DNA from: a virus
Lineage: Duplodnaviria; Caudoviricetes
Virus record (IMG/VR): IMGVR_UViG_3300050343_000159
DNA: 64,000 bases
Strand: one strand, 5' to 3'
This document shows positions 1 to 64,000 of this stretch, piece by piece (position 1 is the first letter of the stretch; the number at the start of each line of letters is the position of its first letter). The position numbers and the translations under genes were made by a program. The notes under the pieces were generated by a model. It did no database searches. It had not been told where the DNA came from and worked only from the letters and a program-made list of their open reading frames with translations.

Positions 1-352
1 AACTCTGGTGGTATTGCAATTGGTGAAGCTAAGACACTAAACTTTATTGGTAGTGGTAACACCTTCGCACAGAACGGTGATACTATTGATATCTCCATCT
101 CTGGTGGTAGTGGAGGAGGTGGTCTAGGAACCGCTATTAACTACAGTGATGAAACACCCACACCATTCAGTTACATTGACTCACATGTAACTGTAACTAG
201 TAACCTACTGATTGATACAGAGAACGCTGGATTAACCACATCCTATGTTGTATCAGTTGTTCCAAATGTTGAAGTTGCTTCTGGTGTTGCACTTACCGTT
301 GGAACTGTGTAAGACTATGATTATTGATATCCTACAGATCGGAGACCTCTGA
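1..352 (+). CDS. 3' end of a fibre-associated structural protein (partial; one indel near 308)
   Basis: Frame 1 is open from base 1 (NSGGIAIGEAKTLNFIGSG...GGGGLGTAINY...VALTVGT). After a shift it continues KTMIIDILQIGDL* with TGA at 350-352, which overlaps an ATG at 352. Confidence 0.6.
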
Positions 353-1859
353 TGTCACTGCAGTCAGTGGAATTGTTACTTATTATGGTGATGGTTCACA
401 ACTTACTGGGATTGAATCTGGTGTAGTTAATTTTGTAGCAAGTGGTGCTATTGCTAATGGTCAGACAGTAGTTATCAATACTGATGGAACTGTTGGTATT
501 GTTACTCAAACAAGTTCCGCAGATCCAAGTGCTGGTACTGCTGTGATATTTAATAGTGGTGTAACTGATTCTAAAACATCAATTGCATTTGACTCCAATA
601 GTAATAAAGTAGTTATTGCTTATTGTGATACTAGCAATTCAAGTCGTGGAACAGCAATTGTTGGAACTGTATCTGGAACATCAATTAGTTTTGGTAGTGA
701 AGTTGTATATAATACTGGTAGTACCGATGACAGCGTAGCAGTATTTGACTCTACTAATGGTAAAGTAGTTATTGTTTATAGAGATAGTAGCAACGGTAAT
801 TATGGAACAGCAATAGTTGGTACTGTATCAGGTACTAGTATCAGTTTTGGTAGTGAGGTAGTATTTAATTCTGGTAATACTAGTCATATTGCAGCAGTAT
901 TTGACTCTACTAATGGTAAAGTAGTTATTTCTTATAGGGATCATGCTGACTCTGGAAAAGGCAAAGCAATTGTTGGAACTGTAAGTGGCACATCAATTTC
1001 CTTTGGTAGTGAAGTTCAATTTAAAGGTACTGGCGTTTATTATGTTGCATCAGCATATGACTCTACTAATGGCAAAGTAGTTATTGCTTATACGGATGAT
1101 GCTAACTCCAGCCGGGGAGCAGCAATTGTTGGAACTGTAAGTGGTACATCAATTAGTTTTGGTAGTGAAGTTATATATGAAACTGGTACTATCCAAAGTG
1201 GTACTACCCCAGCAGCAACATTTGACTCTACTAATGGTAAAGTAGTTATTGTTTATAGAGATGAAAATAACTCTAATTATGGTACTGCAATTGTTGGAAC
1301 TGTAAGCGGAACTAGTATTAGTTTTGGTACTGCTGTTGTATTTAATAGTGGAACCAGTACTAATTTTGGAGCAACATTTGACTCTACTAATAATAAAGTA
1401 GTTATTGCTTATACTAATGCAAGTAACTCTAGTTATGGAACAGCAATTGTTGGAACTGTAAGTGGAACATCAATTAGTTTTGGTACTCCTGTTGTTTTTG
1501 AATCTGATAATACTTCTTTTTGTTCAGCAGTATATGACTCTAACAGTGGTAAAGTAGTTATTACCTATAGGGATTATGCTAACAGTGAATATGGAACATG
1601 TGTTGTTTTTAGTGTCACAAGTACATCAACCAACCTCACTACAGAAAACTATATTGGTATTGCAGCAGAAGCAATTGCTAATACAGCAACTGGTAAAATC
1701 AATGTTGTTGCTGGAACTAATTCAGGTCAAACTGGACTCACTACAGCACAAAAATATTTTGTTCAACCAAATGGTACTCTTGCTACTTCTGCTGGTAGTC
1801 CATCAGTAGTTGCTGGTACTGCTATATCATCTACAAAAATCGTAGTACAAAAATCATAA
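324..1859 (+). CDS. Propeller-fibre paralogue A: 7-blade beta-propeller protein lacking the N-terminal shaft module
   Basis: Seven ~52 aa repeats (FDSTNGKVVIxYRD...AIVGTVSGTSISFG) and the C-terminal NLTxENYIGIAAEAI module shared with B-D. The ORF start is a TTG inside the upstream gene. Confidence 0.7.
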   Translation: MISYRSETSDVTAVSGIVTYYGDGSQLTGIESGVVNFVASGAIANGQTVVINTDGTVGIVTQTSSADPSAGTAVIFNSGVTDSKTSIAFDSNSNKVVIAYCDTSNSSRGTAIVGTVSGTSISFGSEVVYNTGSTDDSVAVFDSTNGKVVIVYRDSSNGNYGTAIVGTVSGTSISFGSEVVFNSGNTSHIAAVFDSTNGKVVISYRDHADSGKGKAIVGTVSGTSISFGSEVQFKGTGVYYVASAYDSTNGKVVIAYTDDANSSRGAAIVGTVSGTSISFGSEVIYETGTIQSGTTPAATFDSTNGKVVIVYRDENNSNYGTAIVGTVSGTSISFGTAVVFNSGTSTNFGATFDSTNNKVVIAYTNASNSSYGTAIVGTVSGTSISFGTPVVFESDNTSFCSAVYDSNSGKVVITYRDYANSEYGTCVVFSVTSTSTNLTTENYIGIAAEAIANTATGKINVVAGTNSGQTGLTTAQKYFVQPNGTLATSAGSPSVVAGTAISSTKIVVQKS

Positions 1860-1870
1860 ATAACTAAAAA
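1856..1870 (+). promoter_or_regulatory. T4-type late promoter (ATAAATA core, extended ATAAATAACTAAAAA)
   Basis: Matches the T4 gp55 late consensus TATAAATA; 10 nt upstream of paralogue B. Confidence 0.7.
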
Positions 1871-1879
1871 TATAGATCT

Positions 1880-3688
1880 ATGTCAGGTTTAAGAGTAAAT
1901 ACTTTAAGAGGAGAGACATCAGGATCTTCTCCAACATTTCCTGATGGTGTCGTTGTAACTGGAGTTACCACTGCAACAAGTTTTAGTGGAAATGTAACTG
2001 GTAACGTAACTGGTAACGTAACTGGTAATATAACAGGAACCACAGGAACATTTACTGGCAATGTATCAGTTGGTGGAACACTAACATATGAGGATGTAAC
2101 TGATATTGATTCTGTTGGTGTTATAACCGCAAGAAGTGGAATTAGAATTGGTGCAGGTCAGAGTGTAAGTGCAGTCAGTGGTAATTGTTACATATTATGG
2201 TGATGGATCAAAATTATCTGGTGTTGAATCTGGTGTTGGTAATTTTGTAGCAAGTGGTGACATTGGTAATGGTCAAACAGTAATCATTAAAACAGATGGG
2301 ACTGTTGGTATTGTTACTCAACAGGTTCTGCAAATCCATCTGTTGGTAGTCTGTGATATTTAATGACTGCAGTGTTCTAACGGTACAGCATAGCATATGA
2401 TTCACTAATGCTGGTAAGTAGTTATTGCTTATAGGATAATAGTAACTGGTAAGTATGGTACAGCAATTGTTGGAACTGTAGATGCTAGTAATAATTCAAT
2501 TAGTTTTGGTTCTGAAGTTACGTTTAATAGTGGAGGTACTAATGAACCAATGTATGATGTAGTATTTGATTCCAATAGTAAAAAGTAGTTATTGCTTATG
2601 TTCATGAATATTGATGACTGGTGGTTCATGGTACAGCAATTGTTGGTACTGTATCTGGTACTAGTATTAGTTTTGGTTGTTGTCAGTATATAGGAGTGGA
2701 AATACTGCATCTACGGTTACAGCAGCATTTGACTCTACTAATAGAAAAAGTAGTTATTGCTTATAGGCATGATGATAGCAATAAAGGTAAAGCAATTGTT
2801 GGAACTGTAAGTCAGGTACATAGTATTAGTTTTGGTTCTGAAGTGAATTTTAATAACGGTGCAGAAACTAATACATACTGCAACAGTATTTGACTCTACT
2901 AATAATAAAGTAGTTATTTCTTATCAGGATGGTGGTAACTCTAATTATGGAACAGCAATTGTTGGAACTGTATCTGGTACTAGTATTAGTTTTGGTAGTG
3001 AATCAGTGTTCTAATAATGCCACTCAATATATGCAACATGTACATTTGACTCAACTAACAATAAAATAGTTATTGCTTATAGAGATAGTACTGGCAACAG
3101 TAACTATGGAACAGCGAGTTGTAGGAACTGTAAGCGGTACATCAATTAGTTTTGGTACTCCTGTTGTAGTATTGAATACTGCTAGTTCTACAAACCAATC
3201 ATCAGTATATGACTCAAATAATAATAAAAGTAGTTATTTCTTATAGAGATGATGGCAACTCTGATTCTGGTACAGTAATTGTTGGAACTGTTTCTGGTAC
3301 TAGTATCAGTTTTGGTTCTGAAGTAGTATTTAATAGTGGAAATACTGTTTATAATTCATGCACATTTGACTCTACTAATAACAAAACAGTTATTGCTTTA
3401 GGGATGTTCCCAACTCTAATTATGGAACAGCAGTTGTTTTTAGTAGTGATAGTTTAGTAACAAACCTAACTGCAGAAAACTATATTGGTATTGCAGCAGA
3501 AGCAATTTCTAATGGAGCAACTGGTAAAATTAATATTGTTGGTGGAGTAAATACAGGTCAAACTGGTCTTACTACAGCACAAACATATTATGTTCAAAAA
3601 TGGTACTCTTGCTACTTCTGCTGGTAATCCATCAGTAGTTGCTGGTACTGCTATATCAGACACAAAAGTCCTGGTATGGAAATCATAA
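1880..3688 (+). CDS. Propeller-fibre paralogue B (frameshifted many times in this sequence)
   Basis: N-terminal MSGLRVNTLRG...YEDVTDIDSVGVITARSG shaft. Seven propeller repeats can be traced at DNA level across shifting frames. Same C-terminal module, ending KS* at 3686-3688. Confidence 0.7.
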
Positions 3689-3699
3689 ATAACTAAAAA
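3685..3699 (+). promoter_or_regulatory. T4-type late promoter
   Basis: ATAAATAACTAAAAA upstream of paralogue C. Confidence 0.7.
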
Positions 3700-3708
3700 T
3701 ACCATCAG

Positions 3709-5534
3709 ATGTCAGATGTATTAGTTGACAATATAAAGAATAGAGCAGGTGGTGCTGTTGGAGCTCCATCTGGAGTAGTTGTTACTGGTGTTATTACTGC
3801 AACTAGTTTTGTTGGTTCTGGAGCATCACTTACAGGTATTGATGCCACTACACTAAAAGACTCTGGTGGTAATGTAAAAGTACAAGCAAATACATCTGGC
3901 ATAGTAGTTACTGGTGTTTCTACATTTAGTGGTAATGTATCAGTTGGCAAAACACTGACTTATGAAGATGTAACAAATGTTGATTCTGTTGGTGTTGTTA
4001 CTGCTAGAGCAGGTATTAAAATTGGTGCAGGGCAGAGCGTTTCCGCAGTCAGTGGGATTGTTACATATTATGGCGATGGATCAAAATTATCTGGTGTAGA
4101 ATCTGGTGTAGTTAATTTTGTTGCAAGTGGTGACATTGCTAATGGTCAGACAGTAATTATCAAAACAGATGGAACTGTTAGTACTGTTACTAGACAGGTT
4201 CTGCATATCCTATTGTTGGTTCTCTACTTTAGTTGCTAATCTGCTGGTGTTATGATGGATCATGCATATGACTAGCACCAACAATAAAGTAATTATTGCT
4301 TATAAGAAACTTTTAACTCTAATGATGGTACAGCAATTGTTGGTACTGTTTCTGGAAGTAGTATTACTTTTGGTACTGAAGTTGTATTTGCATCCGCTGG
4401 TGGACATGCTCACTGTTTCGGCAACATATGACTCTAACAGTGGAAAGTAGTTATTGCTTATAGAGATGGTGGTAACTCTGATCCGATGGTACAGCAATTG
4501 TTGGTACTGTTTCTGGAACATCAGTATTAGTTTTGGTACTAAAAGTTGTATTTCAAACTGGTAATATTGACTGATATCACATAACATATGACTCTACTAA
4601 TCAAAAAGTAGTTATTGCTTACTCAGGGATAACTGGCAACTGGGTACTCGTGGTAACAGCACTAGTTGGTACTGTATCTGGTACTGATATCAGTTATGGT
4701 TCTAAGGCAGTATTTAACAGTGGAAGTACTGGATTTGAATCATGTGCATTTGACTCTACTAATGGTAAAGTAGTAATTGCTTATAGGGATCAGGGCGACG
4801 GTAATCAGGGAAAATCAGTTGTAGGAACTGTTTCTGGAACATCAATTAGTTTTGGTAGTGAAGTTGTATTTAATAGTGGAGATACTAGATTGACAGCATC
4901 CACATTTGATTCCACTAATGGAAAAGTAGTTGTTGCCTATAGGGATTATGGCAACAACGAATATGGAACAGCAATTGTAGGAACTGTATCTGGTACTAGT
5001 ATTAGTTTTGGTTCTGAAGTGGTGTTTAATGCTGTTAATAGTACTAGTATTCAATGCACATATGACTCCACTAAAAGTAAAGTAATTATTATTTACAAGG
5101 ATAACAACCCAGAAAGTGGCAGAGCAATTGTTGGTACTGTAAGTGGAACTAGCATTAGTTTTAGTGCTGAGACAGAGTTTGAAGATGGAGGTGTTGCCTA
5201 CACCTCATGTGCATATGACTCTACTAATGAAAAAACAGTTGTTGTTTATCAGGATCCTGGTAACTCTAACTATGTCACATCTGCGGTCATTACTACTGAT
5301 AGTGTAATACCCAACCTAACTGCTGAAAACTATATTGGTATTGCAGCAGAAGCAATCTCTAATGGAGCAACTGGTAAAATTAATGTTCTCACTGGAACTA
5401 ATACAGGTCAAACTGGTTTAACAACAGCAAAGACATATTATGTTCAGAATAATGGAGGTATCAGCACATCACCTGGTAATCCATCAGTAGTTGCTGGTAC
5501 TGCTATATCAGACACAAAAATAGTAGTCAGATAA
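3709..5534 (+). CDS. Propeller-fibre paralogue C (frameshifted between ~4200 and 4650)
   Basis: ORF pieces 3709-4239 and 4650-5534 together give the same architecture as D. Seven propeller repeats counted. Confidence 0.75.
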
Positions 5535-5536
5535 GA

Positions 5537-5552
5537 TATAAATAACTAAAAA
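5537..5552 (+). promoter_or_regulatory. T4-type late promoter
   Basis: TATAAATAACTAAAAA upstream of paralogue D. Confidence 0.75.
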
Positions 5553-5561
5553 TACCATAAG

Positions 5562-7364
5562 ATGTCACAATTATTCGTTGACAATATAAAGAATAGATCA
5601 GGTGGTGCTGTTGGAGCTCCATCTGGAGCAGTTGTCACTGGTGTTGTAACTGCAACAAGGTTTGTTGGCTCTGGAACATCATTAACAGGTATTGATGCTA
5701 CTGCATTAAAAGACTCTGGTGGTAATATAAAAGTACAGGCAAATACCTCTGGTATAGTGGTTACTGGTGTATCAACATTTACTGCAAATGTTTCTGTGGG
5801 TGGAACACTCACCTATGAAGATGTAAAAAATGTTGATTCTGTTGGTCTTATTACAGCAAGAAGTGGAATTAGAATTGGCGCAGGTCAAAGTGTAAGTGCA
5901 GTCAGTGGGATTGTTACATATTACGGAGATGGATCACAACTTACAGGTGTTGAGTCTGGTGTATCCAACTTTGTAGCGAGTGGTACTATTGCTAATGGTC
6001 AAACAGTAATCCTTAAAACTGATGGAACTGTAACAGGTGTTGCGACTGCTGGTGCTGGAACAACTTTTTCACCATCAGCAACCAACTATAGTGGCACTAA
6101 TGTTTGTGAAAATCATATAGCAACATATGATACAGCCAAAGATAGAGTAGTTATTTTTTATAAAGATCAAACAGGTGTTAATGGTTTTGCAGTAGTAGGA
6201 ACAGTCTCAGGAACAACTATTACTTTTGGAACTCCAGTATCAGCAATCAGTTCTCGACCAGCATATCATGACGCATGTTATGATGTGGCTTCTGGTAAAA
6301 TTGTATATGCTTTTAGAGATGATAATGATAGTGATAAAGGTGCAGTTCTTATTGGAACTGTAGATGCCAGTAATAATTCAATAAGTTTTGGTTCCAAAGT
6401 AGTATTTGAATCATCAGGCCCCGTTTCTTGGCCTGAAATTGCATATGATGTCAATGCACAAAAAGTTGTCATTGCATATAGTCAAGGAAGTAGTTATGCA
6501 GGAAAAGCAATTGTTGGAACTGTAGTTGGAAATAGTATGACTTTTGGAAGTATTGCAACTTTAGCGACCAGACCCTATGGAAAAGATATTGTATATCATG
6601 AAGCAGCTCAAAAGGTAGTCGTTTTTTATAAAGATGATAATTCCAACAAAGGTAAAGCAAAAGTAGGAACTGTAAATGGCACATCAATTACCTTTGGTTC
6701 TGAAGCAGAATTTGAGTCTGGAAGCATCGACAGTAGTTGGGTTGAATCATCATATGATCCTGTAAATGAAAAAGTGGTTGTTATTTATAACTCCAGTAAT
6801 GGAAAAGCAAATGTAGGAACTGTAAGTGGAACATCAATCACTTTTGGTACTTCACAAGTATTTTCTTCTGGAAGCACTGCACAGTTAGCTGTAGTGTATG
6901 ATGTAAATGCAGCAAAAACCATTATAATTTACAACACTAATAGTGATGGTAAGATTCGTGAATCAACAATAAGTGCAACAACTATTACTTTTGGAGATGA
7001 GGTCACTTGGACTCCACTTTCTCAGGAATATCCAGGAGCAACATATAATACATCCCAAGGTGCAACAGTAATAGGATTTAAGAATCCTTCTAATTCTGGT
7101 AGAGGTGATGCTATTGTTTATAAAGCAGAACAAATCAGTACCAACCTAACTGCAGAAAACTACATTGGTATTGCTGCAGAAGCAATTGCTAATACAGCAA
7201 CTGGTAAGGTAAACATTCTAGGTGGAGTAAATACAGGTCAAACTGGATTAACAACAGCAAAAACCTATTATGTTCAACCTGGTGGTTCTCTTGCTACTTC
7301 TGTTGGCAATCCATCAGTAGTTGCTGGTACTTCTGTGTCAAATACAAAAATCTTGATTAGATAA
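5562..7364 (+). CDS. Propeller-fibre paralogue D (intact, 600 aa; most diverged blades)
   Basis: Uninterrupted ORF: shaft with YEDVKNVDSVG motif, seven YD..KVV-type blades, and the NYIGIAAEAI C-terminal module. Confidence 0.8.
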   Translation: MSQLFVDNIKNRSGGAVGAPSGAVVTGVVTATRFVGSGTSLTGIDATALKDSGGNIKVQANTSGIVVTGVSTFTANVSVGGTLTYEDVKNVDSVGLITARSGIRIGAGQSVSAVSGIVTYYGDGSQLTGVESGVSNFVASGTIANGQTVILKTDGTVTGVATAGAGTTFSPSATNYSGTNVCENHIATYDTAKDRVVIFYKDQTGVNGFAVVGTVSGTTITFGTPVSAISSRPAYHDACYDVASGKIVYAFRDDNDSDKGAVLIGTVDASNNSISFGSKVVFESSGPVSWPEIAYDVNAQKVVIAYSQGSSYAGKAIVGTVVGNSMTFGSIATLATRPYGKDIVYHEAAQKVVVFYKDDNSNKGKAKVGTVNGTSITFGSEAEFESGSIDSSWVESSYDPVNEKVVVIYNSSNGKANVGTVSGTSITFGTSQVFSSGSTAQLAVVYDVNAAKTIIIYNTNSDGKIRESTISATTITFGDEVTWTPLSQEYPGATYNTSQGATVIGFKNPSNSGRGDAIVYKAEQISTNLTAENYIGIAAEAIANTATGKVNILGGVNTGQTGLTTAKTYYVQPGGSLATSVGNPSVVAGTSVSNTKILIR

Positions 7365-7383
7365 TCATAGTGTCGCATACTTC

Positions 7384-7398
7384 CTAAATAACTAAAAA
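7384..7398 (+). promoter_or_regulatory. T4-type late promoter
   Basis: CTAAATAACTAAAAA upstream of 7405. Confidence 0.65.
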
Positions 7399-7404
7399 CA
7401 CATT

Positions 7405-8199
7405 ATGTCCAGGATACAAGTAGACAACATTTTTGATAAGGTAGGAACAGGAGCTCCTACCTTTCCTGCTGGACTAACTGGTACCACAGGATCCTTTACT
7501 GGTAATGTGTCAATTGGTGGTACATTATCATATGAAGATGTAACTAATATTGACTCAATTGGTATTATCACTGCAAGAAGTGGTGTTGATGCAAGTGGGG
7601 CAAATGTTGTACTTGGGTTGAGTGGCGGATCTAGTGATGATAGATTAAAGTTTCATACTTCTGAAATTTATCAAGATACGAGTAGTTTCAAAATTATTAG
7701 TAACACTGGTGGAATTGTTCTCAGAGGAGGTGGTACAAACGCTTGGTCAAATGCATCAGGGGCTGAGGATTATATAGTTGCTACTGAAAATGGTTCTGTA
7801 GATCTTTATTATGACAACTCCAAGAAATTTGAAACCACTAATACTGGTGTAACAGTTACTGGTGCAGTCAGTGACTCAATCGGTCCATTGAGAAGACTTG
7901 GAGTTAACGCTCAGAGTGGTGCCTATGCATTTGTTGTTGGTGATGCTGGAAAAATTATAAGGTCATCAGGGAGTGGTGCTGCTCTTACTCTCAACCAAAA
8001 CATATTCACTGCTGGTGATATGATTTCAGTCTTCAATGTCGGTAGTGGTAATAATACAGTCGTACAAGGTTCGGGAGTTACATTGTATAATACTGCTGAT
8101 GCAGCAACTGGAACTAGAACAATAGCAGCAAAAGGAATGTGTACAATTGTTTGTACTGCTTCTAATGAGTTTGCTATTTCTGGTTCACAATTAACATAA
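7405..8199 (+). CDS. Short tail-fibre shaft/adaptor protein (pair 1)
   Basis: MSRIQVDNI...GAPTFPAG N-terminus, YEDVTNIDSIG motif and LYYDNSKKFET shaft motif. Confidence 0.65.
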   Translation: MSRIQVDNIFDKVGTGAPTFPAGLTGTTGSFTGNVSIGGTLSYEDVTNIDSIGIITARSGVDASGANVVLGLSGGSSDDRLKFHTSEIYQDTSSFKIISNTGGIVLRGGGTNAWSNASGAEDYIVATENGSVDLYYDNSKKFETTNTGVTVTGAVSDSIGPLRRLGVNAQSGAYAFVVGDAGKIIRSSGSGAALTLNQNIFTAGDMISVFNVGSGNNTVVQGSGVTLYNTADAATGTRTIAAKGMCTIVCTASNEFAISGSQLT

Positions 8200-8213
8200 G
8201 GAGATATTTAGAT

Positions 8214-9623
8214 ATGATGCAACAAATGTTACTTAGTTATGGTGGAGCATCTAAGGATTATTGGTCTTTAGGATTCAGAGCAAATGCTTATGATTCATTA
8301 ACTGCTGCTGCCAGTAATGGTCCAAGAGTAGATAGTTCTGGTAATGTTTATTCTTCATTTTATTTTGATGATAGTTCAGGTAATGGTGAAGTACTTGCAG
8401 GTCTTTTAAAAACTAATTCTGAAGGTGTGCTCCAGTGGGCTAGAGGATATACTGATACTTCAACCACTGTTGCTAATTATGGATTTGATGTTTCAAGTTC
8501 AGGTACTATACTTCATTCTGTTAGAACTGGTAACAAATATATTGAACATCAACTATTAGCAACTGATGGGACTACCACCAGTTGGATTAAAAGAATTGGT
8601 AATGGACCATCTACTAGTGACAGAATTATGGGAGAATTTGGTGTTAGAATTGGTGCTTCTGGAGGACATTATCTAACTGGAAAGGATAAAGATAACATTA
8701 TAAGTAATGATAAATTAGCACTTTTTAAATTGGATGCTACAGGAGGCATATCTTGGTCTAGAGCTATTTATTATTCATCAGGTCAAGATGTAAAACCTGG
8801 TAGATCGTTTGGTATTGACTCATCTGAAAATACTTATCATTGTATGGAATATTATTTGATGCCTATGGCATCAAATGGTTATAAAAAAGCAAGCACTATT
8901 GCGAAATATAATAGTTCTGGCACATTACAATGGAAGCAAGAGTATAAAATTGGTAGTTCTGATACTAATTGGGATCTAATTGATCTTAAAGGACTTGTTT
9001 GTGATAGTTCTGGAAATAGTTATGCTTTTGGTAGATATGTCCAAGCTTCACTTTTCAGTGGTGCTATAGGTATTATAATTAAATCAAATAGTAGTGGTAC
9101 TCTCCAATGGATTAAGCAAGTTCCAAAAGACTCTGATGGTTATGGTGGAGAAGTAGAATATAGTGGATCTATTGATAGTTCTGGAAATCTGTATGTAAAC
9201 ACTACTGGACGCCATAACAGTGATAGAACTAGTGTAGTAGTACATAAATTCAATAGTAGTGGAGTAGCTCAATGGTCAAGAAAGTTATATTATAATGCGG
9301 CAGTTGTGGATATGCCTTGGGGTTTTTGTTCTGTTGATAGTAATGATAATTTGTATGTAACTGCATATGCAACTGTATCAAGTGTAAGAAGAGTTTATCT
9401 TATAAAAGTTCCTAGTGATGGTACAGAAACAGGTGATTATGGTAATGTAACTTGGGCTTCAACAACCACTACATCAGTTAGTGATGTAGCAAGTGGAACT
9501 GGTTATGCAACAAATGCAAGTCCTTTAAGTGAGGCTTCTTTAAGTCAAGTCACTGCAACAATCACTATGCCACAAACTAATGTATCTTCTCCCTCTCTCA
9601 ATAATACTAGTTATCGATCATAA
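8214..9623 (+). CDS. Beta-propeller adhesin-like protein (pair 1 tip)
   Basis: Repeated DSSGNxY and KxNSSGTLQWxK motifs typical of propeller repeats. Starts 14 nt after the shaft gene. Confidence 0.6.
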   Translation: MMQQMLLSYGGASKDYWSLGFRANAYDSLTAAASNGPRVDSSGNVYSSFYFDDSSGNGEVLAGLLKTNSEGVLQWARGYTDTSTTVANYGFDVSSSGTILHSVRTGNKYIEHQLLATDGTTTSWIKRIGNGPSTSDRIMGEFGVRIGASGGHYLTGKDKDNIISNDKLALFKLDATGGISWSRAIYYSSGQDVKPGRSFGIDSSENTYHCMEYYLMPMASNGYKKASTIAKYNSSGTLQWKQEYKIGSSDTNWDLIDLKGLVCDSSGNSYAFGRYVQASLFSGAIGIIIKSNSSGTLQWIKQVPKDSDGYGGEVEYSGSIDSSGNLYVNTTGRHNSDRTSVVVHKFNSSGVAQWSRKLYYNAAVVDMPWGFCSVDSNDNLYVTAYATVSSVRRVYLIKVPSDGTETGDYGNVTWASTTTTSVSDVASGTGYATNASPLSEASLSQVTATITMPQTNVSSPSLNNTSYRS

Positions 9624-9677
9624 ACATATAGCAAACTAATATATCTTCCCCTACTAAGGGAGATGTTGATTAACTAT

Positions 9678-9693
9678 TATAAATAACTGAAAA
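9678..9693 (+). promoter_or_regulatory. T4-type late promoter
   Basis: TATAAATAACTGAAAA upstream of 9705. Confidence 0.75.
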
Positions 9694-9704
9694 GTGGATA
9701 AAAG

Positions 9705-11138
9705 ATGGCGATATCCAACGCTGTAAACTTAGCCAACATAAGTTCTAAAGACACACTTAATGTTGATAGTGTAAATAATAGAGTTGGTATTGCTAGTACA
9801 ACACCAACAGAAGCATTAACTGTTGTTGGTGTTGTAAGTGCCACATCATTCTTTGGTGACGGTTCCAACCTTGAAGGAGTTTCAAGTGCTGGACTGGGTA
9901 CAGCAATTGCTGATACTCTTCCTGGTAGTGTTATCTACTATACTGATAATACACTATCAATTAGTGATACATTTACAGTAGATGCACCTTCAAATGTAGC
10001 CTACACACAATATGCAGAAATTGCTGTTGAAGAAAATAAAGATCTAATTATCGCTGATGGTGATGATTTTATTCCTGATATTCTAGGATTATCAACAGAA
10101 GGTAGTGCACTACTTGGTGGTGCTGGTGGTAGAGTTCGTGCAGATAACTTTACTAATAAAGCAGGCAATGGTGCACCAAACTTTCCTTCTGGTTTAAGTG
10201 GTACTACAGGAACCTTTAGTGGTTCTGTATCAGTTGGTGGAACAATTACCTATGAAGATGTAACTAATGTTGATTCTGTTGGTATTGTAACCGCACGAAC
10301 AGGAATTAAAGTTCTTGCTGGTGGTATTAATGCTGTTGGGTTAGTAACTGGAACAGCATTTGTAGGATATGATTATCTACAAGCACCTTTTAGTACTACA
10401 GTAAACTTTGCTGTAACAGTAGCTTCCAAGACCGCAGCACACAGATATAATGGATCTGGTAGTGGTAGTGGATATGTAATTGATGGAGTACAATCTCCGT
10501 TCCTTACATTGACACCAGGTAGAACTTACAGATTTACTCTAAGTTCAAGTGACATGTCTAGTCACCCATTCAGATTCTATCTTGAGGCAGATAAAACTAC
10601 AGCATATACCACGAATGTTACTTCTACAGCAACATATACTGAGATTGTTGTAACTGACACTACCCCAGCTGTTCTTCATTATCAGTGTTCTGCCCACTCT
10701 CTGATGGGTAATTCTGTTAATACAAACTCTGGTGCAATCATCACAGGTGAGACAGCAACATTCTATGGTGGACTTGCTGAGAAATATGAAAACGCGGGAA
10801 CAACTCTTGGATCACAACCAAACAATCCATTATCAGATGGTAATGTAATTCTATTCACTGGTAATGAATCAGGAAATAAAACAATTAACTTCACTGGTGT
10901 TCATGCCACACTATCAAATGGTGAAACTGTTTCCTTTACTGCTATCCTCTCACCAAATGGATCTGGTGTAATCAATGTGGTACAGGTTGATGGGCAAGCA
11001 ATAACAGTTAAGTGGGCTGGTGGTTCTGCACCTTCTGCTGGTTCTGCTGGACAAGACATATATACATTCCAGATTTTGAAGACTGGAACTGGCACATCAG
11101 ATTACACCGTATTTGGTGCTGCTACTAATTACGCTTGA
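9705..11138 (+). CDS. Tail-fibre shaft protein with a cupredoxin-like insert (pair 2)
   Basis: RVGIASTTPT, YEDVTNVDSVG and an HPFRF...YQCSAHSLMG segment. C-terminal VKWAGGSAP...DIYTFQILKT domain. Confidence 0.7.
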   Translation: MAISNAVNLANISSKDTLNVDSVNNRVGIASTTPTEALTVVGVVSATSFFGDGSNLEGVSSAGLGTAIADTLPGSVIYYTDNTLSISDTFTVDAPSNVAYTQYAEIAVEENKDLIIADGDDFIPDILGLSTEGSALLGGAGGRVRADNFTNKAGNGAPNFPSGLSGTTGTFSGSVSVGGTITYEDVTNVDSVGIVTARTGIKVLAGGINAVGLVTGTAFVGYDYLQAPFSTTVNFAVTVASKTAAHRYNGSGSGSGYVIDGVQSPFLTLTPGRTYRFTLSSSDMSSHPFRFYLEADKTTAYTTNVTSTATYTEIVVTDTTPAVLHYQCSAHSLMGNSVNTNSGAIITGETATFYGGLAEKYENAGTTLGSQPNNPLSDGNVILFTGNESGNKTINFTGVHATLSNGETVSFTAILSPNGSGVINVVQVDGQAITVKWAGGSAPSAGSAGQDIYTFQILKTGTGTSDYTVFGAATNYA

Positions 11139-11151
11139 TAGGAGAAACTAA

Positions 11152-13125
11152 ATGTTAGTAACAACTAAAAAAGAAAAACCTCTTCTAGGACTACAAGGTT
11201 CTGGTGGAGGACTTGCTTATCTTGCAGGTTTATCAGGCGGAGACAAGACATACGTTGATGATGTTTTTGGTACGTTTTTGTATGAAGGCGATGCAGTTGG
11301 TGGCGGAGATACTCAAACAATCAATAACGGAATTGATTTAGCTGGTGAAGGTGGATTGGTGTGGATAAAAAGTCGGAGTGTTAGTGGCCGTGAACATATA
11401 TTAATTGACACTGAAAGAGGTGCTACAAAATACATATCGAGTAATCAAACGTCAGGAGAAAGCACTGGTTCAAACCATTTAAATCTTTTCAATAACAACG
11501 GTTTTAGGGTTGGTGGCGACAGCACCGTAAATGAAAACAATCAAGACTTTGTCTCCTGGTCATTCCGCAAAGCGCCTGGTTTCTTTGATGTAGTTACTTA
11601 TACGGGAAATGGTGCTTCTGGATTACGAGCTATAAACCATAATCTTGGAAGTACTCCAGCATTTATTATAGTTAAGTACCTTGATGGGGGGTCTCAGTGG
11701 TACTGCTGGCACAAAAATTTAACTTCAAAAAACTATTACATCCTGTTAAATGGTTCTGGCGCTCAGGGTAATGCAGGCACGCAAGTTTGGGAGGCAACAG
11801 ATACGACATTTTCAATTCACTCCGGTGTAGCAGGAAATGGTGTTGGCGAAAACTACGTCGCCTATCTATTTGCTGATAACGACGCATCGTTTGGCACTGG
11901 TGGTGATGAAAGCATTATTAAATGTGGGACGTATGCTGGTAATGGAACTGCTACAACAGTTGACATTGGGTTTGAACCTCAATGGGTATTAGTAAAAGCT
12001 TCTGACGCTAATTATGGCTGGGCAATGTTAGATAACATGCGTGGCATAGTTACTGGAACTGCCGATGACCGTTTCTTGTCTGCCAACAGTTCTGATGAAG
12101 AGCAAGGTCAGGACATGTTGGACCTGACTGCCACTGGTTTTATAGCAAAGGCCAATTCAAATACTAACGCAAATAATAAAAACTACATCTACATGGCAAT
12201 CCGGCGTCCGCATAAACCGCCTGAATCTGCAACGGAAGTGTTTAGTCCGGTAAGGCCAAGTTCTTCTGGAACTTTAACTGCGACATCTGGGTTTGCTACT
12301 GATTGGTCTATTATTAAAAGTCCGCTCAGTGGCGGTGCAACTTACGCTGGTACAAGGCTTACCGGAGGTGGAACTCTAACGCCACATTCCACTGCTGCTG
12401 AATGGACTGTAGGTTTTAGTTGGGACTTTATGGATAAAGCTACCATTGCAGGTAGTGGAGACTACTCGTCTTGGATTGCATGGAATTTCAAACGTGCCCC
12501 AGGTTTCTTTGATGTAGTTGCATATACGGGCACAGGATCAGTAACAACGATAAATCATAACCTTGGCGTTGTACCTTCTGTAGTGCTTATTAAAGGAAGA
12601 AACACAACATATAGTTGGTATTGGCAACATTATGCATTAGGCGCAAACACTTGGATGCAATTAAACAATCAAGAAGCTGGCGCAGGAAATGGAAATATAT
12701 TTAACGACACTTTACCAACAAGCAGTGTTTTCAGTGTTGGGAGTTTGGCAGGTACTAATGGAAGTGGTAATACTTACATAGCTTACCTTTTTGGTGATTT
12801 ACCCGGAATATCTAAAGCCGGAACTTACACTGGTACTGGCAGCAACATTAACGTTGATTGTGGATTTACTGCAGGCGCACGTTTTGTACTAATTAAAAGA
12901 AAGGATGGCTCTGGCGGGGCAAACGTAGGTGATTGGTACGTTTGGGACTCAATCCGTGGCATCGTAAGTGGTAATGATCCTTACTTGCTTTTAAATAGCT
13001 CTGCAGCACAAGTAACAAATACTGATTACATTGATCCGTTGAGTTCTGGGTTTACAGTAACCTCATCTGCCCCTGCTGCTCTTAACGCTAGTGGCGGCAC
13101 CTACTTGTTCCTTGCAATCGCTTAA
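11152..13125 (+). CDS. Putative fibre tip/adhesin with repeated GFFDVVxYTGxG...HNLG..P modules (pair 2 tip)
   Basis: 657 aa ORF with internal repeats. Paralogous to 13891-15897; both end LNASGGTYxFLAIA. Confidence 0.6.
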   Translation: MLVTTKKEKPLLGLQGSGGGLAYLAGLSGGDKTYVDDVFGTFLYEGDAVGGGDTQTINNGIDLAGEGGLVWIKSRSVSGREHILIDTERGATKYISSNQTSGESTGSNHLNLFNNNGFRVGGDSTVNENNQDFVSWSFRKAPGFFDVVTYTGNGASGLRAINHNLGSTPAFIIVKYLDGGSQWYCWHKNLTSKNYYILLNGSGAQGNAGTQVWEATDTTFSIHSGVAGNGVGENYVAYLFADNDASFGTGGDESIIKCGTYAGNGTATTVDIGFEPQWVLVKASDANYGWAMLDNMRGIVTGTADDRFLSANSSDEEQGQDMLDLTATGFIAKANSNTNANNKNYIYMAIRRPHKPPESATEVFSPVRPSSSGTLTATSGFATDWSIIKSPLSGGATYAGTRLTGGGTLTPHSTAAEWTVGFSWDFMDKATIAGSGDYSSWIAWNFKRAPGFFDVVAYTGTGSVTTINHNLGVVPSVVLIKGRNTTYSWYWQHYALGANTWMQLNNQEAGAGNGNIFNDTLPTSSVFSVGSLAGTNGSGNTYIAYLFGDLPGISKAGTYTGTGSNINVDCGFTAGARFVLIKRKDGSGGANVGDWYVWDSIRGIVSGNDPYLLLNSSAAQVTNTDYIDPLSSGFTVTSSAPAALNASGGTYLFLAIA

Positions 13126-13179
13126 CACAACCTGAAATATCTCTCATTAATATTGGTTATCCATCATAGCCAAATAATA

Positions 13180-13195
13180 TATAAATAACTAAAAA
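13180..13195 (+). promoter_or_regulatory. T4-type late promoter
   Basis: TATAAATAACTAAAAA upstream of 13206. Confidence 0.75.
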
Positions 13196-13205
13196 TCATA
13201 AAGCT

Positions 13206-13878
13206 ATGTCGAGAGTTAGAGCTGATAGATTAACCAATAGGGCAGGTACTGGAGCTCCAACTTTTCCTAATGGAGTTAATGTTGTTGGTCTTGTAAGTGC
13301 CACAACACTTTCTGGTAACCTGACTGGTAATGCATCAGGATTGACCGGAACACCAAATATTGTAGTTGGTTCTGTCACAGGAACCACAGGAACCTTTAGT
13401 GGTTCTGTATCAGTTGGTGGGACAATTACCTATGAAGATGTAACTAATGTTGATTCTGTTGGTATTATTACTGCCAGATCAGGTGTTGACCTGAATGGAA
13501 CTTTAAGAGAGAAAGTTAATGTAACTGCTGGTAAGTTGAGTGATAATCTCAACATTGACCTTGCTAATGGTATGATTCATTTGTTTACCACAGCAGAATC
13601 AACAACATCAACACCAAATATTAGAGTAAATGGATCGACATCACTGAATAATGTGATGGCATTGGGAAAGTGTAGTCGTAACACTTGTCACAACTGCAAA
13701 TGCTGCAGCATACTCGGCAAATATGACAATTGATGGTGGTGCAGTAACTGAGCACTGGATTGGTGGTAGTGCTCCATCAGGTGGTGGAAGTTCGGGATTC
13801 GACGTTCATACTTTTACCATTATTAAACGTGCTAATGCTGATTTTACCGTACTTGCTAATCATAGCAAGACTTCTTGA
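13206..13878 (+). CDS. Short tail-fibre shaft protein (pair 3; frameshift near 13670)
   Basis: MSRVRADRLTNRAGTGAPTFP start and YEDVTNVDSVG motif. The shifted frame continues ...HWIGGSAPSGGGSSGFDVHTFTIIKRANADFTVLANHSKTS* to TGA 13876-13878, like the C-terminus of 9705-11138. Confidence 0.65.
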
Positions 13879-13890
13879 GGAGGATAAATC

Positions 13891-15897
13891 ATGAAAGAAC
13901 AACATAAAAAAGAATCACCAGTCCTTTCTTTACTTGGAATGGGTGGTGGAGGAACTGGAACTGCTTTAGGTGGTCTTACATTACCAAAAAAGTATGTTGA
14001 TGATGTTTTTGGTACGTTTTTGTATGAGGGCACAGGAAGTGCACGGACAATTAATAATGGAATTGATTTAGCTGGTGAAGGTGGGTTGGTTTGGACAAAG
14101 GCTAGGTCAACAACTATCTGGAATCATATTGCCGACACTGAAAGAGGAGCAGGTCAAACCCTTTATACAAATAATACTGATGCAAGCGGTGGGCCAAATA
14201 GTAACATAAGTGCATTTAATTCAAACGGGTTTACGGTAGGAGCTAATACAACTAATCAGAATGGAGAGGATTTTGTCTCTTGGACATTTCGCAAAGCGCC
14301 TGGTTTCTTTGATATAGTTACTTATACGGGAAATCAAACAACAAGAACCATCGCACATAATTTAGGTAGTGTGCCTGGCATGGTGGTTGTTAAGAAGACA
14401 AGCGGTAGTGGAAGCTGGGAGGTCTATCATAGATCTACAGGAAACGAAAAGACTCTGAGATTAAACTCAAGTAACGCACAAGCAGGTACTACAGCGTGGA
14501 ATGACACAACGCCTACTTCTACTCATTTCACACTTTCATCGTCTACTGATGTTAATGAGACTGGATCAACTTACATCGCCTACATCTTTGCTCATGACGA
14601 TCAATCGTTTGGCACTGATGGTGATGAAAGCATTATTAAATGTGGGAGTTATACTGGTAATGGAAGTGCAACTGGACCAACAATTGATTTAGGATTTGAG
14701 CCTCAGTGGGTAATTTTAAAACCCAGTTCTGGTTCTGGACAATGGCAGGTATATGACACTATGCGTGGGTGGACAGATGGAGGGAAGGATAAAATTTTGT
14801 ATGCAAACCTATCTGATGCTGAGGATGATACAAATACTGATATGATCAAACCATTCAGCACAGGTTTTCAACTTACTGCTAACTTTACTGGCAACAGCAG
14901 TGGAGTTACATACATCTACATGGCAATGCGTCGTCCGCATAAGCCGCCTGAAGCTGCAATAAATGTGTTTGATGATGTTGCTTACACTGGCACTGGAAAT
15001 CCAAACACTGTGCCATTTTCTCCCGCATTTGCAGATCTAATTTGGATTAAAAATAGAGTATATGGATATCCCCATGTATTGGTTGACCGCTTGCGTGGAG
15101 ACATTAAGTATTTGTCAAGCGATGCTAATAGTTCTCAATTAACCCTTAATGTTAAGGATTCTGTTCTTTTTGACAAACAAGAATCGTTTAAAATTCCAGG
15201 TCCGGGATACTCCGGCGGACAAACAAATAACGGCAATGCTGGTTACAACTCCTATATTTCTTGGGTTTTCAAACGTGCCCCAGGCTTCTTTGATGTAGTT
15301 ACTTATGACGGGAATCAAGCACAAAATAGACAAGTACCTCATAATCTTGATGCAGTGCCTGAGATGATGCTTGTTAAGAGTAGAGACAGTTCTTATTACT
15401 GGGTAATTTATCACAAAGATATAGGCGCAGCGCATGAACTGAGGCTTCCTAATAACAATGGAAAATATGCTGCAAATAGTTGGTCAGAGAATCATACTGT
15501 ACCAACGGATAGTTATTTTGTTGTTGGAAATACTAATGTTGTAAATGATAGTTCTGACAATTTTATAGCCTACCTATTCGCCAGCCTACCCGGCATCAGT
15601 AAAGTAGGTAGTTATACTGGAACTGGTAACGCAATTAACGTCCCTTGTGGATTTACTAATGGTGCTCGATTTGTATTAATCAAACGAGCAGACAGCTCTG
15701 GTGATTGGTACCTTTGGGACACAGCTCGTGGCATCGTAAGTGGCAATGATCCGTATATTCTTTTAAATAGTACTGCAGTGGAAGTAACAAACACCGATTA
15801 TGTTGATCCGCTTACTTCAGGATTTACAGTTACTGCATCAGCCCCTGCTGCTCTTAATGCAAGTGGCGGCACCTACATCTTCCTCGCAATCGCTTAA
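13891..15897 (+). CDS. Putative fibre tip/adhesin, paralogue of 11152-13125 (pair 3 tip)
   Basis: KKESPVLSLLGMGGGG start and the same internal modules and C-terminus as 11152-13125. GGAGG Shine-Dalgarno upstream. Confidence 0.6.
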   Translation: MKEQHKKESPVLSLLGMGGGGTGTALGGLTLPKKYVDDVFGTFLYEGTGSARTINNGIDLAGEGGLVWTKARSTTIWNHIADTERGAGQTLYTNNTDASGGPNSNISAFNSNGFTVGANTTNQNGEDFVSWTFRKAPGFFDIVTYTGNQTTRTIAHNLGSVPGMVVVKKTSGSGSWEVYHRSTGNEKTLRLNSSNAQAGTTAWNDTTPTSTHFTLSSSTDVNETGSTYIAYIFAHDDQSFGTDGDESIIKCGSYTGNGSATGPTIDLGFEPQWVILKPSSGSGQWQVYDTMRGWTDGGKDKILYANLSDAEDDTNTDMIKPFSTGFQLTANFTGNSSGVTYIYMAMRRPHKPPEAAINVFDDVAYTGTGNPNTVPFSPAFADLIWIKNRVYGYPHVLVDRLRGDIKYLSSDANSSQLTLNVKDSVLFDKQESFKIPGPGYSGGQTNNGNAGYNSYISWVFKRAPGFFDVVTYDGNQAQNRQVPHNLDAVPEMMLVKSRDSSYYWVIYHKDIGAAHELRLPNNNGKYAANSWSENHTVPTDSYFVVGNTNVVNDSSDNFIAYLFASLPGISKVGSYTGTGNAINVPCGFTNGARFVLIKRADSSGDWYLWDTARGIVSGNDPYILLNSTAVEVTNTDYVDPLTSGFTVTASAPAALNASGGTYIFLAIA

Positions 15898-15952
15898 TCA
15901 TGATATAGAGTGGACTGAAGAACCAACCACTTTATAAACTGAACACTTGACA

Positions 15953-15979
15953 CCTCACTCAAACCGAGTGGGGTTTATT
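15953..15979 (+). terminator. Probable intrinsic terminator closing the fibre island
   Basis: CCTCACTC-AAACC-GAGTGGGG hairpin followed by TTTATT, 55 nt after the last fibre gene. Confidence 0.5.
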
Positions 15980-16003
15980 ATTGCCTATACATATACACGA
16001 CCC

Positions 16004-16108
16004 ATGAAGTATACGGGAATAGAAAAACTAATATTTCTATTCTCAACCATATGGTTACTTCATTGGGGAGTTAGATTAACACAGGTGGGCATCAATGCAC
16101 TCTATTGA
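16004..16108 (+). CDS. Small hydrophobic hypothetical protein (34 aa)
   Basis: Hand translation MKYTGIEKLIFLFSTIWLLHWGVRLTQVGINALY*; overlaps the start of the next gene. Confidence 0.45.
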   Translation: MKYTGIEKLIFLFSTIWLLHWGVRLTQVGINALY

Positions 16109-16421
16109 ACTAGAAGGTTGCAGAGAGACTGCAGAACCAGTAGTTACCTGGTTTATGAAGGAATATCTCTCTGATGCTCTCTTCTTCCTTGTAGTGGAAG
16201 AGAAAGACCTCTCAGAGGAATGTGTAGATGGGTGGTGTGTGAGAGAAACACAGAATGAGTTTCTAATACAACTCCATAAAGGTCTTGGTGATAATTACAT
16301 CAGTGTTCTTCTTCATGAACTACATCATATGTGGCAATATTATCATGATTTACCAAGAGATGAAGAAGAAACGTTAAGAGAAGAACTGAGGTTGCTTAAC
16401 AACTATAATCAAAACCACTAG
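16095..16421 (+). CDS. Small HEXXH (zincin-like) protein
   Basis: LLHELHHMWQY motif preceded by DGWC...FLIQL, as in SprT/IrrE-like phage proteins. Confidence 0.55.
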   Translation: MHSIELEGCRETAEPVVTWFMKEYLSDALFFLVVEEKDLSEECVDGWCVRETQNEFLIQLHKGLGDNYISVLLHELHHMWQYYHDLPRDEEETLREELRLLNNYNQNH

Positions 16422-16461
16422 AATAGGTTTGTTACCGATAAAGGGTAAGCGCTAAGTTACT

Positions 16462-16686
16462 ATGAGACACTTTGACGAATATGGAAGAATGATGGGGAGT
16501 GTTCTGGTAGTCACAGCATATTTTGTGATACTTCATGTGTCTCAAGGATATGGAGTCACTATCAACCTGATAGCTGACACTATTTCAATTCCTTACTTTA
16601 TTAGGACAAAGACTTGGGATGTGGTAGTATTATTAGCATTCATGATCACAATTTCAACATCATCACTAATGTTAGGAGAACTATGA
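16462..16686 (+). CDS. Small membrane hypothetical protein
   Basis: 74 aa with several hydrophobic segments. Confidence 0.55.
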   Translation: MRHFDEYGRMMGSVLVVTAYFVILHVSQGYGVTINLIADTISIPYFIRTKTWDVVVLLAFMITISTSSLMLGEL

Positions 16687-17003
16687 ATTACGACGAAACA
16701 TGGGAAGCAATGAGCAACCTAGAAGATGCCTTCAATCAGATCACACCATTTTCAAATATGTTAGATCAGTTACAAGAGGCAGTCGATCGTGATGATAGGC
16801 AATCAATCGTAGATCTCACAGCTGCATTGAATGCTTATGTTCCTGTATACATTGCACAATATGATAAGGCAAGTAAGAGAGCCTGGAACAAAACAGTAAG
16901 GTCATTCCCAAGAAAGAGTAACTACAATGAGAACCTAAACTATGAGGATATCAAGAAAGGTTTAGAGTCTGAACCTTACACTCCTATTCATCATCCTGTA
17001 TAA
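16683..17003 (+). CDS. Hypothetical protein
   Basis: MNYDETWEAMSNLEDAF...; ATG at 16683 overlaps the previous stop. Confidence 0.55.
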   Translation: MNYDETWEAMSNLEDAFNQITPFSNMLDQLQEAVDRDDRQSIVDLTAALNAYVPVYIAQYDKASKRAWNKTVRSFPRKSNYNENLNYEDIKKGLESEPYTPIHHPV

Positions 17004-17008
17004 TAGTC

Positions 17009-17176
17009 ATGTCATCCAGAACTGAACTCGTTGACTCTATGAACTACATTCGTAGGGTTATGTCACTCACTAGTGATAATGATTACTCACGTTACATTGT
17101 TAATCAACTAAATCCTGTCTACTATGAACTAGAACGTCAGGTAATGAGGATGGATGGTACATCAGTATACAAATAA
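17009..17176 (+). CDS. Hypothetical protein (55 aa)
   Basis: Hand translation MSSRTELVDSMNYIRRVMSL...YYELERQVMRMDGTSVYK*. Confidence 0.45.
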   Translation: MSSRTELVDSMNYIRRVMSLTSDNDYSRYIVNQLNPVYYELERQVMRMDGTSVYK

Positions 17177-17206
17177 ATATTTTTAAAGTTCTTTCATATC
17201 AAATCA

Positions 17207-17437
17207 ATGTCACAACCCCGTCAAAAGGATCCCTCTGATCCTCTCTATGACCCTAATGATAAGTACAATGAGTATAAGGTAGATCTTCATTGTAACGAAG
17301 AACATGCTCCTGATGAGTGGGATCCTGAAACAGAAGGTAAGATTTCTAATCCAGAAAATCGTCACCGTGATAAGATCCTAGATAAATTCTGTGATGATCA
17401 TCCAGGTTCCCCTATGTGTAAGGTATTCGATGACTGA
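17207..17437 (+). CDS. cp12: CP12-like protein (C-terminal CP12 motif, atypical N-terminus)
   Basis: Ends LDKFCDDHPGSPMCKVFDD*: a C-x8-C pair plus acidic VFDD terminus as in the CP12 C-terminal domain. Acidic, low-complexity 76 aa protein; ATAAATA upstream at 17173-17179. Confidence 0.6.
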   Translation: MSQPRQKDPSDPLYDPNDKYNEYKVDLHCNEEHAPDEWDPETEGKISNPENRHRDKILDKFCDDHPGSPMCKVFDD

Positions 17438-18553
17438 TAAACAAAGAGATGCTCTTACTCTTCTGATTGAGAGCATTCATAAACCAGATGCTAAACTTCG
17501 TGGTTGTGCACACAATCAAGAATGTTATAGTGAGTTGATGGAGTGGAGACAAAAAGTAATCACTATGTTACAAGAATATGAAAAGAGTTGAGTTTGTCTT
17601 TGAGACTGAGCAAACAGTCTTTGGTCAGTATGATATAATGTATCCACAGACCACTGATAAGAAAACAGTTAGGTCGTCTTTTGATGGTGATCAACCATTG
17701 AAAGAATACTTTAACCACTATGTGAGTTGGTTAGTTGAAGTTGGGTTCTCCAAAGAGGAAATCCACAAGCAAATGATGAACTATTGTGAATTTAAGGATG
17801 AAATTTCTACTTCAGTACGATAAACCCAAGAAAAAAGGTCGGTGGTCTCGTCAAAAGGCTACATTTTATGACATGAATGATCTTTTGCTCTTTAAAGAGT
17901 ATATACTGGAGACCGGTGGAAAAAACTACACCATCTCACCCGTTGATTGATTATGGAACTATTGATGCATCAATGTCCCGAGGGGTTTGAGTATACGATG
18001 GATGACTTCAACAAGACAACCAAACGTATCTGGATTACTAATCATACTCAGGAGTTTCAGTATCGTGAGGGTGCTGGTCCACCGAAATCTATCTGGGGTT
18101 TCTACAAACCAAAGTCCAAGAAGTATTATGCACCTATCAACTCCAAGAAGATAGGTAAAGAGGTTAAAATTGAACATACCTCACCCTATTCGGCGATGCC
18201 TCTGAACCTAAATCCTCTTATGTCGGCGTTTGCATAATATGGAAACTCGTAAGGACCGTATGGCTCATCCATACACACCACAAGTTGATGATTATGTGAA
18301 GTGGAATCGTTCAACCGGTGATGTTGACGAGGGGTGGATATACTTTGTTGATGAACTCTACATTACTATTGAGACCGGAGTTAGGGATAAACCTAACTGT
18401 GAGTATACTCAAGTTGAAAGACACAAAAAGATTCACACTCTAGTAGTATGTCACAACTTGTACTGGCATCAACTGGAGTATCTCAAAACCAGGAGACCTA
18501 ATGAGTCACGAAGAGATCAAATTAGCAACACCGACAAGGATGTTCACATTTGA
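17430..18553 (+). CDS. Cluster of overlapping small hypothetical genes (17430-17591, 17578-17823, 17798-17950, ~17953-18237, ~18239-18553)
   Basis: Consecutive + strand ORFs with overlapping or abutting start/stop codons and a plausible protein composition. Confidence 0.5.
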
Positions 18554-18699
18554 ACAACTATCAAGAGACATTGATAAAATCAATGACATTGAGGTGTTGA
18601 GAGACATGACCAAATCACATATCAAACTATATTTGAAGCAACAAGAAGTTGTTGCAAGTATGGGTTTGATGTAAAAACTACACTATCTAAATTATTAAC

Positions 18700-19371
18700 A
18701 TGAAAAAGATTATTACAGCATTGATGACAGCAGTTACATTGTCTGCATCTGCTCCAGTGATTGCAGAACCTGTCGAAGAATATTACACCATGGATTCTAT
18801 GGGTTGTATGTTACTTCAGGAGTGTACTGATGATGTTCAGGAAGTATTTTCTCTATTGGATATTTCCTCACAATATGATAACACTGAATCATTCACTCCG
18901 GTGGCACAAGAGTTTAACAATATGCTTTCGTCACTGAATCAAATCGGAGTGAAGGTATATCTTGCTGATGAGAAGTATTTTCCAGTAGGACATCGTGGTG
19001 TTTATCATACTGTAAGTAATAATTTCTTTTTGAATAAGACATTCATGGGTCGCCCACATATCCTGATGAGTGTGATGCGACATGAAGGATGGCATGCAGC
19101 ACAGGATTGTATGGCAGGAACGATTGATAATAGTTTGATCGCAATCATCATGCCGGAAGACAGTGTACCCCCTATCTGGCGTGAGATGGTAGAGAAAACC
19201 TATCCAAAGTCTGCATGGCCTTGGGAAGCAGAAGCATCATGGGCAGGTAAGACTGAAGCAATGACTGCTGACGCACTAAATGCCTGTGCCGCTGGACAGA
19301 TGTGGACTGAGTATCCACCCACCCCACTGACTCGTGAGTATCTTGTTAAGGAAGGATATATTCAAAAGTGA
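18700..19371 (+). CDS. Secreted-type HEXXH metalloprotease-like protein
   Basis: N-terminal signal-like MKKIITALMTAVTLSASAPVIA, RHEGWHAAQDC motif and downstream WEAEA. Confidence 0.6.
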   Translation: MKKIITALMTAVTLSASAPVIAEPVEEYYTMDSMGCMLLQECTDDVQEVFSLLDISSQYDNTESFTPVAQEFNNMLSSLNQIGVKVYLADEKYFPVGHRGVYHTVSNNFFLNKTFMGRPHILMSVMRHEGWHAAQDCMAGTIDNSLIAIIMPEDSVPPIWREMVEKTYPKSAWPWEAEASWAGKTEAMTADALNACAAGQMWTEYPPTPLTREYLVKEGYIQK

Positions 19372-19509
19372 TTTCAACTCTCTATAGTTGAATGATGGAG
19401 ATTTCTGAGTTACTCAATACGTTAGTAATCCACCATCACATTTCTAAGTGTGTATTGATTTATTGTGTGGTGGTATGCATTTTACATGGCCTATTAGATA
19501 TCGTAGATA

Positions 19510-19716
19510 ATGTGGAGACTTTGGGCTAAGGCTCTCGGGCAAAAAGATGGTAGAGATGTAAAAGAGGCGGATAAAGTTGCCATTATCCGCACTCTTATCA
19601 TGCTCCAGTTAGTGATTACAAATGGGTTTATTATTGCTGGTAATGTAAAAAACCTATGGGGTCAATCACCAAACTGCCACATTAACACACCAAATATGGA
19701 AAAACCTGCTATATAA
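19510..19716 (+). CDS. Small hypothetical protein
   Basis: MWRLWAKALGQKDGR... with one hydrophobic segment. Confidence 0.5.
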   Translation: MWRLWAKALGQKDGRDVKEADKVAIIRTLIMLQLVITNGFIIAGNVKNLWGQSPNCHINTPNMEKPAI

Positions 19717-19744
19717 TGATTAGGTAATCCAAACGGTTCTCCTC

Positions 19745-19912
19745 ATGTCTCTCGCTTACGCTCAGAAACAACGTTTCCGTGTCACTTTAGAACTGGATGT
19801 ATTTGAAGACTTTGATCCTAGTCAGATTGATTGGGAGAAAGTTCTTGATGTTCAAGGTAATGAAAGTGTCTCAGCTTATGTTGAAGACCTATCAACACCT
19901 GATCGTTGGTAA
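19745..19912 (+). CDS. Hypothetical protein (55 aa)
   Basis: Hand translation MSLAYAQKQRFRVTLELDVFEDFDP...STPDRW*; TATAAT at 19712-19717. Confidence 0.5.
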   Translation: MSLAYAQKQRFRVTLELDVFEDFDPSQIDWEKVLDVQGNESVSAYVEDLSTPDRW

Positions 19913-19914
19913 TA

Positions 19915-19921
19915 CTAAATA
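19915..19921 (+). promoter_or_regulatory. Late promoter-like CTAAATA
   Basis: Variant of TATAAATA, 27 nt upstream of the ATG at 19949. Confidence 0.5.
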
Positions 19922-19948
19922 ATATTTGGTATTAGTTCCCTCATTACT

Positions 19949-20562
19949 ATGACTTTTCTGGAGTTTATGACTGAAGGCAAGGCATTAGACCCTGCATTAG
20001 CTGGTGCTGCTTCTATTCGTCAGACAGGTGCTGGTGGTCGTAAGTATCCAGAAAGGAAGAAGAGTGAGGGAGAGAGAACAAGAGTCAAGGCAATTGGTGG
20101 TGGTAAGACCGCCCCTGTTGCCTCATATAAAGACAGAAAAGATATTGGAGACACAAAGGCTCGTTCTAATGTAGAGCAACAACCAACTCGTGAGAGAGGA
20201 ACTGCAGGTCTTTCAGCTAAAGAACAACAGAGAAAGGCATATAGGGAGAGAAAAGCTAGAGAGAGTGGTGGTTCTACTGCACCAAAGAAGAAAGAGGCAG
20301 AGAAGACAGCAACAGAACTTTTGAAGAAGAAGACAACTAAAGCTGTGGCACCTGGTTATAAACCAGCACAGGCATCTGGTATGACTAGAGCTGAAAGAGA
20401 CAAGAGAAGAGGAGAAGGTGAGAGAATGTTGAAAGGTATTATGAAGGACCAGGAAACTGACAAGTATAAGAAGGAAACAGGATGACAGAAGGCAATCCTG
20501 ATGCTAAGGGTAGAACAAAGATCAAACTTGGAAGAGTCAAACAAAAGGATGTCAACAAATAA
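19949..20562 (+). CDS. Basic K/R/E-rich protein, candidate internal head protein (probable frameshift near 20480)
   Basis: N-terminus MTFLEFMTEG. Highly charged. A shifted frame continues EGNPDAKGRTKIKLGRVKQKDVNK*. Confidence 0.5.
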
Positions 20563-20573
20563 TATAATATAAT

Positions 20574-20599
20574 AGAGGGTATAACCACCCTCTTTTTTT
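20574..20599 (+). terminator. Intrinsic terminator
   Basis: AGAGGGT-ATAACC-ACCCTCT hairpin followed by a T run. Confidence 0.7.
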
Positions 20600-21071
20600 A
20601 TGAAATATATTGCGACTAAGAATATTACTATCAATACAAAGATTGGCACTAAGGTTAAAACTCTTCAGTTGGTTCTTGATAAGGTTGTATCACCATCAAA
20701 ACTAAAAGAATTATCTAAACGACAGATTAGAGAGTACACCAAAGAAGTATATGAAGGTGCAGATCTGTCATTCTTGACACCAGAAGACAAGAAGTATTAT
20801 AATAAACATAAGAAAGACCCTGATATGCAATGGGCGCTTGATATGGTATATGAAGAACAAGGAACAACCAACTAATTCAAACATACTGACACCGAAACCA
20901 CCTAAAAATGGTTTTATTGTTGGTGCTTGGGATGACCCAGAGATGTATGCCTGTGTGCCTATTGGTGGTAGGTTGATGATTATCCATCAAGGAAAACAAC
21001 TCAAAGTATGTAATAATGGTGATAGTGCTCGTAACTTTATTGACAAACACAAGAAACGTAGAAAGAAATAA
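20600..21071 (+). CDS. Two small hypothetical genes (20600-20875 and ~20838-21071)
   Basis: Overlapping + strand ORFs in the ORF track. Confidence 0.45.
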
Positions 21072-21118
21072 TATCACTCACCTCTAAATTGCTCTACTGA
21101 TGTAAGACACACGAACAA

Positions 21119-21346
21119 ATGACACACTCCTCCACAGGTCAACGAGTTGGAACCCTTACTGAACTTGCTGAACTAAAGAAAACATATCGTAAACAGGATT
21201 TTAAGTTTACTCAAGATCAACGTCAACGATATGATTTGCTCCTAGAACTTCGTCGTAGTCATGTTGCTGAATACTATGAAGATGGTTTAGTTTGGATTGG
21301 TCCATCGATGGCAGGTAAGAAACTAGAAGAGGATGACGCAGAATGA
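21119..21346 (+). CDS. Hypothetical protein (cassette 1)
   Basis: ATG 14 nt after repeat copy 1. Two further short ORFs follow before copy 2. Confidence 0.55.
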   Translation: MTHSSTGQRVGTLTELAELKKTYRKQDFKFTQDQRQRYDLLLELRRSHVAEYYEDGLVWIGPSMAGKKLEEDDAE

Positions 21347-21672
21347 TTACTCTCAAACGTGTATGTTCACTGAAGACTAAACAACTTCGGTGGACATATG
21401 ATGGTAAAGTTCTTCTCAAGTCATATGAAGTTGCTACCATTGGTAGAAAGAATAAACTTCAAAAACTTCAATCATTATGAACATCTATGATATCACAGTT
21501 TATACTGGACACATCAAAGAAAGGATTGAGGTTAGAGCTCTCAACACGGCACATCTTAAGAAAAGAGTTGATGGTTTAGGATATGATCGTTATGGAACTA
21601 TCCATAAAGTTCGTCCTGAATAATATTACTCACCTCCAAACTGCTCCACTACTGTAAGACACTTCAACCACT

Positions 21673-22563
21673 ATGGCAAACACACATCTCCCACATCCAG
21701 AAGATACCATCCTCACGGGTGATCTGAGAGCATTCAGAGATCTTTATGGACCTGGACATGTGTCCCTTAAGATTGACGGTGCTCCCTCTATTGTGTGGGG
21801 TAAACATCCAGAAACTGGTCGGTTCTTTGTGTGTACTAAAGCGGCATTTAACAAGAAAAAGAATCGTATCTGTTACAACAACGAGGATGTTCATACTCAC
21901 TTCGGTCATCAACAAGATGTAGCAGACATGCTATTCTTGATGTTGAAGTATATTCCCCGTGACATCTTCACTGGTGTTTATCAGGGTGACTTCATGGGTT
22001 TCGGTCGTACCGATGCTTTCATGAACAACACTCTAACTTATGTGTTTCCTGAAGTTATTCAACAAAAACTTGTCATCGCACCTCACACAATCTATGATGT
22101 AGTTGGTAAGTTGTCTGACGCAGTTGCTGAACCTCTCCGTGAGGTATTCAGTGACACTCCACACATCAAGTGGGTTCAACCTTCTGTCGATTTCATTCAT
22201 CAGAATGTCAAACCTCCTGTGTTCGATCTCAGTAAGGTTCAGTTTATGTCTGACAAAGAGTCATTCGTAGCTCAACAACAGGTCAACGCTCTTATCAAGT
22301 CAGGTCAAACACCCGAAGATTGTGATCTTAACTGGATTCTAGGTGACAACTTCCTCACCAATCTGTATCAGTTGTTGATTGACATCAAAGAAGATCTCAT
22401 GAAGTCTATGATTGTTCATGACTCTCCTAAGTGTTATCTTCCTGATGGGACTGAGGTTGTGGGTGAGGGTTTCGTGTTCTATTCTGAGTCTGGTCGTTCC
22501 TACAAACTCGTTGATCGTCCTGTGTTCGCATATACTAACTTCACCACTGGTAAGTTCAACTAA
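21673..22563 (+). CDS. Ligase-like nucleotidyltransferase-fold protein (cassette 2)
   Basis: KIDG (motif I-like KxDG), EGFV (motif IV-like) and YKLVDR (motif V-like); N-terminal THLPHPED. Confidence 0.55.
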   Translation: MANTHLPHPEDTILTGDLRAFRDLYGPGHVSLKIDGAPSIVWGKHPETGRFFVCTKAAFNKKKNRICYNNEDVHTHFGHQQDVADMLFLMLKYIPRDIFTGVYQGDFMGFGRTDAFMNNTLTYVFPEVIQQKLVIAPHTIYDVVGKLSDAVAEPLREVFSDTPHIKWVQPSVDFIHQNVKPPVFDLSKVQFMSDKESFVAQQQVNALIKSGQTPEDCDLNWILGDNFLTNLYQLLIDIKEDLMKSMIVHDSPKCYLPDGTEVVGEGFVFYSESGRSYKLVDRPVFAYTNFTTGKFN

Positions 22564-22624
22564 CTAGAAGGGGTGATAATATTACTCACCCCTAAATTGC
22601 TCCATCTATGTAAGGTTACACACC

Positions 22625-23010
22625 ATGGATCCAATCACAATTTCAAGATCACACTATGACACTATTGTTGAGAGTGTAGAGGAAGTTCTCAAAGTTCTCA
22701 ACAAAGTGAACTATGATTGTGATTCTTTAGATCCCAAAAACGTTTGTTACACAGCACCATATGCTGTTGGATATTCACAAGGTGTAGTATCCCAAATTCT
22801 CTCTAACCTCAAAACAATCAAGGAGAACAACTAATGAATTCCACCATGGAAAATGTGATCGATGTGATGGGTGAAACCTATTTCAGTAGGTTCATGGACT
22901 TTGTAGATAATGAGGATTTAGAAACATCAAAGGCACTCATGGATGAGTGGATTGTTGATGGTCAAGATCCTCAAGATGGTGGAGTCGAGTTCATCTGGTT
23001 AGAAGAATGA
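22625..23010 (+). CDS. Two small hypothetical genes (22625-22834 and 22834-23010; cassette 3)
   Basis: First ATG follows repeat copy 3; TAATG stop/start coupling to the second gene. Confidence 0.55.
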
Positions 23011-23546
23011 TGAGGTTACTTCAAAAGATCACATCAAGTGCTATTGGTCTATCACTTCTTACAATTCCAGGTGTGAGTGCAAAGATAGATTCAAGTCATG
23101 ATGAACTAAAAAGAGCTCTGAATGATGTAGGTGTTGAAGTTTTCTTGAATGACACAGAGTTATGTAATGGTAGTAAATCTGGTATGTATTCTCCTGACTA
23201 TGATGCAATTATGATATGTCAGGACGATAGAATTGAAACATCAGATCAAGAGGTTGAATGGACAGAAAATGATTATGATACTTTGAGACATGAATCACAA
23301 CATGTTGTTCAGGATTGTATGGAAGGAATTGATAATAGTAAGATGTCACTATTTTTTAGTGACGAAATAGAATATCTGGAGTTTGTGATCATGGGTTTGA
23401 CAAAATCAGAATTCTTTCAGATTGTCGAGGCATATCGACCACTTGGCAATGATGTTCTCTTGAATGAATTGGAGGCATTTGCTGTAGCTAAAGGTGTAAA
23501 ACCTGACACTATTGCTAAAGCTGTTCGTGGTATATGTAAGAATTAA
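23007..23546 (+). CDS. Secreted-type HEXXH protein, distant paralogue of 18700-19371
   Basis: Signal-like N-terminus, LRHESQHVVQDC and NELEAF motifs. Confidence 0.6.
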   Translation: MMRLLQKITSSAIGLSLLTIPGVSAKIDSSHDELKRALNDVGVEVFLNDTELCNGSKSGMYSPDYDAIMICQDDRIETSDQEVEWTENDYDTLRHESQHVVQDCMEGIDNSKMSLFFSDEIEYLEFVIMGLTKSEFFQIVEAYRPLGNDVLLNELEAFAVAKGVKPDTIAKAVRGICKN

Positions 23547-23600
23547 AGTTACTCACCACTAAATTGCTCCAGTAGTGTAACCACTCACCAAACACACATC

Positions 23601-24087
23601 ATGGGAACTAGAGGCAGAATCGGAATCAAACTTATCGATGGTTCAATTCTTTCGGCATATCACCACTGGGACTCATATCCTCAGTGGTTGGGTGTTAAAC
23701 TCGTCGAGAACTTTAATTCACAAGAACTAGCATCTGATCTGATTGATGGAGGTGACATGTCCGCATGTTATTCTACTCACACTTGGGGTTCTGAACCTCT
23801 CAGACAGGAAGTGATTCAACCCGATGGATCTGTCACCAAGTTTGAGTATGTTCATGAACAAAGATGGTGAGACTGTTTACACTAAAGTCAAGGCAGAAGC
23901 ATCACCTCAGTATTACTCAGAACGGGGTGAGGACACTCCTCCACGTTTAGATAAGGATCTCTTTGAGTTCCTTGATAAAGGTGAAGAATACGCATATATC
24001 TGGGAAGAAGGTTTCTGGACTTGTTATGATCTTCATCAGTTTGATGATCAAGAACCTGAAATCGTAGAAATCCCTCAAGTTCTCTGA
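23601..24087 (+). CDS. Phage hypothetical protein (cassette 4; one frameshift near 23865)
   Basis: MGTRGRIGI...YHHWDSYPQWLG joins ...EEYAYIW in the second ORF piece. Confidence 0.6.
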
Positions 24088-24155
24088 TAACTGAGGTGGG
24101 TAGATTGTTACTCACCTCTAAATTGCTCCACTCTATGTAACCACACATTCAAACC

Positions 24156-24541
24156 ATGATTAACTACCTCGTCAAATGTCCATCCGATCCTTATGAGAAT
24201 ACCGATTGTTTCGGTGATCTTGATAGGGCATGGGATCTCTGTTACAACCTCTCTGAAGAGTATGGATACGCAGAGGTTGGATATTATAATGTCAAAGGAC
24301 ATTATCAACTCGTAGGTGACTACACTAACGGTCGTTAATATGAACTACACTAAAGAGCAACTTGATGGATGCACTTGTTCATGAGTGGGAATATCTCTGT
24401 CATGACGATTATGATCCACAAGATCCAACACCAGAACAATATCGCAAAGAGATGGAAGAACTCACAATCGAACAATTGATTGAAGAGACTGACACAGGTG
24501 AGGGATTTACATTAGAAGATTTCATGGATGTTCACAGCTAA
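24156..24541 (+). CDS. Two small acidic hypothetical genes (24156-24338; 24340-24541 frameshifted; cassette 5)
   Basis: First ATG follows repeat copy 5. Confidence 0.5.
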
Positions 24542-24594
24542 TAAAGTTACTCACCTCTAAACTGCCCCATTGATGTAACCACACACTTCAAACC

Positions 24595-24954
24595 ATGAGA
24601 AAGATCGAAACCCAAATGATCGAAGCAATCAAACAAGATAAGGATTGGAAATCAGGTAATACTAAGGTTGTCAATTTCTTCAATGATGGTGACAAATGTG
24701 TCGTCACTTCTGTCTTCCTTCATGGTAACAAGATTGCAGAGATTGATGACAACTCTATGACAATCTTCGATGGTGGTCGGCAATCAGTTACAACAAAGTC
24801 TAGAATCAACGCACTTTGTGATGAATTTTGTATCAGTGGAGAAGGAGTCTTTCAGAAAAACTTTCAGTGGTATGTAAGAAAGTTTGTAGGAATGGCAGGA
24901 CAAAGTAAAGTCTATAATGTCGATGATTTCTCCAATGGTTATATCTTCTCATGA
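24595..24954 (+). CDS. Hypothetical protein (cassette 6)
   Basis: MRKIETQMIEAIK...LHGNKIAEI; follows repeat copy 6. Confidence 0.6.
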   Translation: MRKIETQMIEAIKQDKDWKSGNTKVVNFFNDGDKCVVTSVFLHGNKIAEIDDNSMTIFDGGRQSVTTKSRINALCDEFCISGEGVFQKNFQWYVRKFVGMAGQSKVYNVDDFSNGYIFS

Positions 24955-25022
24955 TATGATTAGGTGAGTAGATTGTTACTCACCTCTAAACTGCCCCACT
25001 ATTGTAATCACTCATTCAACTC

Positions 25023-25359
25023 ATGACACCCACTCAAACTAAAATCGAATTCCTCACTGACGCATTCATCGAACAAGTTAATAATCTTTGGAAACTTAAC
25101 ATAACCAAATTTGGTTCTTATTCTAAGTTAGACTATAGTGTAGGTAAAAAATATATCAAAGTGAAAAACACTAGGATGCACCGTCATGATTTAACCACAA
25201 GATAACGGTGTGTTCATGTTCATCGACAAAGAGACTGGTGCATGTTACAAACCCGCATCATTCAAGACACCTGCTAAAGGTATTCGATTCCAGATTGAGC
25301 AGTTAGTTGAGAACCCTGAGATTGTAGATCATTATGGTTCTTTCCTCTATGTTCGTTGA
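25023..25359 (+). CDS. Hypothetical protein (cassette 7; frameshift near 25200)
   Basis: ...GKKYIKV... continues after the shift as VFMFIDKETGACYKPASFKTPAKGIRF...FLYVR*. Confidence 0.55.
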
Positions 25360-25423
25360 ACTTATGGGGTGAGATTATTACTCACCTCTAAAGTGCATCA
25401 TCTATGTAATTCTGTTTTATCTC

Positions 25424-25621
25424 ATGACATTTCTCAACTGGGTTCAAGAAGCAACTGGATGTAAAGTAGAGGACGAAAGAACCGGTATGATTCACACTAT
25501 TACCGGTGGTAAGTTCCTCGCTGATTCACCTCTCTGGCCCATGATTGAACTCACCGATGAGACTGGTGTTGTCAGATTCGCAACCTTAGATAGGTTTGAG
25601 GAAATGATTTCGGTGGGGTAA
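25424..25621 (+). CDS. Hypothetical protein (cassette 8)
   Basis: Follows repeat copy 8 and is followed by a terminator. Confidence 0.55.
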   Translation: MTFLNWVQEATGCKVEDERTGMIHTITGGKFLADSPLWPMIELTDETGVVRFATLDRFEEMISVG

Positions 25622-25634
25622 GACCCCTTTTTTT
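25615..25634 (+). terminator. Intrinsic terminator
   Basis: GGGGT-AAG-ACCCC followed by T7. Confidence 0.65.
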
Positions 25635-25861
25635 GCCCTTTGATAGATGATACAGGTGCACTATTCTTGGTTCAATGGTGGAGAGGGTTTTCAAAGTGTT
25701 AAAAACTGTTTTTTCCATAATTTCGTCTGAGATGACCTATGACACCCTCACCCCACTGAAACCACCTAGAAATCGATTTATGACACCTTACAGAGGATGT
25801 ATGATATAATATTGTTACTCACCTCTAAATTGCTCCATCTATGTAAGACACACTTCAAACC

Positions 25862-26427
25862 ATGAAACCAGTTCTCATCATCATCATCGGTATTCTTCTT
25901 TGGCAATCCGCTGATGCTAGACAATTCACGTCTAACGCATTACAATCAGCAAGTGATTTTATTGAACCAAACCAACAACATCGTATCAATCTTTCTTTCT
26001 GAGTTAACATCATGTTTGAATGGAAAGTAACACTATCCAAGGGTGGAAGACACATCAAAGTTAATGTCTTCGCCGAAAGTACACGAAGAGCGTATAAACA
26101 AGCAGAGGATCTTTACCCCAACACAAAGGCACTCAACGCAACACAAGTATGAACCACCACATTTATCACTTGACAAACACACAATTGCCAGAACCATTGT
26201 GTCATCAGTTAGCACCATTTATTTCTGCATATCGTCCACATGATAAGCCTCCGACCAAGAAAGATATGGATCAAGATGATTACAAACCACAGGAATCGCC
26301 TTTATCTAAAGAGAACATCATTGACACGTATAAAGCGATTAAGTATTCACAAGACCTTGAATGGTTAAAGTTAAAAAGAGAGTATAATAAGAAGTGGAGT
26401 GGATATCGAACATATTACAATCTATGA
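25862..26427 (+). CDS. Three small genes of cassette 9 (25862-26002, 26012-26152, 26149-26427)
   Basis: The first is a 46 aa signal-peptide-like ORF, MKPVLIIIIGILLWQSADARQF..., read by hand after repeat copy 9. Confidence 0.45.
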
Positions 26428-26483
26428 GTATTAAAGTTACTCACCTCTAAATTGCACCATCTACATAACCACTCATTCAAACC

Positions 26484-26738
26484 ATGACTAACACAACTTT
26501 CCAAACCACAATCGAAGACACCACGTATAATGGATGGACAAACTATGAGACCTGGAATGTAGCACTCTGGATTGGTAATGATCGAAGGTTTGTATAACCT
26601 AGCACGTCGTTGTTATCGTATCAAGATTTCGTTGATCGTTATATGGAAGAAGGTGATACAACTTTAGATGGAGTAAAGTGGGATGATGTTAATCTTAATG
26701 TTAGTTGAACTTGATGAAATGATGGAGGAACTTTGATC
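26484..26738 (+). CDS. Hypothetical protein NGWTNYETWNVALW family (cassette 10; frameshifted)
   Basis: Hand translation MTNTTFQTTIEDTTYNGWTNYETWNVALWIGND..., with indels near 26582 and 26700. End coordinate approximate. Confidence 0.5.
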
Positions 26739-28079
26739 ATGTCATTAATCAAAACACATCTTCAGACTACTATGAATTCCGATCTTGAAATGTTATCACA
26801 AAGAGAAACACTAATGGAGGATATTGATTCCATATGTGTTGGTCAACAATTCTTGAAATTTTGGTTGAGAACTTCCCCGATAGATAATGATCAATACAAA
26901 GATGATTAATTCGTATGCTATGTGATGCTGTCTGTACCAACTTCCCCACTAACTAACAAACTCATGAATGACTTTCCAATCTACAAGAAACAACTCCCAC
27001 AAATCTGGATGGAGGATGATAAGTTTATTATCGAATCATCATCATTCCGATATGTAATAGAAGACGACTTAAAACTCTTATTCAAGTTATGTCGTCGTTT
27101 TAAATCTGAAGCAATTAAACAAACATACAATCATGAGTAACATTCACATCAATCAACACTATGTTAAGTTCAATACAAAAGAACTAAAAAGGTTAATTGA
27201 AATCATTACAATTAATAAGGAAGAAGATATGTTAGTAGTGAAAGATAGGATAGAACAAGTATTAGGTATGAAGGAAGATCCAATCGATAAGTTTCATAAA
27301 ACAATAAGGTATTATGATGATAAGTGATTACATTACAATAACAACATGGGATGAAAAGTATCAATGTATAGATACAGATATGTTCATAAGAGTATAGACA
27401 AACCAAAGGAATATGTCCTAAGTTTATACCCAGAAGAACGTCTATTGTAGTCACTTAGTAACCCCAGATATACCGAGTAGTGTACACACAGTAACCACGG
27501 AGTAACTGTCACTATTCGGTAACAATTTATACCAAATATCATTAAAAAACATTAAAAAAGGTTTATTTAAATGTATTAGTGCGTTTTTACTAGTTCAAAT
27601 AAGGTCTTAGAAAAGTGTTATAAATACCCGATTTTATTGTTAGAAACCTTCTGATAAATGGTCTCAGTTATTGTTATCTTAGGTCGTAACCTACCGATTG
27701 TCAAGCACACAACGCCCAGAAATCTCACTGGCACAAAATATTACACAGAACCCCTATTTTCTCATATAATGAACATAAGAGAACAAAAAACATTTATGAG
27801 TCTTTTCACCATGTTGTTTGCAATTGTATCAGTAGTTGCATTCATTTCCACATCACACTTATGAGAGGTAGATTGTTACTCACCTCTGAAGTGCCCCTAT
27901 AGTGTAAGGGGGTTGATTCCTTCCCTCTCATTGTTTCTCCCTTCGGGACTTCTCTGAGAGTGTTGACTATCTCCCCGAGGCATGACACACAAGTCAGTAA
28001 GCACACCTCTCACCAAATCCTTAAGAGTTATTGTTACTCACCACCAAACTGCCCCATTGATATGAATCACACTTCAACC

Positions 28080-28685
28080 ATGACCTTCTCACAAGTCCTC
28101 GATCAAGTCCCTACATTCTACGAAGAGATGGAGGGAGATCTCGAAATGGTAATCGACTTCGTTGAGAGTCAGTTAGGTAGAGATGTAACAGATACAGAGA
28201 TCGACCAAATTGACACTGTTATGGAGACAGTATAATGACACTTACAGAACGTAACAACATCCTCCATGATTTACGTGAGAGAATGATATATCACAGACGA
28301 CAGGAAGAGTTCTACAGGGAGAGGATTCAATGGACTAATCAACAGTATAAGAGACAAGAGATAGACAACCTATATGATGAGCTCTTCGAATCATACGGTG
28401 AGCCAGATGAATCAACAGGGTGGAACTAATGAGTACTTTATTACTATTTCTCTTCATCGGTTATGTGTGTTGGACTAACATGAAGGTCCGAGCATTCATC
28501 AGTAACAAACTACTCAAACTCTCCAACTTCTTCGCACCATGAGAATCATTCTACTAGGTTTCTTCACTCTCATGGGTGTTAACATGTTTGTCACAGTTAT
28601 GAACTCAGACATGGCAAATAAGATGGAAGAGAGGAACGAAGCACTAGAGAGGTTGATGTCACCACCCTCCACAGAGATACGATAA
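28080..28685 (+). CDS. Four small genes of cassette 12 (28080-28235, 28235-28429, 28429-28542, 28539-28685)
   Basis: Translationally coupled (TAATG/ATGA) short ORFs after repeat copy 12; the last two are hydrophobic. Confidence 0.5.
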
Positions 28686-28776
28686 TAATATACACGACCA
28701 TACGTGAGGTCGATAAACTCAGACGAGGCAATAGCATGGTGGTTCGTGTTATTGTGGCACAGTGAAGTGGTAAACG

Positions 28777-28825
28777 AACTCTGAGATGTGTGGGGGTGGT
28801 TCCTTACACATTCCTCAGAGTTTTT
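28777..28825 (+). terminator. Long hairpin with T tract, probably ending the cassette array
   Basis: AACTCTGAG/CTCAGAGTT outer stem plus ATGTGTGGGG/CCTTACACAT inner stem (G-U pairs), then TTTTT. Confidence 0.6.
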
Positions 28826-28944
28826 CTCTGCAAAGTATTACTTAGTGACACAGTGGACAGTACACATAGTGGAACAGACTGTATAAGCAAAATGCCAGTT
28901 ATATGGTAAAATGTATTATGATGATAATTATGTTATGGCGTAAG

Positions 28945-28978
28945 AAACGTAAAACGTAAAAGTAAAACGTAAAACGTA
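28945..28978. repeat. Heptamer tandem repeat (AAACGTA)n
   Basis: AAACGTA AAACGTA AAAGTA AAACGTA AAACGTA, followed by a G7 run at 28983-28989. Confidence 0.8.
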
Positions 28979-29120
28979 AGAAGGGGGGGTATGAATATTT
29001 TCGAACTTTCCTAACCTACAAAGGTGACAAAGAGCGAGAGAAATATCACCGTATATTATTTTCGAAATCTATGCCGAGCCCTCAGAAAAAATTCCCCCCA
29101 TAAAAAATACCCCCCTATAA

Positions 29121-29193
29121 GCTTCCTTAGCAATCTGGTGAATGCAGCAAACTCATAATTTGCCTAAGGTGAGTTCGATCCTCACAGGAAGCA
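29121..29193 (+). tRNA. trnM: tRNA with CAT anticodon (elongator Met or Ile2); CCA not encoded
   Basis: Folded by hand: acceptor GCTTCCT/AGGAAGC + A73; D arm GCAA-TCTGGTGAA-TGC; anticodon stem GCAAA/TTTGC with loop CT-CAT-AA; T arm GTGAG-TTCGATC-CTCAC. G1-C72 pair argues against initiator tRNA. Confidence 0.92.
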
Positions 29194-29215
29194 TGGTGAA
29201 ACCTAAACGTAGTGC

Positions 29216-29244
29216 TTGACAGAATCCCCCACAGAGGTTATAAT
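29216..29244 (+). promoter_or_regulatory. Perfect sigma70-type (early) promoter
   Basis: TTGACA (29216-29221), 17 nt spacer, TATAAT (29239-29244). Confidence 0.85.
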
Positions 29245-29278
29245 AAGGCTGTTCCCAAGTGTATCAGAGAGAACACCC

Positions 29279-30195
29279 ATGCCTGCTATTAAAGAGAGAA
29301 AGAAGTATCCAAATTGTCTGAGGTATCCTGGAGGTAAGTCAAGGATTATCCATTATCTCTTCAGACAGAATATGATACCTTCACAGATCAAGGAGTATCG
29401 GGAAGGGTTCTTAGGTGGTGGTAGTTGTGCACTTGCATTCTCTACGATGTATCCAGGGACTCCTGTATGGGTGAATGATCTTTATTATAATCTGTATTGT
29501 TTCTGGACACAGTTACAGAATAACTCAGATAGTCTCACAAATCGTATATTAGAATTAAAAGATAAAGCTTGTGTTGCTACTGATGTTACTGAGTTAGAAC
29601 AGAAACACAGAGATCTCTATGGAGAGATGAGAGAGTTAATCAATACTTCTACAGATCCACATGATCTTGCAACCGCCTTTTATATTCTGAACCGGTCGTC
29701 CTTTGGGGGATTTACAGAACAGAATAAGAATGCGTTTATTCGTGACTCTTATAAGAATACAATCTTCAATCAGGTTAAGATTAAAAAATTACCGGAGATT
29801 TCATCAATTATACAACCATGGCGGATTACGAATGGGGACTACAGGGATTTGATGACGGCTCCTGGTGAGGATGTCTTTGTATTCTTGGATCCACCATATC
29901 TGATTAAGGATATGTTATATGGTAAGAACAAGGAGATGCATACGGGTTTTGTTCATGAAGACTTTGTTAAGCTTGTAAGGATACCCCACATAACTGGATG
30001 ATCACCTATAATGAACATCCATGGTTACGTGAACAGTTTGCTGATTATCATATGGAAACATTTGAGTTTCGGTATTCACTTGCACATCGTAAAGAGAATG
30101 GCAACAAGAAAGAAGAGTTATTGGTAATGAACTATCAACTTCCGCGTCAGTTGGAAGAAAATAACATTCTTTCAGAACTACTAGATAACGTGTAA
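29279..30195 (+). CDS. dam: DNA adenine methyltransferase, Dam/D12 class (one frameshift near 29975)
   Basis: LRYPGGKS, FLGGGS (SAM binding) and DPPY (catalytic) motifs. The C-terminal part (MITYN...ELLVMNY) is in ORF 29998-30195. Confidence 0.85.
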
Positions 30196-30210
30196 CCTTA
30201 GGAGGTTTCT

Positions 30211-30568
30211 ATGAAGAACAAAGTTTATCACATCTATTCAGATGGTAAGTGTCTACATCACAATCTAAACGAGGATAGTCATTCAACGGTCTATGGGAGT
30301 ATTACTTTATGGAAGGTGTTAAGTGTACTTATGAAGTGTGTGACGCTCCAAAGGTATTAGAGGAGTCTAGTTACTAATGAAGATGAGTACACAGAATATG
30401 AGTGTAGAGGGTGAAGGTCTCTCATTCGTAAAGAAGAACACTGGAGGGGATCCTGGACCCCTTCCAGTCCGTCCTAACAATGTATTCACACCTAAGGAAA
30501 GAGAAGAACTGAAAGAGATCTTTCATGAAGTTCTATCTGAATATGGACTTGTGAAACGGATTGACTAA
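30211..30568 (+). CDS. Two small hypothetical genes (30211-30377 frameshifted; 30377-30568)
   Basis: GGAGG Shine-Dalgarno before MKNKVYHIYSDGKCLHHNL; TAATG coupling to the second gene. Confidence 0.5.
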
Positions 30569-30619
30569 CAACTAAATATCGTATACAATAATGAATGAAA
30601 TGGAGTGATTAATTAACTC

Positions 30620-31408
30620 ATGGCCAAAGGATTTACAGTAAAAGCAGCAAAGCCCAATACTACTAAGAAAGCTAGTTCAGAACCTGAATGGGATATTGAC
30701 GCAATCAAAGAACGAATGCGTGGTAAGACAATTGTCTTCTGTCTTCCAGGTCGTGGATGTTCATTCACTTTCCTGAAGAACTTTGTACAATTGTGTTTTG
30801 ATATGGTTCAAAACCAAATGAGTATTCAGATCTCACAAGACTATAGTTCCATGGTGAACTTTGCTCGTTGTAAGTGTCTGGGTGCTAATGTACTTCGTGG
30901 ACCAGATCAGATTCCCTGGGATGGTAAACTAGAGTATGATTATCAGTTGTGGATTGATAGTGATATTGTCTTCAATACAGAGAAGTTCTGGCAACTCTGT
31001 GATATGGCAATCCCAGCTGAAGGTGAAGAGAAACAAATTGTCAGTGGTTGGTATGCTACTGAAGATGGACGTACTACATCAGTTGCTCACTGGTTGGATG
31101 AAGATGACTTCCGTAATAACGGTGGTGTCATGAATCATGAGATGGTTGATGGTATTCAGAAACGTAAGAAGCCTTTCACTGTTGATTATGCAGGGTTTGG
31201 TTGGTTGATGGTTAAGAAGGGTGTGTTTGAACATCCTGAGATGAAGTATCCATGGTTCGCTCCTAAGATGCAAGTCTTTGAATCTGGAGCAGTTCAAGAT
31301 ATGTGTGGTGAAGATGTATCCTTCTGTTTGGATGCTATCGAAGCTGGTATTGAGATCTGGTGTGATCCTCGTATCCGTGTTGGACATGAGAAGATGAGAG
31401 TCATTTGA
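30620..31408 (+). CDS. Glycosyltransferase-like conserved protein
   Basis: LWIDSDI (DxD), GFGWLMVKKGVF, GEDVSFC and VGHEK resemble a GT-A fold. CTAAATA late promoter at 30572-30578. Confidence 0.6.
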   Translation: MAKGFTVKAAKPNTTKKASSEPEWDIDAIKERMRGKTIVFCLPGRGCSFTFLKNFVQLCFDMVQNQMSIQISQDYSSMVNFARCKCLGANVLRGPDQIPWDGKLEYDYQLWIDSDIVFNTEKFWQLCDMAIPAEGEEKQIVSGWYATEDGRTTSVAHWLDEDDFRNNGGVMNHEMVDGIQKRKKPFTVDYAGFGWLMVKKGVFEHPEMKYPWFAPKMQVFESGAVQDMCGEDVSFCLDAIEAGIEIWCDPRIRVGHEKMRVI

Positions 31409-31477
31409 TAAACTGTCACAGAGGGTCCTAGGATCCTCTCTAACCCCTTTATAATATACAAGTAGACATAACACACT

Positions 31478-31624
31478 ATGGCAAAGTTCAAACGTTCACT
31501 GATGGGTGGAACCTTCATTGAAACCAAGCCCAAGAAAACACGACAGGGTTCAGGACAACATACCAAGTACGCAGCTAGTTCTAGTAATAGTAAACCCAAA
31601 CGTTACCGAGGACAAGGACGTTAA
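31478..31624 (+). CDS. Small basic protein (48 aa)
   Basis: Hand translation MAKFKRSLMGGTFIETKPKKTRQGSGQHTKYAASSSNSKPKRYRGQGR*. Confidence 0.6.
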   Translation: MAKFKRSLMGGTFIETKPKKTRQGSGQHTKYAASSSNSKPKRYRGQGR

Positions 31625-31628
31625 TATT

Positions 31629-31657
31629 AAAGACCCTACATATTAGGGTCTTTTTTT
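31629..31657 (+). terminator. Intrinsic terminator
   Basis: AAGACCCTA-CATAT-TAGGGTCTT hairpin followed by a T run. Confidence 0.8.
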
Positions 31658-31664
31658 ATTGCGT

Positions 31665-32351
31665 ATGGCTTCTTTGATTTGTAATCTTCCTGCAGTAGAA
31701 GTGTGGGTAAGAAAGGAATATCTAACAGATCATCAATCTGGTCACGGAGAGTTCGTCAAGGGTGTCTGGGTGTCTTGTAAGAGTATGCCAGGACGTGCAT
31801 TCTACTTTGAGACATATCTCCCAGAGTATGCAGCAATGTATGATAAACTTCCTATCAGTGCGTTTGTATCAGAACCGAAGACACCTGATCCAGATATGAA
31901 TCTACCTAACCTACAGTTTTGGAACTGTATGGATTATGGTGTAGTAAGTATTGCAAAACAGTTCATTGGATCTATGGACTTTGAACTATATACAAGAGAT
32001 CATGATATCATGAAGGGTACTTATATCTGTACCATTGACAACTATCATGCAGATCCAGATGTGATTGATTATGCAACATCTGAGAATCCTGCAGAACATA
32101 AGTCTCATAATCTGATTGAGTTGGATAACGGTCAATATGCCTTGTATCCAAACAATCGTATGAGAATCTTTGACAATAGTCTTACACCTGTAGATCCTAA
32201 GATGCCTGACTTTAAGGTATCAACTGAATACTATTCTGTAGAGAATGGATTCGAACGATTGGGTATGGGGCGTGAAGACGAGTACTTTTGGAAAACCGCT
32301 AAGGAGAGAGAAAATGAGCAACCAGGAATTCCTAAGGGAGATTGCGAATGA
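31665..32351 (+). CDS. Conserved hypothetical protein
   Basis: MASLICNLPAVEVWVRKEYLTDHQSGHGEF...; long intact ORF directly upstream of the baseplate block. Confidence 0.65.
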   Translation: MASLICNLPAVEVWVRKEYLTDHQSGHGEFVKGVWVSCKSMPGRAFYFETYLPEYAAMYDKLPISAFVSEPKTPDPDMNLPNLQFWNCMDYGVVSIAKQFIGSMDFELYTRDHDIMKGTYICTIDNYHADPDVIDYATSENPAEHKSHNLIELDNGQYALYPNNRMRIFDNSLTPVDPKMPDFKVSTEYYSVENGFERLGMGREDEYFWKTAKERENEQPGIPKGDCE

Positions 32352-32475
32352 TGAGAAAAATCCTCGACAAATGAAAAAGGTGAATACAGATGGACTCTTT
32401 GAAACAACTGATTGTTCTGACCCTGATCATATCTGTACTTGTGGCTCTGAACAGGTAACACTAACTGAGGATTAG
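32314..32475 (+). CDS. Small hypothetical protein
   Basis: MSNQEFLREIANDEKNPRQMKK... Confidence 0.4.
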   Translation: MSNQEFLREIANDEKNPRQMKKVNTDGLFETTDCSDPDHICTCGSEQVTLTED

Positions 32476-32510
32476 TGTTCTAAATAAGGTAGATTTGTTG
32501 TATCAAATAC

Positions 32511-32910
32511 GTGCCTGCTGAAAGAATTAGCAAAGGGTTTAAAGACATCAGTGCAATCTTTGAAGTCAATCCGTTAAACGATGACTTGATTGTACTGAAG
32601 AATTCTAATGCCATTGCTCGTTCTATTCGTAATTTAATCTTCACTAATCGTGGTGATAAACCCTTCAATCCATTTCTTGGTAGTAGGGTGACTGAAATGT
32701 TGTTTGATCCTATGGATCAAATTAGTTCAGTATCAGTCAGGTCAGAAATTGAAAGAACTATTAATAGTTTTGAACCAAGAGTCAAACTTGAGAAAGTAAC
32801 AGTTACTCCTGATTATGATGGCAATCAATATGATGTAGTATTAAATACCAAATCATTGGTATTGACGTTGATACACAACAACTCTCATTCGCCTTAGAGC
32901 TTACCAGATA
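32511..32910 (+). CDS. gp25: Baseplate wedge subunit gp25 (frameshift near 32845)
   Basis: FKDIS...AIARSIRNLIFTNRGDKPFNPFLGS...INSFEPRVKL, the gp25/GPW family pattern. CTAAATA at 32480; position directly before gp6. Confidence 0.85.
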
Positions 32911-32911
32911 A

Positions 32912-35000
32912 ATGCCTCTAGTAAATTTTAGTAATCTAGATTTCGATCAGATCAAGGCATCCATTAAAGATTATCTTCGTGCAAATTCAAACTTCACGGA
33001 TTATGATTTTGAAGGATCAAACTTATCTACGATAATTGATACTCTAGCATACAACACTTATATTACTTCATACAACGCCAACATGGTGACGAATGAAGTA
33101 TTCATTGATAGTGCAACATTGAGAGAGAATGTTGTATCACTATCTCGAAACGTAGGATATCTCCCAAGGTCAAGGAAAGCATCCGTAGCTAATATTTCTT
33201 TCTTAGTAGATGTATCTAATACTACAGCAACATCTGTTACTTTGAAATCTGGTATTGTAGGACTTTCTAGTAGTAAATCTAAAAAGAACCTTACGTTCTC
33301 AATTTCAAATGATATCACTGTTCCAGTTGATTCTGATGGTGTTGCAAACTTTACCAACATTGATGTATTTCAGGGTACATATTTAAAACAAACTTATACA
33401 GTATCTTCACGTAATAAAACACAGAAGTTTATTCTACCTAATTCTGGTGTTGATACTTCACTAATTCGTGTGAGTGTAAAGGAATCAGAATCTTCTACTG
33501 TTACTAGAGTGTTCAAACAGTTTGATAGTTTGTTTGAGGTAGGACCATCAGTCACCTGTATATTTCCTTCAAGAGATTGACTCTGAAAGATATGAATTAA
33601 TGTTTGGTGATGGAACATTTGGTGTATCACTACAAGAACCAAACTATATTGAAATTAATTATATTCAGTGATGGTGAATCGGGTAATGGAATATCGAGAA
33701 TAAGATACGCAGGAACACTTAGAGATAATAACAATAGCGCAATCACATCTGGTAGTATCACTTGTTACTGTTAATGAACCATCTTATGGTGGTAGTAGTA
33801 TTGAAAGTGTAGAATCAATCAAGAAGTATTCCACACAGATCTATTCATCACAGAATCGTGCAGTTACTGCTGGTGACTTTGAGGCAATCGTTCCTACTAT
33901 CTATCCTGAGACTGAATCTGTCTCAGCCTTTCGGTGGTGAAGAACTTACACCTCCACAATATGGAAAGGTATTTGTAAGTATCAAACCAACTAATGGTGT
34001 ATTCCTTTCAAGTACAATTAAAGAAAATATTAAGAGACAGATTAATAAGTATTCTGTAGCAGGTATTGTTACTGAGATTATTGATCTTAAGTATCTGTAT
34101 GTTGAAACAAACTCTAATGTTTATTACAACTCAAATCAGACACCTAATGCAAGTTTTGTTTCGAGTTTGGTAACACAGAACTCTGAATTATACGCCAATT
34201 CTACTGAGTTAAATAAGTTTGGGGCAAGGTTCAAATATAGTCAATTCCAAAAAATTATTGATGAAAGTCATGAGTCTATTACTTCTAATATCACAACTGT
34301 AGATATTAGAAGAGACCTACAGGCTACAATGAATAATTTTACTGAGTATGAAATTTGTTTTGGTAATCGTTTTCAGATTCTAAATCATGGACACGGTACA
34401 CACAATGGATCTATTGGATACAATATTCGTTCCTCAGGATTTAAGATTAGTGGTATATCCGATACTGTGTATCTTGGAGACAACCCTAATTTTGATTTGA
34501 AGACAGGAACTGTTTTCTTATTCAAACTCAACTCTCCTACTGAACCAGTGATTAAGAAGATCAATTGGAACTATTGATTACTTGAAAGGTGAGATTAAAC
34601 TCAACCCAATCAATATTATTTCTACTGATGTATTCCGTGGAACTAATTTGATTGAGATCTCAGCAACACCTTACTCAAATGATGTTATTGGATTACAAGA
34701 TCTGTATCTCCAATTAGACCCCTTTAATATGAAGGTAAATATGGTAACAGATAGAATTGCAACAGGAAGTGATGTTTCTGGAACAAACTATCTCGTATCC
34801 TCAAGTTATGCAAATAACTTGGTAAGAAGAACTCCAATAGTTTCTTCTTCTACATCTACTGATTCTACTGACTCTGGATCAACATCAATTTCTTCTAGAG
34901 TTTCTGTAACACCAAATTACACTTCACCAACTAGTTCAACTCATCATCTAGTTCATCATCTAGTTCATCATCTAGTTCAACTTCATCATATTCCTACTAA
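32912..35000 (+). CDS. gp6: Baseplate wedge subunit gp6 (several frameshifts)
   Basis: NLDFDQIKASIKDYLRANSNFTDYDFEGSNLS...SATLRENVVS, GGEELTPPQYGKVFVSIKP and a Ser-rich tail ending YSY*. Confidence 0.88.
34941..34976 (+). repeat. 12 bp tandem repeat (TCATCATCTAGT)x3 encoding a poly-Ser tail of gp6
   Basis: Three exact units read directly. Confidence 0.85.
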
Positions 35001-35009
35001 TATCAGAAA

Positions 35010-38000
35010 ATGGCAGTAGATAGAGTTCAGTTCCAGGATATTGTTGAGAGTCAATTTCCTAGATATGTTTTGGAAGACTTCCCTCTTCTTCCAGAATTCA
35101 TAAAGCAATATTATAAGTCACAAGAGTATCAAGGTGGTACTTTTGATTTGGTTCAAAATATTGACAAGTATATTAAGGTTGATGAATTATTCTCCCTTAA
35201 GACTTCTACCCAACTGAATGGTGAACTGGATTATACTGCCACAACAATCCCCACATCATCTCTCACAAACTTTACTGAAGGATTTCCTGAGACTAATGGT
35301 CTTATCAAGATTGATCAGGAAATCATTCACTACGAATCGATTAGTAATAATTCCTTTATCAACTGTACCAGAGGGTTCAGTGGTATCACAACATATGTCT
35401 CTGGCAATCAACCAGATCAACTGACGTTCAATCAAACAGAAGCTGCAGAACATACAGATAATTCAGTTATCCAAAACCTGAATGTTATTTTCCTTCAGGA
35501 GTTCTTTAGTAAGTTAAAGAATCAGATTGCACCTGGTTTCAATGATAGACAGTTCTTCTCTGACTTGGATCAGAGAAACTTTCTATACAATGTAGATAGT
35601 TTCTATAAATCAAAAGGAACAGATCAATCATTTAAGATTCTCTTCAGAGCTTTATATGGAGAAGAAGTAGAGATCATCAAACCAAGTGAGTTTCTGTTCA
35701 GACCTTCTGATGCAGATTACAAAGTAGAGAAAGACTTTGTTGTAGAACAAGTTGCAGGTGATCCACTAGAACTTAAAAATCTCACTCTCTTCCAGGACTC
35801 TACAAACTCTAGAGGTTCTGTATCTGATGTTAAACCAATCAATTATGGTGACAAACAATATTATCAGATAAGTATTGACTCTGGATATGCTAGAGATATC
35901 AGTGTTACTGGTTCTATCTTTGGTGAGTTTAAAGTTAATCCTAAAACAAAACTTCTGAACAATGTAAGTGTTGGCGCAACTATTCTTGATGTTGATTCAA
36001 CTATTGGTTTTCCAGATACTGGAAACCTAATCCTCAAGGATAATGTAGGTGATATAGTTGCTATTGCATACACTGGAAAGAGTATCAACCAGTTCTTCAA
36101 TGTTAGTGGAGTTTATGATACTTTCTCATCAAAAGAAGATATTCGTTTAGATGATTATTCATATGCATATGTTGGATTTGATACTAGTAATCAGATTCAG
36201 GTTCGTATTACTTCTACTCTTAAAGAATTCAAACTGAATCAAGATTCATACTTCTATAATGAAGGTGATACTATCAATATCCAAACTCTTGGTATTGAGA
36301 GAGGTGATGAAAGATCTCAGAACTGGTATTCTAATGTTAAAACAGAATGGAATATTGAAGATATTGAACTGGTTGATGAATTGGAGAAATCATATTTCAT
36401 CACTCTATTTGATAGTCACTTTTTAAGACCTGGATATCAGATTACACTAACAAGTAATAGTGGATTACAACTCCCTGGAATTGTAATCAGATCTTCATCT
36501 GCGAATACCTTTCTTGCAAAACTGGCAGCAAACATTGGTAGTATTTCGTATATCAAAGTTGAGAATCAACTCCTCAAAGGAAACTCTGGTAAGTATTCTA
36601 CTCTGAACAACTTTGTTGCTAATGTTCAGAATGTATATCAGAAGTTTAATGGTGATGTAGTAGTTGCATCAAACTCACTTCCTAACTACTCAAACATTTT
36701 CACTGATCCTTATGATAAAAAGATCACATTCTCTGGTTCTTCTTCTGATCTTGAAACTCTTGTTCTCACTACAAATCAAGATCATGGTTTCTTAAATGGT
36801 GATGCCATCTTCTACAAACCAGGTATTATAAATCAACAACAATTAGCTCCTGATGGAATCACAGTTACAACTGAAGTAGAAAGTAAATTTGAAATGTAGA
36901 TGCTAATGTTTATTATGTGAAGAGAGTTAACTCTACAAGTATCAAACTTGCAAGATCTAGAGCAGATATTTTTTCTGAAAAGTTTGTAACTCTGTCTGGT
37001 ACTGTATAGATAATGAGTTTATCTATTATGATTTCTATAATAAGAAACTTTCTCCACAGAATATTGTAAGAGAGGTTCTTACACCAATAATAAATCTGGT
37101 AACTATCTAACTGAACCTGGTTATAGTGGTATTTTGATTAATGGTGTTGAGATTCTTAACTACAAATCTGGAGAAGGTTTAAAGTATGGTGATCTCAGAT
37201 CTCTTGAAATCACTAATCCTGGTGAAGATTATGATATCATCAATCCTCCTGTATTGAGTATTGTTGATGACTATGGTAGTGGTGCAGAAGGAACTGTATC
37301 AATCGAAGGAGAGTTAGTAGGTCTAAACCTAATCGACCGCGGTTTTGGCTATCTAGATGTTCCTACAGTAACTATCACTGGTGGTAACCCCACAGAGGAA
37401 GCTGTTGCTGAAGTGAATATGACGAGTATCGTTCACTCACTCAATTTCAACTCAGAACTTTCTGCAAGAAGAATTGATCTTGGAAATAATACTATTGGAT
37501 TCTCAACATTCCACAAACTCAATCTTGCGGATAAGGTATTCTATGATGCTAAAGATGGTAATCCAATTGCTGGTCTCTCTACCAATGCTTTCTATTATGT
37601 TGAACTAGTAGATACTTCTACTATCAAACTTCATACTTCAGAGGATAATGCAAGAGTTGGAATCAATACAGTTGATATTACTAGTTTCGGAACAGGGGTT
37701 CAGGCTATCACGGCTGTTGGTAGTAGAAAGATTGTAGCAGATATCTATATTACAAATCCTGGTAAAGGTTATAAAAATAATCAGAAGACATATTCCAGTA
37801 ACAGGAATTAACACAGCAAGTAATCGTTTCAATATTCCTAACCATGGTTACAACTCTGGTGAGATTATTAAGTACTCCACCACAACTACTGGTATTGTTG
37901 GACTTTCTACTGTAGAGAACTACTATGTTAATAGGGTAGATGACAATAACTTCTCTCTATCTTTGGTAGGTACTGGTGTAACTGATAAGAAGTATTTCTA

Positions 38001-41000
38001 TGATAGAAATATATTGGTTGATATCTCTAATTGGTAATGGTAGTTTTAATTATCTTCCTATTGAAGTTAAACTTGATGGCATTGTTGGTGTTAATACAGT
38101 TTCAGGTCAGGACTTTCAGTGCAAAGTTCAACCTCTCTTTAGAGGATCAATTCAATCTGTTGATCTTACAGACAATGGTGTGGCTTATGGATCATCAGAG
38201 ATCATCAACTTTAATAGACAACCAAATATTTCATTCAACAGTGGTAAAGATGCACAACTGACACCTATTGTAAGCAATTCAAGAATTGTTGATATTATTG
38301 TAAATGATGGTGGATCTGGTACAATTCTCCTCCAAATCTTATTGTTACAGGTGAAGGTAAATTTGCAAAACTTACACCAATCATTGAGGGTGGTGTAATC
38401 ACTTCTGTCAAGATCATGAGTGGTGGTAGTGGTTATGTTAGTGGATCGACCAATATTCAAGTAGAACCTGCAGGTAAGTATGGTGAAACACAAGCTGTAA
38501 TCAGAAACTGGAATATCAACCTCTTTGAAAGAGATTTTGATAATATTGGTGTTGATGATGGTTTTGTGAGTGAGAGTATTGATGACAACTTCACTTGAAT
38601 ATTGTCATCTCTATGCACCAAGACCTCTTGAGATCTAATACTTATGTTATCTCTGGTAGTGACGAAACACAGTATGGTATCTCTGATCTTACATTGGCTG
38701 GTGGTATAGAGAAAACAAGTTCTTATCACTCACCTATTCTTGGTTGGGCATATGATGGTAACCCCATCTATGGTCCTTATGGATTTACTGATCCACAGGG
38801 TGGTAATATTTCTCAGATGATTTCTGGGTATGAACTAAGAACTAATCCTACCAATAGACCACCAACATCATTGTTCCCTCTCGGATATTTTATTGAGGAT
38901 TATATTTTTACAGATAGAGGTGATCTTGATATCTCATAATGGTCGTTTCTGTGTAACTCCTGATTATCCAACTGGTAGATATTGTTATTTCTCAACTCTG
39001 AATACTTTTAGTGTTGATTCTACTGGTCCTTTTAAAAACTATAGAAGACCTGTATTCCCATACTTGATTGGTGACACATTCTACTCTAAACCAAATGTCA
39101 CTAACTTTGGTGTGTTGAGTAATCAAAATGATTACAATCTGGAGAATGGTGAGTGGTTTAGAAACACGATTGCATATCATACTAATGATGACAATAGTGG
39201 TTATGATTATGTGTTCAATTCTGATAAAGAAAGAAATCAATCATTAGATATTGTAAGTGCATCTAAAGGATCTGTTGAGAGTATTGGTATTATTACCGGT
39301 GGTAATTTTTACAAAGTCAATGATCGTATTCTAATTAATAATGAAGGAACTAGTGGAACTGATGCACAAGGTCGTGTAGATAGAGTATCTGGTGTTGATG
39401 TAAATTATATTAACTTTGAGACTACAGGTTTAGATAATATTGAGTTTGGAAACATTAACAATTTAAATCAATTTATTGGTTTCTCTACTGAGTCTATTCC
39501 ATTCAACACTGGTGATATAGTAACTATCTCTGGTCTATCTACAACCTTCAGTGGTTATTCTGGAGTTACTAATGTCAGACTTGGTATCAGAACAGATAAC
39601 TTTGTATTGACTCTTGGGGTCGGTTCTACAGGTGTTACAGGTCTTACCACATACTTCTATGTGTCTGGTGATCTAAACTATCCAACCATTCGTGAGAATG
39701 ACATTCTTGGTATTGGAACAGAGAATATTAGAGTTCTGAATATCGATAATAAAGCAAGAAGAATTCGTGTTAGAAGAGAATATGATGGTATCTCTTGTGG
39801 TCTGGCACACACTAACAGTTCAATTCTATTCGAAGATCCTCGCAAGTTCCGCATTAACGTTGGTGCTCTGAAGACAACCAATGCTCTTGAGATCAATAAA
39901 GAATATTATTTCTATCCACAAGAAGTTGTAGGTGTTGGTACTGTTGGTGTTGGTTCTACTATAACCTTCTCTAACCCTGGTGTAGGTGTCACCCAGATGT
40001 TTGTTCCTACTAAACAGATCTATCTACCAGATCATGGTTTGAGATGTAAATGATAGACTTTACTACAACAGGCAGGGTGGAACTGCTATTGGTGTTTGGA
40101 ATGGAATCACTACTACATTCAAGAATTTAGACACATATGATTTCTATTATACAGCTCCTGTAAGTAGAGATTTTATTGGTCTTTCTACCAATAAGATTGG
40201 TATGGGAACTGAGGCACAATTTGTTGGAGTTGGAACAACTTCGGGACTTCTTTACTTTACATCTGTTCCTACTGATGATTACCACAGTTTCCTTACAGAT
40301 AAAGATAATGTACTGACTGGTAGAATCTCCAGAACAACAGTCAATGTTGCAACTTCTGGAACACACGGTCTTTCGGTTGCTGATACTGTATACATTTCTG
40401 TCAAACCAACTGACACTAAGACAGTAAATGTTACTTATGATGATTCTTCTAGAAGAATCTTATTTGATCCTGAGAGTATTACTGCAACCAATACTGTCAA
40501 AAACACTGTGGCTATCACAGGTCATGATTTTGTTAAAGGTGATAAAGTTCTTTATAGAGAAGGCTCTTCGCCTATCGGTGGTTTAAATGACGATCAGTTG
40601 TATTATGTCTATCCATATGACAAAAACTCTGTTCAATTTGTTAGTGAGAGATTCCAACTATCAAAAGATAGACCACCAGTTGTTGATATCACATCAACTG
40701 GTAATGGTACTCTTTTCAAGATTAATCCACCACTATATGTAAAGAGAAACAATAAACTTAAATTTGATCTTTCTGATCCATCACTTTCCTTTGTTGTCAG
40801 TGGTGTTCGTTATTCTGCTTTTGAGTTAAGACTTTATAGTGATAGTGAGTATACCAATGTGTATGACACGTCTGGAACTAAAACTACCTTTGAAGTTACA
40901 ACTTCTGGACGACCTGGTATCGATGTAGATGCAAATCTAACTCTATTGGTATCTGATGAAGTTCCAACAAACTTGTGGTATAAATTTGTTCCTATTAACA

Positions 41001-44000
41001 ATGATATCATTACTAATGTTAAGAAAGAAATCTTTATTGATACTGATGTAAATTCTCATCAAGAAATCAGTGTAGAGAAAACTAGGTATAATGGTGTTTA
41101 CAACATTAGTGGTATTGGATCAACCACGTTCAGTTACAATGTTTCTTTAGAACCTGATGTTTCAACATACAATGTTGAGAATTCAGTGACCACATATGAA
41201 ACCACATCATCTACGGCTCTTGGTCCAATTAGTCGTATCTCGATGTTAGATAATGGTAGTAACTATGATATTATTCCTGGTATCAACACGGTAACTACAT
41301 CACATGGTGGTGGTTGTATTCTTAAACCACAAAGCACTTCTATTGGTAAGATTAAAAGGGTAACTTTCAATTCACAGAATATTGGATTTGATTATCCAAC
41401 TGATGAAACTCTAAGACCTATTGCTAACCCACCTGAAATTCTTGAATTAGAATCTCTAACATCATTCGAGTCTATTGGTATTAGTTCTGGTGGTAGAAAT
41501 TATCTGAGAGCACCAAGCTTGGTTGTTCTTGATGGATTTACAAGAGAAGTTGTTGAGATTTAGCTCTTACTTACAGTCTTGGAGATAATCAAGTTACTAT
41601 TCTCCAAAACTCTACAGGAATGTATAATGTATCACCAGAAATAATTCCTGTTGATAATACAAATGGTATTGGTATCGCGTCTCTGGCATACACCCCATCA
41701 ACTAAGACTGTCAGACTTTATTTGAACAGTACATTTAGTGACGCTAGTGCATTCCCATATGATGTTGGTAGTAAGATCTTTGTTGAAAATTTGAATGTTG
41801 GTGTCAATTCTACAGCTAAAGGATATAACTCTGAAAACTATAGTTACCAGTTCTTCACTGTAACTGCTTCCGACTCCAATCTTGGTGGTGGTCCTGGCGC
41901 ATATGTTGATTATAGTCTTAAAGAATATCTGAATGATAGTGATGTTCCTGGTAATGTAGATCTACCAAATTCATCTGGTAGAGTTATTTCTGTTGACCAT
42001 TTCCCAATTTTCAACTCTACACTCACAACAAATGATTTCTTTGAAAATGAAGTAATCTGTATACAAAGGAAAACAAACTGGTAGGGTTGAATCCTGGAAT
42101 CCAGTTACTGAAATCCTTAAGGTTGATACTTCTAAAGAATATGAAGTTGGTCAAATTGTAAAAGGTTTATCTTCTGATACTCAAGCTGTCATTAAAACTA
42201 AAATTGATTTTGATGCTGAAATTACTACAGGTGCTGGTGCAACTATAACTTATGGTTGGCAGAAGAACACAGGTTTCTTGAATGATTCCTTACAAAGAAT
42301 CCCCAACAATGAGTATTATCAAACATTCTCATATTCTATCAAATCTAGAATTCCTTATGACACCTGGGAAGATCCAGTATCTGCACTCAACCATACCTCT
42401 GGATATAAAGAGTTCTCCGACCTTCAAGTCATCAGTATTGAAGATCAACCGTTGGCTATCGCACAACCTTTTGACTCTGATGTTGACACTACTACCGATA
42501 TTGTTGGTAGAGCAAGTCTCCACTGTTTCTATGATTTTGATTATGTAACTGAGAGTAACAATATTATAAATGGTGTTCTGTCCTCTGATGAAATTTTCTT
42601 TGAGAATAGAATTCTCTCAGATTACTTCCAATCCGTTGGTAACAGAGTTCTTGACATTGATGACTTTAGTGGTGAGTTCTTCAGTAATGAAAGACCTACT
42701 AAGTATAGTGATATTGATGCATTTGAGTTCAATGACATCTATAACAAAATATTCACATTTGTAAGAGATAGAATCTTTACAGATGAGAGACAGTTCTCTA
42801 TTGTTTCACTGATTCAAAGTGAAAGTATTGGATATATGCAACAATATGCGACAATAGAAACTTATCCAGAACTTGGATACTTTGATTACTTCTCAACTGC
42901 TGATGGTTGGAATCTTCAGTTCCACCCTGTAAAGTTTGCGAACAACACATATGACACATCTACTATTTCTATCAGTATCAAGGACAATATAACCTCTATT
43001 GGTAGTAGTAATATTGGTAGTGTTGCTCTTGTAGATACTAATAGAGAAACAACACCTAATAACACATTAGAAACTATTGTATCTGTATCATCTACTTTCA
43101 GATCCGTTAAAGCTCTTGTTCTTCAAGAAGATGAGAACGGTGAATATGCATCTAATGAGTTTAACCTGATCCATGATGGAACTGATGTTCATATGGTGGA
43201 ATATGGTGAGATGCAAACCAAACCTGGTTCATACTCATCTACTGGATTTGGCACTTTTGGATCTAAATTGTCTGGTGGTAATATTATTCTCGAATATACA
43301 CCAAATGTCGGAACAGCAGTTACAACAAATACTTCTATTGTAGCTATATCTGACTCTGCAACTGGCATCTCTTCACTAACATTCCAAGAATCCAGATTGA
43401 ACTCTGGATTTAAGAATATTGCATCTTCTGGATCACCATCAGCTAATACAATCCTTCAGTTTGAGGAACCATACTCAACTGGTTACTATATTGTATCTGT
43501 TAAAGATACAACTAACTCTCAGTATGAGATGTTTGAAGTTTGTGTTATCGCTTCTGAATCGAATCACGGTTTTGTAGAGTTTGCAAACATCCGTACTGGT
43601 AATAGTATTGGTCAGATCGGATTCACAACAACTGGTAAGTATAGAAACTTAACTTATACACCCAATGCAAGTACAGCTGTTCAAGTCAGAACATTTGGTA
43701 TTGAACAGAAGATCTATGACGCTGATGTGAGTGCTCCAATCAATTTGGATCTCAACAATGTTGATATTAAATCAGATACAGGATTGTATAGAGGTACTAA
43801 ACTTGATCTGAGAACTGCATTTGATCTAAAACATGATGGTCTTCCAATCTTCCAGAGACAATTTGCTGGCAATACCGCAACAACATTTGATTTTGATCAG
43901 AATACACTATTCCTCAAAGAACACTTCTTTGTTACTGGTGAAAATGTTACTTACTCTTATGCTGGTAATGAAACAGAACAGGCTATTGGAATTGCTGCAA

Positions 44001-47000
44001 CTAGTGTAGCTGGTATTGGTGTTACTAACAAACTTCCTAGAGATTTGTTTGTTGTTAAGATTGGAGATGGTAGTGTCAGATTTGCAGAAAGTGCAGAGAA
44101 GGCACTAAGATTAAATCCAGAGGTATTCCAGTTTACCTCAGTTGGTATCGGAACCTCTCATAACATCACAGCTAAGAAACAGAACTCCAAGGCTCTGATC
44201 GCTGTTGATAATATGATTCAGGCTCCTCTATCTGAAACAAAAATCGTAACATCTCTCAATGATAATATTATATTTGATTCTATATTCCCAACAACTGGTA
44301 TAACATCTATTGCTGCAGCTGATCTAATCAAGATTGGTAATGAGGTGATGCGTGTTGTCTCTGTTGGTGTTGCTGGAGCCGGAAATCTGACTGTCCAGAG
44401 AGGACAACTTGGAACAAACTTACAACCTCATGGTGTTGGATCTACTATCACTAAAATGAGTGGTACTTATAATATTGTTGGAAGTACTCTGAACTTCGTC
44501 TCTCCACCATATGGAGCTATCCCACTCTCTACCACATCATCTGCACCTTCTGAGAGAGATTATACTGGTTTGACTACACATTCTACTTTCCAAGGTAGAA
44601 CCTTTATGAGAACTGCTCCTGTCAATACCGACAAAGAGACATATTTCGCTAACCACGTATTTGATGATGTATCAAATAACTTCACAGGTCTTAGAAGTGA
44701 GTTTAGACTTACCAGTGAAGGTCAGAATACTACAGGGTTCTCAACAGATAACGCTATTATTCTGATCAACAATATCTTCCAGGAACCACAAGGTGCTCAG
44801 GCAAATCAAGGAACCTATGATCTTTCTGAAACTGCCTCTGGTATTTCTTCAATCAGATTTGAAGAAAGTGGAGCAGCTTATGGTTATGATCCCAATAGAA
44901 GTAATCTTCCTATTGGTGGTTTTATTGTTTCTATTGGATCAACAGAAGGTGGTGGATATCAACCTTTGATTGGAGCTGGTGGTACAGTTACTGTATCTAC
45001 AGCTGGAACAATTACCTCTGTAAGTATTGGTAACTCTGGATCTGGTTATAGATCAGGACTAGGAACAGTATTTGTTGGTGTTCAAACTTCTAGTATCGGA
45101 ACTCCTAATATTCAAATCATTGGTAAAGCTACTGTATCTGGTGGCAATGTTACCGGTGTCACAATTACTAACCCTGGATCTGGTTATACCTCAACTAACT
45201 TACCTGAACTTGTAATTGATGATCCTGCTTCATATACAAACATTCCTCTGGTCTATAGTGGAAGTTCTGTACAGGTGATCGGTCAATCCGCAACTATCGA
45301 TATTCAAGTTGGAGCTGGTGGTAGTGTTGTTGATTATCAACTGAAACAGGAAGGTTTCGCTTATGGTAATGGTGAGATTCTAACTGTTCCTGTTGGTGGA
45401 GCAACTGGTATTCCTACCAGTGGATCCTTTAGTGAGTTCCAGATTACTGTTGATGAAATCTATCAAGATGATTTCAATGGTTTCTCTATTGGACAACTTC
45501 AGGTTCTTGATAACTTTGATTCACAATTTGATGGTTTAAGTAGAAGTTTTAGATTATCAGTCAATGATGTCGCACTTTCAATTCAATCAGCACCTGGATC
45601 ACCTATTGAAGTTGACAAAACACTATTGATCTTCATTAATGATGTTCTTCAACAACCTGAAGTTGCATATAACTTTACTGGTGGTGGTACAGTTCAGTTC
45701 GTTGAACCACCAGAACCTGGTGATAGTTCAAAAGTACTATTCTATAAGGGTAGTGGAGATGTTGATGTTGTATTCACTGATATTCTGGAAACAGTTAAAA
45801 CTGGTGATACATTAGATATCAACAATAATCCAGAACAGGGACAGGGAACTTCATTGGATGAAGATGTGAGAACTGTTGTTGGTATTAATACTATTGATAG
45901 TGTTCAAACCACTACCTATAGTGGTCCTGGTGTTACTAATGATACAACTCTCAGTAGACCTCTGACGTGGTGTAAGCAACAGGTTGATAAGATCATTAAT
46001 GGACAAGAAATAGGTAAGGATAGAGTTGAATATGAACCTCTGATTTATCCAACTTCTTATCTGATTCAACCAATCAGTTTGGCTTCAACGATTGCTTATG
46101 TTGATAGTGTAAGACCTCTCTTTGATACTTATACTGAGTCAGGTGATAGAGATTTCCAGAACAAGATCAAGATTTTATCTCAAGATACTTTAGTTTCAGC
46201 ATCTGCTACAGCTACTGTTTCTGGACTTGGAACTGTCTCTATTAATATAACCAACGTTGGTTCTGGATACACTGTGGCTCCAACACTGAGTATCGCTAAT
46301 CCTTCTGATGGAACAAGAGCTACTGGAACATTGTCACTCTCTAGTGGTAGTGTTGGTGTTGTAACTATTACCAACCCTGGAACTGGTTATACAAATACCA
46401 ATCCTCCTTCAGTTCTCATCTCTGAGCCAACTATCGTAAGAGAAGAGATTGGTGTTGATGATTATAGTGGTGATTATGGTGTTTTAGTTGGATTCGGCCT
46501 ATCAACTGTATCTGGTGGAAATGAAATAATCCTTGATTTCTATATTCCTACTGATTCGTTTATGAGAGATAGTGAATATGTTGGAACTGGTATCACAGTT
46601 AGTGGTATTGGAACTGGTGATTACTTCTCAGTATTCAACTCAAATATTGAAACAACTGAAACTGTCGATTCTAAAAGAATCGATAGAACCCCTATTGGAA
46701 TCACTACATCATTTATTGATTGTGTATATCAAGTTAAGAGTACTTACACTCTTGAGAAAAATGTTATCGGTATTGGTACTACCACTGTAAGAAGGGTATT
46801 TGTTAATGTTGGTAATATCTCAACTGAGTCATTCTCTTCTTCTTTGATTACTTTCGATTCTTCTTCATATACCCTTGATACTAGAACCTTTACTGTATAC
46901 GCAGGTGGAATTAGTTCTGCTTCTAATATGGGTAGATTCAGTTGGGGTAAGATTCAATTCGAAGGAAGAACATCACCACAAGAATTTAGTTTCTATGGCA

Positions 47001-47080
47001 ACAATGGAATAATTGGAATTTCTTCTTCTGGACTCTTGTCTAGATTTGAACCTTTGAAATATAGGGATTATACATCATAA
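35010..47080 (+). CDS. gp7: Giant gp7-like baseplate wedge initiator (~4000 aa; split by indels)
   Basis: MAVDRVQFQDIVESQFP...FIKQYYKSQE start, position between gp6 and gp8, and consecutive same-strand ORF pieces with no intervening promoter or RBS. Confidence 0.7.
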
Positions 47081-47107
47081 TAAATACTTTTACCAAATAG
47101 AACTACC

Positions 47108-50008
47108 ATGGCCAAGTTAGGAATAAGTACTGGTTCTCAACCTAATGATGGAACAGGTGACAGTTTAATTGATGGTGCCGTTAAGGTAAACTCAAATTTT
47201 AATGAAATTTATACTACCATTGGTAATGGAACAACACTTGCAGTTCCAGTTACTAGTGTTTCGTCAGGAGCTGGAATAAGTTTAAGCGGATCAACCGGCA
47301 ATGTAACCATTAGCAATATTGGTATTGCCGATACCAATAATTTGAGAACTGATTTTCTTGAAGTAAGTGGTATTTCTACACTTAGTGGTGGTCTGACTGT
47401 TGCTGGGAGTGGTAATGTTTCCTTGGATAGTGGTAACCTTACTTTAGCATCTGGTGGAATTCATGCAGTTGGTTCATCTCAAAACCTCAATTGGGGTGGT
47501 GGTAATTTATACTTTAATTCAGGAAGTCCTGAAATTGGTTGGACCTCTGGATCTGGTAGTGTTGTAGTAGGAGCTGGGAGTGGTGCCACGATCCCAGGAC
47601 AAACCTTTAAAATTGAAGGCACAAATGCCCGTAATGATATGGCGGTATTTACGTCAGGTGGTTCAGCAGAACTTTACTACAATAACGTCAAGAAATTTGA
47701 AACTAGTGGAGTTGGTGTAACTATCACTGGAGACATTACTTGTTCTAATATTAGTGCTACTGGTAATATAGATAGCGCTAATCTTGATACTGGTACTGGT
47801 TCTCTCACACTAGGAAATGCCTCTAGTGCATTTGATATTAGTTGGAGTCCGGCAACTGGAACGAGTCCTACCATTAGATGGGCTTTGAGTGATGGTATAT
47901 CAATAATGGGTAGATATAATGGTGGTTCAGATCTTCTCGAAGATGTTAGATTTGGAACATCTGGACAACCCAGCTACTTCAAAAACTTAGTACCAAAAAG
48001 TGATTCAACTTATGACTTAGGTACAAACACCAATAGATGGGCAGCAGTTTATTCTGATGAATTTCATGGTGGTGGAGCAAATATTACTGGTATCTCAACT
48101 CTCAATATCGTTAATTATAGCGGTGGTGGCGGAGGAGGAGGATCTGATACTCTTGCTGATGTAACTTCTAGAGGTGCTACCACTAATCAAACTATTAGTT
48201 TTAGTGCTAGTAAGGGTATCTCAATGGATACTGCTTCTAATAATGATTTTCAAATTTATGGATCTAGTAATCAAAAAGCATATATTACTCACGCTCAAAA
48301 TAATGGTGGGGGAGGTGCTGGTGATTTAGTCGTCATAGCTAAAAATGGACTGCATGTATATGGTGGTACCTCAGAAACCACGGCTAATCTTGGTCTTGAG
48401 GTTGCATCTGGATCTTCTAATCTTCTTTATCAAGGTAATTCAAAACTAACCACTACTTCTGCTGGTGTAGATGTAACGGGAACCCTTAATGTTGGATCAA
48501 CTGTTATTGTGGGAACAGGTTTGAATCTGCAGTATTCAAATAATGCTTCAACAATATTGCATAATAGTACCTTAGGACAGTTTAATATTCAAAGTGTTAG
48601 TGGTGTCAATATTAAACCTGGACCTAGCCATTTCTCAGTCTATTCTAGTGATGATGTATTGAGATTTAAAGTAATACCCGATGGTGCTAACCTTTATGGT
48701 AATATTAATGTTGGTCTCGGCACCAATGTTTCTGGTTTTACATCCACCAACAGTGTTAATACGCCAGCTCTGACACTATCACACAATAATCCAACAGTTG
48801 TTAGTACAGCAGGAACCACTGGACAATTTAAACAAATTGGTGGTCAACCATATTATTATGATGGAACTACTTGGAGAGCACTATTCCTATCAGAGGCTCC
48901 AGCTACTGTTAATCAGGCAGATAGTGATTGGGATAATACGATGATTCGTATGAATTTCGATCAGGCAAACATTGGTGCCGTTACCAACTTAAAGGATGGA
49001 CGAACCCCAAATGTTGGTTTAGTTGATGTAGTCTCATCACCTGTAAAGTATGGAACAAAATCTGCAAGATTACAATCCAATAATAGTGGTATAAGCTTCT
49101 CACAGAATAATTCAGGATCTATATATTATCCTTTTGAGGGTGCTTGGACACTTGAAGGGTGGTTCTTCTTTGATGGTACTCAACTTCCAACAACCCAAAG
49201 TATTCCCAATTCTGCGATATTATTTTCAAATTTTCATCCAAATACTAACACCGGTAGCAACTGGAAACTTGGATACTACCACGCTGGCGGCGGAAGTACT
49301 ACTTACAACTTTTTTTGGAGTAATAAAAATAGTTCCGCTACTGGAGGTGGTGGGGCTGGAAATAGTACCACAGGATTTTTATTACAACAACTGAGTTCAA
49401 CCACTTTTGCCAACAACGCATGGCACCATATAGCTCTTGTAAGAGAACCTAGTAATGGATCAATTCACTTCTATTTTGATGGTACTGAAACCAGTCGTAC
49501 TTCCACTGATCAGTTAGTTGATAATGAGATTGATGATGTATCAGATCATTCTTTTAATATTGGTTACTATGGTATAACTGGCGATATAGGTCGATTTGAT
49601 GGATTAGTCGATGATGTTAGAGTTTCTAAATCAGCAAGATATACAGCCAATTTCACTCCACCGGCTGCAGCTCTTCCAATTACTGGTTCTACAACAACAG
49701 TTTATGAACCAGCTAATAGTAAGGTAGGTGAGATTTCTCTTGGTGGTTCACCGTCATGGACTGGAACTCCTGGAATTACTGCTTCACAAATAGCTGCTGG
49801 TCAATACAGAGCAACATTTGCTACCGCATATTCCAACGCCACAGATTATGTTATACAAACCAGTATGAATGATTATACACCTGCAACAACTCCTGTTGGT
49901 ATAGGTGTTAGTAGATTTGCTACACACGCTGATTTCTTTATAAGAAGAGTGAGTGATGGTGCTAATATCGATACAGGTAGTTTGGCAATTGATCTCTTCA
50001 AAAAGTAA
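47108..50008 (+). CDS. Baseplate-attached fibre/structural protein with a C-terminal LamG/ConA-like domain
   Basis: N-terminal STGSQPNDGTGDSL (T4 gp9/gp10-like), LYYNNVKKFET shaft motif, and WHHIALVR...FYFDG...FDGLVDDVRVSKSARY. ATAAATA at 47080-47086. Confidence 0.7.
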   Translation: MAKLGISTGSQPNDGTGDSLIDGAVKVNSNFNEIYTTIGNGTTLAVPVTSVSSGAGISLSGSTGNVTISNIGIADTNNLRTDFLEVSGISTLSGGLTVAGSGNVSLDSGNLTLASGGIHAVGSSQNLNWGGGNLYFNSGSPEIGWTSGSGSVVVGAGSGATIPGQTFKIEGTNARNDMAVFTSGGSAELYYNNVKKFETSGVGVTITGDITCSNISATGNIDSANLDTGTGSLTLGNASSAFDISWSPATGTSPTIRWALSDGISIMGRYNGGSDLLEDVRFGTSGQPSYFKNLVPKSDSTYDLGTNTNRWAAVYSDEFHGGGANITGISTLNIVNYSGGGGGGGSDTLADVTSRGATTNQTISFSASKGISMDTASNNDFQIYGSSNQKAYITHAQNNGGGGAGDLVVIAKNGLHVYGGTSETTANLGLEVASGSSNLLYQGNSKLTTTSAGVDVTGTLNVGSTVIVGTGLNLQYSNNASTILHNSTLGQFNIQSVSGVNIKPGPSHFSVYSSDDVLRFKVIPDGANLYGNINVGLGTNVSGFTSTNSVNTPALTLSHNNPTVVSTAGTTGQFKQIGGQPYYYDGTTWRALFLSEAPATVNQADSDWDNTMIRMNFDQANIGAVTNLKDGRTPNVGLVDVVSSPVKYGTKSARLQSNNSGISFSQNNSGSIYYPFEGAWTLEGWFFFDGTQLPTTQSIPNSAILFSNFHPNTNTGSNWKLGYYHAGGGSTTYNFFWSNKNSSATGGGGAGNSTTGFLLQQLSSTTFANNAWHHIALVREPSNGSIHFYFDGTETSRTSTDQLVDNEIDDVSDHSFNIGYYGITGDIGRFDGLVDDVRVSKSARYTANFTPPAAALPITGSTTTVYEPANSKVGEISLGGSPSWTGTPGITASQIAAGQYRATFATAYSNATDYVIQTSMNDYTPATTPVGIGVSRFATHADFFIRRVSDGANIDTGSLAIDLFKK

Positions 50009-50045
50009 TCTTTTTCCACGATAAATAACAAAAAGTCCTCCCAAA

Positions 50046-51602
50046 ATGGCTGCAATAATTACTGATCAACTTCGTATCTTAAATGCGAAGAATTTTGTGG
50101 CTGGTGTTCAGACCAGCTCTAATTCTTACTACGCGTTTATTGGACTTCCTAACCCAGAAGATTATCAATCTGATTGGGATACTAGTCCCCCTGCTCCGAA
50201 GGATAGTTTGGATCAGGCTAATGATTATTGGGATACAATGTTGGCGATGAAGAAGATTAACTCTTCTGATGTCAGTCAGGTTGTGAGAAAAATTCAGTGG
50301 GCTTCAGGTATCACTTATGATATGTGGAGAAGTGATATCACTCGTAATAACCCATCACAACCATCTGGTTCGTTTGATATCTACTCAGCAAACTACTATG
50401 TTATGAACTCTGACTTCAGAGTTTATATCTGTTTGTATAATAACGCCACTCCAGAAAATAACTTTGTGGGTGGACCTTCATTGGATGAACCAACATTCAC
50501 CGATCTGGAACCTAGGGAGGCAGGTAACAGTGGTGATGGTTATATTTGGAAGTATCTGTATACAATCAAACCAAGTCAAGCTATTAAGTTTGATTCTACT
50601 AACTACATTCCTGTTCCTAATAACTGGGAAACAAGCACAGATGATACACCTGTAAGACAAAACGCATCATCGAGTGGCCAACTCAAAGTTGTAACGATTA
50701 AAAATCGTGGTGTTGGTATGGGAACTGCCAACTCAACATATACAAGAGTTCCTATTCTTGGTGATGGATTTGGTGCAGAAGCAACTATCGTTATTAATAA
50801 TGATTCTAAAGTTGAAACTATCACTGTATCAAAAGGTGGAGAAGGATATTCGTATGGAACTGTTGATCTGATAGCAGGCAATGTTCCTACTGGAACAACT
50901 TCACCAATATTTAATGTTATTGTTCCTCCAACAGGTGGTCATGGGTCTGATATCTATCGTGAGTTGGGTGCATACAATGTACTTACATATGCTAGATTTG
51001 AGAATGATACTGAGAACCCTGATTTCATCACGGGTAACCAGTTTGCTCGTGTTGGAATGATTGAGAATCCAACATCATACAACTCATCTTCAATCCTAAC
51101 ACTTGATAAGGCTAGTGCAGTTTATGCATTAAGACTTAGTGGTATTGGATATAGTTCGGCGGTATTTACAGCTGACTCAACTATCACACAAACTGTTGGA
51201 CTTGGTTCTACAGCTGTTGGTAGAGTTGTGTCATATGATCAAGTTACTGGTGTTCTGAAGTATTGGCAGGATAGAACAAACTCAGGTTTTAGTTCTGACG
51301 GTACTCTTGATGCATCTCCAGTTTATGGATTTAGATCAAACAAATTTACCTCTAGTATCACAGGTGGTGGTAGTCTCGCCATTACTGGTGGTTCAGTTAG
51401 TTTGGGTATTAACACCGCATTCCAAGGTGTGTCAACGGTTCTAAATAGTCGTACCTACTATCTGGGTCAGAATTTCGTAAATGGGTTAGCAAATCCAGAG
51501 AGTCAAAAGTTCTCAGGTGACATCATTTACGTTGATAACAGACCTTCAGTTACGAGGTCTTCATCACAGAAAGAAGACGTTAAAATTATCTTGCAGTTCT
51601 AA
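50046..51602 (+). CDS. gp8: Baseplate wedge subunit gp8
   Basis: MAAIITDQLRILNA, WDTMLAMKKI, VYICLYN, DGYIWKYLYTI, GDIIYVDNR. ATAAATA at 50021-50027. Confidence 0.88.
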   Translation: MAAIITDQLRILNAKNFVAGVQTSSNSYYAFIGLPNPEDYQSDWDTSPPAPKDSLDQANDYWDTMLAMKKINSSDVSQVVRKIQWASGITYDMWRSDITRNNPSQPSGSFDIYSANYYVMNSDFRVYICLYNNATPENNFVGGPSLDEPTFTDLEPREAGNSGDGYIWKYLYTIKPSQAIKFDSTNYIPVPNNWETSTDDTPVRQNASSSGQLKVVTIKNRGVGMGTANSTYTRVPILGDGFGAEATIVINNDSKVETITVSKGGEGYSYGTVDLIAGNVPTGTTSPIFNVIVPPTGGHGSDIYRELGAYNVLTYARFENDTENPDFITGNQFARVGMIENPTSYNSSSILTLDKASAVYALRLSGIGYSSAVFTADSTITQTVGLGSTAVGRVVSYDQVTGVLKYWQDRTNSGFSSDGTLDASPVYGFRSNKFTSSITGGGSLAITGGSVSLGINTAFQGVSTVLNSRTYYLGQNFVNGLANPESQKFSGDIIYVDNRPSVTRSSSQKEDVKIILQF

Positions 51603-51608
51603 GAAATC

Positions 51609-54600
51609 ATGCCCCAGGAAACTAATCTTAATGTAGCTCCTTATTTTGACGACTTTGATCCGCAAAGTAACTACTATAAGGTTCTATTCAAACCAGCATA
51701 CCCAGTTCAAGCTAGAGAGCTGAACAATCTTCAATCGATTCTTCAGAATCAGGTTGAGGATATGGGTCAGCACTTCTTTAAAGAAGGTGCTAAAGTTATT
51801 CCAGGACAATTATCATACCTGAGTAGTTATTATGCTATTCAGATTGAACCTGAGTATCTTGGTGTTCCTGTTTCATTATATCTAGATCAACTTGTTGGTA
51901 AGTTGATTGTTGGACAACAATCTGGTGTAACTGGAAGAGTAAGTTCATATATTACAAACGAAGAATCAGAGAGAGGAAACTATACTCTCTATGTTGACTA
52001 CTTTGAGTCGTCAACAACTGATGCTGCAACACAAACATTCTTTGATGATGAAGTTCTCGTAACCACAGAGAATATCACTTTTGCAACTACCTTCATTGGG
52101 GCTAATGAAGGTTTTGCTAAGGCATTGACCATAAATGCTAATGCCACTGGTAGTGCATTTGCACTGAGTAATGGTGTATATTTCCTAAGAGGACACTTTG
52201 TAGATGTATTTGATCAAATTCTGATTCTTGATCAATATAATAACAAACCAACTTATAGAATTGGTTTAAGTGTTACTGAGAGTATTGTATCTTCTGATGA
52301 GGATCCTACACTAACAGATAACGCACAAGGATTTAATAACTATACAGCACCAGGTGCTGATAGATTTAAGATTTCTGCACACTTTTCAAAAAAGGATCTG
52401 ATGATTATGATGATCAGAACTTTGTTCAATTGGCTGAAGTTCAGAATGGTATTCTGAGAGAAATTAATAGTGGAACAGATTATAACATTCTGGGTGATGA
52501 ATTAGCTAGAAGAACATTTGATGAATCTGGTCATTATTATGTTCGTGACTTCCTTGACCACCGTTCATAATAGTTTGAACAATGGATATGGAAACAGAGG
52601 AATTTATAATCCAGGACAGGTAACACTCAAGGTAATACTCCTAGTGATGATTTGGGTATCTACAAGATTATCACCTGGTAAGGCTTATGTGAGAGGATAT
52701 GAGGTAGAAGTTAGAGGACCATCTTTCCTTGATTTTGAGAAACCAAGAACTACCAAACTCAAAGAAAGTAGTTCCATTCAGTTCTCCTTTGGTCCTTCAT
52801 TCCAAGTCAATAGAGCCTTTGGTTCTCCTGTTCTTGGGTTTGATACTGGCAATGTTATCAGTCTCAGAGATACTAGAGTTGGAGATGACCCCACGGTTAC
52901 TCCTGGTAAAGAGATTGGTGTTGCTAGATTCTACGATGCAGCTCTAGAATCTGGTTCATATGACAATGTATATCCTAATACCAATAGATGGGATGTATCC
53001 CTCTTTGATATGCAGGTTTATACTGAATTGGAACTCAATGAGGCTGCAACTTTAACCACTCCAACCTTCATTGAAGGCAAGTCTAGTGGTGCAACAGCTT
53101 ATTTGAGACATCCTATCAGTGCTGGAACAGCTCTTACCGCATATTGTGTTCAGGGTGACTTCTTCAATGGTGAAAAACTAGAATTTAATGGTGTTTCTGA
53201 TAATTCTAGAAGTGCAGTAGATGTTCATAACTTTGAAATCTCTGATGTTCAGTCACTTTATACACTTGTAGGTGCTGCTGGTACATATACAGCTGATATT
53301 ATTCCTCAGGTAAGTGAAGTAATTGGTATTGCATCAATCACAGCTCACCATAGTGGTATTTCGACCATAAATTCACCAGGAACAGCATGGCCTGGTATTG
53401 TTACTACTGGAAATCTTGTTCAGTTCTCTATTCCAACTAATGATTTCCCAAGTTTGGCTAGAGTTACACAGGTAAATACCAATTCTATCCAAGTTAGTGG
53501 TGTTACTACTATTACGGCTTATCGTGAAGGTGGTCTTCCTACGACTGCCGTTCAAGTTACTGACTTTTCTGTTGTTAAAGAGTGGTCTTCAGAGAACAAG
53601 TGGAGGAAATTCAGCTGATAATGAGTCACTCTTCAGCTTGATGCCTCATTTGAACCTTGAATCCACTAATCTGGATAATGCAAACCTTGTTATTAGAAAG
53701 GGATTCAGTGTAAATATCACAAATAACTCAACTGGAGCTATTGCGGCTGGTGCAAATGAAGTATTCTTACCTTTTGATGAAGAAAGATATACTTTAGTTC
53801 GTTCTGATGGTTCTATTGAAGTACTAACTCAAGATAGATTCGTATTTCCTCTGGTTTAACTCAACTTACGATTAATGGGTTGGGTTCTAATGATACTGGA
53901 GCTCAACTAACAGCTACTTTGAGAAAATCGAAGGTAAAGGCAAAGGTAAAATCCAAAAAAGAAGCTCAATCTGTCGTTATCTCAAAATCTAGGCAATCTG
54001 GTTCTGGAACTAACACTAATACTCTTAATGATGGACTAACTTATGGTAATTTCCATTTGGAACTAGAGTTCAAGACTCTATCATCTCTTTGGGTGTTCCT
54101 GATGTTATGATTCTTTATGGTGTATTTGAATCACTGGACGGAAATGATCCAGAAGCACCAAGTATGACAACTGCGTCACTTGATGGTCCAAATAATACAA
54201 CAAATGATCTTATTATTGGTGAAGAATTTGTTGGTAGTATTAGTGGAGCTAGAGCTAAGTATATTACTAAGAAATCCGATACAAGTATTAACTTTATCTA
54301 CGAAAATACCTCAAAATTTGAAACTGGTGAAATTATTAACTTTATTGATTCTGGTGTAAGTGCTATTGTATGCAATTTGGCTCTCAACAGTACAAATGTT
54401 ACCAAAAACTTCAAATTCCAAAGTGGACAGAGAAGTACAATTTATGATTTCTCAAGAATCGTAAGAAAAGAAGAAAGTGCAGTTCCTACAAGAAGATTAA
54501 GAGCATATTATCTCTCAGCTGAGTATGATCCATCAGATACTGGTGATATTACTTTGGTTGATTCATATAATTCTTTTAATTATGGTAATGAAGTTCACAT

Positions 54601-57600
54601 CATTCCAAGGTGAGAGAACAACAGACATGATTGATGCCAGACCAAGAGTATCTAAAGACTCTAGTGGTGTTGGTGGATAGATCTCCTCTAGAATTCTATG
54701 GTAGAAACTTCAATGGTGGACAACATAGTTCAACTAATGTGATTGCTTCTGATGAATCTATTTCTTTGATTATAACTTCTACTTGGGCAGAATCGATAGA
54801 ATTTATCTTGATAAAGATGGTAAGTTGACCATCAAGAAAGGAGCTCCTGCTGATAATCCTTCACCTCCTGATGAAGTATCAGGTGCGATGAATCTGGCTA
54901 ATGTTTATCTTTCACCATATCTTTATACCCTCAAGCACGCAAAACTACTTTCATTCAACATAAGAGATATCAGATGTCTGATATCGCTAAGATTGAGATG
55001 AGGGTTAAGAACCTTGAATATTACACCTCACTGAATCAACTGGAAAGTGCAACTATTAACCAGTTTGTTCCAGATGCTAATGGTTTGAACAGATTTAAGT
55101 CTGGTGTATTTGTCGATAACTTCACAAGTCTTGAAGCTCAAGATACTACAGTTGGTGTTAGAAATAGTGTTGATAGAAAGAATAAGATTCTTAGACCTTC
55201 TCACTTTACTACAGCTCTTAATCTAGAACTTGGTAATACTACAATTGCTGGTATTGGTACAACTAATGCACCAAATCAGGATGTTAGATTTGCTGATATT
55301 CTTGGAACGAATGTAAAGAGATCTGGTCAGATGATCACTCTTGATTACACTGAAACTTCTTGGTTGAGACAACCCTTCGCTACTAGAGTTGAGAGTGTTA
55401 CTCCTTTCCTTGGTCAAGTTCTGGGAAGGTTCATTGAGATTTGAACCTGATGTTGATGTCTGGATTGATGTTAACAGAATGGAACTTCGTGATGTTCTTC
55501 AAGAAGGTTCATTCTTGGGTGTTGCTGAATCACTTGGAGCTGAAGTTACAACAGCATGCTGATGGTTCAAGATCTGGTCTTTCTCCGGTTATCTGGCAGT
55601 CATGGGAAACCATGGGTGTTGATGTAAGTTTTGATCTGGGTTCTTCACAATCCACAGAACATCTACTTCTGCATTCCAGAAAAGGAACTGCAGATGAATT
55701 CACGATCTATGTTTAAGGGTGGCAACAGAAGAGCAGCATAATAGACAGTCATGGAGAAGAAGAGGCATGGTAGAGTTCCTAGAGGTTTCGAAGTAGAAGA
55801 AGAAAGCACTACAACTACAACTACAATCACCGGTACAGTTGGTGTTGATTTAAGTCAACAGAGAAAGGGTAAACAACATACTGTTAATGAACAGATTGAT
55901 ACTGAATCACTTGGTGATCGTATCGTATCTCGTGAAGTTATTCAGTTCATGAGAGCTCGTAATATTGAGTTTACATCTACTAGATTGAAACCTTTCACTG
56001 AAGTATATCCATTCTTTGATAATGTAGATGTCGCAAGGTTCTGTATGCCTAAGTTGGTAGAGATTGAAATGATCTCTGGAACTTTCCAGGTAGAAGAAGC
56101 TAGTTGCTGGTATTATGCCATCTGAAGAGAATACTGAGGATGATGAAGAGTCTACAAGAGCAGCAATCGTAGCAAGAGTTGCTACTACAAACCATAAGTA
56201 TGGTCCATACAATAGACCAACTGATATCTTTGAAAGAAACCCATATAACAGAGATGAGAGAATTCCTGAAACATATTCTGAAACTTCTACAGTTCTGAAT
56301 ATTGATACTTTCAGTTTGGCTGATGATGCAAATCCCGAGTTTGCAGGATTTGTCGCACCTAACATGATTCTGAGAGGAGTTAATAGTAACGCTGAAGCTA
56401 GAGTTACTGCAGTTAGATTGATTGGTGATCGTTTGGGAACACTGATTGGTAACTTTCAGAGTTCCAGCTTCTAGTGATCCAGCTAACCCAATCTTTGAAA
56501 CTGGTAGATCCAGATTGAGACTGAGTAGTTCACCTATTGATAGTCGTGTTCCTGGTGTCATCACAACCGCAGCAGAAGAGATCTTCTACTCACAAGGTGA
56601 TATGGACAATACTCAGGAAGTTACACTTTCTCTGAGAAATGCTAGAGTTGAAACTGATGATAGTTTCCTCGAAACTAGAACTATTGGTGATTCTGCTACT
56701 GCATCTACATCATTTACCACTGGTGGAGGTCAGACTGGTGAAAGTAGATTGACTGGTGAGTATACTGACCCTCTTGCACAATCCTTCATTGTTGATGATC
56801 CAACTGGTATTTATCTTGACTAGTATGGATATCTACTTTGAGAGAGTTCCCAACAGATGATAGTACTCCTGTTACTGTTCAAATTCGTGAAGTTGAACTT
56901 GGTACTCCTTCTCAAAGAATCTTGGCATACTCTGAAGTATCTAAAGGTCCAGAAGAAATTACAGTATCTAATGACGCTAGTGTTGCTACTAAGTTCACAT
57001 TTGAATCTCCTGTTTATCTGAATGGACAGAGAGAATATGCAATGATCATTCTTTCTAACTCCACAGAATACGCTGTATGGATCTCTAGACTCGGTGAGTC
57101 TGATGTATCTACACTGGGTAGAGAAGAAGGACAAGTCCTTGTTTCTACACAGAGACTTCTGGGTTCATTGTATAAGTCACAGAACGCTTCTGTATGGACA
57201 CCTTCACAGTATGAAGATCTTACCTTCAACTGTTTAGAGCTGACTTTGTTCCTAATGGTTCTGTTCAGTTCTTCAACCCACCATCTCCAGCTGAATATGA
57301 GGTAATGAGACCTAATCCACTCACGATGACTTCAAACACCGTCAGAGTTGGACTGGGAACTACTGTTACAGATACTGGTATTGCTGATGGTAACTTGATT
57401 ACACAGGTTGGTAGTGAGGCTAGTGGTAGATTTGTTGGATTAGCTGGTTCAGTTACTAGTACACTAACACTCACAAATGTTGGTACTGGTTTCACTCCAT
57501 CTAGTGCATATTACACCTTTACTGGTATAGCACTTACTAGTTTGACCGGTAATGGTATTAACGCAACCGCAGACATTACGATTCAAAATGGTGTAGCTAT

Positions 57601-59231
57601 TGGAGCTACCATTGTTAATGGTGGTAAAGGATATGCACTTGGTGATATTCTACAACCTATCAGTATTGGCAATCTTTCACTTGGTGAAGGTATGAAACTT
57701 TCTGTAAATGATATTTACGGAGAGAATGAGTTAGTTATTGAGGGTGTTCAGGGTACATTCTCTACTGGAGCATCCAATACTCTTCTTTATACTAACAATA
57801 GTGGTGTAACTACGGCTCTCAATCATCCTGGAGTTGTTGCAATCCAGTATCACCTATTAGAGAAGTTAGTGATGGTCTTCACTTTGATGTATTCCACAGA
57901 AACCACGGGATGCACGCAACTGGTAACGTTGTAACTCTAAGTGGAATGAATACGAAGACAAAACCAACTACACTAACTGCTGAGTATTCACTCACAGCTA
58001 CTACGGCTATCTCAATTGCTAGTTCTATCTCCCCAACCAACTTCGGTGAGTTTGAGGGTATTGGAGTTGGGGCAACTAACCCTGGATATGTGAAGATTGG
58101 TAGTGAGGTTATCAAGTATACTGGAGTGGCTGGAAACACCCTCACAGGTATCACTAGAGGTATCGATACCACACAGGTTGGTAGACACACTGTAAACAAC
58201 CTTGTTTATAAGTATGAACTCAATGGTGTGTCACTGAGAAGAATCAACAGAACTCACAACCTCAACGAAACTACCAATAACGAAAGAATCACTCTTGATA
58301 CTTATCCTGTTAAGATTGATATGAGTGATACAATGTTGGAGTAGATCGTAGTGGAAGTGGATTGAAAAAACTCTTCTTCAATGAAACTATTGAAGGTGGT
58401 GGTCCTAGAGGAAAGGCAACATACAATGTTCCTTTTGAGATGATTATTCCTCAGATCAATACCATGGAACCAACAGGTACCAATATTGCACCTTCTGTTA
58501 GAACTACTAGTGGAACAAGTGTATCTGGTAGTGAACCATCATTCGTTGATAAAGGATTTGAGGAAGTTTCACTGAGACAGGAAAACTTCTTCCCAGAACC
58601 AAGAATTGTGGCTTCTGGTGTTAATGAAAATCTTTATCTGGATGAACTTCCTGGTAATAAGTCATTCACAATGAACTTGGATCTAATCACTGATGATACA
58701 AGAATTTCACCAGCTGTTGATCTTAATCAAGCTTCTGTCATCTTTACTACAAATAGAATTGATGAACCCATTTCAGATTACGCTACTGATCCTAGAGTCA
58801 ATTCTACAAAGAATGATCCTAATAGATTCTTCTATGTGACTAAGAATGTGGCTCTTGAAAATCCAGCATCGGCTTTACAAATCTTCTTGGATGGATATGT
58901 TCCACAAGGTGCAGATTTGAGATGTTTCTATTCTTTGAATCAAGATGGACCTGTTGATGATGTAATCTTTGTTCCTTTCCCTGGTTTTGGAAACTTTAAT
59001 CCAAATGGAACTATTCTAAGTCAAGGAAATAGTAATGGAGCTCCCGATCTAGATGTACCTAAAGTTGATGTCTTTACACCTAAACCTAATCTGAATCAAT
59101 ACAGAGAATACAAGTTTAGTGTAGATCAACTACCAGCTTTCAAGTCATTTAGAATTAAGGTAATTGGTTCTTCTACGAATCAGGCAACTGTTCCAATGAT
59201 TAGAAACTTCAGAGCGATTTCACTAGCATAA
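51609..59231 (+). CDS. Large DUF4815/VrlC-like virion structural protein (~2500 aa; split by indels)
   Basis: NLNVAPYFDDFD...KVLFKPAYPVQARELNNLQSILQ start, NRFKSGVFVDNF and DPLAQSF motifs, consecutive ORF pieces ending RAISLA*. Confidence 0.7.
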
Positions 59232-59452
59232 TGAGTAAGATTCCGGTCAAAGATCATAGAAATCTGTATCGCGATGGTTCTTCAACGGCCATCGTGAATA
59301 CAGATAGTGTAGGATATCAAGCCTATGTTGCAAACAGAGAGAAACTTCTCACTGATAAACAGAGAATTGATAACTTAGAAACTAAAGTAGAAGAGATCAA
59401 AGGTGATCTCACAGATATTAAGAATCTACTGGTTCAACTAGTAGATAAATAG
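59231..59452 (+). CDS. Small coiled-coil hypothetical protein
   Basis: 73 aa ORF coupled to the previous stop and directly upstream of gp13. Confidence 0.65.
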   Translation: MSKIPVKDHRNLYRDGSSTAIVNTDSVGYQAYVANREKLLTDKQRIDNLETKVEEIKGDLTDIKNLLVQLVDK

Positions 59453-59471
59453 AAAAAAAGTTGTTTAAATA

Positions 59472-60320
59472 ATGGCTCAACCTACTAATAGACAAGAATT
59501 AGTTGACTATTGTCTTAGACAACTTGGTGCTCCTGTATTGGAAGTCAACGTTGCCGAAGAACAAATTGACGATCTAGTTGATGATGCTATTCAATACTTT
59601 CAAGAAAGACACTTTGATGGTGTAGAGAAAGTATATCTGAAGTATCAGATCACACAAGACGATATTGATAGAGGAAAAGCAAGGCCAGGTGATTCATCGG
59701 TAGGAATTGCTTCTACTAGTGCAACTACTAGTATTGTTGGAACTGCTACAACATTTACATACTATGAGAATAGTAACTACCTACAAGTTCCTTCTAATAT
59801 TATTGGAGTCAATAAAGTATTCCAATTTAATTCCACCGCAGCTGGATCTGGAATCTTCAATGTTAAATATCAGTATATGTTGAGTGGTGTCAACCTATGG
59901 GGTGGTGCTGGATTCGACCTATTATCATATTCGATGACTATGAGTTATTTGGAGACAATGAACTTTCTCCTCAATACTCATAAACAGATTAGATTTAATC
60001 AAAGATCTGACAGGATGTATCTAGATGTTGACTGGAGCAACTTGCAAGTGGACGAGTTCTTGATTATTGAGTGTTACAGAGGACTTGATGGAGAAGATTA
60101 CTCAAGACTCTGGAATGATTCTTTCTTAAAACCATATCTAACTTCACTCATTAAGAGACAGTGGGGTATGAACCTAATCAAGTTCCAAGGTGTGAAGCTA
60201 CCCGGTGGTATTGAGTTCAATGGTAGACAAATTTATGATGATGCTGAAAAGGAATTACAAATAATTCGTGAGAGAATGACATTTAATTATGAACTTCCTC
60301 CTATGGATATGATTGGTTGA
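59472..60320 (+). CDS. gp13: Neck protein gp13
   Basis: ELVDYCLRQLGAPVLEVNV...QIDDLVDDAIQYFQERHFDG, KRQWGMNLIKFQGVKLPGG. Confidence 0.92.
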   Translation: MAQPTNRQELVDYCLRQLGAPVLEVNVAEEQIDDLVDDAIQYFQERHFDGVEKVYLKYQITQDDIDRGKARPGDSSVGIASTSATTSIVGTATTFTYYENSNYLQVPSNIIGVNKVFQFNSTAAGSGIFNVKYQYMLSGVNLWGGAGFDLLSYSMTMSYLETMNFLLNTHKQIRFNQRSDRMYLDVDWSNLQVDEFLIIECYRGLDGEDYSRLWNDSFLKPYLTSLIKRQWGMNLIKFQGVKLPGGIEFNGRQIYDDAEKELQIIRERMTFNYELPPMDMIG

Positions 60321-60321
60321 T

Positions 60322-61749
60322 ATGGCACTTAATCCTTTCTTTTTAAACGGTACAAAGTCGGAACAAGGACTTGTACAAAGTCTTATCAACGAGCAGTTGA
60401 GGATGTATGGTATCGAGTGCTATTACTTGCCTCGTAAATATATAACAACTAATACAATAATTAAGGAAGTTATCGAATCTAAATTCGATTCTGCCTATCC
60501 TTTAGAAGCATATCTGGATTCTTATGAAGGATTTGGTGGTCAGGGAACACTTTTATCTAGATTTGGTATTGAAGATAAGGATGATTGCACTTTAATTATC
60601 TCTAGAGAGAGATATGAGAACTATATTTCCCCTTTAATTGAAAATTTACCCAATATTGGGTTATCTTCACGTCCAAAAGAAGGAGATTTGATCTATTTTC
60701 CTCTTGGAGACCGTATTTTTGAGATAAAATTCGTAGAACATGAGCAACCTTTCTATCAATTAAAGAAAAACTACGTCTATACACTTACTTGCGAACTATT
60801 CCGTTACGAAGATGAGGTTGTAGACACTGGAGTTAGTAAAATTGATGATAATTTGGTTGATTTTGGTTATATTCAGACTCTAAACATGATTGGAGCAGCT
60901 GTTACAGCTACTGCAACTGCTGGAATTTGTACTTTGGGTGCTGTAAATCTCATTAGTATGTCAAATATGGGTAAAAAATACTCATATAGACCAGAAATTG
61001 GAATATCTTCCTCACCAGGAACGACTACAGTTGGTATTGCATCTATCACAAATGAGTATATTCAGTGCGATGGTATGTATGGTGGTATGATTGAGGCTAT
61101 TGATCTAGTAAATGCTGGTTGTGGATACACTGTCAAACCTATGGTGAGTATCACTCCATCTGGAAATGATAATGGCAATAGCGCTACAGCAACTAGTGGT
61201 ATATCGACCAATGGTTCTATTCAGTTTGTAACCATTACAGGTGGTGGTTCAGGTTATACTACAAGTCCAAACTTTACTTTTGTTGTTGGTGGTGGAAATA
61301 CTACTGGTGTTAGTACTGGATTTGGTTATGGTGTCATCAATAACGCTGGTGTTGTCACCGCAGGTTATATTAGATATGGTGGTGAAAACTACAATCTTAC
61401 AGGAGTTACAACTATCACTAGTGTAACTATTGACAATCCTGTTGGACTTGGAGCTACTGTTGGCGTTGGGACTTATATCTTCAATGAAGTTGTTACTGGT
61501 GGAACATCAGGAACCACAGCTAGGGTTAACTCTTGGGACGGAACAAGTCTCGAACTTACTATCAAAGTTGTTGACGGAACATTCTCAGGAAATGAACTTG
61601 TTATCGGACAAGAGTCCGGTGCTTGTTATGCACTCAGATCACAGATTGTTGATGACTTAGTTACACCATTCGCAGACAATGATAATATTCAAACAGAATC
61701 AAATAAGATACTTGATTTCACTGATAGTAATCCTTTTGGGGATCCTTAA
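60322..61749 (+). CDS. gp14: Neck protein gp14 (with cyanophage-type insertion)
   Basis: MALNPFF...EQGLVQSLINEQLRMYG, RPKEGDLIYFPL, CELFRYEDE, DFTDSNPFGDP. Confidence 0.9.
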   Translation: MALNPFFLNGTKSEQGLVQSLINEQLRMYGIECYYLPRKYITTNTIIKEVIESKFDSAYPLEAYLDSYEGFGGQGTLLSRFGIEDKDDCTLIISRERYENYISPLIENLPNIGLSSRPKEGDLIYFPLGDRIFEIKFVEHEQPFYQLKKNYVYTLTCELFRYEDEVVDTGVSKIDDNLVDFGYIQTLNMIGAAVTATATAGICTLGAVNLISMSNMGKKYSYRPEIGISSSPGTTTVGIASITNEYIQCDGMYGGMIEAIDLVNAGCGYTVKPMVSITPSGNDNGNSATATSGISTNGSIQFVTITGGGSGYTTSPNFTFVVGGGNTTGVSTGFGYGVINNAGVVTAGYIRYGGENYNLTGVTTITSVTIDNPVGLGATVGVGTYIFNEVVTGGTSGTTARVNSWDGTSLELTIKVVDGTFSGNELVIGQESGACYALRSQIVDDLVTPFADNDNIQTESNKILDFTDSNPFGDP

Positions 61750-61791
61750 ATATTATCTTGTTAAATAGTAGTATATCTAAACTATAGGACG

Positions 61792-62793
61792 ATGTTTGAG
61801 TATTTCTATAATGAGATTCTTAGATCCACAATTATTGGGTTTGGATCACTCTTCAACGGTATAGAAGTTCAACACCAGAACGACTCAGACCAAGCCGTGA
61901 GTGTGATTCAGGTTCCTATTGCTTATGGACCTACTCAAAAGTTTCTTGCTCGTATGCAACAAGAAGCTAATCTGAATCGTCCTACTCAGATTACTCTTCC
62001 TCGAATGTCATTTGAGTTTAAATCACTCACTTATGACCCTTCAAGGAAAACAACAAAGAATCAAACATTTGTAACTAGGACACCTGACGGTAGTGAGATT
62101 AAGAGAGTATATTCTCCTGTCCCATATAATATGGGATTTGAACTCTCTGTCTATACTAAACTGAACGATGATATGTTACAAATCGTCGAACAGATTCTTC
62201 CATACTTTCAACCACAATACAATCTCTCAATCAAGTTTCTTGGTAATTTGAATGAGATTAGGGATGTTCCCGTTGTCCTTGATAGTGTGAGTATGGATGA
62301 TGATTATGAGGGTAACTTTGAAACTCGAAGAGCTTTAGTATACACACTTCAATTCACAGCTAAGACCTATCTGTTTGGTCCTATTGCTGACGTTTCAGGA
62401 GACATTATCAGAAAGGTTACCGTTGGTTATCTTGCTGGTTCCAAGGGTGGTGGAGTTGCAACAAGAGACCTTACATATCAGGTCACACCAAGAGCTACTA
62501 AAGACTATGACAATAGTTTGATTAGTAACTTGGATGAGGATGTTGATATCTCACAAACAACTATCAAGATCACAAATCCTGGTGGTATCACTGAAAGTAC
62601 TTATGTTTATGTTGGTACTGAAGAGATGTTTGTTGAGAAGATTGTTGGTGACAACATGAGAGTTAAGAGAGGTCAGGATAATACCAAGGCTTCTATTCAT
62701 GTTCTTGGTACAGATGTTTATAGTATCACCAAGGAAGATAACAAGTTGATTGAATTCGGAGATGACTTCGGATTTAGTGGTAGTGTTTTTTGA
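61792..62793 (+). CDS. gp15: Tail sheath stabiliser/completion protein gp15
   Basis: MFEYFYNEILR...VPIAYGPTQKFLAR...TLPRMSFE...QIVEQILPYFQP. Confidence 0.92.
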   Translation: MFEYFYNEILRSTIIGFGSLFNGIEVQHQNDSDQAVSVIQVPIAYGPTQKFLARMQQEANLNRPTQITLPRMSFEFKSLTYDPSRKTTKNQTFVTRTPDGSEIKRVYSPVPYNMGFELSVYTKLNDDMLQIVEQILPYFQPQYNLSIKFLGNLNEIRDVPVVLDSVSMDDDYEGNFETRRALVYTLQFTAKTYLFGPIADVSGDIIRKVTVGYLAGSKGGGVATRDLTYQVTPRATKDYDNSLISNLDEDVDISQTTIKITNPGGITESTYVYVGTEEMFVEKIVGDNMRVKRGQDNTKASIHVLGTDVYSITKEDNKLIEFGDDFGFSGSVF

Positions 62794-62801
62794 GGTAACC
62801 C

Positions 62802-63209
62802 ATGACTAAGTATGAGAAACTTGATGAAGCTTTTGATGTTGAGCCAACAGAAGTAGAAGTAACGGAAAGGAAGATTGAAAAAATCAAATCCGGTTCAGAG
62901 GATATCAAGAGAGATTACGAATACACCAGGGGTAATCTCTATTCAATCATTGAGAAAGGGCAGGAAGCTATCGATGGTATCCTTGAACTGGCTCAAGAGA
63001 GTGAGATGCCTCGTGCGTATGAAGTCGCAGGTCAGTTGATTAAGAATGTGGCAGATGCCACAGATAAACTCCTAACACTCCAACAGAAGTTAAAAGATGT
63101 TCAGGAAGAGAAAGATACTAAAGGTCCAACCACTGTGAATAACGCATTGTTTGTTGGCTCTACAGCTGAGTTACAGAAACTCTTGAAGAACAACACACCA
63201 GATAAATAA
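62802..63209 (+). CDS. gp16: Terminase small subunit gp16
   Basis: DYEYTRGNLYSIIEKG...PRAYEVAGQLIK...NNALFVGSTAELQK. Confidence 0.9.
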   Translation: MTKYEKLDEAFDVEPTEVEVTERKIEKIKSGSEDIKRDYEYTRGNLYSIIEKGQEAIDGILELAQESEMPRAYEVAGQLIKNVADATDKLLTLQQKLKDVQEEKDTKGPTTVNNALFVGSTAELQKLLKNNTPDK

Positions 63210-63216
63210 CTAAAAA
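63202..63216 (+). promoter_or_regulatory. T4-type late promoter
   Basis: ATAAATAACTAAAAA, the same extended form as in the fibre island. Confidence 0.7.
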
Positions 63217-63225
63217 GATAATAAA

Positions 63226-63558
63226 ATGGCTACCCCGTCAGTCAATATTGTTATACCACAAGCTTCTGATTTTAGTTTTACATATATCTCTAAAAATTCT
63301 GATGGAAGTCTGAAGAATTTGAATGGTTTCACTGGAGAGTCAAAGTTGAAGAAGCATTCAACTTCTTCAACATCCCATTCCTTTACTGTTGGTATTAATA
63401 CCATCACATCTGTGGTATCTCTTGCCATGACTTCTGGTGTATCTGTAAATGTCAAATCAGGAAGATATCTTTATGATGTAAGAATCACATCATCTGGTGG
63501 TTCTGTAGAAAGAATTCTTGAAGGAACGGCAGAAGTCACAGCAGGAATCACTACTTAA
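63226..63558 (+). CDS. Small Ig-like structural hypothetical protein
   Basis: 110 aa beta-rich ORF with GRYLYDVRIT...ERILEGTAEV. Confidence 0.6.
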   Translation: MATPSVNIVIPQASDFSFTYISKNSDGSLKNLNGFTGESKLKKHSTSSTSHSFTVGINTITSVVSLAMTSGVSVNVKSGRYLYDVRITSSGGSVERILEGTAEVTAGITT

Positions 63559-63627
63559 TTTCATCAAGAAGTAGAGGAGATAAATAGTATTTCAGGGAGA
63601 GAAATCCCAAAGTATTGCACTAATAGA

Positions 63628-64000
63628 ATGTCTAACGAAGACCTGCCGTCAATAAATGATATAGTAGAAGAGAGCAATTTGCCCTCTTACAAAGATTTTA
63701 TCGAAGTTAAACAGGAAGAGGAACTTCCTTCTGTTGAGGAATATATTGAAGAGAAAGTTGTAGATACTTTAGAAGAAGAAGATATTGAAACTGTTTTATC
63801 AGAAACTGCTCCAGAGTGGTCGGAATTAGTACGCCTTGTAAATGATGTAAGAAAGGATATACCGGAAATACCGGAGATTAAGTATTATGATGAACAACTA
63901 AAAGAATTAAGTGATAAATTATCACAAATTCAAGATTTAAATGAAGACAAATTAACTGAAATTGAATCAAAAATACCTGAACTCCCAGAGGTCAAGTATT
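63628..64000 (+). CDS. Acidic coiled-coil protein, 5' part (runs off the window)
   Basis: MSNEDLPSINDIVEESNLPSYKDF... is open to the window end. ATAAATA at 63580-63586. Confidence 0.6.
   Translation, partial: MSNEDLPSINDIVEESNLPSYKDFIEVKQEEELPSVEEYIEEKVVDTLEEEDIETVLSETAPEWSELVRLVNDVRKDIPEIPEIKYYDEQLKELSDKLSQIQDLNEDKLTEIESKIPELPEVKY

Follow-up and report, generated by a model that had tools for sequence, protein, structure and literature searches.

A repeated element heading small-gene units in a marine T4-like cyanophage is probably a clade-specific promoter cassette shuffled by recombination

The middle promoters of phage T4 combine a MotA box at -30 with a sigma-70 -10 and are read through AsiA/MotA sigma appropriation. 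Doron et al. 2016 reportedly described an early-gene regulatory element in the T4-like cyanophages Syn9 and P-TIM40, whose small-gene clusters are said to be early. Promoter-early stem-loops (PeSLs) are found in the T4-type phages RB49/phi1, T4/PST and KVP40/nt-1 (Arbiol et al. 2010, PMC2839356; Comeau et al. 2014, PMC4122927), and their promoter is TTGACA-N17-TATAAT or a close variant (PMC2839356; PMC4122927). One earlier study considered shuffling of the PeSL style unlikely for a cyanophage, and the density of PeSLs in S-PM2 was judged too low for the mechanism (PMC4503421). T4-like cyanophages, in which the start of transcription is puzzling, lack alt, modA/B, motA and asiA (PMC2984593). 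Here, we describe a repeated element in a viral DNA stretch of 64 kb, the whole of which is called the window below.

Element copies and the units behind them

A search of the 64 kb with TTACTCACCTCTAAAYTGCYCCA (<=3 mismatches) gave 12 matches, all on the + strand, starting at 21074, 21626, 22582, 23549, 24108, 24547, 24976, 25378, 25815, 26437, 27876 and 28034, compared to 0 matches at the same threshold in 100 dinucleotide-preserving shuffles. An earlier note on this DNA had reported 12 copies in one orientation, and its coordinates proved exact. Its claim that the element does not occur elsewhere in the window also held, since a looser 15-nt search (<=2 mismatches) of the 64 kb returned the same 12 copies and no extra ones; the copies span only 7 kb. 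The element, put at about 32 bp in that note, is indeed conserved, but its conserved part is longer, about 39 nt (A-W-T-A-W-W-G, a 23-mer, N4 and TGTAA), and contains no conserved internal pairing or palindrome. Each copy takes up a short gap (50-60 nt) that follows the stop codon of a gene group and precedes the next group, and no other promoter-like signal recurs in these gaps. The array lies between tail-fibre-like genes and baseplate genes, and the cassette genes are small and mostly without known function. The copies and the genes that they head are as follows (window coordinates).

21067..21105, + strand: element copy 1, with 2 mismatches; heads cassette L, genes 21119-21346, 21343-21480 and 21477-21623
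21619..21657, + strand: element copy 2; heads cassette A, whose only gene (296 aa, DUF6267) is at 21673-22563
22575..22613, + strand: element copy 3, whose upstream arm GGGGTGA pairs with the variant box TCACCCC; heads genes 22625-22834, 22834-23010 and 23007-23546
23542..23580, + strand: element copy 4; heads genes 23601-23870 and 23824-24087
24092..24140, + strand: element copy 5 with upstream hairpin arm, GAGGTGGGTA, loop GATTG, dG -15.7, with 5 nt and not 4 ahead of TGTAA; heads genes 24156-24338 and 24365-24541
24540..24578, + strand: element copy 6; heads a single-gene cassette, 24595-24954 (Pfam Kyano_Gp96)
24547..24975, + strand: 429-bp presence/absence cassette bounded by copies 6 and 7, which have identical 23-nt cores
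24962..25007, + strand: element copy 7 with upstream hairpin arm, AGGTGAGTA, dG -13.0; heads genes 25023-25205 and 25216-25359
25366..25409, + strand: element copy 8 with upstream hairpin arm, GGGGTGAG, dG -13.3; heads genes 25424-25621 and 25675-25809
25808..25846, + strand: element copy 9; heads genes 25862-26002, 26012-26152 and 26149-26427
26430..26468, + strand: element copy 10, ending in CATAA instead of TGTAA; heads the longest unit (1439 bp), made up of gene 26484-26597 plus about five more small genes that reach to 27864
27869..27907, + strand: element copy 11, with 3 mismatches; an orphan without an ORF in the 126 nt up to the next copy, an arrangement also present in the relative G001
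28027..28065, + strand: element copy 12, with a degenerate TGTAA box; heads genes 28080-28235, 28235-28429, 28429-28542 and 28539-28685

In 11 of the 12 window copies, as the earlier note had claimed, a start codon lies downstream: an ATG stands 11-20 nt past TGTAA and begins an ORF of 37 aa or more. The one exception is the copy at 27876, which has no ORF ahead of the next copy. The leader had been described as lacking a Shine-Dalgarno sequence, and such a sequence is found in 0-1 of the 11 head genes compared to 6 of the 17 internal genes in the window; the head-gene leaders are G-poor, CA-rich and unstructured. The unit lengths of 158-1439 bp agree with the range of about 160-1440 bp given before, but the number of genes per unit, put at 1-4, actually runs from 0 to about 6.

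The wider family and its promoter-like layout

The window copies belong to a family with the consensus TTAsTyACCTCnAAA-N12-TGTAA, also given as (A)AAG-TTACTCACCTCyAAA-N12-TGTAA; more than 120 marine viral contigs carry this family, as do the isolates P-TIM68 and S-B05. Across 130 loci the copies keep to one strand, apart from one exception, and an ATG follows the element by 10-20 nt in about 70% of 614 family copies. The 15-nt upstream box hardly varies, in contrast to the drifting -10-like part. TAnnnT is found at +22..27 or +24..29 in 71% of the 614 copies, and in most family copies this box (TATAGT/TAGTGT) is spaced 16-18 nt after a -35-like TTACTC. In window-type copies, TAnnnT occurs at +22..27 in 0% and at +24..29 in 25%, and most lack the critical A at -11, so that host sigma-70 may be unable to read the element by itself. 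By sequence comparison, the layout of the family is sigma-70-like and the -10 has decayed in the window's lineage alone. The term non-canonical promoter, used in the earlier note, needs qualifying, as the family keeps a sigma-70-like geometry and only the window's lineage has an eroded -10. A sigma-70 consensus scan of the window did not call the elements as promoters. Perfect sigma-70 promoters lie separate from the elements at 20774 and 29216, and late ATAAATAACTAAAAA motifs are also present in the window, apart from the elements, which suggests that the element would form a third promoter class. A 19-mer of the element was absent from 185,579 prokaryote species genomes, bar one isolated match in a metagenome-assembled Pantoea genome; to judge from this search, the element is a phage-specific sequence. 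The element resembles the T7 and T3 promoters (TAAT..ACTCAC). PF00940 (T7-like RNA polymerase) was unmatched in S-B05, P-TIM68 and Syn9, with the control genomes equally silent.

The family occupies one block per genome. In the complete genome of P-TIM68, 10 of 10 strict family copies lie at 47-56 kb, and in that of S-B05, 12 of 14 lie at 32-40 kb; in both, this is a small-gene block of about 9 kb just upstream of the baseplate genes. No family copy was found in Syn9, P-TIM40 or S-RIM12, and the corresponding region of these three phages carries a palindrome of about 22 bp (GTGCCA...TGGCAC type) at a fixed distance from TATAAT/TATAAG. The position of the family block matches that of the Syn9 gp63-gp93 cluster, upstream of the baseplate genes, and this cluster contains homologues of four of the window's cassette genes. 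A gene of the Kyano_Gp96 family is headed by the window-type element in the window, P-TIM68 and S-B05, and by the palindrome-plus-TATAAT element in Syn9 (gp90) and P-TIM40. The element in front of this orthologous gene is the one used by the phage clade in question.

We propose that the 12 repeats probably represent a single promoter cassette that is specific to a clade of T4-like cyanophages and is shuffled by recombination between copies. Position, orientation, geometry and orthology make promoter activity the most likely function of the element. Each copy would fire rightwards into the next gene group, with an expected transcript start some 5-9 nt past the TGT of TGTAA; the leader of the first gene would then be very short (about 5-18 nt) and free of a Shine-Dalgarno sequence, and the later genes of a unit would be translationally coupled. 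In most relatives the layout would be that of the sigma-70 family, with the TTACTC, spacer and -10-like boxes given above. Since the 15-nt box is nearly invariant and the -10 consensus is lost in the window's lineage, we propose an extra candidate reader protein, host-derived or phage-injected, which would recognise the element and act as at the MotA box of T4 middle promoters. It is also likely that the units are early genes, since the block corresponds in position, and in part by orthology, to the Syn9/P-TIM40 small-gene cluster, and a near-invariant 15-nt box before every unit of a probable early block would offer a bait for finding the reader protein. Copy 27876 heads no gene, which we count against reading the repeats as promoter cassettes.

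A broader proposal is possible but tentative. The clades of marine T4-like cyanophages may each use their own high-information early promoter family, mutually exclusive with the others, for the same gene block, such as the 15-nt box with TGTAA in the window and the palindrome with TATAAT in Syn9 and P-TIM40, and each family may be read by its own candidate factor, injected or host-borrowed. The window's lineage would have gone furthest by dropping the sigma-70 -10 consensus, and the elements would act as portable seams. If this is true, any gene placed behind an element would be expressed at once.

Recombination at the elements and other readings

Single chimeric elements at L035:6384, L003:4951, L025:3858 and L030:2648 replace the 429-bp cassette of the window; in each, the upstream flank is that of window copy 24547, and the 3' part and the leader are those of copy 24976. 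A second chimera is window copy 25378 itself, relative to L003 and L035, which hold an extra cassette there. The crossover position differs between the two junctions, as it may lie anywhere in the core in one and lies at the 5' edge of the core in the other. The earlier note had pointed to cassette order in relatives, and the orders do differ, by indels, replacements and permutations. Homology breaks at 131 of 180 element boundaries (73%) compared to 82 of 191 other gene boundaries (43%), in counts that are not independent, since many of the contigs are closely related; a per-boundary Mann-Whitney test, related contigs included, gave p=0.005. Breakpoints also fall at element-free gene boundaries, such as 24365, 26739 and 27133. 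Loose ends of environmental contigs occur at both edges of copy 24547, where assembled contigs would break at repeats for assembly reasons, and joints that go back, as mini-circles from recombination between neighbouring elements (a feature of PeSLs) would also give, were seen in metagenome and metatranscriptome contigs, the same pattern as expected from rearranged relatives. The whole-cassette differences, the two exact chimeric junctions and the enrichment of breaks at elements lend good support to the earlier view of the element as a homology anchor. Taken together, these comparisons indicate that related ocean phages gained, lost and reordered units via crossovers inside the element. The general homologous recombination of the phage would cross over within the near-identical direct repeats, and such crossovers would delete, insert, replace and reorder whole self-expressing units. 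The exact junctions show that modular shuffling of the PeSL style operates in abundant ocean phages too, and this would explain how small host-takeover genes are traded between phages without breaking their expression.

The element could also act in RNA, as a processing or stabilising site or a translation-start enhancer inside long polycistronic messages instead of a promoter. In about a third of copies an upstream arm forms a hairpin with the 5' half of the element, with dG <= -13 in 5 of the 12 window copies and dG <= -12 in 13.5% of 215 environmental copies (0.5-1.8% in controls). The stems contain G.T pairs and the arm of copy 22582 co-varies with its variant box, which fits an RNA better than a DNA structure, and the unstructured, CA-rich leader without a Shine-Dalgarno sequence would also suit such a role. 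However, two thirds of the copies have no hairpin and the element has no conserved pairing of its own, its invariant blocks stand at -35/-10 spacing with a TAnnnT box in most of the family, and in other clades a clear promoter of the palindrome-plus-TATAAT type occupies this position ahead of the same gene. Since 15 contiguous, near-perfectly conserved bases are also more typical of a protein-DNA site, we consider a signal in RNA unlikely. Another reading is an operator array, in which the element is mainly the site of a regulator, such as a repressor ending the early phase, and weak nearby sequences are the real promoters. The information content is far beyond the need of a sigma factor, the box is invariant while the -10-like part drifts, and some copies carry an inverted repeat that extends the box (GGTGAGTA...TACTCACC), of the kind preferred by dimeric binders. 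Strictly fixed orientation and a narrow distance to the ATG would be superfluous for a pure operator, and the 50-60 nt gaps offer no second recurring promoter-like signal, which makes this reading quite unlikely; it overlaps with the promoter that we favour, since a factor-dependent promoter also needs a binder.

The bounding of cassettes by one repeated, single-orientation element and the exact gain and loss of units could also point to integron-like attachment sites, at which a dedicated recombinase captures and excises cassettes. Against this, no tyrosine or serine recombinase (Phage_integrase and Resolvase domains) was found in the complete genomes of S-B05 and P-TIM68, in a search in which the controls gave hits, and none was seen among the larger ORFs of the window that were examined. 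The element stands at the 5' end of a unit beside the start codon, unlike attC, the two junctions have different crossover points, and short homology suffices for T4-type recombination (PMC2839356), so that site-specific capture appears very unlikely.

Comparison with known systems

The analogy with T4 middle promoters is a working one only. Both have an invariant box in place of the normal -35, at a similar distance from a -10-like element, and for the window element this implies an extra reader protein, but the box sequences are unrelated and the window units are probably the earliest genes and not middle ones. Compared to the early-gene element of the type of Doron et al. 2016, as found here in Syn9, P-TIM40 and S-RIM12, the window element occupies the same genomic block before the baseplate genes and likewise lies directly upstream of gene starts, with at least one orthologous gene (Kyano_Gp96 family) behind both; it differs in having no palindrome, another invariant box and a weak -10.

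Among known systems, the PeSL of T4-type phages comes closest, but the window element has neither a constant terminator stem-loop nor a sigma-70 consensus. Unlike the PeSL terminator, a strong hairpin is present in 5 of the 12 window copies and in about 13-33% of environmental copies (above controls), and its stem uses the element's own 5' half as an arm, with no U-tract/T-run and no separate module. The host and clade, marine Kyanoviridae, are new relative to PeSLs. The comparison with PeSLs made in the earlier note was nonetheless apt for a sequence-distinct element: both are short, conserved, one-orientation repeats clustered in hyperplastic regions directly upstream of small, mostly unknown genes, both vary in sequence between phage lineages, and in both the indel and replacement crossovers of close relatives fall inside the elements.

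An array of element-headed cassettes and its family

The window belongs to a T4-like cyanomyovirus (Kyanoviridae), and its closest isolates have only ~75-82% nucleotide identity to it, over short stretches. The array lies at 21.07-28.7 kb; a tRNA-Met gene, a Dam-type methyltransferase gene and the baseplate block come after it. Late ATAAATAACTAAAAA motifs accompany the tail-fibre-like and structural genes upstream of the array, and gp6-like, gp8, neck and gp15 genes are found downstream. A run of paralogous fibre-like genes occupies 1500-9700; their 3′ ends and late-promoter regions (..ATAAATAACTAAAAA..ATG) are near-verbatim repeats before 1880, 3709, 5562 and 7405. Features around the array are as follows.

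20774-20803, perfect TTGACA-(17/18)-TATAAT promoter
29121-29193, tRNA-Met gene
29216-29244, perfect TTGACA-17-TATAAT promoter, just past tRNA-Met and ahead of the methyltransferase gene
29279-30001, D12-class adenine methyltransferase gene (Dam-type)

An earlier note had described a repeated element heading small-gene cassettes. Searching with its pattern (up to 3 mismatches) returned exactly the 12 + strand copies proposed, starting at 21074, 21626, 22582, 23549, 24108, 24547, 24976, 25378, 25815, 26437, 27876 and 28034, while none of 100 dinucleotide-preserving shuffles matched. The element is also confined to the array as claimed, since a looser search (first 15 nt, up to 2 mismatches) gave the same 12 copies and none besides in 64 kb. 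An ATG lies 11-20 nt past TGTAA in 11 of the 12 copies, opening ORFs of 37-296 aa, and the leaders of these head genes (the first gene of each unit) are without a Shine-Dalgarno sequence and CA-rich with almost no G, again as described. Among internal unit genes, 6 of 17 have a Shine-Dalgarno sequence and the majority abut or overlap the preceding stop codon. The measured unit spacing of 158-1439 bp agrees with the earlier estimate; the figure of 1-4 genes per unit was slightly off, because units contain 0 to ~6 genes.

Copy 27876 has no ATG-opened ORF before the next copy, 158 nt away. The 126 nt that follow this copy (unit 27876-28033) are kept in the relative G001 at ~94% identity, gave no match to tRNA or Rfam, and do not fold more stably than shuffled sequence (z = -0.4); this stretch may be a small RNA or what is left of a lost cassette. 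In the longest unit, ~330 nt (27328-27657) contain no convincing + strand ORF, and a late-type TATAAATA at 27619 closes this stretch ahead of the gene at 27658-27864, so one array gene may be expressed late.

The exact 19-mer of the element was found in 42 IMG/VR contigs holding 249 copies (up to 5 mismatches), on a single strand within every contig, and the logo of these copies lengthened the conserved part to ~39 nt. Recognisable variants also precede small-gene runs in the isolates S-B05 and P-TIM68. The layout common to all variants, TTAsTyACCTCnAAA-N12-TGTAA, matched at least 120 further viral contigs. Anchoring on the 15-nt box alone gave a family-wide set of 614 unique copies at 130 loci, with the consensus AAAG-TTACTCACCTCcAAAgTGccCca-TAgTgTAA-cac, copies on both strands at only 1 of the 130 loci, and an ATG 10-20 nt past the element in ~70% of copies. 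Complete genomes carry the family only in a single block, with 10 of 10 strict copies within 47.1-56.1 kb in P-TIM68, and 12 at 31.7-40.4 kb plus 2 at 156 kb in S-B05. The Syn9 and P-TIM40 genomes contained zero copies. Among 185,579 prokaryote species genomes the 19-mer was absent except for one isolated match in a metagenome-assembled Pantoea genome, and we rejected this match as a host copy of the motif.

Cassette exchange at the elements

All sequences were cut at the elements, and units were clustered by head gene. The cassette order in the window is L A I G B E C H Ab D S T. As anticipated in the earlier note, cassettes differ among close relatives: E (the Kyano_Gp96 unit between copies 24547 and 24976) is lost, O is inserted, G is replaced by U, and M-Aa stands for Ab. 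In a second group of relatives, the orders K B A F C D and D E J are true permutations. At the first junction, each of the single elements at four relative loci (L035:6384, L003:4951, L025:3858 and L030:2648) has the upstream flank of copy 24547, then the 23-nt core common to both copies, and continues with the 3′ part and the leader of copy 24976. This make-up is exactly what a crossover between the two direct repeats flanking the 429-bp Kyano_Gp96 cassette yields. At the second junction, copy 25378 equals the upstream flank of L003:5358 joined to the core and leader of L003:5599, and L003 and L035 have an extra cassette there.

In all-against-all comparisons, over half of the left homology ends are no more than 20 nt from an element start. 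With the window as reference, homology breaks off at 131 of 180 locus-by-element boundaries (73%) compared to 82 of 191 element-free gene boundaries (43%), counts that are inflated by related contigs. The per-boundary means (0.73 vs 0.43) differ (Mann-Whitney p=0.005), also when only boundaries within the array are used (p=0.02). The elements are preferred seams and not the sole ones, since breaks also fall elsewhere. Unit 24108 has two genes, and their order is reversed in a second group of relatives (L041:7978-8419, also L006, L016 and L040), where the homologue of 24365-24541 is followed by the element and then by the homologue of 24156-24338; this gene-order breakpoint (window 24338-24365) falls outside the elements.

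No tyrosine or serine recombinase is encoded in S-B05 or P-TIM68. General homologous recombination on ~23-40 nt of identity would be enough, by analogy with the promoter-early stem-loops (PeSLs) of T4-type phages, for which the same sufficiency has been argued (PMC2839356). Of the two roles that the earlier note gave the element, comparison with relatives shows the recombination seam, and the promoter role is probable.

Probable promoter role and candidate readers

Several lines of evidence suggest that the element is probably a promoter with early timing. It has a strict orientation and a narrow distance to the start codon, and its spacing across the family is of the sigma-70 type, with a TAnnnT box 16-18 nt after TTACTC, at +22..27 (TATAGT) or +24..29 (TAGTGT) in 71% of family copies. 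The array block corresponds to the Syn9 gp63-gp93 cluster, ahead of the baseplate wedge gene, and 4 window cassette genes have homologues in that cluster. Other clades put another repeated element in the same gaps, and the same gene is headed by a clade-specific element: the Kyano_Gp96-family gene (window 24595-24954) follows the present element in the window, P-TIM68 (gp075) and S-B05, a palindrome-type element in Syn9 (gp90) and P-TIM40, and an ordinary sigma-70-like promoter in S-RIM12. Gene 26484 lies behind an S-RIM12-type element in one environmental contig, with a loose end at 26480. Core proteins of the window phage are 55-75% identical to those of P-TIM68 and S-B05 and 30-50% identical to those of Syn9 and P-TIM40, and thus the element family tracks clade. 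The array region was found in marine RNA libraries (22 runs, as Logan assembled contigs), and contig ends fall at the element repeats, as de Bruijn assembly alone would make them do.

A late-promoter reading, based on the likeness of TCTAAAT to TATAAATA, was rejected because the T before AAA varies in S-B05-type copies. With host-like promoters, late motifs and this distinct element, the phage has at least three promoter types, the element being neither host-like nor late.

The 15-nt box is near-invariant over hundreds of copies, and a -35 hexamer needs far less. In the window lineage (TGCyCCA type, n=155), TAnnnT is found at +22..27 in none and at +24..29 in 25% of copies; TGTAA is still conserved. 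It is therefore unlikely that host sigma-70 alone reads the element in this lineage; a putative box-binding factor likely does so, in a way reminiscent of the MotA box of T4 middle promoters. The genes motA, asiA, alt and modA/B are absent from cyanomyoviruses (PMC2984593). In a phyletic search for the reader, dozens of proteins fit the pattern; the search is confounded by phylogeny and has no power, because the window phage is much nearer to P-TIM68 and S-B05 than to Syn9 and P-TIM40. A search with PF00940 (T7-like RNA polymerase) was silent in S-B05, P-TIM68 and Syn9, and its control was equally silent. A 262-aa protein (30620-31408), whose gene directly follows the array in the window, P-TIM68 and S-B05, is 73-85% identical in the two isolates, above the conservation of baseplate proteins, and absent in Syn9 and P-TIM40. 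It has zero Pfam hits and its protein-language-model neighbours are viral GT2-like glycosyltransferases; we rejected it as candidate reader on this resemblance.

Comparison with palindrome-type elements and PeSLs

In Syn9, S-RIM12 and P-TIM40, the element in the same gaps is a palindrome with TATAAT or TATAAG at a fixed distance. Doron et al. (2016) reportedly tied a 'novel regulatory element' to early genes of Syn9 and P-TIM40, which is probably this palindrome type. P-TIM40 (L206-L215, 50.3-55.1 kb) is a clean example, with small genes headed by a 22-24-nt palindrome (GTGCCAnTT...AGTGGCAC), then ACTACCG and TATAAT at fixed spacing. The window element differs from this type in sequence and architecture, and direct homology to the Syn9 element was rejected, as the shared GCCCC lies at differing distances from the -10. 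One palindrome-type unit occurs in the window at 31414-31477, with TGTCACAGAG, a near-perfect 20-nt palindrome (AGAGGGTCCTAGGATCCTCT) and TATAAT, upstream of a 48-aa gene (31478-31624) conserved in P-TIM68, S-B05, P-TIM40 and Syn9; the TGTCACAGAG box also precedes Syn9 gp90. The window phage may therefore carry both types. We came across no account of the present element family in the literature accessible to us (Doron et al. 2016 and Fridman et al. 2017 may show one), and its motif as text was in no paper searched.

In 5 of the 12 window copies, a hairpin forms between the element's 5′ half and an arm upstream of it (dG -13 to -15.7). Among environmental copies (n=215), 13.5% fold at -12 kcal/mol or below, compared to 0.5-1.8% in two controls, and 33% at -8 or below, compared to 10-15%. 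The stems include G.T pairs, and at copy 22582 the upstream arm GGGGTGA matches the variant box TCACCCC, which points to hairpin formation in RNA, at the 3′ terminus of the upstream transcript. The element hairpins are not followed by a T-run, and the two canonical terminator-like sites of the region are located away from them. The stem-loop is thus a facultative add-on here, whereas in PeSLs it is a constant module.

The earlier note had called the element a PeSL equivalent. We do not file it as a PeSL because two features that define PeSLs are missing: a constant terminator stem-loop and, judging by a consensus scan that did not call the elements as sigma-70 promoters, the sigma-70 consensus. 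The equivalence stands in how it works, as a repeated and probably promoter-bearing cassette that sits in a hyperplastic region and also serves as a seam for recombination (PMC2839356, PMC4122927).
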